Below, one piece after another: positions 1 through 64,000 of a DNA stretch of 64,000 bases; the stretch's first letter is position 1, and every line of letters begins with the position of its first letter. The notes under the pieces are model-generated. The model searched no databases, was not told the DNA's origin, and saw nothing but the letters and a program-made list of their open reading frames with translations. This DNA is from Nitrospirota bacterium (GTDB lineage Bacteria > Nitrospirota > UBA9217), in contig CAWIYV010000014.1 of assembly GCA_963840455.1 (NCBI GenBank), forward strand, positions 128,001 through 192,000, given 5' to 3'. A program made the translations under genes and the position numbers.

Positions 1-1105
1 CAAAGGGGGAAAGCGTGATGCCGATGTTCGGCAGGCCATAGTAGAGGATGAAGAGCTGGATCAGGAGCGGAGTGCCCCGGTAGATCTCAACATAGGCCGT
101 CGAGACCGGTCTGAAGGGCCTGGGGCCGTAGAGCCGTGCAAAGGCGAGGAGCAGACCGAGCGCAAGCGCGAGGGCCATGGAAACCACGGACAGCAGAATG
201 GTCATGACCGCGCCTTTGAGGAGGAGGGGAAAGAACGCGAACAGCGGAGCATCGTTGCTCGCAATGCGGAACCGCTGCCCGGCGTCGGGCGATGACGACT
301 GTTCGAGCAGCTTCTCCTGCGCCTCGTCCCAAAGGCCCCAGGCCTCATACATGCGCTTGAGCTCTCCGCTCCGGAGCAGGTCCCCGATGACCGAATCGAT
401 GACGTTCTTCAGGTCATCTTCGTCCTTCCGGAGGGCGATCCCGTAAAAGCCTCCACCTTCAGGCGGGCCGGCGTACTTGAGCCGCTGGTCGGGCTTTCCG
501 TAGTACACGGTGATGGGCGTGTCGAGGAATACGGCGTCGAGCCTGCCCAGGGCAAGGTCCTCATAGGGCCAGGCCGCCGAGTATGACCGGATATCCACGC
601 CATCGATCTTTTTGAGCATCTCGTGCGCCACCGCGCCGGCGAGGGTCCCGACCGTTCTGCCCCGGAGGTCCTTGATGCCGTTGATCATCCTCTCGTCCTT
701 CCGGACCATGAGCTGGAGGGTGTAGTAATAGTAGGGACGGGAGAAGAGTACCCGTTTTTCGCGCTCGGGGATGATCTCGAGGCCGTTCATGGCCATGTCG
801 TAATCGCCCCGCTCGAGCGCCGGGATGAGGCTGTCCCAGGCGGTCTGGACCAGCTGCGCTTTGACCCCGAGCCTGTTCGCGACGGCCTCGGCAATGTCGA
901 GCTCGAAACCAATGAGCTTCGATGGGTCCTTGGGGTCGGGGAATACGTAGGGAGCTCCACCTTCGGCGTCGGAACCCCAAAGCAGCACTCCGCGTGCCTT
1001 GATCTTCTGAACGGTTGTGGAAGGTGCGGCAAACGATGAGGTCGGGGAGAGGAGAAGGAAGGCGCAGATCGGGAAAAGAATGACGCGGGCCGTGGTGCAG
1101 AACAT
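1..1105 (-). CDS. Polar amino-acid ABC transporter, fused substrate-binding and permease protein (3' end runs off the window)
   Basis: Manual translation from ATG at 1105: signal peptide, then LLWGSDAEGGAPYVF...GFELDIA...WDSLIPAL (SBP_bac_3-like), then permease GAVMTILLS...YVEIYRGTPLLIQLF. Absent from the ORF track because there is no stop inside the window. Confidence 0.9.
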   Translation of the reverse strand, partial: MFCTTARVILFPICAFLLLSPTSSFAAPSTTVQKIKARGVLLWGSDAEGGAPYVFPDPKDPSKLIGFELDIAEAVANRLGVKAQLVQTAWDSLIPALERGDYDMAMNGLEIIPEREKRVLFSRPYYYYTLQLMVRKDERMINGIKDLRGRTVGTLAGAVAHEMLKKIDGVDIRSYSAAWPYEDLALGRLDAVFLDTPITVYYGKPDQRLKYAGPPEGGGFYGIALRKDEDDLKNVIDSVIGDLLRSGELKRMYEAWGLWDEAQEKLLEQSSSPDAGQRFRIASNDAPLFAFFPLLLKGAVMTILLSVVSMALALALGLLLAFARLYGPRPFRPVSTAYVEIYRGTPLLIQLFILYYGLPNIGITLSPF

Positions 1106-1239
1106 GGTGAACACTAGCATTGATGCATCACTGTGTCAATACCGTTCCGTGTTCTGATCGGCTCAGTGTCCTGATCGACCTGTTCAGCACGAGCGAGAGT
1201 GACCGCATGGGCGGACCCGGGGGAGAGCTTCCGGTGCAT

Positions 1240-1340
1240 ATTCATTCTGAACCTGCTGAAGGACTTCTTCCTCATGCGGGGATATGAGGTTCTGTGTTTC
1301 AGCGACCCGACCATCGTATGTCCCCTCTACGGGGATGAAG
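1240..1340 (+). pseudogene. Fragment paralogous to the 5' part of the downstream response regulator
   Basis: LKDFFLMRGYEVLCFSDPTIVCPLYGD matches LKDFFETRGYEVLAFREPVICPVYGD of 1579..2259; the rest of the domain is missing. Confidence 0.7.
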
Positions 1341-1433
1341 GAGAGGTGGCTGAAATAGCTTTGCGAAAAGAACAAGTCCTTGTTGCATCAGGAGAAATCT
1401 TGCTGCTACTTTTTGGCCTCAGATTAGCGCATC

Positions 1434-1462
1434 TTGACGCATATCGTATAATCCTTTATACT
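1434..1462 (+). promoter_or_regulatory. Sigma70-type promoter
   Basis: TTGACG-N17-TATACT upstream of the response regulator. Confidence 0.55.
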
Positions 1463-1578
1463 TAAAAAAAGAAGGCTGCCAAAGATACAGGCAGCTTCGG
1501 CAGGGATCTTTTCCGACCGGCGGGGTCGTTAATCTACAACAAAGGTCGTCATCGAGGAATTGGTGCAGGAGGTGCTGG

Positions 1579-2259
1579 ATGAGAAAACGTCGGGCCATAA
1601 TCTTCGATGATGAACCGGTGGTCCTGCTTGTGCTCAAGGACTTTTTCGAGACACGGGGGTATGAGGTGCTGGCATTCAGGGAGCCGGTCATCTGCCCGGT
1701 CTATGGCGATACAGCGGGATGTACGAACAAGGCTCCTTGCGGGGATGTTATCCTGGCGGACTACGGGATGCCAACGATGACCGGGATCGAACTGTTACAA
1801 GCACAGGCCCGGAACGAATGCAAACTGACCTCGAAGAACAAGGCGCTGCTTACGGGGTACAGGGACGACAGGAAGATGCAGGACATCAGGGATCTGGGGA
1901 TAGCGTTCTTCGAGAAGCCGGTCCTGTTCGACGAGCTGGCCCGCTGGGTCGATGAATGCGAATCGCGGATGGACCTCTCTCTCCCGCTGGGGATCAAGCG
2001 GAAAGAGGTTCGGGAATGCTGCAGCCTGGAGATATCCTATACCGCATCTTCGTCCGGCAGCGAGTTGTTCCGGGGCATCGCCATCAACATGAGTCCGTCG
2101 GGGTTTTGTCTCCGCACTTCAGGACCCCTGATGAAAGAGGAAACTGTGTTCTTGCAAACTGCCCTGCCACTCCTGTCCCCGGTCGCCATGGTGCGGTGGA
2201 TCGAAAGGACCGGCCAGGACGATTATCGTGCCGGCCTACAATGCTCTCCTGCACAGTGA
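1579..2259 (+). CDS. Response regulator, receiver + PilZ domain
   Basis: IIFDDE...ILADYGMP...FEKP receiver motifs; C-terminal RKEVR and NMSPSG PilZ motifs. Confidence 0.85.
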   Translation: MRKRRAIIFDDEPVVLLVLKDFFETRGYEVLAFREPVICPVYGDTAGCTNKAPCGDVILADYGMPTMTGIELLQAQARNECKLTSKNKALLTGYRDDRKMQDIRDLGIAFFEKPVLFDELARWVDECESRMDLSLPLGIKRKEVRECCSLEISYTASSSGSELFRGIAINMSPSGFCLRTSGPLMKEETVFLQTALPLLSPVAMVRWIERTGQDDYRAGLQCSPAQ

Positions 2260-2543
2260 CTGTGGCGGTATGGTTCCTGCTCCCCACACTGCACCTGCTC
2301 GCCGTCCTCGAAGAGAACAACCTCAACGATAGTGAATAGCGTGGTTCTGTTGATGCCGGATGAGGGGCGGAACGGTCGGGTGAGGGGCTCGGGAGAGCGC
2401 AGAGCAGGGTGGTTGTCAGGCGGTCTTGATGCCGGCCTTCGTGAGGGTGTCGCGGCAGCGCTACAGCTGACCTGTCAAGAAGAATTCAGATAGCCCAGAC
2501 TGGACGGCGATGTGCGCCGCTTCGGGGGAACGACCGGTTGGGC

Positions 2544-2885
2544 TCAGCAGGTAATATGCAGTGCGGCAACAACTTTTTCCTTCTCATGCAGATCATTGAA
2601 CATCTTGATCGCCTGTTTTGTCTTTTCCACGCGGACCTCGATGCCCTTGGAGGTGAGGTAATTGCGGATCTGGTCGGGAATGGAAAGAACTCCCGCATAG
2701 CCGGTCCCGATGATCAGGATCTCGGGTTCGAACTTGACAATATCGGCAAATTCCCGGATCTGGGGGCGGTGCTCCTCTTCGCGGACCCACGATGTCTCAA
2801 CGCGGTCCGGGTACACGACCACGTCGCTCGTATAGTTTTTCCCCTCAATAGTTATACTGCCGAATGTGAAGGACTCTATTTTCAA
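2544..2885 (-). CDS. Mth938-like (DUF498) protein
   Basis: KIESFTFGSITIEGKNYTSDVVV...LIIGTG...AALHITC; TTG start preceded by GAGAGG. Confidence 0.85.
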   Translation of the reverse strand: MKIESFTFGSITIEGKNYTSDVVVYPDRVETSWVREEEHRPQIREFADIVKFEPEILIIGTGYAGVLSIPDQIRNYLTSKGIEVRVEKTKQAIKMFNDLHEKEKVVAALHITC

Positions 2886-3087
2886 CGAATACCTCTCAAG
2901 TCGTTGAATGGATTTATACCACGGAAAGCAGCAAGAATCAACACGTTCATCGGCATGCGGCGTCAAGAGCCATCATACCCCGGAAGTACAGGTATAGGGT
3001 GGAAGACCGGGACCGACGTTCGCCTCTGCGCCCGGTCCGGTGCGAGCCTCCGGGCATGAGCAGACGTTGACCGGCAGGTCATTTCCC

Positions 3088-3270
3088 TCATCGGCACTGC
3101 TTCGGTCTTTCCCGGCCATCCTGCTTCTCGCTGCATTGCAGGTTCTTGTGGACCAGGCTCTTTTTCTTCCGACAGTAGAGCGCGATGAAGGTCCTGCAGC
3201 TTCGGGACCCGTCAACGGCCTCGGATTCCGGGAATACGGCGAACTTGCAGTCAAGATCGCAAAAGTCCAT
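3088..3270 (-). CDS. Small Cys-rich hypothetical protein
   Basis: MDFCDLDCKFAVFP...GSRSCRTFIALYCRKK...HKNLQC; five Cys in 60 aa, possibly metal-binding. Confidence 0.6.
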   Translation of the reverse strand: MDFCDLDCKFAVFPESEAVDGSRSCRTFIALYCRKKKSLVHKNLQCSEKQDGRERPKQCR

Positions 3271-3617
3271 GGGACAGCTCTCCCATGCCATATGTACGGA
3301 TCAGCTACTATGAGGCTCTATTATAGCCGCCTCTGGAGAAAAAGCAGCGGGTTGACTCCCGGGACATGACACTGCCGGAAAACCCGCTTTGAAAATCCTT
3401 ATTGCTGGTGTATCTTGTCACAGATATTCGGTTTCTGAACAGGCTGGCGCCCTTGGCGGCAGGATGACTGCTGCGACGGACGCGGCCGGCGACCGTTGGT
3501 TTGCCCGCGATGAAAGCTGTGAGATCATTTCAATACGAACGACCAACGGGACATAAATCGCCTGCGAAATGACCGTTGACGGGCAGATCTATTGCATTTC
3601 ACCGGGGTAGATCGGTC

Positions 3618-4556
3618 GTGAGAACGCTTATCTTCCATGACGGGGCACTGGGCGACGTGCTCCTGTCGCTGCCGTGCATCACGGCGATCGGGAAGCATCC
3701 CGCATCGCTCGAGGTCGTTTGCCGTGACGACGTGGGCAGGCTGCTCAAAGCATCAGGTGTCGTCCATAGCGCGTACTCCTCGGACAGCAACCTATTCTCG
3801 CCATGGTATGCCGGCCGACTGGACAATGCCGCCCGGGAGCTGTTGGGCTGCTACGGTCGGGTGTTCGTGTTCACGCTCCGGGAGGGCTCTGATCTTGCGA
3901 AGAACATCGCGCGGACCGTCCCGGACACGCGGGTCATCATCACGGTCCCTCCCGCGGATGACCGGACGCATGTGGCCGAGTTCCGTCTGATGCAGTTGCA
4001 GGACGCGCTGTGTCATGATGGCCCGGTCCGGCTGTCCGTTCCTCCTGATCTCCGACGGCAGGCGAGGGAGGTCCTCACGCGGGCAGGCCATGACGGGCAG
4101 AAGCGTCTGATCGTCCTGCATCCCGGGAGCGGTGGAAAGCGCAAGTGCTGGCCCCTGGAGCGGTATTTCGAGCTCGCTGAACGGGTGGCGGAAACATCCG
4201 GCGCGTTCATCCTGTTTCTCACCGGGTTCGCGGAAGAGCTGCTCATCAGGGAACGGATCGAAGGGTTCGTGCGGGCACGGACGGGCATGGCACATGTCGC
4301 AGATTCTGACCTCACTACCGTCGCGGGGATCCTCGCACAGTGCGGACTCTTCGCAGGGAATGATTCTGGCATCTCGCATCTTGCGGCTGCGGTAGGTGTG
4401 CCGGTTGTCGCGCTCTTTGGCCCCACGGACCCCGCGCTCTGGAGGCCTTGCGGCGAGACTGTCCGGGTGGTCGCTGCCAGGACCATGGAAGGCATATCTG
4501 TGGAAGCGGTCCTTGTCGCGGCAGAGGAGACCGGTGTGCGGACCGTCTCTGCCTGA
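3618..4556 (+). CDS. Glycosyltransferase family 9 (heptosyltransferase-like)
   Basis: GALGDVLL, LHPGSGGKRKCWP, GNDSGISHLAAAVG.P.VALFGPT motifs. Confidence 0.9.
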   Translation: MRTLIFHDGALGDVLLSLPCITAIGKHPASLEVVCRDDVGRLLKASGVVHSAYSSDSNLFSPWYAGRLDNAARELLGCYGRVFVFTLREGSDLAKNIARTVPDTRVIITVPPADDRTHVAEFRLMQLQDALCHDGPVRLSVPPDLRRQAREVLTRAGHDGQKRLIVLHPGSGGKRKCWPLERYFELAERVAETSGAFILFLTGFAEELLIRERIEGFVRARTGMAHVADSDLTTVAGILAQCGLFAGNDSGISHLAAAVGVPVVALFGPTDPALWRPCGETVRVVAARTMEGISVEAVLVAAEETGVRTVSA

Positions 4557-4580
4557 CCATGTTTCTGCGTTTGAATCGAT

Positions 4581-4652
4581 GAGCGAGCGATGAGGATGAC
4601 GAAACCGCCTTGAGGATCGAAGATTCCCGGCAGCATGCCGCACGGAGCTTCA
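4581..4652 (+). repeat. Degenerate copy of dispersed MITE/REP-like element (family C)
   Basis: GCGAGCGATGAG...CCTTGA.GATCGAAGATTCCCG..CAGC...CTTCA aligns with 18761-18830. Confidence 0.75.
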
Positions 4653-4660
4653 CTATGACC

Positions 4661-5290
4661 ATGATGAGCAGGATCGACCTACACGTGCACTCGAGGAACA
4701 GCGGGGACAATGATGCGGACCCCGAGGAGACCGTCGAACGCGCCATCGAGCTCGGCCTCGACGGCATCGCCTTTACGGAACATTACTCGTACGGCGCCTC
4801 GGAGCTTGTCGAGAGGCTGCGGGAGAAGTACGGGAGCGCGATCATGCTCTTTCGCGGCGTCGAGTTCTCCGCCGCCGAAGGCCACTGCCTCGTCTTTGGC
4901 GCAGACACGGACAAGCTGGCCATCAAATACGCTGCCTTCGCCGAAGTCGTCCGCACCGTGGCGGACGTAGGCGGTGTGGTAGTTCCCTCCCATCCGTACC
5001 GCGGGTCGAACAGCCTGGGGGAACTGATTACCCGGATCCCGGGCATCTGCGGTGTGGAGGGTTACAACGGCGCCAACATGCACGCCATGAATGCGAAGGC
5101 CATCGAGACAGCGGGCAGGCTGAACCTGCCCTATACCGGCGGGTCCGATGCCCACCTGCCCCGTGAAGTGGGGTCCTGCTACACCGAGTTCGACGGCCCG
5201 GTCACCTACGACAATTTCATTGCATGCCTCCGGGCGGGGCGTTTCAGGGGCGTCGACACACGGAAGATATCGCGGCATGCTCTTCCGTAA
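4661..5290 (+). CDS. PHP-domain metal-dependent phosphoesterase
   Basis: IDLHVHS, AFTEH, GVEFS, HCL, SHPYR, GGSDAH motifs; start could also be 4655 or 4664. Confidence 0.9.
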   Translation: MMSRIDLHVHSRNSGDNDADPEETVERAIELGLDGIAFTEHYSYGASELVERLREKYGSAIMLFRGVEFSAAEGHCLVFGADTDKLAIKYAAFAEVVRTVADVGGVVVPSHPYRGSNSLGELITRIPGICGVEGYNGANMHAMNAKAIETAGRLNLPYTGGSDAHLPREVGSCYTEFDGPVTYDNFIACLRAGRFRGVDTRKISRHALP

Positions 5291-5327
5291 GTCTTGCCGT
5301 AGAGCCGTTTTCCTGACGAATCCCTCG

Positions 5328-5368
5328 GTGACAAAGTCACAGACTTCCTACCCTTCCTGCAGTATACT
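5328..5368 (+). promoter_or_regulatory. Palindromic operator GTGAC-N3-GTCAC plus a TATACT -10 box
   Basis: Palindrome at 5328-5340, centred about 41 bp upstream of the start implied by TATACT (5363-5368). Confidence 0.45.
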
Positions 5369-5429
5369 CACTTCTAGTAGAGCGGCACGATGACGTGCCG
5401 CCAACCTATCCGCGAGGAGGATACACTAT

Positions 5430-5621
5430 ATGAAGAAGAACGTCGGTTCCATTGAGAGGGTCGTCAGGGTCATTGCAGGCATAGCCATCCTTTCCTTTGC
5501 TTTTGTGGGGCCCCAGTCCCCCTGGGCGTACCTCGGCATCATCCCGCTGGCAACGGGCCTGATGGGCTGGTGCCCGGCCTATGCGCTCCTGGGCATCTCG
5601 ACCTGCAAGAACTGCAAATAG
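5430..5621 (+). CDS. DUF2892 (YgaP-like) membrane protein
   Basis: MKKNVGSIERVVR...LATGLMGWCPAYALLGISTC; GAGGAGG RBS. Confidence 0.9.
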   Translation: MKKNVGSIERVVRVIAGIAILSFAFVGPQSPWAYLGIIPLATGLMGWCPAYALLGISTCKNCK

Positions 5622-5666
5622 TCGAACCATTCCGAAGGGGTATCCCCTCTGCAACGAAGAAAAACT

Positions 5667-5698
5667 GAGGCCCCGTCCGCGGACGGGGCCTTTTTTTT
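5667..5698 (+). terminator. Rho-independent terminator
   Basis: AGGCCCCGTCC/GGACGGGGCCT stem followed by a T8 run. Confidence 0.85.
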
Positions 5699-5709
5699 GG
5701 CCCCTGCCA

Positions 5710-5738
5710 TTGACCGCCCGCGGGATCAGCGTTATAAT
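5710..5738 (+). promoter_or_regulatory. Sigma70-type promoter
   Basis: TTGACC-N17-TATAAT. Confidence 0.65.
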
Positions 5739-5795
5739 CAAAAAGGATAGCGATGGTCCTAATTAAGGGCCGGGCGGTCGGAAAGGAGGCAAGCC

Positions 5796-6680
5796 ATGAT
5801 CGTCATAACGGGAGCAACCGGCAAGACCGGGAGCGCTGTAGCGGAAGCGCTCACTGCGAAAGGACAGAAGGTCCGTGTCATCGGAAGGGATGCAGCGAAA
5901 CTCAAGGGCTTTACTGCAAAGGGTGCCGAGGCCGCGGTCGGGGACCTGGGGGACAGGGCATTCTTGACCAAGACGTTCAAAGGCGCTGACGCGGTATATG
6001 TCCTCATCCCGCCGAACTTCAGGGTCGCTGACTTCCGGGCCTATCAGAAGCAGATCGGAGAGATCATCGTCGCGGCGATCAAGGGCAGCGGCGTCAAGTA
6101 CGTGGTGCATCTGAGCAGCCAGGGTGCGCACCTGCCGGACAGGACCGGTCCCATCGTGGGGCTTCATGACCAGGAGGAACGGCTGAACAGTCTCGATGGC
6201 GTGAATGTCCTGCACCTGCGGCCGACCTACTTTATGGAGAACCTGCTCATGAACATCGATCTCATCAAAAAGATGAATATCATGGGGTCGGCAGTGCGGG
6301 GTAACGTGAAGTTCGCCATGATCGCCGCGAAGGATATCGGCGTCTACGCGTCCGAAAGGCTCATGAAGAGGGATTTTTCCGGCAAGTCCGTCCGGGACCT
6401 TCTGGGGCAGCGCGACCTGTCGCTGGACGAAGCGGCTGCGGTCATCGGGAAGAAACTGGGCAAGCCCGACCTCAAGTACGTGGCCTTCCCCTACGATGAC
6501 GCGGAAAAGGGCATGGTGTCCATGGGCCTGACGCCGGACATGAGCAGGCTCTACATTGAGATGAGCAAGGCCCTGAACGACGGGCTGTTCGCGGTGAACA
6601 TTCCCCGAACAAAGGAGAACACCACGCCGACCTCCATTGAGGAGTTCGCTGACGTCTTTGCGAAAATCTTCGGTGCATGA
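5796..6680 (+). CDS. NmrA-family NAD(P)-binding protein (atypical SDR)
   Basis: N-terminal ITGATGKTG; LRPTYFMENL; AGGAGG RBS. Confidence 0.9.
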   Translation: MIVITGATGKTGSAVAEALTAKGQKVRVIGRDAAKLKGFTAKGAEAAVGDLGDRAFLTKTFKGADAVYVLIPPNFRVADFRAYQKQIGEIIVAAIKGSGVKYVVHLSSQGAHLPDRTGPIVGLHDQEERLNSLDGVNVLHLRPTYFMENLLMNIDLIKKMNIMGSAVRGNVKFAMIAAKDIGVYASERLMKRDFSGKSVRDLLGQRDLSLDEAAAVIGKKLGKPDLKYVAFPYDDAEKGMVSMGLTPDMSRLYIEMSKALNDGLFAVNIPRTKENTTPTSIEEFADVFAKIFGA

Positions 6681-6773
6681 CCGCAGGTCCGGAGAACGGG
6701 ACGGCATTTCAGCCTCGAAAGACGGAATGCAAATTCTCTCTAAGCCTCGCACTCGTGCGAAGCGCCCTGGATT

Positions 6774-6803
6774 TTGACAGGGGTGCTTTTTTTATTGTAT
6801 AAT
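6774..6803 (+). promoter_or_regulatory. Consensus sigma70 promoter overlapping a terminator-like hairpin
   Basis: TTGACA-N18-TATAAT; AAGCGCCCTG/CAGGGGTGCTT stem plus T-run overlaps the -35 box. Confidence 0.65.
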
Positions 6804-6856
6804 GCATCCATGTCGAAAGACGACGCAGACAGCCTTTGATGAGGGAGGAGCAGAGC

Positions 6857-7429
6857 ATGAAGATCAGGCCGTTGAACGATTGGGCAGTGATCGTCCCGTC
6901 CGAAGCCTTGACGCGCACCGCCGGGGGGATCTTCATCCCCGATGCGGCAAAGGAGAAGCCGGCCGAGGGGACCGTCGAGGCCATCGGGCCCGGCGCTTAC
7001 GAGGAAGAGAAAAGGCAGGAAAAAAAGAAGGAGAAAAAGGAGCGGAAGTTCGTCCCCACGTCCGTGAAGCCCGGCGAGCGGGTCATGTATGACCGGTATG
7101 CGGGACAGAAGATCGACATACACGGAGAGGAACGGGTGCTGGTGCGGGAAAAGAACATCCTGGGTATCCTGCCGCCTGCGCCTGCGCGGCCGAAAGAGGA
7201 CCTGCCGCCCCTCATGCTGCCTGTGGCAACATCGGCCTCTTCGTCGACGGCGGTCGTGAAGCGGAAACACTCGCCGGTCATGGTGAAAAAGGAAGCACCG
7301 AAGCCCGCAGTGAAGAAGGCGGCGAAGATGAAGCCTGCGAAGAAAGCCGCTGTCAAGAAGACGGCCGCGAAGCCGAAGAGAACAGCGGCGAAAAAAGCCG
7401 CGTCAAAAAAGGGAAAGAAGAAACGGTAA
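6857..7429 (+). CDS. groES: GroES/Cpn10 paralog with a Lys/Ala-rich C-terminal tail
   Basis: MKIRPLND...TAGGIFIPDAAKEKP.EGTV.A.GPG...VKPGERV...ILGIL, followed by ~85 aa Pro/Ser linker and PAKKAA-type tail. Confidence 0.85.
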   Translation: MKIRPLNDWAVIVPSEALTRTAGGIFIPDAAKEKPAEGTVEAIGPGAYEEEKRQEKKKEKKERKFVPTSVKPGERVMYDRYAGQKIDIHGEERVLVREKNILGILPPAPARPKEDLPPLMLPVATSASSSTAVVKRKHSPVMVKKEAPKPAVKKAAKMKPAKKAAVKKTAAKPKRTAAKKAASKKGKKKR

Positions 7430-7435
7430 CCGCCA

Positions 7436-8050
7436 ATGACCGGAAGCGGCGACGAACAAGGCCAAAGCGCCCGTGAGGCCAAGATCAGGGAGATCCTGCA
7501 GGAAGAACTGCAGGACGGCGAGGACCTGGCGAACGATGCACGGAAGATGATCGCGTACCTGCTTCGGGAGAAGAAGGGCTACCTCCCGGAGGAAGTGCGG
7601 AAGGGGTTGGCCTTCGAGGTGATGCTGGGACAGGAGGCCTTCTGGTCATCAGCCGATTTCATCGTGTCCGTGGAAGGCAGGATGGGCATGATCATTAAGT
7701 GCGCGGCCGGCTCGCTCGATTCCCGGGAGCGTCAGGCCGTTGCCGCTGCGCGGGTCATCGCCTCGCCGCCGGTACCGGTCGCGGTGGTCGCCGATCCGGT
7801 GACGGCGGTGGTCCTGGAGGTGGCGGGCGGCAAGGTCATCGGCGAGGGTTTTGGCGCCATTCCCACGAAGGAACAGTTACGAGAAATCCTGTCCGGGAAG
7901 ATGCCGCAAACCCTCGACGCCAGACGGCTGGAGAAGGAGAAGCGCATTTTGCTCGCCTTCGACGCCATCAAGTGCTGCGTGCCCCAGGGCGGGGACGGCG
8001 GCGTGCAGATCGGACCCGAACCGGGCGAAGACAAGAAATCCCGAAGCTAA
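7436..8050 (+). CDS. Stand-alone HsdR N-terminal-like (PD-(D/E)XK-like) domain protein
   Basis: LLREKKGY.PEE, ADFIVS...MIIKCAAGSL.SRERQAVAAAR pattern; no restriction-modification genes nearby. Confidence 0.6.
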   Translation: MTGSGDEQGQSAREAKIREILQEELQDGEDLANDARKMIAYLLREKKGYLPEEVRKGLAFEVMLGQEAFWSSADFIVSVEGRMGMIIKCAAGSLDSRERQAVAAARVIASPPVPVAVVADPVTAVVLEVAGGKVIGEGFGAIPTKEQLREILSGKMPQTLDARRLEKEKRILLAFDAIKCCVPQGGDGGVQIGPEPGEDKKSRS

Positions 8051-8053
8051 AGT

Positions 8054-8156
8054 TTCTCGCAAAGCCGCAAAGCTCGCAAAGAACAGAAAACAGAAAGATC
8101 TTTCTCTCTCGTTTATATTCGCTTAAATCTTTGAGGCCTTGGCGTCTTTGCGAGAG
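8054..8156. repeat. 9-mer-based inverted-repeat element (family A-like)
   Basis: TCTCGCAAAGCCGCAAAGCTCGCAAAG ... CTTTGAGGCCTTGGCGTCTTTGCGAGA. Confidence 0.8.
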
Positions 8157-8209
8157 AAAAGACTTTCGTTCCTTGTCGTTGATCTTATTTTTTCTCTTCA
8201 TCCCTGCCC

Positions 8210-9052
8210 ATGAACCAGCTCACCGAAGAGAGCTTCGAAAAGACCCTCCACGCCTTCATCCGGTCCGACCAGATCGACCTTCGCGGTGTCACCTTCATTG
8301 ACCCCTACGGCATGGTGGGGCTCCTCGAGATCGGCGAGCTGTGCATGCTCGAGGACATCAAGAAGACCGTCCTGCTTCCCCGTTCGTCCGAGGTCCTGCG
8401 CTACCTTGAGCGAATGGATTTCTTCTCCCATGCCAAGAGGTATTTCTCCCTCGACCCGATGCAGTCGCCGGCGACCGGAAGTGCCGGTGAATCCGATGTG
8501 CTGCTCGAGATCACCCCCATCGAACGGGCGAACGACATCCACTACATCGTCAGCAGGGTTGAGGAGCGGTCGCAGGCCATCCTGGCAAAGCACCTTCGCT
8601 ACGACGGCAAGGCCATCAACGGGTTCATCGTGGCCCTCTCGGAGATATGCCAGAACATCGTGGAGCACAGTGAGAACAAGGGATTCGTAGGCGTCCAGAA
8701 GTACCGGTACCCGAGCCTGGGCAGGAACATCGTCAAGATCGCGGTCATGGACGCGGGCATCGGGTTCCGCAGGTCACTTTCCGGCAGGTTCAAGCTCACG
8801 AGCGACCTCGAGGCCATCGAAAAGGCCCTGCTCCATGGCGCTTCGCGCCACGAGGAGGAGGGGAGGGGGCACGGACTTGCAGCGGCCAAGCGGTTCGTCG
8901 AGCAGTGGCAGGGCAGGCTTTCCATCCGTTCGGGCACGGCAAGACTGTCGCTCATTCCGAAGTGGGCGCGTGGCAGGGAACGGGAAATGAACCTCGTCAA
9001 TTTCCCCGGCAGCCAGATCAATATTATCCTTCCTGAAGTATTAAGCTCATAA
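8210..9052 (+). CDS. STAS-like + HATPase_c (GHKL, RsbW-like) protein
   Basis: IDLRGVTFIDPYG STAS-like motif; EICQNIVEHS (N box), DAGIG (G1), GRGHGL (G2), PGSQI. Confidence 0.8.
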   Translation: MNQLTEESFEKTLHAFIRSDQIDLRGVTFIDPYGMVGLLEIGELCMLEDIKKTVLLPRSSEVLRYLERMDFFSHAKRYFSLDPMQSPATGSAGESDVLLEITPIERANDIHYIVSRVEERSQAILAKHLRYDGKAINGFIVALSEICQNIVEHSENKGFVGVQKYRYPSLGRNIVKIAVMDAGIGFRRSLSGRFKLTSDLEAIEKALLHGASRHEEEGRGHGLAAAKRFVEQWQGRLSIRSGTARLSLIPKWARGREREMNLVNFPGSQINIILPEVLSS

Positions 9053-9092
9053 GTAATTAATAATAAATAGAATAAATTAATGCAAAAAAACA

Positions 9093-9144
9093 TTGACAGG
9101 CGATGTATACTTTGTTATAGTTCAATTGATTCAATTGAACTATA
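9093..9144 (+). promoter_or_regulatory. Sigma70 promoter overlapped by a perfect 29-bp palindromic operator
   Basis: TTGACA-N17-TATAGT; TATAGTTCAATTGA-T-TCAATTGAACTATA at 9116-9144. Confidence 0.8.
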
Positions 9145-9149
9145 TTGCC

Positions 9150-9701
9150 ATGTTGATATTCGACCTCTTTACCATTCTTAAAGACGAGCTGAAGAACGGC
9201 TCGAACAACCTCGTGACCAGGCCGACCGGCCAGGCCGTGCGGGAGCGCATCGAACGGGATATTGAGCAAGCGCCCGATGGTTCCGTGATCGGGCTCGATT
9301 TCTCGAAGGTAGGCGTGATCGATTATTCCTGCTCCGACGAGATCGTCGCCAAGCTCCTGTCCCGGCTTCTGGCAGGCGAGTATGGCGACAAGTACCTCGT
9401 GCTCATCGGTATGAACGAGAACCAGCGCGAGAACATCGAGGTGGCGCTGGAGCGGAAAGACTTGGCGATCGTCGCCGGCACTAGGGAGGGGACCAAGGCG
9501 GTCCTCGGAAGTCTGAACAACTACCTTAAAGACACGCTGGAATTCGTCGCCGAGCGGAAGAAGGCCACGGCCCGGGAGCTTACGGAAGCGAAGAAGATCG
9601 AGGCGAACACGGGCGGGACCCGGCTGTTGAACCTGTACAAGAAACGGCTCGTGCGCAGGGTCGGGGGCGAGGGCGCGATGTGGGCCTATGAAGCCCTGTA
9701 G
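9150..9701 (+). CDS. STAS-like (DUF4325-type) + winged-HTH protein
   Basis: LVTRPTGQAVR, LDFSKVGVIDYSCSDE; C-terminal TARELTEAKKIEANTGGTRLLNLYKKRLVRR. Confidence 0.75.
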   Translation: MLIFDLFTILKDELKNGSNNLVTRPTGQAVRERIERDIEQAPDGSVIGLDFSKVGVIDYSCSDEIVAKLLSRLLAGEYGDKYLVLIGMNENQRENIEVALERKDLAIVAGTREGTKAVLGSLNNYLKDTLEFVAERKKATARELTEAKKIEANTGGTRLLNLYKKRLVRRVGGEGAMWAYEAL

Positions 9702-9758
9702 AATCTGGATCTGCATACGCAGCGAACATCGAAAGAAAAAACGAACAACTTACTTTCT

Positions 9759-9833
9759 ACCACGGAGGTGCTGAGACATGGAGAAGAAAAGAACACTTTA
9801 TGAGGTCATCCGTGATTTCTGTGAATCCGTGGT
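9759..9833. repeat. 9-mer-based inverted-repeat element (family A-like)
   Basis: ACCACGGAGGTGCTGAGACATGGAG ... TCCGTGATTTCTGTGAATCCGTGGT. Confidence 0.7.
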
Positions 9834-9857
9834 GAAAATAGTATTTACTGTCTTCCT

Positions 9858-10325
9858 ATGAACAAGGCCTTCGACAAAATAGCCCTCTTCTTAGCCCAGG
9901 GCGCCTACAGCGGCCGGGCGCCGATCGCGCCGGGTACGGCAGGGACCCTTGTCGGGATACTGCTCTATCTGCTGGTGCGGGACCTGGGCGTGCTGTGGTA
10001 TGGCGCGGTGTGTGCTGCGGTCATTGTTATCGGTACCTGGGCTGCGGGACGCGTGGACCGGATGTTCGGCACCAAGGACAATTCCACCATCGTCATTGAC
10101 GAGATCGCGGGGTACCTGGTCGCCATGCTGCTGGTCCCCGGAACATGGCAGTACATCGCTGCCGCGTTCTTCCTCTTCCGTGCCTTCGACATCGTCAAAC
10201 CCTTCCCGCTTCGGCGTCTCGAGCATCTGCCCGGCGGTCTCGGGGTGATGCTCGATGATATCGGAGCGGGGGTGTATACGAATGTTGTTCTGCAGGTCGC
10301 TTCAATTTTCCTGGCCAAAGGATAG
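9858..10325 (+). CDS. pgpA: Phosphatidylglycerophosphatase A
   Basis: APGTAGT, IVIDEIAG, FRAFDIVKPFP, GGLGVMLDD. Confidence 0.95.
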   Translation: MNKAFDKIALFLAQGAYSGRAPIAPGTAGTLVGILLYLLVRDLGVLWYGAVCAAVIVIGTWAAGRVDRMFGTKDNSTIVIDEIAGYLVAMLLVPGTWQYIAAAFFLFRAFDIVKPFPLRRLEHLPGGLGVMLDDIGAGVYTNVVLQVASIFLAKG

Positions 10326-10465
10326 AGATACGATCTTGATCGGGCGGGAGGTCCACATGCGTGCGGAGTGCGGAAAGCGGAGTGCGGAGCGGAATAACAG
10401 CGAAAAAAGCGGTTCAGCCTTGTTTAGTCGTGTCCCTGTGTTGTTCTCTTTGGGGGTATTCAACC

Positions 10466-11701
10466 ATGCGTGCTGAGATCATAGCAACGGGTTCCGAACT
10501 GCTCTCCGGCGGGGTCGTGGACACCAATTCCGTGTTCCTTGCCGAAGAGCTGCTCGAGATCGGCATCGAGACCTCCTTCAAGACCATTGTCGGGGACGAC
10601 GAGAAGGACATGGAAGACGCTGTCCGCACTGCCCGGGAGCGTGTGGACGTCATCCTCGTCACCGGCGGGATCGGCCCTACTGAGGATGACATTACGCGCA
10701 AGGCCTTGGCCCGGGTACTGAAGAAGCGGCTGGTGCTGAGCGATGACGCGCTGAAGGCGGTGAAGGCCGTGTTCAAGGCCAAAGGGAAGGAGTACCCAGG
10801 TGCCAACGACCGCCAGGCGCTCATTCCTGCGGGAGCGCGGCTGCTCAGAAATCCCGTCGGCGTGGCGCCCGGCTTCATGCTCGTCGAGGATGAAAAATTC
10901 GTCGCTGTCCTGCCCGGCGTTCCCGCGGAGATGCAGGCCATGTTCCGCGAAAGTCTGCGCCCGGCCATCGAGGAACATTTTGGCGGCAAGGCGGTCATCC
11001 GCAGGAAGGTGCTGCACACCTGCGGTCTGTCCGAGTCAAAGGTCAATGAACTGATCCAGGACATCTTAAAGCAGAAGCGCCCTGCCGTGGGGCTCACCGC
11101 CCGGGAGACGGGCGTGGACATCCGCATCGTTGCCCATGAGGGGAGCGGGGCCCGGTCCCGCTCGACCATAGAGCGGACCGAAGCCGATATCCGGAAGAAG
11201 CTGGGCGATGCGGTCTACGGTGTGGACGGACAGGAAATGGAAGAGGTCGTGGGCGCATTGCTCACCCAGAGGAAAAGGACGCTTGCCGTCGCTGAGTCCT
11301 GCACCGGCGGGCTGATCAGCGGAAGGTTCACGAACATCGCGGGCAGCTCGGCGTATTTCGAGCGGGGCGTGGTGGTCTACAGCAATGCCGCCAAGACCGA
11401 ACTTCTCGGCGTCCCTGCAGAGCTGATCGAGCGCCACGGCGCGGTGAGCCGCGAAGTGGCAAAGGTCATGGCGCAGGGGATATGCGAACGGTCAAAGACA
11501 GACCTGGGCCTATCGGTCACGGGCATTGCCGGCCCTTCGGGCGGAACACCGGAGAAGCCCGTGGGCCTCGTGTACATCGCCCTTGCGTCGCCCGATGGTG
11601 TCAAGGCGGACGAACACCGCTTCCTGGGCACGCGCAGCCAGGTCCGTCAGCGGACCGCCCAGATGGCGATGGATATGGTGAGGAGATACCTGATAGCCTA
11701 G
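10466..11701 (+). CDS. cinA: Competence/damage-inducible protein CinA (MoCF-like + NMN deamidase)
   Basis: GSELLSG...DTNS, TGGIGPTEDDIT, AESCTGG, TGIAGP. Confidence 0.95.
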   Translation: MRAEIIATGSELLSGGVVDTNSVFLAEELLEIGIETSFKTIVGDDEKDMEDAVRTARERVDVILVTGGIGPTEDDITRKALARVLKKRLVLSDDALKAVKAVFKAKGKEYPGANDRQALIPAGARLLRNPVGVAPGFMLVEDEKFVAVLPGVPAEMQAMFRESLRPAIEEHFGGKAVIRRKVLHTCGLSESKVNELIQDILKQKRPAVGLTARETGVDIRIVAHEGSGARSRSTIERTEADIRKKLGDAVYGVDGQEMEEVVGALLTQRKRTLAVAESCTGGLISGRFTNIAGSSAYFERGVVVYSNAAKTELLGVPAELIERHGAVSREVAKVMAQGICERSKTDLGLSVTGIAGPSGGTPEKPVGLVYIALASPDGVKADEHRFLGTRSQVRQRTAQMAMDMVRRYLIA

Positions 11702-11776
11702 GAGACAGGAGCCAGAATTCAGGAGTCAGGAGGTAACTATTTCTTCCTGGCTTCTGACTCCTGGCTCCCGACTACT
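11700..11776. repeat. Heptamer-based inverted repeat (family B)
   Basis: AGGAGAC AGGAGCC AGAATTC AGGAGTC ... CCTGGCT TCTGACT CCTGGCT CCCGACT. Confidence 0.8.
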
Positions 11777-11783
11777 GCATGAT

Positions 11784-12341
11784 ATGAGATTATTCATTGC
11801 CATAGAGCTCCCCGATGAGATCAAGCAGGGGATCGCCAGGATCCAGGAGCAGCTCCGCAAGGCCGGCGCAAGCGCGGGCTGGACGCGGCCCGAAGGCATC
11901 CACCTGACGCTCCAATTCCTGGGCGAGGTGCCTGACGCGAACGTGCAGGAGATCATGCAGGCGCTCGACGGAGCGGTCAAAGGGACCGGAAAGCTCAGCC
12001 TCACGGTGGAAGGCACAGGGATGTTTCCGAATGTGAAAAATCCGCGGGTGCTCTGGATCGGTGTTGGCGGCGATATCGAAAGACTTGCCGGGCTTCAGGC
12101 CTTTATCGAGGACGCGATGGAAAAAATCGGTTTCGAGCGTGAAGCGCGGAAATTCAGCCCCCATCTCACGCTGGCGCGCATCAAGTTCCCGAAGCCCCGG
12201 GACAACTGGCAGCAGAAGATCGAGGGGATGAAGGACGTGAAGCTCGGCGGATTAGAGGCCGGTCACGTGAGTCTCATGAAGAGCGAACTGAAGCGCGAGG
12301 GAGCGGTGTATACGGAAGTGGGAAGAGTGGAACTGCAGTGA
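11784..12341 (+). CDS. thpR: RNA 2',3'-cyclic phosphodiesterase (2H family)
   Basis: MRLFIAI; two HxT motifs (IHLTL, PHLTL). Confidence 0.95.
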   Translation: MRLFIAIELPDEIKQGIARIQEQLRKAGASAGWTRPEGIHLTLQFLGEVPDANVQEIMQALDGAVKGTGKLSLTVEGTGMFPNVKNPRVLWIGVGGDIERLAGLQAFIEDAMEKIGFEREARKFSPHLTLARIKFPKPRDNWQQKIEGMKDVKLGGLEAGHVSLMKSELKREGAVYTEVGRVELQ

Positions 12342-12492
12342 CAAGCGACAAGGGACAAGTGACGAGCCGCAGCAGAGAACACGTTAAAAGGGATCCTTTT
12401 CGTCTCTCGTCATGAGCTCGAAAGCATAAGAACCATTTGGACACACTCCATACGATATATTACCGGGGACGAACCCGGAAAGGAGAACGAAC

Positions 12493-13587
12493 ATGGCTGA
12501 CAAGGACAAATTGAAGGCATTGGAACTGGCGGTGGGCCAGATCGAGAAGCAGTTCGGCAAGGGCTCCATCATGCGGCTGGACAAGGACGAGGTGCCGGCG
12601 AACGTTGCCGCGATCTCGACGGGCTCTCTGGGGCTCGACGTGGCCTTAGGGATAGGTGGCGTGCCGCGCGGCAGGATCGTCGAGGTCTACGGCCCCGAGT
12701 CGTCGGGCAAGACCACCCTGGCGCTCAACATCATCGCCCAGGCCCAGAAGACCGGGGGCCAGGCAGCCTTCATCGACGCCGAGCATGCCCTCGACGTGGC
12801 CTATGCCCGGAAGCTGGGCGTCAAGACCGACGAACTGCTCATCTCCCAGCCTGATACGGGCGAGCAGGCGCTCGAGATCACCGAGACGCTGGTGCGGAGC
12901 GGCGCCATCGACGTCATCGTCGTGGACTCAGTGGCGGCGCTGACGCCCCGCGCGGAGATCGAGGGCGAGATGGGCGATGCCCACATGGGCCTCCAGGCGC
13001 GGCTCATGAGCCAGGCGCTCCGGAAGCTCACCGGCGCCATCAGCAAGTCAAACACCACGCTTGTCTTCATCAACCAGATCCGCATGAAGATCGGCGTCAT
13101 GTTCGGCAACCCCGAGACAACGACGGGCGGCAACGCGCTCAAGTTCTACGCCTCGGTCCGGCTCGACATCCGGAAGGTCTCGGCCATCAAGGAAGGCGAG
13201 GAAGTGACGGGCGGCCGCGTCCGCGTGAAGGTGGTGAAGAACAAGATCGCGCCGCCCTTCCGCTCCGCGGAGTTCGATGTCATGTTCAACGAGGGCATCT
13301 CCAAGCTCGGCGAGATCATCGACATCGGCGTGGAGAAGAACATCATCGAGAAGAGCGGCGCCTGGTTCTCGTACAGCGGCACGCGCATCGGCCAGGGCCG
13401 GGAGAACGTAAAGCTGTACTTCCAGGAGCACCCGGATATGGCCGCCGAGATCGAGGCGAAGGTCCGGGAATCCTACGGACTGAAGCCCCCGGAGACCGCT
13501 GCGGCCGCGGCCCCGGAAAAGGAAACGAAGGAAAAAGAGGCTGCTCCCGAAAAAGAGAAGCCGGCGAAAGCCTCGCGGGCCAAGTGA
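12493..13587 (+). CDS. recA: Recombinase RecA
   Basis: [32 protein letters not shown]. Confidence 0.99.
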
Positions 13588-13863
13588 GTGACAAGCGGTG
13601 CCACGATGGCAACGGGTCTTTCGCGGGCACCAGGAACGCAACGTGGTTCGTATACGAATTTCGACGGGGGAACGTGGGCGATCATCCTTCTTCAGGGCGG
13701 CAAAAAGCCAGGCTTCGCTTTTTCCTGCAGGGGCGGCGACCTGCTCTGGCAGCCGGGTCCCGTATCTTCCTCTCGTACTATTCAGTAAATTCAGGTATAA
13801 TTATCCTTGATCATCCGCCGAACAGGCCTGGTCCTAGTCGGCAGAAGGAACGAGGAGGCTTCA

Positions 13864-15123
13864 ATGGCACTGAGCGATCTGCTTAAGATGACGTTCGAAA
13901 GAAAGGCGTCGGACCTTCACCTGAAGGTCGGCGTGCCGCCGGTGCTCAGGATCGACGGCCACCTGGCCCCCCTCGAGAACGAGAAGCGGCTGACCCAAGA
14001 CGACGCAATAGCGATAGCGTCCAGCATCATGAACCCTTCACAGAAGGCGCGGTTCAACGAGAAGAACGAGCTGGACATGGCTTATGCTGTGCCGGGCCTC
14101 GGCCGGTTCCGCGTGAACATCTTCAAGCAGCGCGGCAGTGTCGGCATGGTCTTCCGCATGGTCCCGGCAAAGATCCTGAACTTCGATGACCTCGTGCTCC
14201 CGCAGGTGCTGATGAAGATCGCCCAGGAGCAGCGCGGGCTCATCCTGGTGACCGGGACCACCGGGAGCGGCAAGTCCACGACCCTGGCCGCCATGATCGA
14301 CTACATCAACACTGCCCGGACGACCAATATCGTCACCATCGAGGACCCCATCGAGTTCCTGCACCGGGACAAGAAGAGCATCGTGAACCAGCGCGAGATC
14401 GGCTCTGACACCTTCAGTTTCGGCGACGCCCTCCGGAGCGCTCTTCGCCAGGATCCGGACGTCATCCTCGTCGGTGAAATGCGCGATTTCGAGACCATCT
14501 CGATCGCCCTGACCGCCGCGGAGACCGGCCATCTCGTGCTTTCCACCCTTCACACCGTAGACACCACGGAGACCATCAACCGGATCATCAGCGTGTTCCC
14601 GCCGTACCAGCAGAAGCAGGTAAGGATGCAGCTTGCCGCCGTGATCAAGGGGATCATCTCCCAACGCCTTGTTTCCCGCGCTGACGGCAAGGGCCGCGTA
14701 CCGGCCGTTGAGGTGATGCTCGGGACCCTCTCGGTCCGCGAATCCATCATCGACGATACGAAGACCCGCAACATCCCCCAGATCATCTCCACCGGCATGG
14801 TCCACTACGGCATGCAGACCTTCGACCAGTCCCTCCTCGGGCTTTACAAGAAGGGCCTCATCACCTATGAGGAGGCGCTCCTGTCGGCCAGCAACCCCGA
14901 TGATTTCGCGCTCAAGGTCAAAGGCATCCAGTCAACCAGCGATATCTCCCTGGAAGAGGACGAAAAAAAACGGGGCGGCACGGGGATCCGGGGGACCATC
15001 GGCGGTACAGCACCGAAGCCTGGCGGTACGACGGGTACTACCCAGAAACCGAGGGAGGCACAGGAGTACAAAGGAACATCAGGCGACAGCGACTTCAAGA
15101 TAGACCGTTTTGGGGACAAGTAG
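13864..15123 (+). CDS. pilT: Type IV pilus retraction ATPase, PilT/PilU family
   Basis: ASDLHL, GTTGSGKSTT, TIEDPIE, ALRQDPDVILVGEMRD, TGHLVLSTLH; lacks the canonical AIRNLIRE motif. Confidence 0.9.
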   Translation: MALSDLLKMTFERKASDLHLKVGVPPVLRIDGHLAPLENEKRLTQDDAIAIASSIMNPSQKARFNEKNELDMAYAVPGLGRFRVNIFKQRGSVGMVFRMVPAKILNFDDLVLPQVLMKIAQEQRGLILVTGTTGSGKSTTLAAMIDYINTARTTNIVTIEDPIEFLHRDKKSIVNQREIGSDTFSFGDALRSALRQDPDVILVGEMRDFETISIALTAAETGHLVLSTLHTVDTTETINRIISVFPPYQQKQVRMQLAAVIKGIISQRLVSRADGKGRVPAVEVMLGTLSVRESIIDDTKTRNIPQIISTGMVHYGMQTFDQSLLGLYKKGLITYEEALLSASNPDDFALKVKGIQSTSDISLEEDEKKRGGTGIRGTIGGTAPKPGGTTGTTQKPREAQEYKGTSGDSDFKIDRFGDK

Positions 15124-15145
15124 TACCGACTGGTGTGAGGCATGC

Positions 15146-15676
15146 ATGGTGGGCAATGAGGGGGCTGGGGAACCATCAACAGGGGCGCAGCACGCTGCGC
15201 CCCGCTCTGTTCCTGAAGACAAGGGGCTCAAACAGGCCAAGAACACCGCCTACCGCTATCTCACTATCAGGCCCCGCAGCCGTGTCGAGGTCGAGCGGAA
15301 ACTGCAAGATCGGGAATTTCCCCCCGACATTGTCTCCTCCGTCATCGATCACCTGATCAAGCTCGGTTATCTGAACGATGAGCAGTTCGCCCGTCAATGG
15401 GCCGCAAGCCGGGTCCGGAGCAGGGGATTCGGCAGGCGCCGGCTCGAGCAGGAACTCCGGAGCAAGGGCGTCAGCCGCGACACCATCAAGGAGACCCTCG
15501 GCGCCCTGTTCGAGGACGGATCCGAGACAGAGGTTGCCCGCAAGGAAGCGGACAAGAAGCTCAGGACCCTGACCCGGTTCGAGCCGGGGGTCCGCCGCAG
15601 ACGGCTGGCCGGCTTCCTGGAACGCAAGGGATTCTCCTCCGAGATCATCCGGACGATCCTTCGCACGGTCCTGTGA
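15146..15676 (+). CDS. recX: Regulatory protein RecX
   Basis: AYRYLTIRPRS..E, GYLNDEQFA, LEQELRSKGV, FLERKGF; downstream of recA. Confidence 0.9.
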   Translation: MVGNEGAGEPSTGAQHAAPRSVPEDKGLKQAKNTAYRYLTIRPRSRVEVERKLQDREFPPDIVSSVIDHLIKLGYLNDEQFARQWAASRVRSRGFGRRRLEQELRSKGVSRDTIKETLGALFEDGSETEVARKEADKKLRTLTRFEPGVRRRRLAGFLERKGFSSEIIRTILRTVL

Positions 15677-15976
15677 GATCCTGGCAGTGATTAAGCATAT
15701 ACTGCGTGATGCGTGGCTCGTGACTCAAATGCGGCCAAAATGGAGCGACGGCTCTGCATCGCACAACATTGTCCTTGGCATCACGAAGGGGCCGGAGGTC
15801 GAGCTCGGGCGTGACGCGTGCGGCATCTGGTAGAGGCGGCGGAGATGCTCGGCGTACCCGGGCTCGCAAGCAAGGCGCTCCAGATCCCGCACTAATCTGT
15901 TGAATTCTTCCTTTTTTTCTGCTATTTTCCAATGTATTGTAACCGTTCTCATTTTCCTGTTATCACGAGGTGTGTT

Positions 15977-18616
<2,640 letters not shown>

Positions 18617-18636
18617 GACGGACGATCCTTTCGCAC

Positions 18637-18677
18637 AAAAGCGGCCATTCCCCGATGCGGGAGTGTCCGCTTATTTT
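18637..18677 (+). terminator. Probable terminator after alaS
   Basis: AAGCGGCCATTCCC/GGGAGTGTCCGCTT stem followed by ATTTT. Confidence 0.55.
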
Positions 18678-18713
18678 ATAGCATCATCCCATCCGCCGCT
18701 TTCCTTTCCCTAC

Positions 18714-18832
18714 CTGAATCCAGGAGCGAGCGCATTCCCCGTTGCTTGCTACGGGGGTTAGCGAGCGATGAGAATAACGATAACTTCCTTGACGATCGAA
18801 GATTCCCGCAGCTTGCTGCAGGGACCTTCAAT
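18714..18832 (+). repeat. Most complete copy of dispersed MITE/REP-like element (family C)
   Basis: Two terminal hairpins CCCCGTTGC-TT-GCTACGGGG and TCCCGCAGC-TT-GCTGCAGGGA; related segments at 4581, 30303 and 31297-31346 (minus strand). Confidence 0.8.
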
Positions 18833-18921
18833 TCCTTTCTATGCTATAATAGAGCCAGCCAATTGGAGCATATGATGCTACAATACTATCTCGTTGATAT
18901 CGTTCATGAAGGAGGGAAACC

Positions 18922-19236
18922 ATGTTGATCGGAGAGGTCATTAAGAAGGCAATGCTGGTCGGGCTGGGAGCGCAGGAGAAGGCAAAGGAGTTCGTCGACG
19001 AACTGGTGAAGGCCGGTGAGCTTTCGAAAGGTGAGGCCTCGACGCTGGTGAAGGAGTGGACAACCAAGGCCGAGGAGAGCACCAAGGAATTCGACAAGCG
19101 CGTCAAGGAGACCGTTGCGAACATCCTCGAAAAGCTCAACATCCCGACACGCGAGGACATGGAGAAGCTCGAGAAGAAGGTCCAGGCCTTGAACAGCCGG
19201 CTCAAGAAGCTCGAAGGCGGGGCCTCCGAGGAGTAA
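18922..19236 (+). CDS. Phasin-like (PhaF/PhaI-type) coiled-coil protein
   Basis: KKAMLVGLGA...VDELVKAGELS...LNIPTREDM..LE; adjacent to UbiB-family gene. Confidence 0.8.
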   Translation: MLIGEVIKKAMLVGLGAQEKAKEFVDELVKAGELSKGEASTLVKEWTTKAEESTKEFDKRVKETVANILEKLNIPTREDMEKLEKKVQALNSRLKKLEGGASEE

Positions 19237-19255
19237 TCTCTCAGGGAGAGATGCC

Positions 19256-20962
19256 ATGTCCTTCCTGGGGTTTTGGAGACGACACTACCGGGACATTCCC
19301 CGCGTGCGGCAGATCCTGCTCGTGGCGTCGCGCCACGGGTTCGGCCACCTCGTCGAGCAGACCGGTCTGCAGCGCGTCCTGTCATTCGGCAGGCGCGTGG
19401 TCTCGTTCCGGAAACAGCCGTTGCCCTGCCATCGGCTGAGCGCTCCTGGCCGCCTGCGGAGCATGTTCGAGGAACTGGGCCCCACCTTCATCAAGCTGGG
19501 ACAGGTCCTGGCATGCCGGCCTGACCTCCTTCCCCTGGAGTACGCCAAGGAGCTTGCCGGGCTGACCGATTCCGTCGCTCCATTCCCCTTCGCCGAGGCC
19601 AGAGATATCATTGAAAAGGACCTCGGCGCCCCGCTCGGATCGCTGTTCGCCTCGTTCGAACCCAAACCCATTGCCGCCGCGTCCATCGCCCAGGTGCACC
19701 AAGCCGTCCTGCCTGACGGCCGCGAGGTGATGGTCAAGGTCCAGCGGCCCAACATCGAGGAGAACATCACCCGGGACATCAGCATCCTGCGGGGCATCGC
19801 CCAGCTGATCGACACGCATGTCCACGAGCTCCAGCCCTTCAACGTTCCCGGCATCGTGGAGGAGTTCAACCGCACCATCAACAAGGAACTCGATTTCTTC
19901 ATCGAGGGGTCCAGCGCCGCCCAGCTCAGGAGCAATTTCACCGAAAGCACGGTCCTGTACATCCCCGAGGTCCATGCCGAGCTGTCAAGCAAGCGCGTGC
20001 TGGTGCTCGAACGGATCGACGGCGTGCGCATCGACGATTACGCGGGAATAGAGCGGATGGGCTTCGATCGGAAGGACATCGCACTCAAGGGCGCCGGTGC
20101 TTTCTTCAAGATGGTCCTGCAGGATGGGCTGTTCCACGCGGATCCACACCCCGGCAATATCTTCGTCCTCGCCGACGGCAGGCTCGGCCTCGTGGACTTC
20201 GGCATCATGGGCCGTGTGACCGAGGAGAACCGGGAGCATTTCGCCAGCGTCCTGGTGGCCCTCGCCGGACATGACTACGATGCCCTGACGCGGCAGTACG
20301 TGAACCTGGGGTTCGTGTCCGAGGAATCGGTCGACATCGATCAGTTCAAACGGGACCTGAAGGAGGACCTCGCCGAGCTGCTGGAGCCCTATTATGGCAT
20401 GACGATCCGGCAGATCGACTTCGGGACGTATGTGGAACGGGTCACCCACCTCCTGCACCGGCACAAGCTCAAAGTCCCGCAGAACCTCTATCTCATGGAC
20501 AAGGCCCTGCTCACCCTGGAGGGCATCCTGAAGCAGCTCGACCCGGGGTTCGATTACTTCGCTGCGGCGCAGCCTTACGTGGAGGACCTGGTCAAGCGGA
20601 AGCACCATCCTCGGCAGCTGCTGCGCACGGCGCAGAAGAACCTTACCGCTCTGTCCGACATGGCGAACAATCTTCCACGCCAGCTGCGGAGCGTCATCGG
20701 CAAGGTCATGCGGGGCGACATCCAGGTGAAGCTCCAGCACGAAGGACTCCGGCACGCTGTCCGGGACCTCGACAGGTCCAGCAACCGGATCGCCTTCAGC
20801 CTCATCACCGCCGCCATCATCGTGGCATCGTCCATCATCATCCACTCCGGCCAGGGCCAGAAGCTCTTCGGGCTTCCCGTCTTCGGCCTCATCGGCTATG
20901 TCATCGCCGGCCTGTTCGGCATCTGGATCATCATCGGCATCCTCCGCTCGGGTCAGCTCTAA
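19256..20962 (+). CDS. ubiB: AarF/UbiB/ABC1 atypical kinase
   Basis: LGPTFIKLGQ, AAASIAQVH, VKVQRP, FHADPHPGN, LVDFG. Confidence 0.92.
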   Translation: MSFLGFWRRHYRDIPRVRQILLVASRHGFGHLVEQTGLQRVLSFGRRVVSFRKQPLPCHRLSAPGRLRSMFEELGPTFIKLGQVLACRPDLLPLEYAKELAGLTDSVAPFPFAEARDIIEKDLGAPLGSLFASFEPKPIAAASIAQVHQAVLPDGREVMVKVQRPNIEENITRDISILRGIAQLIDTHVHELQPFNVPGIVEEFNRTINKELDFFIEGSSAAQLRSNFTESTVLYIPEVHAELSSKRVLVLERIDGVRIDDYAGIERMGFDRKDIALKGAGAFFKMVLQDGLFHADPHPGNIFVLADGRLGLVDFGIMGRVTEENREHFASVLVALAGHDYDALTRQYVNLGFVSEESVDIDQFKRDLKEDLAELLEPYYGMTIRQIDFGTYVERVTHLLHRHKLKVPQNLYLMDKALLTLEGILKQLDPGFDYFAAAQPYVEDLVKRKHHPRQLLRTAQKNLTALSDMANNLPRQLRSVIGKVMRGDIQVKLQHEGLRHAVRDLDRSSNRIAFSLITAAIIVASSIIIHSGQGQKLFGLPVFGLIGYVIAGLFGIWIIIGILRSGQL

Positions 20963-21228
20963 CGTTGGATGCAACCCATACTCTCAACGCACAAATAATA
21001 TTTCATCGCGGGAACACTGAGGAAGCTGATGTATGCGGAAAAGAGCTCCGCTTGATGCGCTTCCGTGCATGAAACCCTCGCGACCTGTGTGCTTCACGTT
21101 TTACCAGCGTTATCAAGGCTTGTCCTGATATCGTCTAACCGGTTGACGAAAATCCCCGGACGGTTTATAGTATTGCCGGCCCGTGTGCTGCATCCCTTGA
21201 TGATGCCGTGACAGGTTGGCCCTTCTCT

Positions 21229-22314
21229 ATGACCAAACACTGGAATACCCTGCAGCAATGGATCAAGAAGCATCTCTGGGTAACGTTCATCGTTGCCACG
21301 GCCGTGCTGACGACGGCGATCCATTTCTACGTTGCCCTGTTCGTGCCGCCGACCCTGGAGAAGGCGTGGAAAGAGGTCCAGGTGACCGAGGGCATGAGCT
21401 TCAAGGCCATCGCCGCGACGCTTCAGAAGGAAGGCATCATCCGTTACCGTGGGTACTTTGAGATCATCGGCCGACTCCAGGGCATCACGCGCAAGGTCCG
21501 GACGGGGTACTACGGCCTCGGCAGCCACATGAGCATGTGGGAGGTGCTTGAGGCCCTGCGCAAGGGAAAGATCATCGAATACGAGGTCGTGATCCCGGAA
21601 GGCTATAACCTCTACCAGATCGGCTGGACCCTCACGGGTACGCCGCTCATCTCGTCTGACCCCGACGATTTCATTAACATTGCTACGGACAAGAAGCTCG
21701 CCCGCTCCCTCGGCGTCAACGCGGATGGGCTCGAGGGCTACCTGTTCCCGGACACCTACTACCTGCCGAAGGGCATCACGGTGCTGGACATCGCCAAGCG
21801 CATGGTCCTGCGGTACAAGGACGTGTTCACCGATGACATGCGGAAGCGCGCCCGCGAACTCGGCTTCACCGAGCACCAGATCATCACGCTGGCGTCGATC
21901 GTGGAGAAAGAGGCAAAAGTGGACTCCGAGCGGAAGCTTATCGCCGCCGTGTACCACAACCGGCTGAAGAAAGGCATGAGGCTCCAGGCCGACCCGACCG
22001 CGGTATACGGCCTGAAGGCGTGGATCACAAATGTCAGTGCGCAGGACCTGAAGCGGAAAACGCCCTACAACACCTATCTCCACAAGGGCCTGCCGCCCGG
22101 CCCCATCGCGAACCCCGGCCGGGGAGCCATCCTGGCCACGCTCTATCCGGAAAATGTCGATTATCTTTTCTTTGTTGCCCAGGGCGACGGCAGCCATTAT
22201 TTTTCGAAGGACTATAACGAGCATGGAAAGGCCATCGGCAGGTACAAGGCGAACAGGAAGAAAGTGAAGCAGAAAGCGAAGGTTCCGCAGCAGACCGTAG
22301 GCAGTCCGCAGTAG
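21229..22314 (+). CDS. mltG: Endolytic transglycosylase MltG
   Basis: N-terminal TM; LEGYLFPDTY, LASIVEKE, LQADPT, PYNTY..GLPPGPIANPG. Confidence 0.97.
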   Translation: MTKHWNTLQQWIKKHLWVTFIVATAVLTTAIHFYVALFVPPTLEKAWKEVQVTEGMSFKAIAATLQKEGIIRYRGYFEIIGRLQGITRKVRTGYYGLGSHMSMWEVLEALRKGKIIEYEVVIPEGYNLYQIGWTLTGTPLISSDPDDFINIATDKKLARSLGVNADGLEGYLFPDTYYLPKGITVLDIAKRMVLRYKDVFTDDMRKRARELGFTEHQIITLASIVEKEAKVDSERKLIAAVYHNRLKKGMRLQADPTAVYGLKAWITNVSAQDLKRKTPYNTYLHKGLPPGPIANPGRGAILATLYPENVDYLFFVAQGDGSHYFSKDYNEHGKAIGRYKANRKKVKQKAKVPQQTVGSPQ

Positions 22315-22398
22315 GCGGCGGCCAGGGGGAGAGCAAGACGCCCGGTATGAGCTTTATTGCCCGATGGATCTTGCATTTCAAAAGGCGGTAGCGGGACA

Positions 22399-22704
22399 AT
22401 GGACAAGAGCGCGGTTTCATTGCTGACGACCAGTTTGCAGGTGCTATGGCCGCTGTTGGCGATCCTGTGGTTCCTGGGGCTGTTCTTCCAGTTCCTGATG
22501 ATCGCCAATCGCAAACCGAACGTGAAGGTCTTTGACCAGCGGCTGATGTACAACCCCTTTAATATCCAGTTCTACGGTGACCAGTACCTGACGCTCAAAG
22601 GGCTCAAGTGGAGGAACTTGTCCTGGATCTGCTACGGCGTTTTCGTCGGGATCCTGGTGCTGATCTTCGCCGTATATTACTATATCAAGAAGCCGGCAGC
22701 GTAG
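22399..22704 (+). CDS. Small two-TM hypothetical protein
   Basis: Two hydrophobic segments; host-like codon usage. Confidence 0.65.
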   Translation: MDKSAVSLLTTSLQVLWPLLAILWFLGLFFQFLMIANRKPNVKVFDQRLMYNPFNIQFYGDQYLTLKGLKWRNLSWICYGVFVGILVLIFAVYYYIKKPAA

Positions 22705-22720
22705 ACATGCTCCGGACGCA

Positions 22721-23125
22721 TCACTCGATCGTGATCGTGTAGCCGGAGAACTCCGGAAGGGCGGCGAGCACTTCCTTCAGACCTTCAGCCTTGAACTTCC
22801 CGTAGGCCATCGAGTTGTCGAACAGTTTGATGGCCTTTTTGATCCCGTCCCGTTCGAACTTCCCCCCGCCGACAATGACCCATGTCTGGTCCTGGATGAA
22901 GAATTTTTCTTGCTTCGCATCATAACTTCCCTCTATTCCTTTGTCCATGCAGAACCGCTCGATGATGTTGGCGTGGTACTTCGTGAATTCCTTGGGCGAG
23001 AGGACGAGGTAGATCATATTCCCGTTCCTGATCTGGACGAACTTGCCGGAGACAACGGGAGGGATCGCTGTCTGGACGATAGATGTATAGTAGAAGGGAA
23101 TATAGTCGATAAGGACCGTCGGCAT
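22721..23125 (-). CDS. Hypothetical protein resembling the Janus/Ocnus (PHPT1) phosphohistidine phosphatase family
   Basis: PTVLID, GKFVQIR, YHANI, GGGK, KKAIKLFDNSMAYG occur in the same order as PHPT1 PDVDID, FKYVLIR, YHADI, GGGR, KKIHVYGYSMAYG (recalled sequence). Confidence 0.65.
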   Translation of the reverse strand: MPTVLIDYIPFYYTSIVQTAIPPVVSGKFVQIRNGNMIYLVLSPKEFTKYHANIIERFCMDKGIEGSYDAKQEKFFIQDQTWVIVGGGKFERDGIKKAIKLFDNSMAYGKFKAEGLKEVLAALPEFSGYTITIE

Positions 23126-23275
23126 GGCTCTATTATAGCTGAAGGCAGAAAGATGTGCAGCAGGGAGTGCGGCCGGGTGCACAGGCTGCATTACTGGTAC
23201 AGTCGGTCTGAGCCCTATCTTCCTCTTGTGAAAAAAGGCCGGTGAATTGAGGCAGGCAACGGCAGGCGGGGCGGA

Positions 23276-23923
23276 TCACTTTTTCATACTACGGGAGTAT
23301 ACGTGCGCGCACCGGATCGGTTCGGGTATTCGATAGCTCCCGACGCATGACAGCACGAACCTGACCGATCCTTCCCTGTCGATGCAATGACCCGGCGATA
23401 CGAACAGGGGACGCACACCATCCTTTGTTCTCAGCACCGCACCGATGACATCTCCTTCATAATTCAGGTCCGACCACGATCCTTTTCGCACTCCCGGTTC
23501 GCGGTAGTCTCCCACCAATCTTGTCTTGGCGCATCCGATCGTTGGAACGTCCAGCTGCACACCGATGTGGCATGCGATGCCGAATCCCCGTGGATGGGCG
23601 ATACCCTGGCCATCGACCAGGATGATATCCGGCATCCGCGCAAGCTTCCGGACCGCAGCGATGATGGCAGGTCCCTCACGGAAAGCGAGGTAACCCGGGA
23701 CGTAGGGGAATCGAAGTTCCTGGATATCCGCGGTCCGTTCCAGGCAGGTAAGGTCAGGAAAGGAGTACAGGCAGGCCGCGGCTGCGACGTGGTCCTCCGT
23801 GAACGCCGCATCCACGCCGGCGATGAAGCGCGGCGTGCCACGGTAGGCGGTGATGCGGACCCTGGAGCGCAGGCGTTCCTGCATTTCGCGGGCCTTCTGT
23901 ATGTTTCCCGGCCAACGTACGGT
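23276..23923 (-). CDS. nfi: Endonuclease V (start codon anomalous; first ATG at 23884)
   Basis: [51 protein letters not shown]. Confidence 0.93.
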   Translation of the reverse strand, partial: TVRWPGNIQKAREMQERLRSRVRITAYRGTPRFIAGVDAAFTEDHVAAAACLYSFPDLTCLERTADIQELRFPYVPGYLAFREGPAIIAAVRKLARMPDIILVDGQGIAHPRGFGIACHIGVQLDVPTIGCAKTRLVGDYREPGVRKGSWSDLNYEGDVIGAVLRTKDGVRPLFVSPGHCIDREGSVRFVLSCVGSYRIPEPIRCAHVYSRSMKK

Positions 23924-24039
23924 CTATTTTCCTCTTAAATTCTTGCTGAATCTGGAGTATCTGTGGCGCCAAAGTACGCGTCCATGATTACCGGGGTGGC
24001 GAGAACTGTTGACGAAGATTATGGACTATACCTAATCCG

Positions 24040-24520
24040 TTACTGTACAGGTCGTTGAACCGGAAACACCGCCTGATGTCGCCGTAATCGTGGCTGAACC
24101 GCTCCCTACGGCCGCCGCAAGTCCATTAACTATCCGCCGCATTACTCATCGTAGCTGCGCCGATGTTGGAGGAGCTCCACGTCACAGATGCTGTTATGAC
24201 TTGCGTGCTGTTGTCGGAGAAAGTTCCTGTCGCATTGAATTGATGATTGTAGCCTTTATGAATGGTAGGGTTGACAGGAGTAATTTCAATGAAGCATAAA
24301 GTAAGGAGGCGGAATAGTTGAGCCTACCTTGCCTTTACAACTGAAAACCGTCAAGAAGAGCTGCACAATAAACAGCCAGTTTGCTTTTCATTGTTTGGCT
24401 GTTCTTAGTAAGAATATTCATAAAACCCGCCCTCTAACGGCTGACAAAACCGCGAGTCCAATTCAAACAGATAGAAGAAATGCGATATAGCGTTTTGATG
24501 GTCAATAATAGGTAACCTTG
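24040..24520 (-). pseudogene. Degenerate, internally deleted duplicate of the Big_2 lipoprotein gene and ~130 bp of its upstream region
   Basis: 24391-24518 aligns with 26502-26628; 24040-24391 aligns with the signal peptide and Big_2 repeat, with frameshifts and an early TAA. Confidence 0.85.
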
Positions 24521-24852
24521 ATCTGTCCCCAAAACCTGTACCACTCTGAGATTCGGACCTATGCTTTCATAAATGCTAGCATAAAATCGAAAGGAGAACA
24601 ATCACGAGTGTCAGGAAAGAATTCTCTCCCGAGCAGATTCTCGGGCAGATCAGGGATGAACTACCGAACTAAGGGAATTTTACGTCATTAGCAGAGACGA
24701 GGGTCTTGATTGAACTGTGGAGATGAGAGTATGATCACGTTTGACCACACAGCTCTCTGGGATGCCGCCTCCCGGCCCCAGAGGAGATCCAACCCAAAAA
24801 TCCGACTCTCCAATGGGAACAATAATCAGGGGCAGGTCAATTTTTCCAGCAT

Positions 24853-26502
24853 TCACGGAGTATCCCCGACCAAGCCTATGGGGTGTTTGGGGTTGGTCCA
24901 GTTGATCACCCAATCATCCCAATAAATAGTCCCTGACATCCCGGACTCAGATGCACCTATAAGGGAACCAATCCACATACCAATGATTTCATCATTCGGA
25001 GTTGCACCGTCTGAAGCGTGGTTTACCGAACCGACAAAGGCAAGGCTGGAATCATAAACATCAACGACAACCGTATCGTTATTGCGATAATCAACCGCGA
25101 TCCAATACCATGCGTTCTGCGGCAGGGTGACATATTCAGTCGAATAATAACCCGTATTATTACTCGTATAAAAGATAAACGACCGCAACCGCATCTCTTT
25201 ACCGGTAGGATCACCAAGCTTCAGATAGGTGTCTGTGCCGGAATTAACTGTATTAATGCACAAGACATCATGTTCGCCATACAACTCCGTCATACCTGAT
25301 GGCACATACAGCCAGAATCCGGTGGTGAAGCTGGTCTTGTAAGTATCAAATACATACTGAACGGTCCCATGTCTGTAGGCTGTCCCATTATTTTCATAAG
25401 CCAGACCTTCCGATCCGGCTGAGTCGCTAACTCCATTGAAGACCGCCGGAGCTGTCTTCTCACCAGAATTGGAGGTAGACGCATCACCATCATTGTCGAT
25501 ATTCCACGAGCCGAGCGTTGTATGGGCATTTGCTGCAAGATTTGTTGTATTCAGTGTTGGGAAATCGAATGTCTGCCACATATCAACAGTGGCTATCACC
25601 GTCACCGTAAGTGTCGTTGAACCAGAGATACTGCCTGATGTCGCCGTAATTGTGGCTGCACCGCCCCCTACGGCCGCCGCAAGTCCGTTACTACCCGCCA
25701 CATTACTGATGGTAGCTGCGCTGGTATTTGAGGAACTCCATGCCACAAACGCTGTTATGTCCTGCAAGCTGTTGTCAGAAAAAGTTCCTGTCGCCGTGAA
25801 CTGTTGTTTATAGCCTGTCGTAATGTTCGGACTTGTCGGTGTAACTGCAATGGAAATCAATATGGCAGGCGTTACGGTAACTGTCGTTGAACCAGAGATA
25901 CTGCCCGATGTCGCTGTAATTGTAGCTGAACCGCTCCCTACGGCCGCAGCAAGTCCGTTACTGCCCGCCGTATTACTGATCGTGGCTACGCTGGTGTTGG
26001 AGGTGCTCCACGTCACCGATGTTGTTATGACTTGCGAGCTGTTGTCAGAAAAAGTTCCTGTCGCTGTAAACTGTTGTTTATAACCTGTCGTAATGTTCGG
26101 ACTTGTCGGTGTAACTGCAATGGAAATCAATACGGCAGGCGTTACGGTAACTGTCGTTGAACCAGAGATACTGCCCGATGTCGCTGTAATTGTGGCTGAA
26201 CCGCTCCCTACGGTCGCCGCAAGTCCGTTACTACCAGCCACATTACTGATGGTAGCTACGCTGGTATTTGAGGAGCTCCATGCCACAGACGTTGTTATGT
26301 CCTGCGAGCTGTTGTCAGAGTAACTACCTGTCGCTGTGAAGTGATAATTGTAGCCATTCTGAATGGTAGGATTGACAGGAGTAATTTCTATGGAGTGTAA
26401 GGAAGGAAGTGGAATATTTAAGACTACCTCACCTCCACAGCTGAAAACCGTTAAGGAAAGTAACATAATAAACAGAATAAAAAGGCAGTTTGCTATCTTC
26501 AT
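24853..26502 (-). CDS. Lipoprotein with three tandem Big_2 Ig-like domains and a C-terminal beta-rich (lectin-like?) domain
   Basis: Lipobox VFSC; three ~90-aa repeats (QFTATGTFSD...VxWSSSNTSVATIS...G.ATITAT.G.ISGST) with 270-bp DNA period; lower GC than flanks. Confidence 0.9.
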   Translation of the reverse strand: MKIANCLFILFIMLLSLTVFSCGGEVVLNIPLPSLHSIEITPVNPTIQNGYNYHFTATGSYSDNSSQDITTSVAWSSSNTSVATISNVAGSNGLAATVGSGSATITATSGSISGSTTVTVTPAVLISIAVTPTSPNITTGYKQQFTATGTFSDNSSQVITTSVTWSTSNTSVATISNTAGSNGLAAAVGSGSATITATSGSISGSTTVTVTPAILISIAVTPTSPNITTGYKQQFTATGTFSDNSLQDITAFVAWSSSNTSAATISNVAGSNGLAAAVGGGAATITATSGSISGSTTLTVTVIATVDMWQTFDFPTLNTTNLAANAHTTLGSWNIDNDGDASTSNSGEKTAPAVFNGVSDSAGSEGLAYENNGTAYRHGTVQYVFDTYKTSFTTGFWLYVPSGMTELYGEHDVLCINTVNSGTDTYLKLGDPTGKEMRLRSFIFYTSNNTGYYSTEYVTLPQNAWYWIAVDYRNNDTVVVDVYDSSLAFVGSVNHASDGATPNDEIIGMWIGSLIGASESGMSGTIYWDDWVINWTNPKHPIGLVGDTP

Positions 26503-26699
26503 TGTTTGGCTGTTCCCAGTAATAAATTCACATAACCGGCCGTCTTACGGCTATAAAAATCCTTGTGACCAATTGGAACAGATAAAAGTATTGCCATATA
26601 GAGATTGGATGGTCAATAATATTTGACCTCGTCCTGTTGGCCTAGAGAAGCATAAGGGCATTCGGGGTGAACACCTAAATGATGCAATGTTCAAGAATA

Positions 26700-27057
26700 C
26701 AGCTTGTAAATCGACCATCCTCGGGTCGAGGATGAGCGTCTTGTCAACGTCCTCCTCTGTCCCCTTCATCTTCCGGACTTGTAAAATGCAAGGTCCCGGT
26801 TGAAGTACTGCATCGCCTCGAAGGGCGACATCTCGATGGCCTTGGTTAAATAGCTGATCGCCCGCTGATAGTCTCCCTTCTGCAGGTATTCACTGCCAAA
26901 CTGTACCGGTCCTCTGTAGGCCCTGTACGTTGCCGCAAAATCCCCAGCCGATGACGCCGCAGGGCAAATGATCAACAAGCAGACGAAGAGCAGGGAGAGC
27001 GAAAGGAGCAACCTGTGGAGATCCTGAAGGCCGCCCATCGTAAGATTGGGTTGCCAT
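26700..27057 (-). pseudogene. Frameshifted secreted TPR-protein gene
   Basis: KGDYQRAISYLTKAIEMSP...YFNR.LAFYK continues in another frame as EEDVDKTLILDP; the ATG with the GAGGTG RBS (27057) is out of frame. Confidence 0.6.
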
Positions 27058-27084
27058 TGAGATCACCTCAATAGGATATTGTTC

Positions 27085-27197
27085 AAAATAAAAAGCCGGA
27101 CATACCTAAGGATGCATCCTTCGGCAGCCCGGCCATCTCGCTCATCCAAGACCCGTTGCTTTCCGTCCCCGCCTCACGACGGGTTTGGCTTTATCAA
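27085..27197 (-). ncRNA. c-di-GMP-I (GEMM-I) riboswitch with downstream terminator
   Basis: GAUAAAGCCAAACCCGUCGUGAGGCGGGGACGGAAAGCAACGGGUCU...AGAUGGCCGGGCUGCCGAA; then GCCGG...CCGGC-UUUUU terminator overlapping the aptamer 3' side. Confidence 0.88.
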
Positions 27198-27208
27198 AGT
27201 TTAATTAT

Positions 27209-27237
27209 ATTAAAGCATTAGCACAAGGAGCTGTCAA
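27209..27237 (-). promoter_or_regulatory. Sigma70 promoter driving the riboswitch
   Basis: TTGACA-N17-TTTAAT on the minus strand. Confidence 0.7.
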
Positions 27238-27455
27238 TTTCCATGATTTGCAACTGTTCACATTGTTGCATAGGCGGGAATGTGTGGGCGGTAGCAGAGA
27301 ACCTTGTCTTTAAGGCAATGGGATTTATAACTGCGGCTCGAATCAATTTTCGAGGAGAGGATTAAAATAGTGGTCACCTGGCGTATTGCTGACAACAGAA
27401 TGTAATATGCATTTTTTGATGGCCTCATAAATATCACCTGTGCAGGAAGTATCCG

Positions 27456-28310
27456 TTACTCCCGCTGCCTTGGGTCGAGCGCGTCCCGGATGCCTTCGCC
27501 GAGGAGGTTGTAGCCCAGGACCGTGACGAGGATGGCGAGGCCGGGGAAAGCGGAGAGCCACCAGGCGATCTCGATATTGTCCTTGCCGGACGATAGGAGG
27601 CTGCCCCAACTCGGCGTGGGCGGCTGGACGCCGAGGCCGAGGAAACTCAGGCCGGACTCGACGAGGACCGCGCCGCCGATGCCCATGGTGGCGGAAACAA
27701 GGATGGGGGAGAGGCCATTCGGCAGAATATGCCTGAAGATGATGCGGAAGTCGGACGCGCCAAGGGCGTGCGCCGCGGTCACGAACTCGCGCTCCTTGAT
27801 GGTGATGAACTCGGCGCGCACGAGCCTGGCCGGCTCCATCCAGCTCGTGAGCCCGATGACGATCATGATGTTGATGATGCTGGGCTCCAGGATGGCGATG
27901 ACGGCGAGGATGAGGAAGATCGTGGGGATGCTGAGCATGATATCCACGGCGCGCATGATGGCGCTGTCGATGGTGCCTCCGTAGTACCCCGATACCGCGC
28001 CGAGCAGGATGCCGATGAGGGTCGCGATGCCGATGGCCACGAAGCCCACCTCGAGCGAGACACGGGCGCCGTAGATCATTCGCGACAGCACGTCCCTGCC
28101 CAGGTCATCGGTGCCGAAAAAGTGCTGGCTGCTTGGGGCGACGAGGATGTTCTTGATGTCGATCTTCGATGGGTCGTAAGGCGCGATCCAAGGGGCAAAG
28201 ATGGCGACCGCGAACACGCTGAGAACGAGCAGCCCGCCGCCAAAGGCGAGCCAGTTGCGTTTTACCTGCTGGTAGGTCTGTCGTGCAGTGAGCGTGGTGG
28301 AATTTGACAT
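27456..28310 (-). CDS. oppC: Peptide/nickel ABC permease (OppC/DppC)
   Basis: HFFGTDDLGRD, EFVTAAHALGA, RHILPN, LSFLGLGVQPPTPSWG. Confidence 0.93.
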   Translation of the reverse strand: MSNSTTLTARQTYQQVKRNWLAFGGGLLVLSVFAVAIFAPWIAPYDPSKIDIKNILVAPSSQHFFGTDDLGRDVLSRMIYGARVSLEVGFVAIGIATLIGILLGAVSGYYGGTIDSAIMRAVDIMLSIPTIFLILAVIAILEPSIINIMIVIGLTSWMEPARLVRAEFITIKEREFVTAAHALGASDFRIIFRHILPNGLSPILVSATMGIGGAVLVESGLSFLGLGVQPPTPSWGSLLSSGKDNIEIAWWLSAFPGLAILVTVLGYNLLGEGIRDALDPRQRE

Positions 28311-28366
28311 TCCTTATGTCCTTGTCCCGGTCTTTCCAATCCGCAATCCGAAATCCGCAATTCGCA

Positions 28367-29338
28367 TTAACGAAGCCTTACCCTCGGGTCCGCCAGCGCG
28401 TAGCCGATGTCGGCCAGGAAGTTTCCGAGCATGGTCAGCACTGCCGCGGGCACCAGGATACCCATGGCGACGTTGTAGTCGCGCGAGAAGACGGCCTGGT
28501 ACATGAGCCGGCCCATGCCGTCGATGCCGAAGACGGTCTCCATGATGACGGCACCGCCAATGATGCCGGGAACAGAGAGTCCGAGGATGGTGATGACCGG
28601 CATCAGTGCGTTCCGCAGAGCGTGCTTGTAGATCACGGTGCTCTCGGGGAGGCCCTTGGCCCGCGCGGTCCTGATGTAGTCCTGCCGCATTACCTCGAGC
28701 ATGTTGTTCCGCATGTACCGTGAGAATCCCGCGAGGCCTCCGATGGCGGACACAAAGACCGGCAGGACCAGGTGTTCAGCGCGGTCCATGAGCCACTGGA
28801 GCTTCGTAAAACCGGTCGTGTCCAGGCTCTCCTTTCCGGAGATGGGCAGGATGCCCCATTGAACGCCGAAAAGATAGATGAGCAGCAGGGCCATCCAGAA
28901 GTGCGGCATGGAGTATCCCACGAACACGAACATGGTCGTGGCCCGGTCAAGGATCGAGTATTGGTGCGTGGCGGACATGATGCCGATGGGGATGGCAATG
29001 AGGAGTACTACGAACAGCGACAGGAGGTTGATGGTGAGGGTGATCGGGAGCCGTTCGAGGATCTTGTCCTTCACCTTGCGGCCGTCGGCGAAGGCCTCGC
29101 CGAAGTCCAGGGTCACGAACTTCTTGAGCCACGTGAGGTACTGCTTGTACACCGGCTGGTCCGCTCCGTAGAGCTTCCGGAGGCGTTCCCGCGCCTCGGC
29201 CGACGCCTTTGCCGAGAACTCCATCTGCGCCTCGGCCGGACCGCCCGGGGCCATGTGCATGACCGAGAACGAGAGCAGCGTGATGCCCAGCAGGATGGGG
29301 ACCATGAGGAGCGCGCGCTTTATGCTATAGAAGAACAT
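28367..29338 (-). CDS. oppB: Peptide/nickel ABC permease (OppB/DppB)
   Basis: [33 protein letters not shown]. Confidence 0.93.
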
Positions 29339-29345
29339 CGCGGAA

Positions 29346-29600
29346 TCACCCTTTTATCTTGTAGACGAGGTCGAAGGGCTTGGCGGGCTGGGAGAGCTTG
29401 ATGCCGGTGAACTGGCCGCGGCTGGCCTTTTCCACGGGTTTGTGGTCGAACTCCATGTAATCGACCATCTGGGTGATGTCGGTGCTCGGGCCCTTGATGT
29501 GGACCGTGTCTCCGATCGCGAGGTCGCCGAAATCCAGCTTCAAGGCCGCGATGGAGTTCTTTTCAAAAAACCTGAGCACGGAGCCTATACGCTCTTCCAT
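29346..29600 (-). CDS. Small beta-barrel protein (EF-Tu domain II / U32 C-terminal-like)
   Basis: [22 protein letters not shown]...Q.V.....H.PV..A..G...GIK. Confidence 0.75.
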
Positions 29601-29700
29601 GGTGAAAATAATAGTATAAAACCACTGAGGTTTCAAGGGAAAAGGACGCAGGGTCGCGGGTAGTAAGGTCAAAAAGGGCATGTATTCTAGCCCTTTGCGC

Positions 29701-29729
29701 TTGACAAGGCCGGGGTTGATGAGTATTAT
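29701..29729 (+). promoter_or_regulatory. tRNA operon promoter
   Basis: TTGACA-N17-TATTAT. Confidence 0.8.
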
Positions 29730-29768
29730 ATGTTCTGCCGTAAGGGGTACGATGTCCGCGGTGTTACG

Positions 29769-29845
<77 letters not shown>

Positions 29846-29918
29846 TTAAGCAGCTCAGGGCTGATAGCTGATGGCTCGCAGGGCAGGGAGCTATGAGCCG
29901 GGAGCTGCGAGCTGATCC

Positions 29919-29995
29919 GCGCCTGTAGCTCAGGTGGATAGAGCAACAGCCTTCTAAGCTGTGGGTCAGGGGTTCGAATCCCTTCAGGCGCGCCA
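29919..29995 (+). tRNA. tRNA-Arg(TCT)
   Basis: ACAGC-CT-TCT-AA-GCTGT; GTTCGAATC; CCA. Confidence 0.97.
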
Positions 29996-30038
29996 TTTAT
30001 TCGTACAATATCGATTGGGGCAGCAGGAAGAGAGAGCA

Positions 30039-30170
30039 GAACCTGACCCAAGGGGTTTCAGGGGAAGGATTCCCCTGAGCCTCGGGGGAGACGCCAGAGG
30101 GGGCGGGCCCCCGCTGGGGAGCCCCTCGCGGGCGACGGGTCAACGGGTTCGAATCCCTTCAGGCGCGCCA
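30039..30170 (+). repeat. tRNA-linked structured unit A ending in a copy of the tRNA-Arg(TCT) 3' end
   Basis: Three GC-rich hairpins followed by GGGTTCGAATCCCTTCAGGCGCGCCA. Confidence 0.85.
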
Positions 30171-30224
30171 ATATCTCGATGGACATCGATCGCTAAAGGG
30201 ACTCACGGTCGATGGATGAGGGTT

Positions 30225-30357
30225 CGAACGCGCTGTGCCGGCGCATCCGCTCGTCAGGAGCGGACCAAGCGGGCACAGTGTAAAGGGATAATCCTGACGC
30301 GTGGAAGATTCCCGCTTCATCGCACCAAGGGGACCTTCAATCCCTTCAGGCGCGCCA
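30225..30357 (+). repeat. Second tRNA-linked unit ending in a shorter tRNA-Arg(TCT) 3' copy
   Basis: AATCCCTTCAGGCGCGCCA at 30339-30357, preceded by a family-C fragment (GAAGATTCCCGC...GGACCTTCA). Confidence 0.75.
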
Positions 30358-30422
30358 AATATAAAACAGTCAAGATTCAAAATTTTGAATTTTCCATTTT
30401 GAATTTTGAATTGTCTTTTCAT

Positions 30423-30499
30423 GGTGGGCGTAGCTCAGTTGGTAGAGCACTAGGTTGTGGCCCTAGTGGTCGCGGGTTCAAGCCCCGTCGCTCACCCCA
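30423..30499 (+). tRNA. tRNA-His(GTG)
   Basis: Encoded G-1; CTAGG-TT-GTG-GC-CCTAG; CCA. Confidence 0.97.
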
Positions 30500-30508
30500 A
30501 TTTTTTGT

Positions 30509-30591
30509 AGTGCGGAGTTCGGAGTGGGGAATGCGGAGTGAGGATCATCCATGATCCTTGATTCCGCATTCGGCATTCCGCACTCCGCAAT
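30509..30591. repeat. Heptamer-based inverted repeat (family B)
   Basis: TGCGGAG TTCGGAG TGGGGAA TGCGGAG ... ATTCCGC ATTCGGC ATTCCGC ACTCCGC. Confidence 0.85.
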
Positions 30592-30597
30592 TTATTT

Positions 30598-30674
30598 GCG
30601 CCCGTAGCTCAGCTGGATAGAGCGTTGGCCTCCGAAGCCAAAGGCCGCGCGTTCGAATCGCGCCGGGCGCACCA
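30598..30674 (+). tRNA. tRNA-Arg(CCG)
   Basis: TTGGC-CT-CCG-AA-GCCAA; CCA. Confidence 0.97.
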
Positions 30675-30683
30675 GATCAAGAA

Positions 30684-30743
30684 AATTCAACATTCAAAAC
30701 TCAAGATTCACCATGTTGAATATTGAATTGGGAATTTTGAATT
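30684..30743. repeat. Heptamer-based inverted repeat (family B, AT-rich variant)
   Basis: AATTCAA CATTCAA AACTCAA GATTCA ... TGTTGAA TATTGAA TTGGGAA TTTTGAA. Confidence 0.85.
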
Positions 30744-30753
30744 CGCAGAATAT

Positions 30754-30830
<77 letters not shown>

Positions 30831-30884
30831 ATTCTCAATACGAAAGATAAGGTCCGGCAGTAGAGCATCGTGCGTTCTTTCCTG

Positions 30885-31008
30885 CGACATGAGGGGTGCA
30901 GGGGAGAGACTCCCCTGCGGCTCGGGGGAGATTCCAGAGGGGGCAGGCCCCCTCTGGGAAGCCCTTTACGGGCGATAGAGCATGGTTCGAGCCCTGCCGG
31001 GTGCACCA
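30885..31008 (+). repeat. tRNA-linked structured unit B ending in a copy of the tRNA-Arg(TCG) 3' end
   Basis: Homologous to unit A; ends GGTTCGAGCCCTGCCGGGTGCACCA (one mismatch to the tRNA). Confidence 0.85.
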
Positions 31009-31071
31009 TTCATTGATGAAGCAGGTTCAACGTTCAGGGTCCAACGCACGAGAACAAGAGCAATTTTGTTG

Positions 31072-31100
31072 TTGCATCAGCGAAAAAAGATAAGTATAAT
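31072..31100 (+). promoter_or_regulatory. Sigma70 promoter for tRNA-Lys
   Basis: TTGCAT-N17-TATAAT. Confidence 0.7.
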
Positions 31101-31135
31101 ACGTTCCTTGTCGCAGGGTATTCCGTTTTTTTAAC

Positions 31136-31211
<76 letters not shown>

Positions 31212-31416
31212 TGACCGCACCGAGAGCAGTGAGCAGCAAGCAGCCATATTCGAAATGCTGCTAGCAGCACACTGCTCTCTTTGTTCGTGCCGGTGCTGTT
31301 GAATCTCCCGGCAGGCTTCGGGGAATGCGCACGCTCCTGGATCCAAGGGCCTTTTCGCGGCTCACGTGGCAGGGCGGAACGATGGTTCTTTGTGCCGTAT
31401 ATTCCTCAATAACGCT

Positions 31417-31499
31417 GCGAGAGTGGCGGAACTGGCAGACGCGCCAGACTTAGGATCTGGTGGGCAACCGTGGGGGTTCAAGTCCCCCCTCTCGCACCA
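31417..31499 (+). tRNA. tRNA-Leu(TAG)
   Basis: CCAGA-CT-TAG-GA-TCTGG; variable arm; CCA; upstream of tig. Confidence 0.96.
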
Positions 31500-31608
31500 T
31501 TTTCTTTCAGGGAACAGTGATTCAGAGATACCGCGGGTCCGTGAGGAACGACGTTCTTCAGTCCCTGGTTCTCTGTTATCTTAAAAAAAACGAACAGGAG
31601 TGAAGACC

Positions 31609-32883
31609 ATGAAAGTCACTGTCGAAGACATCAGCACCGTCAAAAAGAAACTGCACATCCAGGTAATGCCCGATGCCATCGCTATGGAGATGAAGAGGGC
31701 CGTGGCCGATGTGGCGAAGAAGGCCAAGATCCCCGGGTTCCGGCCCGGCAAGGCGCCGAAGAACGTCGTGGAGAAACACTACCAAACGGAAATCCAGTCG
31801 GAGGTAATGAACCGCCTCATCTCGGATTCCTATCTCCGTGCGCTCAACGAGAACAGCCTCATCGCCGTCGATATGCCGAACATCACGAATATCTCACCGC
31901 TGGAGAAGGATGCGCCGTTGAATTTCACGGCCCTGGTGGAAGTGCGGCCGAAATTCGACCTCGGCATGTATGAGGGAATTGAAGTGAAGGAAGCGCCGGT
32001 CGAGGTCACGGACGATGAGGTGATCAAGACCATCGATCGCCTTCGTGAGATGTACGCCCGCCTCGAGGTGGTGGAGGGTCAGGCATTGGACACTACCCAT
32101 ACGGCAATCATCGATTTTGAGGGTTTTCGTGAAGGCAAGTCCATCGCAGGAACCAATGCAAAGGATTACACGCTCATGCTTGGAACCGGGAGTCTGATCC
32201 CGGGCTTCGAAGAGCAGCTTATCGGCATGAACAAGGGCGACACGAGGGAGATCAGGGTCGACTTCCCCGCGGATTACAACAACAAGGAACTCGCCGGGAA
32301 GGACGCAGCATTCACCGTCACGCTGAAAGAAGTGAAGAAAAAGGTCCTTCCTGACCTGAACGATGAGTTTGCCAAGGATATCGGTGATCACAAGACCGTG
32401 GACGACCTGAAGGCCAGGATCAGGGAGGACCTGGAGATCCGGAAGAAGAACGAGCAGGCAGCGGGGCAGCGCGAAGAGATCATGAACAAGCTCGTGGATG
32501 CCCACGCCTTCGATGTTCCCGAGGGGATGGTGGAAAAGGAGCTGATGGACATGGCTCGCAGCCAGGCGATGCGTGCTGCGCGGCAGGGTATGGACCTGAA
32601 GACCTTCGATGTTGCGCAGTTCCGGCTGACGAACCGCGACCTGGCGGTGAAGCGCGTGAAGGGATTCCTGCTGCTTGATGAGATTGCAGACCGGGAAGAG
32701 GTCGAAGTGACCGACAACGAGGTGAATGCGGCCCTCGCCGCCGCGGCCCAGGGAGCAGGCAAGAAACTGGAAGAGGTCAGGAAGTACTACGAGTCCCAGG
32801 AGGGCGGCATGGACAACCTGAAGATCAGCCTTATCCATGAAAAGACCCTGTCCCTCTTGCTTTCCAAAGCGAAGAAGGTATAG
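31609..32883 (+). CDS. tig: Trigger factor
   Basis: IPGFRPGKAP; FKBP domain LIPGFEEQLIG, FPADY...LAGK. Confidence 0.97.
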   Translation: MKVTVEDISTVKKKLHIQVMPDAIAMEMKRAVADVAKKAKIPGFRPGKAPKNVVEKHYQTEIQSEVMNRLISDSYLRALNENSLIAVDMPNITNISPLEKDAPLNFTALVEVRPKFDLGMYEGIEVKEAPVEVTDDEVIKTIDRLREMYARLEVVEGQALDTTHTAIIDFEGFREGKSIAGTNAKDYTLMLGTGSLIPGFEEQLIGMNKGDTREIRVDFPADYNNKELAGKDAAFTVTLKEVKKKVLPDLNDEFAKDIGDHKTVDDLKARIREDLEIRKKNEQAAGQREEIMNKLVDAHAFDVPEGMVEKELMDMARSQAMRAARQGMDLKTFDVAQFRLTNRDLAVKRVKGFLLLDEIADREEVEVTDNEVNAALAAAAQGAGKKLEEVRKYYESQEGGMDNLKISLIHEKTLSLLLSKAKKV

Positions 32884-32922
32884 AATACCTCAGGAACAAA
32901 GAACATACGACAGGAGAGCATA

Positions 32923-33528
32923 ATGTCCCTCATACCCATGGTGATCGAACAGACGAGCCGCGGCGAGCGTGCCTACGATATCTACTCGCGGCTCCTGAAG
33001 GACCGCATCATCTTCCTCGGCACGGCCATCGACGACATCGTCGCCAACACGGTGATCGCCCAGCTCCTGTTCCTCGAGGCCGACGACCCGGACAAGGACA
33101 TCTATCTCTATGTGAACTCGCCGGGCGGCGTCGTCACCTCCGGGCTCGCCATCTATGATACGATGAACTACATCAAGTGCCCGGTCTCGACCATCTGCAT
33201 CGGGCAGGCCGCGAGCATGGGCGCACTGCTCCTGTCGGCGGGCACGAAGGGCAAGCGGTTCTCGCTGCCCCACGCCCGCATCATGATCCACCAGCCCATG
33301 GGCGGGTTCCAGGGCCAGGCCACGGACATCGAGATCCACGCACGCGAGATCCTGAAGATGAAGGAGACGCTGAACCGGATCCTGGCGACCGCCACCGGCC
33401 AGCCCATCGAGAAGATCCAGGCCGATACGGACCGCGATTTCTTCATGTCCGGCGAGGACGCGAAGAACTACGGCCTCGTGGACGAGGTCATCACCAAAAA
33501 ACTGCCGCGCGCCGCGAGGGAGAAGTAG
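32923..33528 (+). CDS. clpP: Clp protease proteolytic subunit
   Basis: [27 protein letters not shown]. Confidence 0.99.
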
Positions 33529-33532
33529 CGCC

Positions 33533-34783
<1,251 letters not shown>

Positions 34784-34787
34784 CGAC

Positions 34788-34884
34788 CAGTAATCCGTGA
34801 GTAGTAATTGAGAGATTGAGGTTTGTCCTTAATCTCTTTTTTTCTGCTTATCCTGACCACTCATCACTCATTACTCAATTACTG
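34788..34884. repeat. Heptamer-based inverted repeat (family B)
   Basis: CAGTAAT...GAGTAGT AATTGAG ... ACTCATC ACTCATT ACTCAAT TACTG. Confidence 0.7.
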
Positions 34885-34891
34885 GCATATC

Positions 34892-35506
34892 ATGAAGATC
34901 CTTTCCGCCGAATTCGTGACAAGCGCCGCCGGGCTGAAGCAGTTCCCCGATGACAGCAGGCCCCAGATCGCCTTTTCCGGGCGCTCGAACGTCGGCAAAT
35001 CCTCCCTCATCAATGCCTTCCTGAACCGGAAGAGCCTCGTCAAGACGAGCGCGACGCCGGGCAAGACCCAGCTGATCAACTTCTTCCTCGTCAATAATGA
35101 GTTCTACTGCGTCGACCTCCCGGGATACGGCTATGCCAAGGCGCCCCGGAGCGTGGTGGACGCGTGGGCGCCGATGATCGAGGGGTATATCAAGGACTCT
35201 CCGCAGATCCGGGTCGTCGTGGTCCTGCTCGACATCCGGCGGGAGCCCGACGCGCGCGATGAACGGCTCGTCGAGTGGCTTGCGCATTACGGCGTCCCGG
35301 CACTCTACGTGCTGACCAAGGCCGACAAGGTGAAGCGGAGCGAGGCCGCGCAGGCGAGGCAGTCGGTCGCGAAAAAGCTGGGGCTTGCCGGACCGCCGCT
35401 CCTCACGTCGGTCAAGACCGGCCAGGGGATCGTTGAGCTCAAGGCGGAGATCGCGAAAAGACTGAACGAGCGGTCGCCAGGGGCCAGTTGCCCGGAGCCC
35501 GAATAA
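34892..35506 (+). CDS. engB: Ribosome biogenesis GTPase YihA/EngB
   Basis: GRSNVGKSS, TPGKT, DLPGYGYA, TKADK. Confidence 0.97.
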   Translation: MKILSAEFVTSAAGLKQFPDDSRPQIAFSGRSNVGKSSLINAFLNRKSLVKTSATPGKTQLINFFLVNNEFYCVDLPGYGYAKAPRSVVDAWAPMIEGYIKDSPQIRVVVVLLDIRREPDARDERLVEWLAHYGVPALYVLTKADKVKRSEAAQARQSVAKKLGLAGPPLLTSVKTGQGIVELKAEIAKRLNERSPGASCPEPE

Positions 35507-35597
35507 ATCCCTTGATGACCGGTCTTTTCTCCTGTATCCTATTTCCTATCTTCTGACTCCTGATTCCTGAGTTCCGCCGTTCACCGGGGGTGCTTCC

Positions 35598-37127
35598 ATG
35601 GAACTTCTCAAGGTCCTGACCGGTTCGCTCTTCTGGGCGACGACCGTCAGCATAGCCCTGTTCGTGGCGGGCAGCATCGCGACGAACTACCTGGCGAAGA
35701 AGTCCACGCTCCTGAAGCCCATCGCCTCGGGCCTTAAGCTCGTGCTCCTGTTCGTCGTAATCCAGGTGTTCCTGCACCTCGGCGCCGCGGAAGCCTATCC
35801 CCGCATTTCCCGCCAGCTGAGCTTCCTCTCGTGGATCGTCGCCGTCTTCTCTCTTCTGCGCCTGGTCCTGTACATGTACGGCGACCTGTTCGTCGTACGC
35901 TGGAAGAAGGGGAGCTTCCCGGCGGCGTTCAAGAACATCATTACGGCCGTCGTCACAGTCGTCGCGATCCTGATCCTGCTGAAGGAGATCATGGACATCA
36001 ATGTCACGTCCCTGATCGCCACGACCACGGTTCTGACCGCCACCATCGGTCTGGCGTTCCAGAGCACCCTGGCCAACATGCTGGCGGGCCTCACGATCCA
36101 TCTGGAGAAGCCGCTCAAGCAGGGCGATTGGATCGCCGCCGGCGGGCATGAGGGGCATGTGCTGGACATCACGCTCCGCGCGACGCGGATCATCACGCTG
36201 GAGAACAACGAGGTGTTCATACCGAACAGCAAGGTGCTCTCGGAATCCGTGGTCAATTACAGCCTGCCCGACCCGATCAGTATCCAAAAGCTCTCGGTCG
36301 GCGTCGGTTATGACATCCCCCCCAACACCGTGCGCAAGGCGGTCCTGGACGTCCTGGCGACCGTGCCCGGCGTGGACATGAGCTCGCACCCGGCGGTGCG
36401 GTTGACGGGGTACGGTGATTTCGCGGTGAATTACGACGTGCGCTACGCCATCCATGAGTACCACCGGCACGCGGATATCGCGGCCGAGATCATGAACCTC
36501 CTGTGGTACCGATTCAAGCGGGACGGCATCGAGATCCCCTATCCGGTCCGCACGGTCCACCTCAGGGAGGTCACGGCGGAAAGCCTTCGCGCCGAACGCG
36601 AGCGAGAGGTTGCCGAGGTCCTGGCGCTCATGGAGAAGGTGGACATCCTGGCACCGCTGTCGGTCCCGGAACGGCGCCGGCTGGTCGAGGCTGTGGGCGT
36701 CAAGACCTACGCTGCCGGCGAGTGCCCTGTGCGTCAGGGGGAGGCGGGCGATTCCTTCTATATCATCAAGAAGGGGTCCGTGGACGTCATCGTGGAGAAG
36801 GCTGGGGGCGAAGGTGTCGTGGTCGCCACGCTGGCAACGGGGAACCTCTTCGGCGAGATGAGCCTTCTGACCGGGGCGGCCCGGACTGCGACCATCCGGG
36901 TGAAGGAGGATGCCGAGTTCGTGGTCATCGACCGTGAGAGCTTCCGGGACACTCTGGTCCACAACCCGTCCATCGCCGAGTCCCTGAGCCGCATCCTCGC
37001 GGAGCGCCAGGCCGAGCTGGCCGCGCAGCGGGAGAAACTCGATGCCATCACTCTCGAGCGGCGCAAGCGGGACGAATCGGGGAAACTGCTTCACAACATC
37101 AGAGAATTCTTCGGCCTGCACAATTAG
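35598..37127 (+). CDS. MscS-family channel with C-terminal cNMP-binding domain
   Basis: IGLAFQSTLANMLAG, GDWI, IPNS, IEIPYP; QGEAGDSFYII, FGEMSLLTG..RTAT. Confidence 0.92.
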   Translation: MELLKVLTGSLFWATTVSIALFVAGSIATNYLAKKSTLLKPIASGLKLVLLFVVIQVFLHLGAAEAYPRISRQLSFLSWIVAVFSLLRLVLYMYGDLFVVRWKKGSFPAAFKNIITAVVTVVAILILLKEIMDINVTSLIATTTVLTATIGLAFQSTLANMLAGLTIHLEKPLKQGDWIAAGGHEGHVLDITLRATRIITLENNEVFIPNSKVLSESVVNYSLPDPISIQKLSVGVGYDIPPNTVRKAVLDVLATVPGVDMSSHPAVRLTGYGDFAVNYDVRYAIHEYHRHADIAAEIMNLLWYRFKRDGIEIPYPVRTVHLREVTAESLRAEREREVAEVLALMEKVDILAPLSVPERRRLVEAVGVKTYAAGECPVRQGEAGDSFYIIKKGSVDVIVEKAGGEGVVVATLATGNLFGEMSLLTGAARTATIRVKEDAEFVVIDRESFRDTLVHNPSIAESLSRILAERQAELAAQREKLDAITLERRKRDESGKLLHNIREFFGLHN

Positions 37128-37196
37128 CAGATAATACCTGTTTAAGAAAAAATATTTGTTAAATCGCGCCGGTCTTTCCCGGTACAATGGAGGCCT

Positions 37197-38609
37197 ATGA
37201 GGGAGCTGACACGGGGAGAGGAATTCTACGACGGGACCGCCCTTCTGGGCGATCCCGTGCATGGCTACATCTCGTTCACCACGCCGAAACCGTCGGTCTC
37301 CGAGAAGACGGAGAAGGACCTCATTGACACCGCATGGATGCAGCGGCTTCGCCAGATCTACCAGCTCCAGAGCGCCCGGTGGGTCTATCCGTCGGCGGAG
37401 CATAGCAGGTTCCAGCACTCCCTCGGCGCAATGCATCTGGCGGGCCGATTCGCCCGACATCTGTATCCCTCCCTCAAGGCCGCCGTCCCCGACTGTCCGA
37501 CTGCGAACTTCATTGAAGAGGTCCTCCGCGTTGCCGCCCTCCTGCACGATATCGGCCATGGGCCCTTCGGCCATTTCTTCGACGACAACTATCTTGAGCA
37601 GTTCGAGCTCACCCACGAGAAGCTTGGCCAGCTTATCATCAGGACCGAACTGGGCGACATCATTCATGAGATCCGCAGGAGCCCATCAGGCGAGTTCGCC
37701 AAGCGGGAGCGGCTGGACCCGGACCAGATCGCGTTCCTCATCGGGAAGGGCACCACGGCAGCGTCCAAACAGCCGCGCTGGCTGGTCTTTCTCCAGCCCC
37801 TCCTCTCTGGCATCTACACGGTGGATAACCTCGACTACGTTCTGCGCGATGCCTACCTGTGCGGTGTGGCAGTGGGGCCGGTGGATATCGACCGGCTTAT
37901 GTACTACACGTTCTTCACGGACAAAGGGCTTACGCTCCACAAGTCCGGGCTCACGGCGCTCAACATGTTCCTGAACGCCCGGCTGTACATGTACACCAAT
38001 GTCTACTATCACCGCACGACGCGCGCCATCGACCAGCACCTCAAGGAGCTCTTTAAGGAAACCATGGCGGCCCTGTTCCCCTACAACCCCGCCGAGAACC
38101 TCCATGCCTATCTCGAGCTTACCGACTGGTCGCTCCTCGAGTCGGTCCGGAAGTGGGCACAGGAAGAGGACACATCCACGGCGGTCCTGGGACGCGAATG
38201 GGCGACGATCCTGGCGCGCGAAGTGAAATGGAAGATGGCCTACGACGTCACGCTCTCCATGCGGTACTTCGAAAAGGGGAAAACGCTCATCGACGCGCAG
38301 GAGCTGGTCAAGCGCATTCGCAAGCGGCTCCCCGAGAAGATCAAGGACCTGCAGTTCTGCGTGGACATGGCGAGCCAGGATCCCCGCCCCATAAATCCCC
38401 TTATGATGGGAGAACGCCAGATCTACGTGTTCAATCCGACGACGCGGAAAGTGGAGAAAGAGCCCCTCAAGGACTTCTTCGAATACATACCGGCGCGGGT
38501 GGTGCAGTGCCGGGTGTTCACCTTGAAGCATGCTCACGACCTGCTGCTGGCGGACATCGTTGAGCAGGTCCTGGGCATCCAGGAGGACAGCATCAAGACG
38601 AACGTCTAG
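37197..38609 (+). CDS. HD-domain phosphohydrolase (dNTPase/SAMHD1-like)
   Basis: DPVHGYI, QRLR.I.QL, HSRFQHSLG, LLHDIGHGPF, DYVLRD, VYYH. Confidence 0.92.
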   Translation: MRELTRGEEFYDGTALLGDPVHGYISFTTPKPSVSEKTEKDLIDTAWMQRLRQIYQLQSARWVYPSAEHSRFQHSLGAMHLAGRFARHLYPSLKAAVPDCPTANFIEEVLRVAALLHDIGHGPFGHFFDDNYLEQFELTHEKLGQLIIRTELGDIIHEIRRSPSGEFAKRERLDPDQIAFLIGKGTTAASKQPRWLVFLQPLLSGIYTVDNLDYVLRDAYLCGVAVGPVDIDRLMYYTFFTDKGLTLHKSGLTALNMFLNARLYMYTNVYYHRTTRAIDQHLKELFKETMAALFPYNPAENLHAYLELTDWSLLESVRKWAQEEDTSTAVLGREWATILAREVKWKMAYDVTLSMRYFEKGKTLIDAQELVKRIRKRLPEKIKDLQFCVDMASQDPRPINPLMMGERQIYVFNPTTRKVEKEPLKDFFEYIPARVVQCRVFTLKHAHDLLLADIVEQVLGIQEDSIKTNV

Positions 38610-38723
38610 TTCTGGGGCGGCCGCGGAAACCATGGAGATCGTGATCACGATGAGAAGGACGGCGAAGTACCGGGGACGAACCTGCAGGAGGGCCCCCGCC
38701 GGACCGAGGGGCGGGGGAAAGCC

Positions 38724-40217
38724 ATGACCATCGAGAGAAGGCTCTTCGCGGTCATCCCCCTCGTTGCCATCGCTGTGTGGCTGATCGACGCGGTGATGGA
38801 CGCTTATCTGTTCGGACGGGGCGGCTTCCTCGACGTCGCCTTCTTCGATGTCCCTCTGCAGAAGATCTTTGTCCGCTGGTTCTTCATCCTGGTCTACTCG
38901 GTGTTCGCTGCGGTCCTGATCAGGGTCCTGTCGAAGCAGCGTGAGGCCCAGGGCGAGCTGAAGCGGAATCTCGCCGCCATCGAGGCCTCCATGGACGGGA
39001 TTGCGCTTTTCAACGAGAAACATGAGTACCTCTACCTGAATGGTGCCTACGCCCGGATCACCGGGTACCCGGGCCCCTGGGAACTGATCGGCAAGACCTT
39101 CGCCGCGATCTACGACGAACAGCAGCTGAGATGGATCGAAGGGGTCATCTTCCCTGCCTTGGAACGGGAAGGCAGCTGGCACGGCGAAATGGGCGCCCAC
39201 CGCAAGGACCGGACACTGTTCGACCAGGAAGCGTCCATCACCCGGCTGTCCGACGGCAGCTGCGTCTGCGTCATGCGTGACATTACTGAGCGAAAGGGAC
39301 GGGAGGAGGCGCTCACGCGGTCCGAGCGGTTCCTGAGCACGATCTTCGACAGTATCCGCGACCCTTTCTGCATCTACGATCGGGAATTCCGCATCGTGCG
39401 CGCCAATGAGGCGTACGGGGAGCTCAAGGGCAAGGCGGTGGACTCCCTGCTCGAGGAGACCTGCTACCGGGCTCTCAAGGGCCGGGAAAGCGTCTGCGAG
39501 GACTGCGTCATCCAGAGGACCCTGCAGTCAGGCGATCGCTGCGCCAAGGAAAAGAGCGTTACGCTGAAGAGCGGTGAGACCGGCTGGCTTGAGCTCTATA
39601 CGCATCCTATTTTCGATGCATCGGGCACGGTGTCCTACGTGATCGAATACACGCGTGACGTGACCGACCGGAAGAAGGCTGACGAGGACCGGCGCCGGCT
39701 CATCGAGAAGCTGGAATACCTTTCGAAGATCGACGGACTGACGGGGCTGCTGAACCGGCGGGCGCTGACCGAGCAGATGGAGTACGAGATCGACCGGGCG
39801 CGCCGATATGAGGCGGAGCTTGCCGTCATTCTCTGCGACCTGGACAACCTGAAAGAGATCAACGACACCCACGGTCACCTCATCGGGGACATGGCTCTCC
39901 AGCTCCTTGCCGCGGCCCTGCGCAGTTCGCTCCGGAACGTGGACATTGCCGGCCGGTACGGAGGAGACGAGTTCCTGGTGATCGTCCCCCAGACCTTGGC
40001 CGCGGGAGCCATGAGCATGGCCGAGAAGATCCGGCTGGCCGCGGAACGGACCGAGGTCCGGATCGAAGGCGACATGCGGGTGGCCATCTCCATCAGCATC
40101 GGTGTTGCCAGCCTCGCAGCGCCCCCCGAGGGCATGGACGGCCTCATCAGACGCGTCGATGCGGCGCTGTATGCTTCCAAGAACACCGGCAGGAACAAGG
40201 TCACCCTGGCGCAGTAG
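38724..40217 (+). CDS. Membrane-anchored PAS-PAS-GGDEF diguanylate cyclase
   Basis: Two TMs, two PAS domains, DGLTGLLNRR, RNVD I-site, RYGGDEF. Confidence 0.93.
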   Translation: MTIERRLFAVIPLVAIAVWLIDAVMDAYLFGRGGFLDVAFFDVPLQKIFVRWFFILVYSVFAAVLIRVLSKQREAQGELKRNLAAIEASMDGIALFNEKHEYLYLNGAYARITGYPGPWELIGKTFAAIYDEQQLRWIEGVIFPALEREGSWHGEMGAHRKDRTLFDQEASITRLSDGSCVCVMRDITERKGREEALTRSERFLSTIFDSIRDPFCIYDREFRIVRANEAYGELKGKAVDSLLEETCYRALKGRESVCEDCVIQRTLQSGDRCAKEKSVTLKSGETGWLELYTHPIFDASGTVSYVIEYTRDVTDRKKADEDRRRLIEKLEYLSKIDGLTGLLNRRALTEQMEYEIDRARRYEAELAVILCDLDNLKEINDTHGHLIGDMALQLLAAALRSSLRNVDIAGRYGGDEFLVIVPQTLAAGAMSMAEKIRLAAERTEVRIEGDMRVAISISIGVASLAAPPEGMDGLIRRVDAALYASKNTGRNKVTLAQ

Positions 40218-40283
40218 TAACCGCCGAAATTAGATTCATAGAATAAACAGCGAACGACAAAGAGCCGAGTGAAAAGGAAAAGG

Positions 40284-40466
40284 TTAATCGATCCTTAGAA
40301 AATCAGCCAAAATAGATTGACAATCCACAGAAGATCTGCGGTCTCCCTGAGATCTTCTCTCTTTTCCACTTCTGCGTTCCGAACCCTTATAGTTTGGATC
40401 ATTGTATTTTCGCCGGTCTGCGCCTAATCGGTGATCATTTCCCGACCGGTGTTCTTTCTTTTTCAT
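40284..40466 (-). CDS. 60-aa Arg-rich protein with DRR/ERR repeats
   Basis: GADRR, YKGSERR, GKERR, GDRR; G-rich RBS before the ATG. Confidence 0.65.
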   Translation of the reverse strand: MKKKEHRSGNDHRLGADRRKYNDPNYKGSERRSGKERRSQGDRRSSVDCQSILADFLRID

Positions 40467-40575
40467 ATGCCCCCCTTTGTCACACATATATAAAATTGCA
40501 ATGCACCCTATTTATCGAATAACATTGAGACGTACTATCCCTTCTCATGTGAATCCCATACCGCTGGATTAGTGA

Positions 40576-40715
40576 TCAAGAAGTCTTCTCAGGGCGCTCC
40601 GCTACCCGACCTCGATGATCGACTGGCGGTGGACACCCAGGCGTTTTGCCTCCTTATCCAATACTTGAATCATCCATGCGGGAAAATCGACATTCACCCT
40701 CTTCTGCTCCTGCCT
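40576..40715 (-). pseudogene. Relic of a CopG/RHH (BrnA-type) antitoxin gene
   Basis: Manual translation QEQKRVNVDFPAWMIQVLDKEAKRLGVHRQSII, then frameshifted VAER..EKTS*; 5' half missing. Confidence 0.7.
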
Positions 40716-40819
40716 CTCTATAGGCTTCACCAAAAATACTCATCAGAAGGCCAATAGGGTGCTGACTTTTCAAGAGCCATTCTATACCATTCGACGTCAT
40801 CGGCTGTTTAAATAAATAG

Positions 40820-41239
40820 CTATGTTACACTAAAGGTACCTGTTAACACATTGGACTGCAGCCCTGTGCTATCGCTGATATAAATCTCGAACGTGTAATT
40901 CCCTTTTACAGCCGTATCTACGACAGCAGCAATTCCGATAGTGCCTGCCGTGATGCCGGATGCGCCTGTTATAGGGCTTGTATTGGTGGCTATTTGATGC
41001 CCAAGTGAATCATAATAGGTGATGGTAAGTGTTAATATGTTGCCATCTATATCGTTGAAGTCGATTGTTCCTGTAGCTGTTATTGACCCACCGCCCTGGC
41101 CTTGAATTGCCGTGTTCGGGGAATATTGTAAATTGGAAATACCGGGTGCATGCTGCGGCTGCGAAGACCCATCGCCACCGCCACAGCCAAAGGATGCTAA
41201 TGCAAAGGCCACTGCGGTAATGAAAATAAGCTGTCTCAT
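40820..41239 (-). CDS. Small low-GC lipoprotein, beta-rich
   Basis: Signal peptide with lipobox-like SFGC followed by GGG; Ig-like composition. Confidence 0.75.
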   Translation of the reverse strand: MRQLIFITAVAFALASFGCGGGDGSSQPQHAPGISNLQYSPNTAIQGQGGGSITATGTIDFNDIDGNILTLTITYYDSLGHQIATNTSPITGASGITAGTIGIAAVVDTAVKGNYTFEIYISDSTGLQSNVLTGTFSVT

Positions 41240-41407
41240 ATTTTCCTCGATTGGTTTCCCTCGTGTCACATAAACAGGAAGAGCTTCACTATGGCCAACC
41301 ATAACACATAATCATTCATTGAAACGGCGGTTTTCCAACTTGTGATCTGCTGTTAGCAGGGTATTGACTTGATCCTGAGATCCTGTCAGAACGGCTGGCC
41401 AGGCTGT

Positions 41408-43237
41408 TCAGCTCATTCTTTGCTTTACCGCCTCCACGATCGCTTTCGCGGATATCCCTTCATACTCCAGCAATTCCTCCGGTTTGCCGCTCTTCGGCAT
41501 GGCGCGGACAGCGAGGCCGTGGACCGGGACCGGGTCTTTTGACAACGCGGTCCGGACCGCGTCGGCGATGCCACCCTCGGCATAGTGGTCCTCCACGGTG
41601 ATGATGAATCCCGTATCGTCGGCCGCCTGGCGGAGGGTCGCCACATCGACGGGCTTCACGCTGTAGAGATCGATGACGCGGATAAGGATGCCTTCCTTCC
41701 TGAGAGCGTCATATGCCTTGAGAGCCTCATGGAGGGTGATGCCCGCGGCCACCACGGTAGCCTTGTCCTTTTTGCTCGAACGTAGGATTTTGCTCCCCCC
41801 GATCCAGAAGGCCTCGTCGTTCCGGTAGAGGATGGGCGTGTCCATGCGTGTCGTGCGCAGATAGCAGATGCCCTGGTGCTTTGCCATCTCTTCGACGAGC
41901 TTCTCCGTGGACACGGCGTCGGACGGGTAGAACACTACGCTGCCGAGGATGGCACGGAACAGGGAGAGGTCCTCGAGTCCCATCTGGGACGACCCGTCCT
42001 CGCCGATGGAAACGCCGGCGTGGGAACCGCAGAACTTGACGTTCGCGTTCGAATATTGGCTCATGCGGACCTGGTCCGCGGCGCGGGTCATGAACGCCGC
42101 GAAGGTCGAGACAAAGGGCACCTTGCTCCGGATCGAGAGGCCGAGCGCCGTGCCGACCATGTTCTGCTCGGCGATGAACATCTCGAAGAACCGCTCGGGA
42201 TATGCCTTCTTGAATATCTCGGCGTAGGTCGAGTTGCTCACTTCGCCGTCCAGCACCACCAGGTCCGGATATTGCGAAGCAAGCCGAGTGAGGGCCGCGC
42301 CGTAGGCATGCCGTGTTGCGACCGGTTTTTCGGTTGTGTACGAGACGGACGCGGCCATAACAGATCTCACCCTCGCAGGCTTCGCCCCCTGCGGTGGCTC
42401 TATCCTTCCCCGGAGCCCCCTGTCCACCGGACCCAGCTCCCGGAGAGCCCGGGCAAGCTCGTCCTTCTTGAGCGCCTTGCCGTGCCAGCCGTTCTTGTCC
42501 TCGATGAATGACACGCCCTTTCCCTTGAGCGTCCTGGCGATGATCATGTATGGCCTGTCGCTCATCTGGGAAGCCTGCTCAAAGGCCGTCACGATCTGCG
42601 GAAGGTGATGGCCGTCGATGACGATAGGTTCCCATCCGAAGGCAGCGACCTTCCTCTTATATATTGAGAGGTCATGGCCGTACATGGTCTCACCGCGCTG
42701 GCCCAGCCTGTTCACGTCCAGGATGCCGACAAGATTGCCGAGCTTGTAGTATGCCGCGATCTCCATGGCCTCCCAGACCGAGCCTTCGGCCATCTCGCTG
42801 TCGCCGAGCAGCACATAGGTCCGGTAGGGGAGCTTGTCGAGATATTTCGCATTCATCGCCATGCCCAGCCCGATGGACAACCCCTGGCCCAGCGACCCGG
42901 TTGCCGCCTCGGTATAGCGGAACGCCGGGGTCGGATGTCCCTCCAAGGGACTGTTGAACTTCCGGAGGGTGAGCAGTTCCTTTTCCGTCACTTTTCCCGC
43001 GGCTGCCCAGATGGCATAGAACAGGGGAGAAGCGTGGCCTTTCGAGAAGATGAGCCGGTCATTGTTCGGGTGGCGGGGATCGTCCAGATCGAACCGGAAC
43101 GTGCCCCCGAACAGAAGGCCCGCCATCAGGTCGGCTGCCGACAGGGACGACGTGGGGTGGCCGGAGCCGGCCTCGGTCGTGGAAACAAGACTGTAGTAGC
43201 GGATAAGCTTTGCCAGACCTTCCAGGTCATTGTTCAT
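41408..43237 (-). CDS. tkt: Transketolase (compact, animal-like type)
   Basis: SGHPTSSLS, SKGHA, EGHP, TGSLGQG, GDSEMAEGSVWEA, IAEQNMV, GEDG.SQM. Confidence 0.95.
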   Translation of the reverse strand: MNNDLEGLAKLIRYYSLVSTTEAGSGHPTSSLSAADLMAGLLFGGTFRFDLDDPRHPNNDRLIFSKGHASPLFYAIWAAAGKVTEKELLTLRKFNSPLEGHPTPAFRYTEAATGSLGQGLSIGLGMAMNAKYLDKLPYRTYVLLGDSEMAEGSVWEAMEIAAYYKLGNLVGILDVNRLGQRGETMYGHDLSIYKRKVAAFGWEPIVIDGHHLPQIVTAFEQASQMSDRPYMIIARTLKGKGVSFIEDKNGWHGKALKKDELARALRELGPVDRGLRGRIEPPQGAKPARVRSVMAASVSYTTEKPVATRHAYGAALTRLASQYPDLVVLDGEVSNSTYAEIFKKAYPERFFEMFIAEQNMVGTALGLSIRSKVPFVSTFAAFMTRAADQVRMSQYSNANVKFCGSHAGVSIGEDGSSQMGLEDLSLFRAILGSVVFYPSDAVSTEKLVEEMAKHQGICYLRTTRMDTPILYRNDEAFWIGGSKILRSSKKDKATVVAAGITLHEALKAYDALRKEGILIRVIDLYSVKPVDVATLRQAADDTGFIITVEDHYAEGGIADAVRTALSKDPVPVHGLAVRAMPKSGKPEELLEYEGISAKAIVEAVKQRMS

Positions 43238-43316
43238 GGGAACCTCCCTTATCGTCATTCGGTCAGACAAGAATATCGGATCCTGCAGCGACGCACCATT
43301 TGGGCATTGATAGCAG

Positions 43317-43363
43317 ATCCGTCGTTATCACAGATCTGCATCTGTTTTTATCCGTGTCAAAGA
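43317..43363. repeat. Solo right arm of family A IR after nuoN
   Basis: ATCCGTCGTTATCA...TTTATCCGTGTCAAAGA resembles the reverse complement of the 50411 arm. Confidence 0.75.
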
Positions 43364-43390
43364 TTTGCCGGGTATCCCGGGCTGACCAGA

Positions 43391-44845
43391 TCACGATAGG
43401 ATCCTCTCGATGAGCCGGAGCAGGAACTGCGGAGCTGTACCGACGCCGACGAGCAGTACCGCCTGCAAGGCCACGACGACGACGCCGAATACCGGCAGGC
43501 GGCGATCAACGGGCCATTGCACTCCGTCCGGCGCATCATCGGGACCGCTGTACATGGTCATAATGACGCGCAGATAATAGTAGGCGCTGACACCGGTGTT
43601 GATCACGAGCGCCAGGACCAGTACGAGATGCTTCGATGCCATGCCTGCGGCCACGAGGGAAAACTTGGCGATGAATCCCGCGAAGAGCGGAATGCCGAGC
43701 AGCGAGAGGATCGCCGCGGACAGGACCAGGGCGATCCCGGGTCTGCGCCAGGCGAGTCCCGTGTAGCCGTCCAGGTCATCGGCATCAGCATCAGCTCCCG
43801 ACAGGAGCGTCACGACCCCGAATGAGGCGAGGTTCGTTACGACGGTGAAGAAGAGGTAGATGAGGACCGCCGTCTGCGCCAGGAGGCCGCCCGACAAGAA
43901 CGCCACAAGCAGGTAGCCGTTATGGGCTATGGTCGAATAGGCGAGCATGCGTTTGACGCTCTGCTGCCGGAGGGCAAGAAGATTTCCGAGGGTCATCGAT
44001 GCGATGGAAATAGCGGAGAACAGGATGAACAGAAAACGGTCGTTCTCGATAAGGGAGGGCGGAAAGAGCCGCAGGAGCACGGTGATGACCGCCGCCTTCG
44101 ACACCGTGGAAGCAAATATCGTCACGGGTGCCGGAGCGCCTTCATAGACGTCCGGGGCCCACACATGAAAGGGGACCAGGGCGAGCTTGAAGCCCAGCCC
44201 CGCGATAAGGAGTGCCACGCCGAGATGATGGACCGGCGTCTGTGCACTCAGAAGCCGGAAGGAGGTGATGGCAGGGCCGAACAGCAGGCTTCCGGATCCG
44301 GCATACAGGAGCGCAATACCAAAAAGCAGGAATGCCGAGGAGACGCCGGAGAGGACCAGATATTTGAAGCCCGCTTCGATCCCGCGCGGACGATGGCGGT
44401 TATAAGCTGCCATGGCGACCAGGGGGATGCCGATGAGCTCGACCCCGAGAACGAGGGAGGCAAAGTGTGAGCTGGCGATGAGCACGAGGCCTCCCAGGGT
44501 CGCCAGCATCAGGAGTATGGTGAACTCACCTGCGGGCAACGCCTGCCTCTTGAAGTAGGGGTGAGCAAGGATGATGACGCACAACGCGGCGAACAGGACC
44601 AGACCGGTCGAGAACGCGGCAACGCCGTCAAGAAAAAGCAGGTCCGTACAGGGAGCCGGCAGACGGGGCATGACGGCGCCGAGGGAGAGCAATGAGCAGA
44701 TCAGGGTGAGGCCCGCGAGGAAAAGAACGGCCGCCTGGCGGCGAAATACCGCGGCGGAGATCAAGACGATGACCGTGCCCGCGGCAAGGATGACATGCGG
44801 GAGAATGGTCAGGAGATCAAAGCGCGTCACAGGCATCCCGGTCAT
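43391..44845 (-). CDS. nuoN: NADH-quinone oxidoreductase subunit N
   Basis: [48 protein letters not shown]. Confidence 0.95.
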
Positions 44846-45153
44846 CCTTTCATGGCCGATGCCTCGCGGGCATCAAGCGACCTGAAACGGTGATAGAAGT
44901 TGAGGACGAGGGCCAGCCCCACGGCGACCTCGGCGGCTGCAAGGGTCAGGATGAAGATGAACATCACCTGGCCGTCCGCCTGGCCCCAGTGGGCGCCCGC
45001 GACGATGAATGCCAGGCCCGCGGCATTCAGCATGATCTCCAGGGACATGAGCATGAAGACGATGTTCCTGCGGACCAGAACGCCGGCGAGGCCGAGCGAG
45101 AACAGGATGGCCGCAAGGATCAGGCCGTGTTCCAGGGGGATTGTTGCGATCAT
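44842..45153 (-). CDS. nuoK: NADH-quinone oxidoreductase subunit K
   Basis: [29 protein letters not shown]. Confidence 0.97.
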
Positions 45154-45172
45154 AGGCAAACATCCTTTCTTG

Positions 45173-45250
45173 GACACTGAAGACTCTGAGAGAAGCTATG
45201 AAGAACCCATGAAAAGGCCATTTCCTCTTATGGTCAGTGTCCTCAGTGTC
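45173..45250. repeat. Family A IR element in the nuoJ/K spacer
   Basis: GACACTGAAGACTCTGA ... TCAGTGTCCTCAGTGTC. Confidence 0.85.
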
Positions 45251-45747
45251 TAATTGTTCTGTTCCCGTCGTCCGAGATGATACGCACCCACGAGTCCTGC
45301 CAGCAGGAGCATGGATGCCAGTTCCACGCCGAGCGCGTAGGGGCCGAAGAGCGCAATGCCGACCTGCTTCGGAGGAATCGGCGCGCCGCTCAGGACCTGG
45401 GCGCCGTCATGCAGGAAGAAGTAAGCGAGCTCGAGCGCCAGGATGCCGCAGAGGATCGAAGGTCCCCGCCAGATGCCGGGCCTCAACCACTGCGCTTCCT
45501 GCCGCGCCGTTGCGCTGCCCAGGTTCAACATCATGATCACAAAGATGAACAGGACCATGATGGCGCCTGCATAGATGATGATCTCGAGCGCCGCTGCAAA
45601 AGGTGCGCCGAGGGTAAAAAAGAGGAGCGCCACGGACAGGAGCGATACGATGAGATACAGCAGCGCATGCACCGCGTTCGTCCGGGTGATGACCATGACG
45701 GTCGCGATGACCGCCACGAAGGCTGATATATAAAACAGAACATTCAT
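45250..45747 (-). CDS. nuoJ: NADH-quinone oxidoreductase subunit J
   Basis: NAVHALLYL, IIYAGAIMVLF.FV.MML, ELASMLLL. Confidence 0.97.
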   Translation of the reverse strand: MNVLFYISAFVAVIATVMVITRTNAVHALLYLIVSLLSVALLFFTLGAPFAAALEIIIYAGAIMVLFIFVIMMLNLGSATARQEAQWLRPGIWRGPSILCGILALELAYFFLHDGAQVLSGAPIPPKQVGIALFGPYALGVELASMLLLAGLVGAYHLGRREQNN

Positions 45748-45758
45748 AAAATATCCTT

Positions 45759-45922
45759 CGCCACTGGCGCAGAGACACAGAGAGAGCCAAAATAGTTTAC
45801 CGCAGAGGAACAGAGGAAAGTCTGAAAAGAGGAAGGCGAGAACGTGGGAAGAGAGGCGAACTATCTTGCTTCCCTTCTTAATTTCTCAGCGCTTTTCTCT
45901 GCGCCTCTGAGCCTCTGTGGCG
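45759..45922. repeat. Family A IR element in the nuoI/J spacer
   Basis: CGCCACTGGCGCAGAGACACAGAG...CCGCAGAGGAACAGAG ... CTCTGCGCCTCTGAGCCTCTGTGGCG. Confidence 0.8.
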
Positions 45923-45926
45923 GATT

Positions 45927-46442
45927 CTACGGCAGCAGGCTTTTCACGTCCACCGGTGGTTCCTCGTTCAATCCTTCTCCCTTGTCCTTACCCCCGATGG
46001 CCAGGCCGGCGACCTTATAGAAGTCATACCCGGGATATTTCCCCGGGCCGCTGATCAGCAGGTCCTCTTTTTCATACACCAGGTTCTGCCGGACATACTC
46101 GCCCATCTCGAAGTCCGTCGTCAGCTGGATGGCATAGGTCGGGCATGCCTCCTCGCAGTATCCGCAGAAGATGCAGCGCGAGAAATTGATGCGGAAAAAG
46201 GACGGGTAACGCCTTCCCTGTTCGTCCTCCGCGGCCTGGAGCGAGATGCAGCTCACCGGACAGGCAACGGCGCAGAGGTTGCAGGCCACGCAGCGCTCCT
46301 TCCCTTCGGGGTCCCGGGAAAGGATGATCCTGCCGCGCCAGCGGGGCGGGATAGCAGGCCGGTCCTCGGGATACTGGAGCGTCGCCCGCTTCCGGAAGGT
46401 GGTCCTCAGGACCGTCCATATGGATCTGAGAAGACTGAACAT
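45927..46442 (-). CDS. nuoI: NADH-quinone oxidoreductase subunit I
   Basis: [12 protein letters not shown] and [12 protein letters not shown]. Confidence 0.98.
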
Positions 46443-46451
46443 GAGTTTTTA

Positions 46452-46534
46452 TGACACGGAGGACACTGAAAAGACGTATGAAGTTCTGTATTACATCATA
46501 GTTTTTTCATAGAACAACAGTGTCCTCAGTGTCA
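46452..46534. repeat. Family A IR element in the nuoH/I spacer
   Basis: TGACACGGAGGACACTG ... CAGTGTCCTCAGTGTCA. Confidence 0.85.
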
Positions 46535-46546
46535 AAATAGTATCTC

Positions 46547-47500
46547 TTAGCCTTTCATGAGTATCCAGGCTCCGGTCGCAACAAGGTTCGCCAGCGACAG
46601 CGGCAGCATCACTTTCCATCCAAAGGCCATGAGCTGGTCGTACCGGGGGCGGGGAAGCGACGCCCGGATCAATATGAAGAAACAGATGAAGACGAAGGTC
46701 TTGAGCAGGAACCAGACGATCGGCGGCAGGAGCGGCCCATGCCATCCGCCGAAGAACAGCACGACGGTCATGGCGGACATGAGCGTGATGCCCAGGTATT
46801 CGCCGGCGAAGAACAGGCCGAACTTCAGGCCTGAGTACTCTGCATGATACCCTGCGACAAGTTCGCTCTCGGCCTCGGGAAGGTCGAAGGGAAGGCGGCG
46901 GGTCTCAGCGATGCCGGCAATGAAGAAGACCGCGAAGCCAAAGAATTGAGGTACGATGAACCATTGGCGGCGCTGGGCCTCGACGATGGCGACCAGGTCG
47001 AAGGAACCCGCTATCATGACCACGCCCATGAGCGAAAGGCCCATGAACACCTCGTAACTCAGCATCTGTGCCGCCGCCCGCAGGCCGCCCAGCAGCGAGT
47101 ACTTGCTGTTCGAGGCCCAGCCGGCCAGGGCGACGCTGTACACGCTGAGCGATGACATGGCAAGAAAGAACAGGATGCCGATGTTCAGGTCCACGACCTC
47201 GATGCCGGGGGCGAAGGGGATGACGGCAAAGGACATGACCACGGCGACCATGATGATGGCAGGCGCCAGGACGAACACCGCCTTGTCGGCGAACGGCGGT
47301 ATCCAATCCTCCTTTGCGAGCACCTTGATCATATCGGCGGCCACCTGCAGGAGGCCGAACGGCCCGACCCGGTTCGGCCCGTAGCGGTACTGCCAAAGAG
47401 CGAGGAGCCGTCGTTCGAGCCAGATCAGCAGACCACCGACGGTCAGGACCGAGATGAGGACGCTGAAAAGGATGATGAGGTGAAGGATGGTATCGCGCAT
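46547..47500 (-). CDS. nuoH: NADH-quinone oxidoreductase subunit H
   Basis: [44 protein letters not shown]. Confidence 0.98.
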
Positions 47501-47533
47501 AATTGTTACGGAGCGTACCGTATTGTTTCCATC

Positions 47534-47630
47534 CTTTGCCGCCGAGAAACACAGAGGACACTAGAGAAAGGCCGGTATCCTTGGTGGTCCTGAATTCTTC
47601 CCGGTGAACTCGGAGACCTCGGTGGCAAAG
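47534..47630. repeat. Family A IR element in the nuoG/H spacer
   Basis: CTTTGCCGCCGAGAAACACAGAGGACAC ... CTCGGAGACCTCGGTGGCAAAG. Confidence 0.8.
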
Positions 47631-47648
47631 TATTTAAGGCTCTTGTTC

Positions 47649-50388
47649 CTATGACCGTTTGACGATGCTTCCGAACGCCGGACCGTTCATGCCCCCGAGG
47701 GGGAGGACACCGGCCGGGTAGCCCGCCATGCCCGGCCGCAGGTCGGGCAGGATGGCCACGCGGCATTGGAGCCGTGTGCCGCCGGATAACAGCTCGACAA
47801 GGTCACCGGAAGATGCATTGAGCAGTTCCGCATCGCGCGGTCCCAGGGCAAGATAAGGTCCTGCTGCAAGTGCTGCGATGCCTGCAGCCTGTGCGCTCAG
47901 TTCCTCGGAGCCGAAGAGGTGATGCAGCGGGAACAGGAGCCATGTGCCCGGTCCTGTTGTAAAGGGCCCGGGAACGCCGTTGAAATAAGTCCCTGGCCCG
48001 GAGCTCCCCGGTCCCGGGAACAGCCTGCCCGCTTCTTCGCCTTCGGGCCGTACCGCCTCAGCGAATGCCGGCCCGTTCAACGCCTGGACCGAGTTCCATC
48101 CTGGCGACCAATACCGTGAGATGAGCGGCAAAGGCGGCCGGCCCTCGTAGCCTTCCATCGAGAAGGCCAGGGGAGAATCCGGGTCCTCCGGTGGTTTTTG
48201 TTCATGCACGTTCAAATTCGCAAGCATGGCAGTGCGCCCGCTGTACCGGTGCGGCTGTCGGGGGACCTTTGATCCCCTGATCCTGAATTCCGCCGGGGGC
48301 GCGATGTCCGCGGCAGGAGCAAGGACCGGCAAAGCCGATGCCATATGCTTCATGAGCGCGTCATAGGAGGGCGAACCTCCTACCGCCGTTCTCCCGGCCG
48401 CCTCCATTATATCATTGATCCATTTCCCGCTTGCCTGAATATCGCCCTGAGGGACGTATACCTGATAGGACCGCTGCGCCCGGCCTTCATTGTTCACCAG
48501 CGTCCCGTGCGATTCAGCGAAAGTGCCTGCGGGAAGTACGATGTCCGAGCGTGCTGTTGTTGCGTTGACAAGATGGTCGAGAACAATAATGTGCTTTGCC
48601 TTGCCAAGGAACGCGTCGATGGTCGCCCCGTCGCCCCTGCGGTAGAGATCGTTCTCAAGAATGATGACCGTATCGGCAAGGCCGTCCTGCATGACGGTGA
48701 AGGCTTCGCCAAGATTCCTGCCTCCCATGATGCCGGTACCCATGCTGTTGCATTCAGGGACCGTATAGCAGAGCGATGCGGCACTGCTGCTCCTGGAGAG
48801 GGCCACTGCCACGTTGGCCGCGGACATTACAATGGCATCGTTCTAGCAGACTTGTGCCGGAGACGATGAGCGGCCGCTTGGCGTCCTTGAGAGCCCGGGC
48901 GATCTGTCCGGCAAGCGCTGTGGCCTCAGGGTCCAGGTCAGCGACCTCAGGCTCAGCGGGGTCCAGTTCATGGGCAATGGCAAAGCCCAGCCGCGCGATA
49001 TCGTCGGGGGCGGCCTTATAAGACCTTGTCGAGATGTCGTCCAGTTTCGTATCGGTGACCGTGGCGATATACAGCGGGCTCTTCGCGCCCTGCCCGGCGT
49101 TCCGTACGCCTGCATCCTGCCATTTGGGGATCCTGAGCTTCGCTGCTGCATCAAGCTCTTTCTGGCGCACGGACTGGCGGAGCGAGAGGGCAAGGAGGGG
49201 GGCCGTGTTCGTCACATCCTCTCCCAGGACCAGCACCGCATCGGCGTTCCGGACATCGTGCAGGGAAGACGGCCGGGCAGGGCCTCTCCCGAGGACATCA
49301 ATGATCCGGGAGACGAGCGCATGGTCCTTATCTGACATGCCGGAGTAGAAGTTCTCCGGTCCGACAAGCGTGCGCAGAGCAAAGTTGGATTCCAGCGATG
49401 CGCGGGGCGAGCCTATGCCGATGATGCCCTTGCTGGTGGATAGGATTTCGGCGATGCGCTCGAGAGCGGATCCTTTTTCAACAGGCTGGAGGTCCCCCTC
49501 ACCCTGACCTCTCCCCGACAGGGAGAGGGGTAATATGGCAAGAGGTTTCCTGATGCGTTTATCGCTGTTCACGAACTCGTATCCAAACCGGCCACGGTCG
49601 CACAGGAAATAGCCGTTCACCTCGTAATGGAAGCGGTTCGCGATCCTGCGCAGGGAACGGTCGCGCTCGCCGGCGATGGTGTTGCATCCCAGACCGCAGT
49701 GAACACAGATGGACGGCGCGGTCTGGAGGTCCCATTTGCGGGTGAAGTGCTGCTTCAGGGTCTTGTCGGTGAACACGCCCGTGGGGCAGACCTCGACCAG
49801 GTTGCCGCTGAACCCGCTTTCGAGCACGCCGTCTTCTTGCCTGCCGAAATACACGTGGTCGTGGGCGCCGAATACATTCAGGTCCCGCCCCCCCGCGTAC
49901 TCCCGGTAGAACCGAACGCACCGATAGCACTGGATGCACCGGTTCATCTCGTGGTTGATGAATGGGCCCAGGTACTGGTTCCGGTGCGTGCGTTTCCTGA
50001 ATCGCGTGCGGCGGTACGCATGGCCTGTCATGACCGTCATGTCCTGGAGGTGACATTCGCCGCCTTCGTCGCATACCGGGCAGTCGTGCGGGTGGTTCAG
50101 CATGAGCCACTCGATCACTCCCTTCCGGAACGCCCTGGCATCCGGGTCGTCCACGGAGATGCGCATACCCTCGGTTACCGGGGTCATGCAGGACATGATG
50201 ATCTTCCCGCGCCGGTCGTGTTCGTCCTTGAACTGCTTGACCGCGCACTGGCGGCAGGCGCCAACGGCATGCAGGGCGGGGTGCCAGCAGAAGTAGGGAA
50301 GGTCGAACCCCAGCGAGAGGCACGCCTGGAGAAGGTTCTGGTCAGGCCTGACCTGGCGGGGCTGGTTGTCGATGAAGATCGTGATCAT
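47649..50388 (-). pseudogene. nuoG: NADH-quinone oxidoreductase subunit G, long type, split by a one-base frameshift near 48845 (ORFs 50388-48754 and 48827-47649)
   Basis: FCWHP...[39 protein letters not shown]; C-terminal part (LPAGTFAE..GTLVNNEGRAQR, PHRYSGRTAM) is in another frame. Confidence 0.85.
49494..49530. repeat. Palindromic element inserted in frame in nuoG
   Basis: CCCCCTCACCCTGACCTCTCCCCGACAGGGAGAGGGG, translated as [12 protein letters not shown]. Confidence 0.75.
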
Positions 50389-50410
50389 AGGGATAAGAAA
50401 AACAAAGATG

Positions 50411-50882
50411 ACCTTTGACACAGATTTACACTGATTAAAATCCTGATAACGGCGGATACTTCTTTTCTTGATTAATAGACACGGCGAACGATCTTGAGTT
50501 TCTCTCCGAAATTGACCAAGAGGCCGACTTTGATACCGGTAGCCTTGAGATAATTCACCAATTGTGCTTCATGGGCTTTTGACAGAGTGGATATGGCTTT
50601 CAACTCAACGATGACCTTGTCCTCGACAAGAAGGTCAGGAAAATATTCTCCAACAAGCTGCTTTTCAAAGAAGACATTAACCGGGACTTGTTGAACTGCT
50701 GTCAGACTCTTTTGGGCTATCTTGATCATCATCGCATTTTCGTACACTTTCTCGGAAAAGCCAAAGCCGAGCTGATTATAGACATCGTATGCACATGCGA
50801 TGATTTTATCCGTCAGTTCAGCGTGTAGATAATTCTTATCCGCAGTTATCATAGTGATATCCGCCTCTTCTGTGTCTAAGGT
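50411..50882 (-). mobile_element. GxxExxY gene cassette bounded by ~46-48-bp imperfect inverted repeats (family A)
   Basis: Arm 50411-50458 ACCTTTGACACAGA...TGATAACGGCGGATA; reverse complement of 50837-50882 is ACCTTAGACACAGA...TGATAACTGCGGATA; lower GC than nuo genes. Confidence 0.7.
50472..50852 (-). CDS. GxxExxY protein (PD-(D/E)XK-like fold)
   Basis: [43 protein letters not shown]; 126 aa. Confidence 0.95.
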
Positions 50883-52153
50883 TATCTCCACGGGCACTTC
50901 TTCTCCCGTATGTGCCGTTCGAAATCCTCCCGGAAGTACTTCAACGCGCTCTGGAGCGGCTCCACGGCGCCGGGGGCCAGGGCGCAGAAGGTATTGCCCG
51001 GGCCCAGGAGCCTGCACTGCTGCTCCAGGACCTCGATGTCTGACTGTTCACCCTGTCCGGTCTCGATGGCATCGAGGAGCTTAACGATCCACGGTAGCCC
51101 TTCGCGGCATGGCGTGCACCAGCCGCAGGACTCTCGGGCAAAGAAGGCTTCCAGGTTGTGAACGAACCCGACCGGGCAGGTCCGGTCATCGAGAACGGTC
51201 ATGGTGCCGGTGCCCATGCGGCTTCCGGCCTTCACGATAGAATCAAAATCCATCTGAACGTCCAGGTGGTCCGCGGTGAGAAAATCTGTCGAGGCACCGC
51301 CCGGGACCAGGCCCCGCAGGGCATAGCCGTCCTGCATGCCGCCCGCGTGGTCCTCAAGCAGCTCACGGATGGTGGTGCCCATGGGAAGCTCCCAGGCGCC
51401 CGGCCGTTTCACCCTGCCGGACACGCCGTAGATCTTGGTCCCGCCGTCGGCGGTCCTGCTGAGCGCCTTGAACCACCCGGGCCCGTTGTTCACGATGTGC
51501 GGAATGTTCGCGACCGTTTCCACATTGTTGACGACGGTGGGCCTGCCCCAGAGGCCGCAGGCCAGGGGAAAGGGCGGCTTTGCTCGGGGCGTGGCGCGTT
51601 TTCCCTCGAGCGCGTTGATCAGGGCCGTTTCCTCGCCGCAGATGTAGCGGCCCGCGCTGGTGTGGATGCGGAGCTCGAGGTTATACCCGGAGCCCAGGAT
51701 GTTGGCTCCGAGGTAGTTCTTTTCGTACGCCTCGGCGATGGCCTTGTTCAGACGCTTCTCAGCGAGCGTATATTCCCGGCGGAGGAAGATATAGGCCTTT
51801 TCCGCCTGAACGGCGTAAGAGCTCGTGATGATCCCTTCGATCATCTGGTGCGGATCACCCTCCAGCAGAAATCGGTCCTTGAAGGTCCCGGGTTCCATCT
51901 CGTCGGCGTTCACGATAAAGTAGCGGGGCTGCGGAACATTGCCGACCGGAAGCGCCAGGCCCCACTTCATGCCCGTGGGAAAGCCTGCGCCGCCGCGGCC
52001 GCGAAGGTCCGAGGCCTTGACCATCGTGATGATGTCCTTGGGAGCCATGGCGAGCGCCTTGCGGCCGGACCGGTAGCCGCCGGCCTTCTCGTATTCCGCG
52101 AGCGAGAGGGGCTCCTGACCGGGGCGTATGTTCTGAGTTAAAGGGCGTTCCAT
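50882..52153 (-). CDS. nuoF: NADH-quinone oxidoreductase subunit F
   Basis: LRGRGGAGFPTG.KW, NADEMEPGTFKDR, YICGEETAL, ESCGWCTPCREG. Confidence 0.98.
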   Translation of the reverse strand: MERPLTQNIRPGQEPLSLAEYEKAGGYRSGRKALAMAPKDIITMVKASDLRGRGGAGFPTGMKWGLALPVGNVPQPRYFIVNADEMEPGTFKDRFLLEGDPHQMIEGIITSSYAVQAEKAYIFLRREYTLAEKRLNKAIAEAYEKNYLGANILGSGYNLELRIHTSAGRYICGEETALINALEGKRATPRAKPPFPLACGLWGRPTVVNNVETVANIPHIVNNGPGWFKALSRTADGGTKIYGVSGRVKRPGAWELPMGTTIRELLEDHAGGMQDGYALRGLVPGGASTDFLTADHLDVQMDFDSIVKAGSRMGTGTMTVLDDRTCPVGFVHNLEAFFARESCGWCTPCREGLPWIVKLLDAIETGQGEQSDIEVLEQQCRLLGPGNTFCALAPGAVEPLQSALKYFREDFERHIREKKCPWR

Positions 52154-52175
52154 GATAGAGCCTTAACGAACGATA

Positions 52176-52293
52176 ACCTTTGACACGGAAGAGGCGGATG
52201 AAAAGCCTGATAACGGCGGATTACATGAATGCTGCTGGCTAAAGATCTATCCGCTCTTATCTGTAGTTCAATCCGATTTTATCCGTGTCAAAG
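52176..52293. repeat. Empty family A element (same arms as the GxxExxY cassette, ~27-bp core)
   Basis: ACCTTTGACACGGAAGAGGCGGAT...TGATAACGGCGGAT ... ATCCGCTCTTATC...ATCCGTGTCAAAG. Confidence 0.9.
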
Positions 52294-52300
52294 AAATCGT

Positions 52301-52765
52301 TTAAATATACTTTTCCAGGATCCCGTCCAGCATCTCCGGCGTCATGGGGCCGTACAGGTCATCGTTCACCAGCATGGCCGGCGCGCGGTCACAGGCGCCG
52401 AGGCAGGCGACCGGCAGCAAGGTGAAGCGGTTGTCCGGCGTCGTGCCGCCGGGCCCGATGCCGAGCTTCTGAAGGAGCAGTTCGTATAGGGGGTTATATC
52501 CCATGGTCCAGCAGACCATGCTGTCGCAAATTTGAACGATATGCCTGCCCACGGGCCGCCGAAAGATGAAATTATAGAACGTCGCGACCGCGTCAAGCTC
52601 GGCCGGTGTCATGCCAAGCATGCCCGCGACGTCATGGATGCTTTCGTCGGATATCCAGCCGCGGTTCTTCTGCACGATCTTGAGCGCTTCGACGCTCGCG
52701 GATTCCGGGAGTTCGCAGCGCTCCAGCTCAGCGTCTATTTCATTTTTTTCTTCGTGCGTAAGCAT
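52301..52765 (-). CDS. nuoE: NADH-quinone oxidoreductase subunit E
   Basis: VATFY, CDSMVC, CLGACDRAP. Confidence 0.97.
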   Translation of the reverse strand: MLTHEEKNEIDAELERCELPESASVEALKIVQKNRGWISDESIHDVAGMLGMTPAELDAVATFYNFIFRRPVGRHIVQICDSMVCWTMGYNPLYELLLQKLGIGPGGTTPDNRFTLLPVACLGACDRAPAMLVNDDLYGPMTPEMLDGILEKYI

Positions 52766-52782
52766 AAGGTCAAACCCTTTGT

Positions 52783-52818
52783 ATCAGGTCTTAGATCCGT
52801 GCAAATCCGTGTCCAAAG
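52783..52818. repeat. Solo family A arm in the nuoCD/E spacer
   Basis: ATCAGG...ATCCGTGCAAATCCGTGTCCAAAG. Confidence 0.7.
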
Positions 52819-52824
52819 CTTTTA

Positions 52825-54570
52825 TCACCGGTCCAGATCAGCCAGAATAAAGTCAATGCTCCCCAGGATCGCCAGCAGGTCAGCGATCATCAAACCCTTC
52901 GCGACCTTCGGCACCATCTGGAGGTGCGGGAACGAAGGGGTGCGGATGCGGGTGCGATAGGAATGGATGTCCCCGTCGCTGACGAGATAGTATCCGTTGC
53001 TCCCCTTCGTCGCTTCGATGCCCATGAACACCTCGCCGGCCGGGACTACCGGGCCCCAGCTCACGCCGAGGAAGTGGGTGATGAGCGTCTCGATGTCCTT
53101 CATGGTCCGTTCCTTGGCTGGTGGCACCGCCAGGGGGTGGTCCGACTTGTACGGGCCTTCGGGCATGTTCTTCACGCACTGTTCGACGATGCGGAGGCTC
53201 TGGCGTATCTCTTCGATGCGGACCACGCCGCGGTCATAGCAGTCGCCGTTCTTCGCAATCGGGATGTCGAACTCGAAGTTCTCATAGCCCGAATAGGGCC
53301 GCTTCTTCCGGAAGTCCCAATCCATGCCGCAGGCGCGCAGCCCGGGGCCGGTCACGCCCCATTCAATGGCGTCCTCAAGCATATAGGCGCCCACTCCCTT
53401 GGTCCGGCCCTTGAAGATGCTGTTCCGCATCACGATCCTGTCGTACTCGGCAAGCCGCGGCGGGAGGTATTTCAAAAAGTCCTTCATCAGCCGCTCCCAT
53501 CCACGCGGGAGGTCCTGTGCCACGCCGCCGATGCGGAACCATGCCGGGTGCATCCGTCCGCCGCAGACCGCCTCTACGATGTCAAAGACGCGCTCCCGGT
53601 CGGTGAACATGTAGAACACAGGCGAGAAGGAGCCCACGTCCTGGGCGAAGGTCCCGTACCAGACCAGATGGCTCTGGATGCGGAACAGCTCGGCCATCAT
53701 CACGCGGATGACCTTGACCCGGTCCGGCACCTCGATGCCGGCGAGCTTCTCCACGGCAAGGACATAGGCGAGGTTGTTCATCACGCCGCCGAAGTAGTCG
53801 ACGCGGTCGGTGTAGGGGATGTAGGTATGCCAGGTCTGGCGCTCGGCCATCTTCTCGGCGCCCCGGTGGTGATAGCCGATGTCGAGCACGGCGTCCCTGA
53901 TCTCCTCGCCGTCGAGCTGGAGGATGATGCGCAGCAGGCCATGGGTGCCGGGGTGCTGGGGTCCGAGGTTCAGGAACATGAGGTCAGTGTCGTCACTGTG
54001 CCGTTCCATGCCCCAGTCCTCAGGCCGGAACCGGAGCGACTGCTGCTCGGTGTCCATCCGCTCCTCATGCATGCGGAAAGGGCCCATCTCCGTGGCGCGG
54101 GCGGGATGGTCCTTGCGCAGGGGGTGGCCGCTCCAGGTGGGCGGCATCAGGATGCGGCTGAGATGCGGGTGGCCGTCGAACTTCACTCCGAACATGTCCC
54201 AGACCTCGCGCTCGTACCAGTTCGCGGAAGGCCAGATATCCGTAATCGATGGCAGCGAAAGCGATGCCTCGGCAAGCGGCACCTTGACCCGGATGTCGTC
54301 GTTCCGGTCGAACGACAGGAGATGGTAGACGATGGTGAAGTCGGAGCCGGGCTGGTCCGGCCGGTTCTCGCGGACCCGTTCGTCAATGGCCGTGAGGTCG
54401 TAGAGCATCCGGTAGGGGCGTTCAACGGAGTTTTTGAGGTGCCGCAGGACGTCACGGACGCTGTCACGGGCCACCCATACCGTGGGGATGCTGTCCTTTG
54501 TTGGCTGGACCGCGAGGATGGCCTCGCCGAAGGAGGCTTTCAGATCAGCAATGATGGAGGCATGCGCCAT
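52825..54570 (-). CDS. nuoC: NADH-quinone oxidoreductase fused subunit C/D
   Basis: [45 protein letters not shown], terminal DLDR. Confidence 0.97.
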
Positions 54571-54587
54571 AAATAAGATATGATATT

Positions 54588-54839
54588 TGACACTGAGGAC
54601 GCTGAGAAAATATGAAGAGAACCTCTGACACGGAAGGACCGGATAACGATCTGGATAAAGGCGGATAGATCCAGATCGCATCATTCAGAAAGTTAGCAAA
54701 CGTCTTTTCAGACTGGTCTTTACAGTGTCCTCAGTGTCCGTAGTATTGATTCTTGCCCTATCCGCTTTTATCCGGCTCTTGTTTGCCTTGATCCGTGTCA
54801 AAGGTCCTCTTATCGGTTCTTTCAGTGTCCTCAGTGTCA
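54588..54839. repeat. Nested family A elements in the nuoB/CD spacer
   Basis: Outer TGACACTGAGGACGCTGA / TCAGTGTCCTCAGTGTCA encloses inner TGACACGGA...GGATAAAGGCGGATA / TATCCGCTTTTATCC...ATCCGTGTCA, plus an extra CAGTGTCCTCAGTGTC arm. Confidence 0.88.
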
Positions 54840-54844
54840 GAAGA

Positions 54845-55459
54845 TCACACTTCATCAGGTGACGGAAGGTCCGTCGCGGCGATGCGCTCCTGCCGCTTTT
54901 GGTCGCGCATGCACGGCAGAGAGGGCCGCGCCACGCCCTGCGGTCCAGCGACCCAGCTCACCGGCCGGCGTTCAGCCCCGATCTTCTTCTGGAGCAGCAG
55001 GAGGCCCTCCATGAACGCTTCAGGACGGGGAGGGCAGCCCGGGATGTACACATCGACCGGGAGGAACTTGTCCACGCCCTGGACGACGCTGTAGATGTCG
55101 TACATGCCGCCGGAATTGGCGCACGATCCCATGGAAATGACCCAGCGCGGTTCCATCATCTGCTCATACAGCCGCTTGATGACCGGGGCCATCTTGATGA
55201 AGACCGTCCCGGCGACGACCATGAGGTCCGCTTCGCGTGGCGTGCCGCGAATCACCTCGGCGCCGAAGCGGGCAAGATCGTATTTGCTCGTGAGGCTGGT
55301 CGCCATTTCGACGTAGCAGCAGGAAAGCCCGAAGTTGAAGGGCCAGACCGAGTTCTTCCTGCCCCAGGCAAGCATGTCCTGGAGCCGGGTCAGAAGGAGG
55401 CTCTGACGGACGGCATCGTCTAGGGTTGGAGCGGAGGCTTTGGTGAGGGACCAGTTCAT
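54845..55459 (-). CDS. nuoB: NADH-quinone oxidoreductase subunit B
   Basis: [27 protein letters not shown]. Confidence 0.98.
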
Positions 55460-55490
55460 GAAACCGCCTTTAATACGAGAACGAAGAGTA

Positions 55491-55669
55491 TTCGACACGG
55501 AGGATACGGAAAAAGCAATGATACCGTCGTGACCGGGGAACAAGAGAACCTTTGACACGGATCACGGCGGATCAAGGTTTCCGATAAAGACGGATAAGGC
55601 AGTGTTGATCATCTTTTGAACCTATCCGCAGCTATAATAGGTACCTATCAGTGAAAATCCGTTTCAAAG
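55491..55669. repeat. Family A elements in the nuoA/B spacer, right arm overlapping the nuoA 3' end
   Basis: GACACGGAGGATACGGA; CTTTGACACGGATCACGGCGGAT...GATAAAGACGGATA ... TATCCGCAG...ATCAGTGAAAATCCGTTTCAAAG. Confidence 0.82.
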
Positions 55670-56106
55670 ATCTTTTCTTCTTTATTTACTGCTCTCTGTC
55701 TCCGTGTCCCCTTGTCATCGCGTTGTTTTATCCCCCAGTCCAGCAAGCCGAGACGCCAGAGATAGGCTAGCGCGGCAGCTAGGACGCCGACGAAGACCAG
55801 GACCTCGGCGTATCCGGCCCATCCGGTCTCCCTGACGGCCACGGCCCAGGCATAGAGGAACGCGGCCTCCAGGTCGAAGACGAGGAAGATCACGGCAACG
55901 AGATAGAACTTGATGTCGAAGCGGACCTGCGCACTGCCCGTGGAGACGATGCCCGACTCGTAAGGCTCGCCGGTCGCCCGTTCGCGGTGGCGCTGTCCAA
56001 GCACGAAGGAAAGCCCGATCAGTCCGGCGATGATCACCACGATGGCCATAAAGTAGACCGCCAGCGGCCAGAACGTCTGATCGTCAATGACAGGGCTAGG
56101 CATCAT
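55648..56106 (-). CDS. nuoA: NADH-quinone oxidoreductase subunit A with repeat-derived C-terminal tail
   Basis: PYESG, KFYLVAVIFLVFDLEA, WRLGLLDW. Confidence 0.96.
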   Translation of the reverse strand: MMPSPVIDDQTFWPLAVYFMAIVVIIAGLIGLSFVLGQRHRERATGEPYESGIVSTGSAQVRFDIKFYLVAVIFLVFDLEAAFLYAWAVAVRETGWAGYAEVLVFVGVLAAALAYLWRLGLLDWGIKQRDDKGTRRQRAVNKEEKIFETDFH

Positions 56107-56348
56107 AAAACTCCTGTGAAATCGGCCTCTTCAGAGGATACCACATGCAGGTTGAAAGTCAAGCGGGGGCGTCTTTGTCGGCCGCGCAGCGCCCCGGTCA
56201 GGAAGGCCATGGCGCATTCCCTTCCTCCGCGGATATCAGTGCTTGCTCGGGACGCGCCTGACACGGAACGCGCGAAGGGTTGACAAAGCGATTGCACACT
56301 GTTAATCTACCGGCGGATAATATAATAACAGATTGGAAGGAGCAAACA

Positions 56349-57104
56349 ATGAAGCACATACTGATGACCACAGTGTGCCTTGCTCTGCTGGTGACACCGG
56401 CAGTGCCGGCAGAGAAGAAGGACGAATTGAAGACGCAAAAGGACAAGGTCAGCTATCTGATCGGCGTGGACATGGGCAGAAAGATGAGGGCGGAGTTCGA
56501 CAAACAGTCGATCGATGTCGATCCCGCGGTCCTCGCGAAAGGCATCAAGGACGCCCTGGCCGGCGGAAACATTCTTCTCACCGACGCCGAGCTCCAGGAG
56601 ATCAGGACGGCGCTCCAGAGCGACATAGCGGCGAAGAACATGGAGCGCGTGAAGGCCCTTGCCGAGAAGAACAAGAAGGACGGTGACGCCTTCCTCGCGG
56701 AGAACAGGAAGAAGGACGGCGTCAAGACGACCGACAGCGGGCTCCAGTACAAGGTCATCACTGTTGGAACGGGCAGGTCCCCCAAGGCCACGGACAAAGT
56801 AACGGTGAACTACCGCGGAACGCTCGTTGACGGCAATGAATTCGACAGTTCGTACAAGCGCGGCGAACCGGTCTCCTTTTCGCTGAACCAGGTGATCAAG
56901 GGCTGGACCGAAGGCATCCAGCTCATGAAAGAAGGGAGCAAGTTCACGTTCTTCATCCCGTCGGAGCTTGCCTACGCTGAGCGGGGCACGCCAGGCGGTC
57001 CCATCGGACCCAACGCGGTCCTGATCTTTGACGTCGAGCTGCTGTCCATCGGGGAGAAGGCCCCGGCGGCGGTCCAGCCGGGGAGAGGCGTGACGAACAA
57101 ATGA
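56349..57104 (+). CDS. fkpA: Periplasmic FKBP-type PPIase (FkpA/Mip family)
   Basis: Signal peptide; KVSY.IG, SGLQY, V.VNYRGTL..G.EFDSSY, VIKGWTEG, IPSELAY. Confidence 0.92.
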   Translation: MKHILMTTVCLALLVTPAVPAEKKDELKTQKDKVSYLIGVDMGRKMRAEFDKQSIDVDPAVLAKGIKDALAGGNILLTDAELQEIRTALQSDIAAKNMERVKALAEKNKKDGDAFLAENRKKDGVKTTDSGLQYKVITVGTGRSPKATDKVTVNYRGTLVDGNEFDSSYKRGEPVSFSLNQVIKGWTEGIQLMKEGSKFTFFIPSELAYAERGTPGGPIGPNAVLIFDVELLSIGEKAPAAVQPGRGVTNK

Positions 57105-57153
57105 GGACGCGGCTCGCAGTCGGGAACTCGAGACCGTACACGAAGGAGGGTCT

Positions 57154-57729
57154 ATGAAGGTCATAGCGTTCAACGGAAGCGCGAAGAAGGACGGGAATAC
57201 AGCCATTCTGCTGAATACCGTGATGGATGAGTTGAAGGCCGCCGGGATCGAAACAGAGCTGTATCAGCTCTCGGGCAAACCGATCCAGGGGTGCATCGCC
57301 TGTATGAAATGCTTTGAGAACAAGAACAAGCGCTGCGCCGTGGAGAAAGACATCATCAATGAGTGCATCCAGAAGATGATAGAGGCGGACGGCATCCTGC
57401 TGGGGTCGCCGACCTACTTCGCCGATGTTTCCGCGGGCATGAAGGCGCTCATCGAGCGGTGCGGCATGGTTTCCCGGGCGAACGGGGATATGTTCCAGCG
57501 CAAGGTGGGCGCGGGGGTCGTTGCCGTGCGTCGCGCCGGAGCGTACCACGTGTTCAGCTCATTGAATGCGTTCTTCCTCATCGGCCAGATGATCATCCCG
57601 GGTTCGAGCTACTGGAACCTGGCGCACGGCAGGCTGCCCGGCGAGGTCAAGAACGATGAAGAGGGAATGCGGACGATGAAGCAGCTGGGCCAGAACATGG
57701 CGTGGCTGATGAAGCAATTGAAGAAGTAG
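57154..57729 (+). CDS. Flavodoxin-family / iron-sulfur flavoprotein (FMN_red)
   Basis: NGSAKKDGNT, CIACMKC...C cluster motif, GSPTYF. Confidence 0.9.
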   Translation: MKVIAFNGSAKKDGNTAILLNTVMDELKAAGIETELYQLSGKPIQGCIACMKCFENKNKRCAVEKDIINECIQKMIEADGILLGSPTYFADVSAGMKALIERCGMVSRANGDMFQRKVGAGVVAVRRAGAYHVFSSLNAFFLIGQMIIPGSSYWNLAHGRLPGEVKNDEEGMRTMKQLGQNMAWLMKQLKK

Positions 57730-57757
57730 TCCTGAAGAAGATGCGTGGGAAAACGAG

Positions 57758-57788
57758 AACGGGATGCCGAAAAGGCATCCCGTTTTTT
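57758..57788 (+). terminator. Rho-independent terminator
   Basis: AACGGGATGCC-GAAAA-GGCATCCCGTT followed by T-run. Confidence 0.85.
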
Positions 57789-58048
57789 AATTGCCATGCT
57801 GGTGACCGACTACAAGTGGAGGCCGGATTGAGAGCTGAAAGTACACTTCACCTGCTAGACTGCATACACAACGTCTGGTTCAATCGCCGGATCGTTGGCG
57901 CAAGGACAAACTGAAAAGATTACGCTCCGCCCCCGGCAGAAAAAGGGTTGCTCGGTCGTCTACCGCTCACGTTCATTTACGCATTCTCGTTCATCTGCCC
58001 AGGAAGATATGCAACCGCGACGCTCGATCATGCCTGACAATGCGGTTG

Positions 58049-58732
58049 TTATTTTTTCACTCTATTCGTGATGACAATCAAAAGGTCGTTATTCATTTTC
58101 ATTTTATTCGGCAGGAGCCACGGCGATGATATGGCTACCGATGTCCCGACTGACACCTCATTACATTCTCCCGTCTTGCTGAGGCAGAATGAGGCGGATT
58201 TATGATGCTCATCGTCAACAACGATGCCTCCTTTAAGCCCCTTTTGCTTCTTGTAGAATTTGACGACCGTCGCAAACGAATCATTTGTCCGGTAGCAATG
58301 TTTCGACTTCGTTAGCCCGGACTTATCTTCCCGCTCTTTAATAATGCCTATCTCAGGCGCTGCGCAGACTTCGCGCGTATCGGCATCGGACTTGGCGCCG
58401 GGATAGAATGGTATGCCGAAATCATCCTCGGAGGATTTAAGTTTGATCTCTCTTATCTTCTGCTCTTTCCACTTTTCATATTCTTCTCGCGTTTTGAATT
58501 TAGAATCTTGTGTCATTGTATTCGATTCATCTTTCAGGCACTGCATGTTCAGTATATCCGATACCCTCACGCGAGTGTATTCCTCTTTGTTATTACTTGT
58601 TTTTAACTTTAGTACGGCATTGCCGTCAAGACCGCTGTGAAAGCGGGAAACAAGTTGAATTTCTTTTTTCTCATCACCTAATTCAAACTTTATTATTTTA
58701 TTGTTTTTTAGAAAGACCTTAATCATGACCAT
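58049..58732 (-). CDS. Low-GC hypothetical protein
   Basis: 227-aa ORF with GGGGA RBS in an AT-rich patch; C-terminal half FGIPFYPGAK...T.DSF..VV.FY pattern; function not recognised. Confidence 0.55.
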   Translation of the reverse strand: MVMIKVFLKNNKIIKFELGDEKKEIQLVSRFHSGLDGNAVLKLKTSNNKEEYTRVRVSDILNMQCLKDESNTMTQDSKFKTREEYEKWKEQKIREIKLKSSEDDFGIPFYPGAKSDADTREVCAAPEIGIIKEREDKSGLTKSKHCYRTNDSFATVVKFYKKQKGLKGGIVVDDEHHKSASFCLSKTGECNEVSVGTSVAISSPWLLPNKMKMNNDLLIVITNRVKK

Positions 58733-59070
58733 TCCCCCGTGACCATATATTTGCTCTCTCTCATTGTAATGAACCTTCAGATGGTCAAAAGATGAATTTA
58801 TTATTTTTAATTTTTCTTGTGCCTTTGCTCTGGCACAGCGTGATATGGACTTTTAGGCGATCTGAACTACACTATCTCTAACGGGACAAAACAACGCGAT
58901 CCCCGGCCAACGAGAACAAAAGTATATTAGAATTAGTCTCGGAGATAAAGAAAAAGCAGCAGGCTGCTGTTGGTGCATGCGAACTTCAGCTTGAACTGTT
59001 GATGATATGAAAAAGGGAAACAATCAATGTTACAGGAAGAAGCTTGCACTGTACATGAGAACCCGTCCGA

Positions 59071-59517
59071 TCACACTGCGCCGATGATCTTCTCATACTC
59101 GGCAATAAGTTCGTTGCGCTGGTTGTTGATCCTGGCGGAAAAAATGAAGAACTTCGCCTTTCTCCCTTTGAGCGTCACTTCGGCGAACAGCGTGTCGCCG
59201 GGTACGGCGTTCTTTTTGTACCGCACGACCTTCTGGACAACATAAGGGTCATGATCCAGGTCCTTGCACGCGATCGGGATGAGTGCTGCCGCAACAAGAC
59301 AGACAAACTCATCCTGCGCATAGCCAGGATAGGTGGGCGCACCGGGGAAATGTCCTTCGAGATCCGGGTCCTCATCGCTGATCTCTTTTAATCCCAAGAG
59401 CGTGTCCGGATCAGCGGAGCAATGGAAGACCCCGTCGATCTTCCTGAGGGCTGCGCCCCGGTGCGGCAGGATCGACTCGAGACCTTTTCTGTTGAAGCAG
59501 GTGAATAAGGCAGCCAC
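59071..59517 (-). CDS. FabA/FabZ-like hot-dog dehydratase
   Basis: ILPHR, GHFPGAPTYPG...E, V.PGDTL; GAGGAG RBS before GTG. Confidence 0.8.
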   Translation of the reverse strand: MAALFTCFNRKGLESILPHRGAALRKIDGVFHCSADPDTLLGLKEISDEDPDLEGHFPGAPTYPGYAQDEFVCLVAAALIPIACKDLDHDPYVVQKVVRYKKNAVPGDTLFAEVTLKGRKAKFFIFSARINNQRNELIAEYEKIIGAV

Positions 59518-59730
59518 TGGTTTCTCCTCGTGTGATGAAATATCTGTGAACGAAAGACTCGATCCTTAGGGTCGTTCGTCATTCTCAACGCTTTCTAAAC
59601 ACCTCAGCAAGGAAAGGGTTGGTCAGGAGTCGATAATGGTTCGCGCGATGGGTATAAAGATGTCAGTCCAGCGGCAGTGCCTCTCTGTCTGACAGCTCTG
59701 TGATAATGCCAACAGTATAGACTGGCATGT

Positions 59731-60546
59731 TCAGTTCTGTCCCTCCACCTTTCCGCCCCATTCCTTCAGTTTCCTGCTGATGAAGTCGATGATCTGCTGG
59801 TGCTCCTCGTCGCCCCGGCCGGAAATGGTCAGCGGTTTGCCGAACTCGAAGAACACCTTTTTTGAAGGGTCGACCTTCCCGTAGTCCTTCAGGTATCTTC
59901 CGTTCCCCCATGCGTCGGTCTTGAGCGCGATGGGCACCACCGGGACGTTGGCGCGCTTGGCGAGCTTGATGCCGATGGTGTTGAACTCCGCAGGGTGAAA
60001 GACCTCGGTGCGCGTGGTCTGGGGGAAAATGACGACGGAGCGGCCCGCCTTCAGCCGCGCTTCGCCGCCCTCGAACACGGCCTTGAGGTCGTCGCGGGGA
60101 TTCGTGCGGCCAACGGTGATGGGTTCCCGGGACCGCATGATGTGCTTGAAGACCGGGTAGTCCACGAGGCTTTGCTTTACCACGAAGGTGGAGTCTATGA
60201 ACTGCGAGATGATCGCAGGCAGGACCATGGTCTCCAGGGTGCTCATATGGTTTCCGATGAAGACACATGGTCCGTCCAGGCTCCTGAAGTTGTCGACGCC
60301 GTTGATCTCGATGATTACGCCGATCTCCTCGAGCGCACGGAGCGTTTCCAGGCTGCTGGCGACCCAGTCTGCGGTGGCGTAGTGCCCGCGCTTCGCCTTC
60401 GCGCTGCCCCGCCAGACGAGGGAGAGCAAGCGGGAGTAGAGCCTGACCTCGGGCAGGAACCTGCCCAAGAGCGAACGTGGTCCAGCGCCGGTCCGGTACG
60501 AGCCGTTCACGTAGGTGATGGTGTCCATGGTGAATTCCTTCGTCAT
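59731..60546 (-). CDS. Lysophospholipid acyltransferase (PlsC family)
   Basis: GNHMSTLE, FVVK.SL, IFPQTTR, PVVPIA. Confidence 0.88.
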   Translation of the reverse strand: MTKEFTMDTITYVNGSYRTGAGPRSLLGRFLPEVRLYSRLLSLVWRGSAKAKRGHYATADWVASSLETLRALEEIGVIIEINGVDNFRSLDGPCVFIGNHMSTLETMVLPAIISQFIDSTFVVKQSLVDYPVFKHIMRSREPITVGRTNPRDDLKAVFEGGEARLKAGRSVVIFPQTTRTEVFHPAEFNTIGIKLAKRANVPVVPIALKTDAWGNGRYLKDYGKVDPSKKVFFEFGKPLTISGRGDEEHQQIIDFISRKLKEWGGKVEGQN

Positions 60547-60643
60547 AAGGTCGGTGCTACGAACAGGAACAGTATAGCATCAGGCGGGGTGCAGGTAAAG
60601 GGGCAGCCCGGTGAGGAGGGGCCCGGGCTCGTGAGGGAGGGAC

Positions 60644-62137
60644 CTATGCCAGGTGCGGGGATGGCCGCTGGATGTAGTAGCCCTGGGCGTAATGGATGCC
60701 TGCGGACTCGACCTCGTTGAGGATTGCCTTGCTCTCCACGTATTCGGCGATGGTCTTGACCTTGATCCGGTCGGCGAGGGCGGCGATGCTTGAAACGATC
60801 TCTTTCTCGATCGATCCGTTCCCGCCCATGCTGCGGATGAACTCGCCGTCCACCTTGAGGTAGTCGATGGGGAAGGTCTTGAGGTACTGGAACGATGAAT
60901 AACCGGCGCCGAAGTCATCGATGGCGAACCGGAACCCCTCGTCCTTCAGCGTATGGACGAACTGCTCGAACAGCCGGATGTTCTTGACCGTGTCCCTCTC
61001 GGTGATCTCGAAGACCATGTCCCCGGGATTGATGGCGTAATCCCGGAACAGGGCGCGGATGGTGGGCATGAAGTCGTTGATGACCATGGCCTTGGGCGAG
61101 AGGTTCAGGAACAGGGTGCCGGTAAACTTCTGCTCCTTCACGATGATGAACGCCTGTTCGATGAGCTGGTAATCGATCTTGCCGATGGCCCCCATGTTCT
61201 CGGCGGCCTCGATGAAGTCCGCAGCCGGTACCACCCGGTCGCCGATGACGATCCTCGTCAGCACCTCATAGGCGGTGATGGACTTGTCCTTGACGTTCAT
61301 GATGGGCTGGAAGTAGGGCACGATCCTGTTCTTCCGGTTCCGGAGGGCGTCGAGGATCATGAGGTGCGTATCGCCCATGTTCTTGATCAGTTCCACATTG
61401 TCGCCGTCGCTCGGGAAGGAGATGTTGTCCTTGCCCGCGGTCTTGGCCTGTTCCAGCATGCTGTCCGCCAGGAGGAACAGGTCCTGGGCGTCCTTGGCGT
61501 GGTTGGGGAAGACGGCGACGCCGATGGAGATGGTCTCCTGGACCTGCGTCCCGTCGGGCAGGGTGAGGGAATGGTTCCGGAGGCCGTCCATGAGCCGGTT
61601 GGCGACGACGTATGCCTGCTCCTCATCGCACACCGGAAGGATGGCGGTGAAATTGTCGCCTGCGTAGCGGGCGGGGATGTCGCCTTTCCGGACCGCGGAC
61701 CTGAGGAGCATCGAGAAGTCCTTCAGGAACAGGTCACCGACCTCGTGGCCGAACTTGTCGTTGATCATCTTGAAGTTATCGACGTCGATGAGAAGGAGGG
61801 AGAACTTGTACTCCTGGCGCTGGGAACGCTGGGTCTCGTACTGCAGCAGGTCCCAGAAGGTGTTCTGGTTGTACAGGCCGGTGAGGGAATCGCGGGTGGC
61901 GTAGCTCTCGGCCTCTTTCGCGTAGCGGTCGAGCGTCCGAATGAGCACGACAGTGCTCGCGGCGGGGAAAGGGGTGAGCGCCAGGATCGCGATGGCCATG
62001 GCTTTGAGCGGCGCGGGCATCCCGGACCAGTGCGCGATCAGGATGATCCCCGCAACCCCCATCATGACCGAGACGGTCGTGGCGCCGGCCAGGAGAAGGG
62101 TCTTGATCCTGTTCACATTGTTGATCGTTGGAAGCAT
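60644..62137 (-). CDS. Membrane GGDEF(degenerate)-EAL protein, probable c-di-GMP phosphodiesterase
   Basis: RKGD I-site with RYAGDNF; EVLTR, FLNLS, FEITE, DDFGAGYSS, LKVD, AEYVE, QGY. Confidence 0.92.
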   Translation of the reverse strand: MLPTINNVNRIKTLLLAGATTVSVMMGVAGIILIAHWSGMPAPLKAMAIAILALTPFPAASTVVLIRTLDRYAKEAESYATRDSLTGLYNQNTFWDLLQYETQRSQRQEYKFSLLLIDVDNFKMINDKFGHEVGDLFLKDFSMLLRSAVRKGDIPARYAGDNFTAILPVCDEEQAYVVANRLMDGLRNHSLTLPDGTQVQETISIGVAVFPNHAKDAQDLFLLADSMLEQAKTAGKDNISFPSDGDNVELIKNMGDTHLMILDALRNRKNRIVPYFQPIMNVKDKSITAYEVLTRIVIGDRVVPAADFIEAAENMGAIGKIDYQLIEQAFIIVKEQKFTGTLFLNLSPKAMVINDFMPTIRALFRDYAINPGDMVFEITERDTVKNIRLFEQFVHTLKDEGFRFAIDDFGAGYSSFQYLKTFPIDYLKVDGEFIRSMGGNGSIEKEIVSSIAALADRIKVKTIAEYVESKAILNEVESAGIHYAQGYYIQRPSPHLA

Positions 62138-62259
62138 CGGTCCGCCTGTGCAAGGGCTGCAAGTATTTGCTACTTTGTCAGCATATACTTGTGACATCCT
62201 CTTGTCAAGGAAGGGAGAAAGAACTTGCATTGACCTGGGAAAAAAGCGAGAATGGCGCC

Positions 62260-63849
62260 ATGAAAATCAGGTCGTTACGCCATGCAGTCGCCCAGATGGT
62301 GATGCCCCGAATCGAGGGAACGCTCCTTTCCGACTCGTCATACCGGGGAGACATGGCAAAGCTCGCGGAAGAGGGCATCGGCGGCTTCATCCTCTTCGGC
62401 GGCGACATCGAGAGCGCGCCGCGCCATCTCGCGGAGCTCCAGTCGCGCGCCGAACTGCCGCTCCTGATCTCCTCTGACGTGGAACGGGGGCTGGGGCAGC
62501 AACTGGATGGAGGAACGCGCTTCCCGAGCCAGCGCGCCGTGGCCTCGGCGATCAAGCGCGGATCGAGCAAGGACACTGCACTTCTCCACGCTATGCTTGA
62601 TGCGGTGCGGACAGAGACCCGCGCGGCCGGCATCCACGTGGTATTCTCGCCCGTCATGGACGTGAACAACAATCCCGACAACCCCATTATCTGTACACGA
62701 TCCTTCGGCGAAGACCCGGAGACGGTGGAGTGGTTCGGCAGGCAGTACATCCGGGGGCTGCAGCAACGCCGACCCGACGGGAAACATGATCTCCTGGCAT
62801 GTGCCAAGCATTTCCCCGGCCATGGCGACACGGACCAGGATTCCCACTCGGTCCTTCCGGTCATCCGGGCGGACAGATCTCGATTGAACCGGGTCGAGCT
62901 GCCGCCGTTCCGCGAGGCGGTCAAGGACGGTGTCGGGATGGTCATGATCGCCCATCTGCTGGTGCCCGCACTGGACCCGGTGAAGCCCGTGACCTTCTCC
63001 AAGAAGGTCGTGACCGCGCTGCTGCGCGAGGGGATGGAGTTCGGAGGGATCATCATCTCCGACGCTCTGGACATGGGGGCGCTCGCCAGGGAGTATCCCC
63101 AGGACGAGATCGCCATCCGGGCAGTCGAGGCGGGCATGGACATCCTGCTCCATCCGATCGATGCCAGGACCACCATCGACGCCGTGGTCAAGGCCGTGGA
63201 GACGGGACGTCTCACCGAACAGCGCATCCGGGAGTCCGTCGACCGCATCATGGCCGCGAAGAAAGAGCTCGGGCTGTTCGACACCCCCCTTCATCCCCCC
63301 TTGCAAAGAGGGGAAATAAAGGGGGGTCGCGCCACGAAGGTCGATTACGAAGCGCACCGCGCGCTCGCGCAAGAGCTCGGCCGGAAGGCGCTCACCGTGG
63401 TCACCGGCGACAGGAAAATACTCCCTCTCGACACCGGGAAAGGCGTTGTATGCTTTGTCCTGGACGATGACAACCAGGGCATGGGCGGCCCGTTCACGCA
63501 GGAACTGATAAAGCGGTTCGGAACCGTAACGAGCACCACGCTGACACCCGGCGTTTCCTTCGCCGATCTCTCATCCCATCCCGATCTCAGCGGCGCCGGT
63601 GCCGTTGTCATCGTGATATTCTCGCGCATAGCGGCATCGAAGGGCCGTTCTGGCATCTCACCGGCACTGCGTGACGCTGCCTTCGAGGTCCTCCGCCGTG
63701 CAAAGGCAGCGGGAAAGCGCTCCGCCGTCATATCCTTCGATAGCCCCTACATCCTCGGCCAGTTCAAGGATGCCGATGTCCTGATCGCCGGGTACGACCG
63801 CATGGACGCTATCCAGGAAGCGGCAGTGGGGATGCTGGGAAGCAAATAA
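62260..63849 (+). CDS. nagZ: GH3 beta-N-acetylglucosaminidase
   Basis: D.E.G, PVMDVN, RSFG, KHFPGHGDTDQDSH, ISDALDM. Confidence 0.92.
   Translation: MKIRSLRHAVAQMVMPRIEGTLLSDSSYRGDMAKLAEEGIGGFILFGGDIESAPRHLAELQSRAELPLLISSDVERGLGQQLDGGTRFPSQRAVASAIKRGSSKDTALLHAMLDAVRTETRAAGIHVVFSPVMDVNNNPDNPIICTRSFGEDPETVEWFGRQYIRGLQQRRPDGKHDLLACAKHFPGHGDTDQDSHSVLPVIRADRSRLNRVELPPFREAVKDGVGMVMIAHLLVPALDPVKPVTFSKKVVTALLREGMEFGGIIISDALDMGALAREYPQDEIAIRAVEAGMDILLHPIDARTTIDAVVKAVETGRLTEQRIRESVDRIMAAKKELGLFDTPLHPPLQRGEIKGGRATKVDYEAHRALAQELGRKALTVVTGDRKILPLDTGKGVVCFVLDDDNQGMGGPFTQELIKRFGTVTSTTLTPGVSFADLSSHPDLSGAGAVVIVIFSRIAASKGRSGISPALRDAAFEVLRRAKAAGKRSAVISFDSPYILGQFKDADVLIAGYDRMDAIQEAAVGMLGSK
63283..63327. repeat. 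Palindromic element inserted in frame in the GH3 interdomain linker
   Basis: ACCCCCCTTCATCCCCCCTTGCAAAGAGGGGAAATAAAGGGGGGT, translated as TPLHPPLQRGEIKGG. Confidence 0.78.
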
Positions 63850-63864
63850 CGTCACGACTTTTCA

Positions 63865-64000
63865 CCGCAGAGGGCGCAGAGGCAGCAGAGATTTCACGTC
63901 CTTGCGGAAAGAGGAATGTAGTCTTACAAAGTTTCCATAGAATAATTTCCCGTCTTTGCATCTTCTCAAGCTTTGTGATTCAACTCAGCGTTCTCTGCGG
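63865..64000. repeat. Family A-like IR element after nagZ (reaches the window edge)
   Basis: CCGCAGAGGGCGCAGAGGCAGCAGAG ... CTCAGCGTTCTCTGCGG. Confidence 0.8.

Follow-up and report, generated by a model that had tools for sequence, protein, structure and literature searches.

A GxxExxY nuclease gene between inverted word arrays in a nuo operon, and its gene-less relatives: a candidate selfish DNA system

Why does a gene for a small nuclease-like protein lie between nuoF and nuoG, enclosed by inverted arms, when the spacer one gene away carries the same arms and no gene? The question is raised by a 64,000-nt stretch of a Nitrospirota genome (the window; contig CAWIYV010000014.1, positions 128,001–192,000). 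Judged by its gene and arms, the interval 50406–50887 belongs to a family of small cassettes that is widespread and in which a PF13366 nuclease gene lies between two inverted word arrays. We consider it moderately probable that these cassettes are selfish DNA acting at the DNA level, in which the nuclease would read its own words and its cutting would promote the spread or retention of hairpins.

The cassette and the junctions of the nuo operon

All genes of the locus lie on the minus strand, and the 126-aa GxxExxY gene is co-oriented with its neighbours, as the original prediction had stated. The order is nuoE (52301–52765; 154 aa), nuoF (50882–52153; 423 aa, with Pfam domains Complex1_51K, NADH_4Fe-4S and SLBB), the GxxExxY or PDDEXK_3 gene (50472–50852; 126 aa, PF13366 and TIGR04256) and the N-terminal ORF of nuoG (48754–50388; 544 aa, from a Pfam profile search). 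The PF13366 protein is the sole ORF inside the cassette. The upstream arm (50837–50887, minus strand), delimited from inverted repeats and sequence, consists of the terminal word TTAGACAC followed by two GCGGAT words. As had been predicted, this arm joins both neighbouring reading frames: it begins in the last codons of nuoF, its outer end includes the nuoF stop TAA (50884–50882), and its inner block carries the GxxExxY gene's ATG at 50852. A GAGG Shine–Dalgarno-like motif lies in the same arm. The downstream arm (50406–50458, minus strand) comprises a ATCCGCCGTTATCA block, an unmatched TTTACACTGA-type module and a terminal GTGTCAAAGG, and its modules are found again elsewhere in the genome. 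The arms had been described as imperfect inverted repeats of ~47 bp; they are indeed inverted, but instead of one continuous 47-bp repeat they form two matched blocks (50406–50424/50869–50887, 19 nt at 89%; 50444–50458/50837–50851, 15 nt at 93%) around an unmatched block of 17–19 nt. The best inverted flank-to-flank alignment scores 28, which was equalled at 6 of 3000 random places in the genome.

The nuoE–nuoF spacer does hold the same arms, in the form of a gene-less hairpin, or 'empty twin' (52176–52293, unstranded), whose arms (52241–52293 and 52176–52221) enclose a loop of 27 nt. Twin and cassette arms have in common stretches of 28 nt (93%) and 25 nt (92%). The twin folds strongly both as RNA (−47.9 kcal/mol, z −4.75) and as DNA (−26.5, z −5.36), and in each case 0 of 200 shuffles were as stable. 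An orthologous hairpin is present in genomes G003, G005 and G002, a CACGAAG hairpin stands in its stead in G004, and in one metagenome contig 35 different letters exactly replace 52179–52291.

About ten junctions of the nuo operon are occupied by such hairpins, and in one case an element lies inside a second one. Motif matches and comparison with congeners place a hairpin of the same family at the nuoA–nuoB junction (55549–55670), a solo arm (CTTTGGACACGGATTTGCACGGAT; 52788–52818, minus strand) at nuoCD–nuoE and a hairpin (CTTTGCCACCGAG ... CTCGGCGGCAAAG; 47533–47631) at nuoG–nuoH. The nuoCD–nuoE junction holds a full hairpin in G003 and G001 and is 0–18 nt long in G005, G002 and G004, and in G002 and G004 there are 0 nt between nuoG and nuoH. 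The nested element occupies the nuoB–nuoCD spacer (54584–54843), where sequence, motif matches and congeners reveal a GGAT-type hairpin (54622–54804) within a GACACTGAGG-type hairpin. Further hairpins lie at nuoH–nuoI (GACACTGAGGACACTG ... CAGTGTCCTCCGTGTC; 46453–46538; z −4.0 when folded as DNA, matched by 0 of 200 shuffles), at nuoI–nuoJ (gene-less, CACAGAG-type; 45800–45923; from congener comparison) and at nuoJ–nuoK (TAGACACTGAGGACACTGA ...; 45175–45252), where the nuoJ stop TAG lies within the terminal word. Motif matches also identify a solo arm (TCTTTGACACGGAT ... GATAACGACGGAT; 43317–43363, minus strand) in the spacer between the two large antiporter-like subunit genes. Over the whole window, two arm motifs occur more often than expected (10 matches for an expectation of 1.8, and 24 for an expectation of 5.0), and 0 of 100 shuffles reached either count. 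The arms provide stop and start codons and produce false ORF extensions in annotation, for example at nuoCD, the true start of which is probably the ATG at 54569.

At orthologous junctions in congeners, filled, gene-less, replaced and empty states are all seen. Six genomes carry the cassette at nuoF–nuoG, further genomes have a gene-less hairpin there and G017 has just 11 nt, and metagenome contigs have the exact interval from the nuoF stop to the nuoG start replaced. At nuoI–nuoJ, G005 and G002 possess a GxxExxY cassette where the window's genome has the gene-less hairpin, and several nuo junctions in congeners are only 0–7 nt long. The presence/absence polymorphism on which the original prediction had relied is therefore found at nuoF–nuoG, at nuoI–nuoJ and in metagenome contigs. 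Among the diverged genomes compared, no clean empty site in a near-identical strain could be defined, which counts against the selfish-DNA reading.

The nuoF–nuoG GxxExxY gene itself looks like a long resident that is vertically inherited rather than recently moved, because its identity across four genera (72–78%) tracks that of nuoF (75–83%); G002 is an outlier, at 57.5% identity. By codon and arm comparisons, the gene and its arms are under purifying selection. Orthologues of the gene show pN of 0.12–0.28 against pS of 0.71–0.92, and the arms are 60–82% conserved where third codon positions are only 37–47% alike. For the upstream arm, conservation among G000, G001 and G016 is 69–82%, again with third codon positions at 37–47%.

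A dispersed word family in the genome, the phylum and beyond

The window's genome contains six PF13366 loci, four intact and two degraded, and inverted word arrays flank all six. Their flank scores were matched at 0, 6, 1, 0, 0 and 156 of 3000 random places each. The genome also contains about 112 gene-less hairpins. A triple-word pattern has 116 matches in the genome compared with 1 for its reversed control, and convergent array pairs with loops of up to 200 nt number about 120 against 4 divergent pairs; pairs with loops of 300–1500 nt are chiefly chance pairings around ordinary genes. These counts support the view that the cassette and its twin belong to one dispersed repeat family, and the arrays assign the twin and about 110 further hairpins to this repeat system as gene-less members.

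In two pairs of dispersed copies the likeness, loops included, reaches 82–85% and stops at the element ends. Among the 112 hairpins, 67 pairs align over at least 80% of their length and only one pair exceeds 86% identity. That pair, at 98%, was rejected as a recent copy, as it belongs to a 1.3-kb segmental duplication; besides that pair the 112 hairpins include no near-identical dispersed copies, which counts against the selfish-DNA reading. Dispersed copies show no target-site duplication, nor do filled junctions set against empty ones, in comparisons that all involve diverged genomes or old copies.

The inverted-array layout is not exclusive to PF13366, and this too counts against the selfish-DNA reading. 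Four of the five PF05635 genes of the genome lie in the same inverted layout with other words (GTAGGTA, CAGTC, GACGCGG and TTGCAAA), and an unrelated signal-peptide-like ORF is enclosed by CACAGAG arms (C9:240237–240721). Such cases suit an explanation that gives the hairpin priority and treats the genes as its cargo: inverted arrays would be self-propagating or host-generated, made or moved by replication slippage, fold-back synthesis or some further factor, GxxExxY would be a passenger with an unrelated job, and PF05635 genes and small ORFs would settle inside as well. The same explanation is favoured by the excess of gene-less hairpins over genes and by the 17 of 230 PF13366-negative genomes of the phylum that have at least 4 arrays. 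Three lines of evidence from other genomes, given below, stand against it, and we regard it as unlikely.

The first of these is co-occurrence. Across 301 genomes of the phylum, with a genome counted as array-positive at 4 or more arrays, gene and arrays occur together in 55, the gene without arrays in 16, arrays without the gene in 17, and neither in 213. The same four counts are 48, 3, 3 and 10 within the genome's own family, and 7, 13, 14 and 203 outside it. In one genus, the five genomes lacking PF13366 have 0–1 arrays and nine of the ten with the gene have at least 17. PF05635 is present in 36 of 50 genomes of family f9, 17 of 23 of f11 and 7 of 7 of f26, where arrays are found in 1 of 50, 1 of 23 and 0 of 7, respectively. 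This census supports the view that C-R-C-N-G-A-G arrays track PF13366 and not PF05635. The 17 array-positive genomes without the gene and the 16 gene-positive genomes with fewer than 4 arrays count against the selfish-DNA reading; near-complete array-bearing genomes without a PF13366 match include G051 (100%), G023 (98%) and G267 (99%).

Secondly, so wide a conservation of the word, over 11 phyla, demands a reader that is conserved too. Inverted arms accompany the gene well beyond this genome, as the original prediction implied: in addition to the six loci above, 55 of 80 PF13366 loci in other genomes, from 11 named phyla, exceed the 99.9th percentile of a random flank control. The other 25 have no clear arms within 170 nt, a further count against the selfish-DNA reading. 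The arms are arrays of the word C-R-C-N-R-A-K at a period of 8–9 nt, in variants such as CACAGAG, CACGGAG, CGCAGAG, CACGAAG, CGCCAAG and CACGGAT, and the word of the window's cassette is a loose GCGGAT or GACAC-N-GA variant. Polarity is fixed, with the word pointing inward at 34 of the 80 loci and the opposite way at 4. In 107 words from 42 loci, the two arms differ at 0–3% at positions 1, 3, 5, 6 and 7, at 14% at position 2 and at 31% at position 4. Because the first five positions named are almost invariant between arms, the pattern reads as that of a recognition word and not of an arbitrary stem. After alignment, likeness is no greater between the two arms of a locus than between arms from unrelated loci of the same word class, in a measure that is saturated by alignment scoring.

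Thirdly, the last base of the word follows the nuclease clade across host phyla. In the protein tree, one clade (25 rows) takes in every one of the 11 T-ending cassettes and the other (60 rows) all 44 G-ending ones, with a branch support of 92; both clades include Bacteroidota members and members from the window's genome. The nuoF–nuoG cassette has a word of the T-ending class, and a paralogue at C9:141015 is of the CACAGAG class. Word class can be fitted to the tree with 9 changes, compared with 18.5 on average and never fewer than 14 when it was shuffled 300 times. The association, read from the tree, rests on a single deep split, and could come from co-inheritance alone since gene and arms are physically linked.

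The GxxExxY protein and the proposed mechanism

The GxxExxY protein matches PF13366 with an E-value of 5.1e-41 and 140.1 bits (cut-off 22), covering 2–113 of 117 positions, and TIGR04256 with an E-value of 4.3e-40 and 136.7 bits (cut-off 35). It has the GxxExxY motif as well as the catalytic pattern of PD-(D/E)XK enzymes (E ... D ... ExK). Across 85 sequences, residues G31, E34, Y37, E83, K85 and Q97 never vary, and D73 is kept in at least 90%. The predicted structure (pLDDT 93.6) is a restriction-endonuclease-like alpha/beta protein with a PD-(D/E)XK fold. Its best structural matches are 3ijm (Z 8.3), AF1548 (8.1), Cas4 SSO0001 (8.0) and Hjc (6.8); with none above Z 8.3, the matches to the model look generic for the fold. 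A sequence-profile search of the PDB gave 0 matches at E-values up to 1, and a homodimer prediction (two copies, with alignment) scored 0.00, below its mark of 0.42, which speaks neither for nor against a dimer. The PF13366/TIGR04256 family is large and has no known function; a 2012 superfamily survey classes it as 'Unknown' (PMC3424549).

In the selfish-DNA reading, the nuclease would recognise its own word class at both cassette ends and in gene-less hairpins and would cut at the words, with joining left to host repair or replication. Cutting would then favour the insertion, copying or retention of cassettes and hairpins in intergenic gaps. The binding and cutting of words by the protein, and the spread that these would cause, are steps that we infer. 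Against this reading stands the fact that a hydrolytic PD-(D/E)XK nuclease alone cannot join DNA. A broader proposal is more tentative, and we rather doubt it: GxxExxY proteins would define a new class of mobile DNA in prokaryotes and be the only protein it encodes. As sequence-specific hydrolytic nucleases they would read the phased 7-nt words at either end of a hairpin-armed cassette and drive thousands of gene-less hairpins into gene junctions in most bacterial phyla, and the mechanism would resemble none of DDE, HUH, serine or tyrosine recombination. Word and protein would co-evolve into specificity classes, the T-ending and G-ending classes being two of them. If true, these proposals would account for a family of repeats that occupies operon junctions in numerous phyla, including about ten of the complex I operon in this genome; they would describe a type of mobile or selfish DNA with new enzyme chemistry and put small, programmable-looking, word-specific nucleases on offer.

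An alternative explanation acts at the RNA level. As in a 23S rRNA intervening sequence, the arms would pair in the polycistronic nuo transcript, and the stem would be cut (for example by RNase III) or would mask the ribosome-binding site and ATG, uncoupling the passenger; the gene-less hairpins would be mRNA stabilisers or processing sites. The strong RNA fold of the twin accords with this, as do the location of the hairpins at transcribed operon junctions, the minimum-energy fold of the cassette, which pairs the arms and encloses the GAGG motif and the ATG, and the presence of the layout around PF05635, to which the ORFs of rRNA intervening sequences belong. In RNA stems under selection, however, G.U is tolerated much more readily than A.C, and sense-strand mismatches comprise 56 G.U and 58 A.C, with more G.U at 20 loci, more A.C at 19 and equal numbers at 16. 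This spectrum counts against an RNA stem, and lends no support to the long stem looping out the passenger that the original prediction had offered as its own alternative. Furthermore, the words are kept as sequence across phyla and do not drift with compensatory changes, and the fold of the whole cassette is unexceptional (z −1.67; 9 of 100 shuffles as good). An Rfam search of 42000–58000 at E-values up to 0.1 returned a single chance-level match (Ysr276, 21.5 bits against a gathering score of 100). An RNA-level element is thus considered improbable.

A host caretaker is more improbable still: a structure-specific nuclease, resolvase- or Cas4-like, that processes repeat hairpins or cruciforms, with arms that are insertions of the policed repeats, would fit the resemblance to Hjc resolvases, Cas4 and restriction-type nucleases at Z 6–8 and the strong purifying selection and long residence of the gene, but those structural matches are generic, several paralogues per genome, each in its own word class, would not be needed, and travel with arms across phyla would not be expected.

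Relation to known repeat systems

The logic proposed for the cassettes would be closest to that of REP/REPIN elements and their RAYT (TnpA-REP, Y1 HUH) genes in Proteobacteria, with a hydrolytic enzyme of restriction-endonuclease fold in place of the tyrosine HUH transposase. Both systems place an enzyme gene between inverted copies of a repeat which is also dispersed through intergenic gaps, without a gene and in far greater numbers; the gene stays in place for long times instead of hopping, and hairpin-forming repeats lie inside operons. The cassettes differ in encoding a 126-aa PD-(D/E)XK nuclease instead of a Y1 HUH transposase (PF01797), in a repeat that is an array of 7-nt words at a period of 8–9 nt and not a single palindrome, in having several gene and word classes per genome, and in a word family that spans at least 11 phyla. 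A Y1 transposase was rejected as mobiliser of the hairpins: the genome's two PF01797 matches are a fragment and an interrupted IS200-like frame, with an internal TAG and adjoining a tRNA gene, and no arrays enclose them.

MITEs and their parent insertion sequences share with the cassettes terminal inverted repeats, short non-autonomous copies, intergenic sites and the nesting of elements. They differ in that the cassette has neither a DDE nor another known transposase, its arms are internally repetitive arrays, and no target-site duplication was found in these diverged genomes and old copies. The original prediction of an autonomous element with a MITE-like derivative holds in part: the dispersed family, the co-occurrence of arrays and gene and the junction turnover agree with it, whereas no target duplication was found among these diverged genomes and old copies, near-identical copies are lacking, and the vertical look of the gene and the non-exclusive layout do not favour it.

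The 23S rRNA intervening sequences with an S23p (PF05635) ORF, known from Leptospira, Coxiella and others, likewise enclose a small ORF in inverted repeats able to form a long stem, and the PF05635 genes of this genome have phased-word inverted flanks too. The cassette, in contrast, lies between nuoF and nuoG in an mRNA operon and not in an rRNA helix, its ORF is PF13366, C-R-C-N-G-A-G arrays do not follow PF05635, and its mismatch spectrum shows no sign of RNA-level selection.

Free-standing homing endonuclease genes and TnsA of Tn7 are similar in that a small nuclease is the only or an accessory protein of selfish DNA. Unlike the cassette, homing works without inverted arms and gives rise to no family of gene-less hairpins, and TnsA acts only with a DDE partner. 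As with homing genes, one protein clade recurs at nuoF–nuoG in several genera, with one discordant allele.

No description of a pairing of PF13366 with hairpin arrays was found in the literature covered, which left out subscription journals and supplements. As for a vehicle, phage and plasmid records identified none: a tblastn search of phage records with the GxxExxY protein gave no match. Eight plasmid records match it; all are typed as non-mobilizable, and they are mostly very large replicons.

Cassette and twin hairpin in the nuo operon

ORF calls and profile matches place a complex I operon on the minus strand, comprising nuoA (56106..55648), nuoB (55558..54845), nuoCD (ending at 52825), nuoE (52765..52301), nuoF (52153..50882) and nuoG (from 50388), with nuoH, nuoI and membrane subunits downstream. 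Between nuoF and nuoG lies a 126-aa ORF on the same strand (50852..50472), which matches PF13366 (PDDEXK_3; E 5.1e-41) and TIGR04256 ('GxxExxY protein'; E 4.3e-40). On the gene's strand, CCTTAGACACAGAAGAGGCGGATATCACTATGATAACTGCGGATAAG stands directly 3′ of the nuoF stop codon and includes the ATG of the ORF, and ATCCGCCGTTATCAGGATTTTAATCAGTGTAAATCTGTGTCAAAGG lies past the ORF's stop codon. The nuoG gene (47649–50388, minus strand) appears as a pair of ORFs that differ in frame (50388..48754 and about 48749..47649); both parts share one frame in congener G005. This may reflect a frameshift, an error in the assembly or a genuine split of the gene.

The cassette arms match over a 19-nt block (89%) and a 15-nt block (93%), and an equally good flank-to-flank inverted alignment was obtained at 6 of 3000 random genome places. 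The nuoE–nuoF spacer holds the twin, a complete gene-less hairpin of the same family (arms 52293..52241 and 52221..52176, loop 27 nt) that folds much more stably than shuffled sequence (RNA z −4.75, DNA z −5.36). As random flanks are rarely as good and the twin lies far above shuffled stability, the sequence, arm alignment and fold tests bear out the original prediction of a cassette with inverted arms and a twin. The arms are indeed an inverted repeat, but not the single continuous one envisaged: they are mosaic, with an unmatched block of 17–19 nt between the matched ones. Both the cassette and its twin genuinely belong to a nuclease-plus-hairpin repeat system that spans phyla.

This system is built from short words (general consensus C-R-C-N-R-A-K) in phased arrays. 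In the own genome, a triple-word pattern gave 116 matches vs 1 for the reversed control, and a looser definition gave 262 forward and 273 reverse arrays, of which pairs with loops ≤200 nt were convergent in ~120 cases vs divergent in 4; 112 hairpins, of median length 97 nt, were left after overlap removal. Two dispersed hairpin pairs are 85% and 82% alike, loops included, and judging from this likeness, which stops at the element ends, the members of each pair are old copies of a single element, located at separate sites. More recent copies were not found among the 112 hairpins, the single 98% pair being part of a 1.3-kb duplication. Target duplications were not found in the dispersed copies or between filled and empty junctions, comparisons that involve old copies or diverged genomes.

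Within the nuo operon, word elements of this kind also occupy the nuoA–B, G–H, H–I, I–J and J–K junctions, and solo arms occur at nuoCD–E and at one junction between antiporter-like subunit genes. At nuoB–CD, a GGAT-type hairpin is nested in a GACACTGAGG-type hairpin. The longest nuoCD ORF begins at 54684 and crosses the right arms of these nested hairpins; translation probably begins at the ATG at 54569 instead. The hairpin repeats create false N-terminal extensions.

Among relatives, the nuoF–nuoG junction carries the GxxExxY gene in G001 (78% aa), G013 (75%), G016 (72%) and G011 (73%), as in the own genome, and G002 has a gene of 57.5% aa with different arms. In G004 and G005 the junction is a CACAGAG hairpin with no gene, in four further relatives it is other sequence, and in G017 it measures 11 nt, the stop and start codons overlapping. 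In five congeners compared at other nuo junctions, nuoA–B is 6 nt in G002, nuoCD–E is 0–18 nt in three and a full hairpin in two, nuoG–H is 0 nt in two of five, and nuoE–F of G004 has a CACGAAG hairpin instead of the twin. At nuoI–J, G005 and G002 have a GxxExxY cassette and the own genome has a gene-less hairpin. In public metagenome contigs (85% likeness), which represent relatives and not the same strain, the exact interval from nuoF stop to nuoG start is swapped for 469 other letters in two runs, and in one low-depth contig exactly hairpin 52179–52291 is exchanged for 35 letters. The nuoH–nuoI spacer of G002 (locus L117) contains a G/C-rich palindromic repeat of the CCTCCCC..CCTTGCCAAGGAGGGG type; the own genome has a word hairpin there.

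Distribution of PF13366 genes and word arrays

The own genome (14 contigs, 4.03 Mb) contains four intact and two degraded PF13366 genes, with flank scores of 40, 28, 29, 42, 42 and 22 that were matched at 0, 6, 1, 0, 0 and 156 of 3000 random places, respectively. All six are enclosed by inverted short-word arrays, and the word varies by locus: CACAGAG at C9:141015, CACGAAT at C4:158455 and C7:63009, GCGAAGG at C7:125656 and C14:500246, and GCGGAT plus GACAC-N-GA at the nuo locus (50406–50887). Inverted flanks exceeded the 99.9th percentile of the random control at 55 of 80 relatives' loci collected from other genomes, spread over 11 named phyla; clear arms were absent within 170 nt in the other 25. 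The arm words (CACAGAG, CACGGAG, CACTGAG, CGCAGAG, CACGAAG, CGCCAAG, CACGGAT and similar) recur with a period of 8–9 nt, and their polarity is fixed, inward from both ends in 34 of the 80 loci and opposite in 4.

Across 301 genomes of the phylum, PF13366 was found in 71 and at least one triple-word match in 86. Four or more arrays accompanied PF13366 in 55 genomes; 16 had the gene alone, 17 the arrays alone and 213 neither (48, 3, 3 and 10 within the own family; 7, 13, 14 and 203 outside it). Because kin are not independent, a contrast within one genus is more telling than these counts: its five genomes without PF13366 have 0–1 arrays, and nine of the ten with it have 17–186. The link has exceptions. 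Among near-complete genomes that lack PF13366, G051, G023 and G267 still have 11–18 arrays, G033 (92% complete, also without the gene) has 89, and the 16 carriers with fewer than four arrays were scored for this particular word.

PF05635, the ORF family of rRNA intervening sequences, occurs in 168 of the 301 genomes and is frequent in families where word arrays are missing (36/50 vs 1/50, 17/23 vs 1/23 and 7/7 vs 0/7 genomes in three families). In the 50-genome family, the one array-bearing genome is also the only one with PF13366, and the gene is flanked by the arrays.

Word classes, protein clades and enclosed genes

The deepest supported split (92) in a tree of 85 proteins separates two clades. 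One, of 25 rows, contains every cassette whose words end in T (..GAT, ..AAT; 11 cassettes) together with the nuo-linked group; the other, of 60 rows, contains every cassette whose words end in G (..GAG, ..AAG; 44 cassettes). Both Bacteroidota and the own genome are represented on either side, and the word tracks the protein, not the host, each time. Word class requires 9 changes on the tree vs a shuffled mean of 18.5 and minimum of 14 (300 shuffles). Because a single deep event is involved and the gene is linked to its arms, the pattern shows that the two travel and persist as a unit, and suggests without proof a matching specificity between word and protein clade.

On balance, the favoured reading is a selfish system that works at the DNA level and whose nuclease would read its own words. 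To our knowledge, a hydrolytic nuclease alone is unable to join DNA. No relative of the GxxExxY protein is encoded in phage records, and only eight plasmid records encode one, none typed as mobilizable. Four of five own-genome PF05635 genes (C14:314066, C11:402166, C13:87228 and C1:257786) also lie in inverted phased arrays, with other words (GTAGGTA; CAGTC at an 11–12-nt period; GACGCGG; TTGCAAA), and strong CACAGAG/CTCTGTG arms at C9:240237–240721 surround an unrelated ORF. Since these share the layout, the hairpin may be the basic unit and the genes its cargo, a reading that is nevertheless rather unlikely. The C9 ORF, outside the window, is roughly 110 aa long with a signal-peptide-like N-terminus.

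Arm mismatches, nuclease conservation and known systems

The original prediction had alternatively proposed an RNA stem. An mRNA-selected stem is expected to favour G.U mismatches strongly. Transitions in the aligned arms of 55 loci, scored on the gene's sense strand, were of G.U type in 56 cases and A.C type in 58, with G.U in excess at 20 loci, A.C at 19 and neither at 16. This parity leaves no trace of RNA-level selection on the arms, and an RNA-level role appears quite improbable.

Among 107 words, the two arms differed in 0–3% of cases at positions 1, 3, 5, 6 and 7, 14% at position 2, 31% at position 4 and 18% at spacer positions, and mirror analysis reproduced this profile. With one free position and five nearly fixed, alike in distant phyla, it looks like a recognition word rather than a compensating stem. 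Where arms from unrelated loci sharing a word class could be aligned (262 of 2500 pairs), they gave the identical profile, so the measure is unable to show that pairing keeps the two arms of an element alike. Terminal-word position 4 in orthologous nuoF–nuoG cassettes is A, G, G, G, T and T, and both arms agree in 6/6, which hints at homogenisation, with n=6 too small to weigh. In the nuoF–nuoG spacers of G004 and G005 (loci L002 and L003), every word of one arm reads CACAGAG and every word of the other reads CTCCGTG (complement of CACGGAG), a difference that gives A.C in the sense strand and G.T in the opposite one. As it recurs in every word, block-wise homogenisation of one arm appears to have taken place.

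The nuoF–nuoG orthologues have pN of 0.12–0.28 vs (saturated) pS of 0.71–0.92. Between the own genome, G001 and G016, the upstream arms are 69–82% alike and the downstream spacer 60–63%, above third codon positions (37–47%), so the non-coding arms are conserved too. Residues E34, E83, K85 and Q97 are invariant in 85 GxxExxY sequences, and D73 is nearly so. The predicted model of the nuo-cassette protein (pLDDT 93.6) has a compact PD-(D/E)XK fold; its best structure matches were 3ijm (Z 8.3), AF1548, Cas4 SSO0001 and a number of restriction enzymes, while Hjc reached 6.8. These matches are generic for this predicted fold and give no finer assignment, and no solved structure of a relative was detectable by sequence. 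The gene is functional and old, and the cassette looks like a long-term resident; a host caretaker role for the nuclease is very improbable.

Literature searches found no description of GxxExxY genes paired with hairpin repeats; one source gives PF13366 function as 'Unknown' (PMC3424549), and another mentions a GxxExxY domain next to a reverse transcriptase (PMC8934634). REP/RAYT is nearest in logic and ORF-bearing rRNA intervening sequences are nearest in layout, but the nuclease-plus-hairpin system differs from the former in the defining enzyme and from the latter in ORF family and location. A RAYT was rejected as hidden driver of the hairpins, since the Y1-transposase matches in the own genome comprise a fragment and, next to a tRNA gene, an interrupted IS200-like frame, neither enclosed by arrays. 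The IS200-like frame (C10:393691–394400) contains an internal TAG and immediately follows the tRNA gene on its downstream side, and a solo TTTGACACGGAT arm stands on the far side of that gene.
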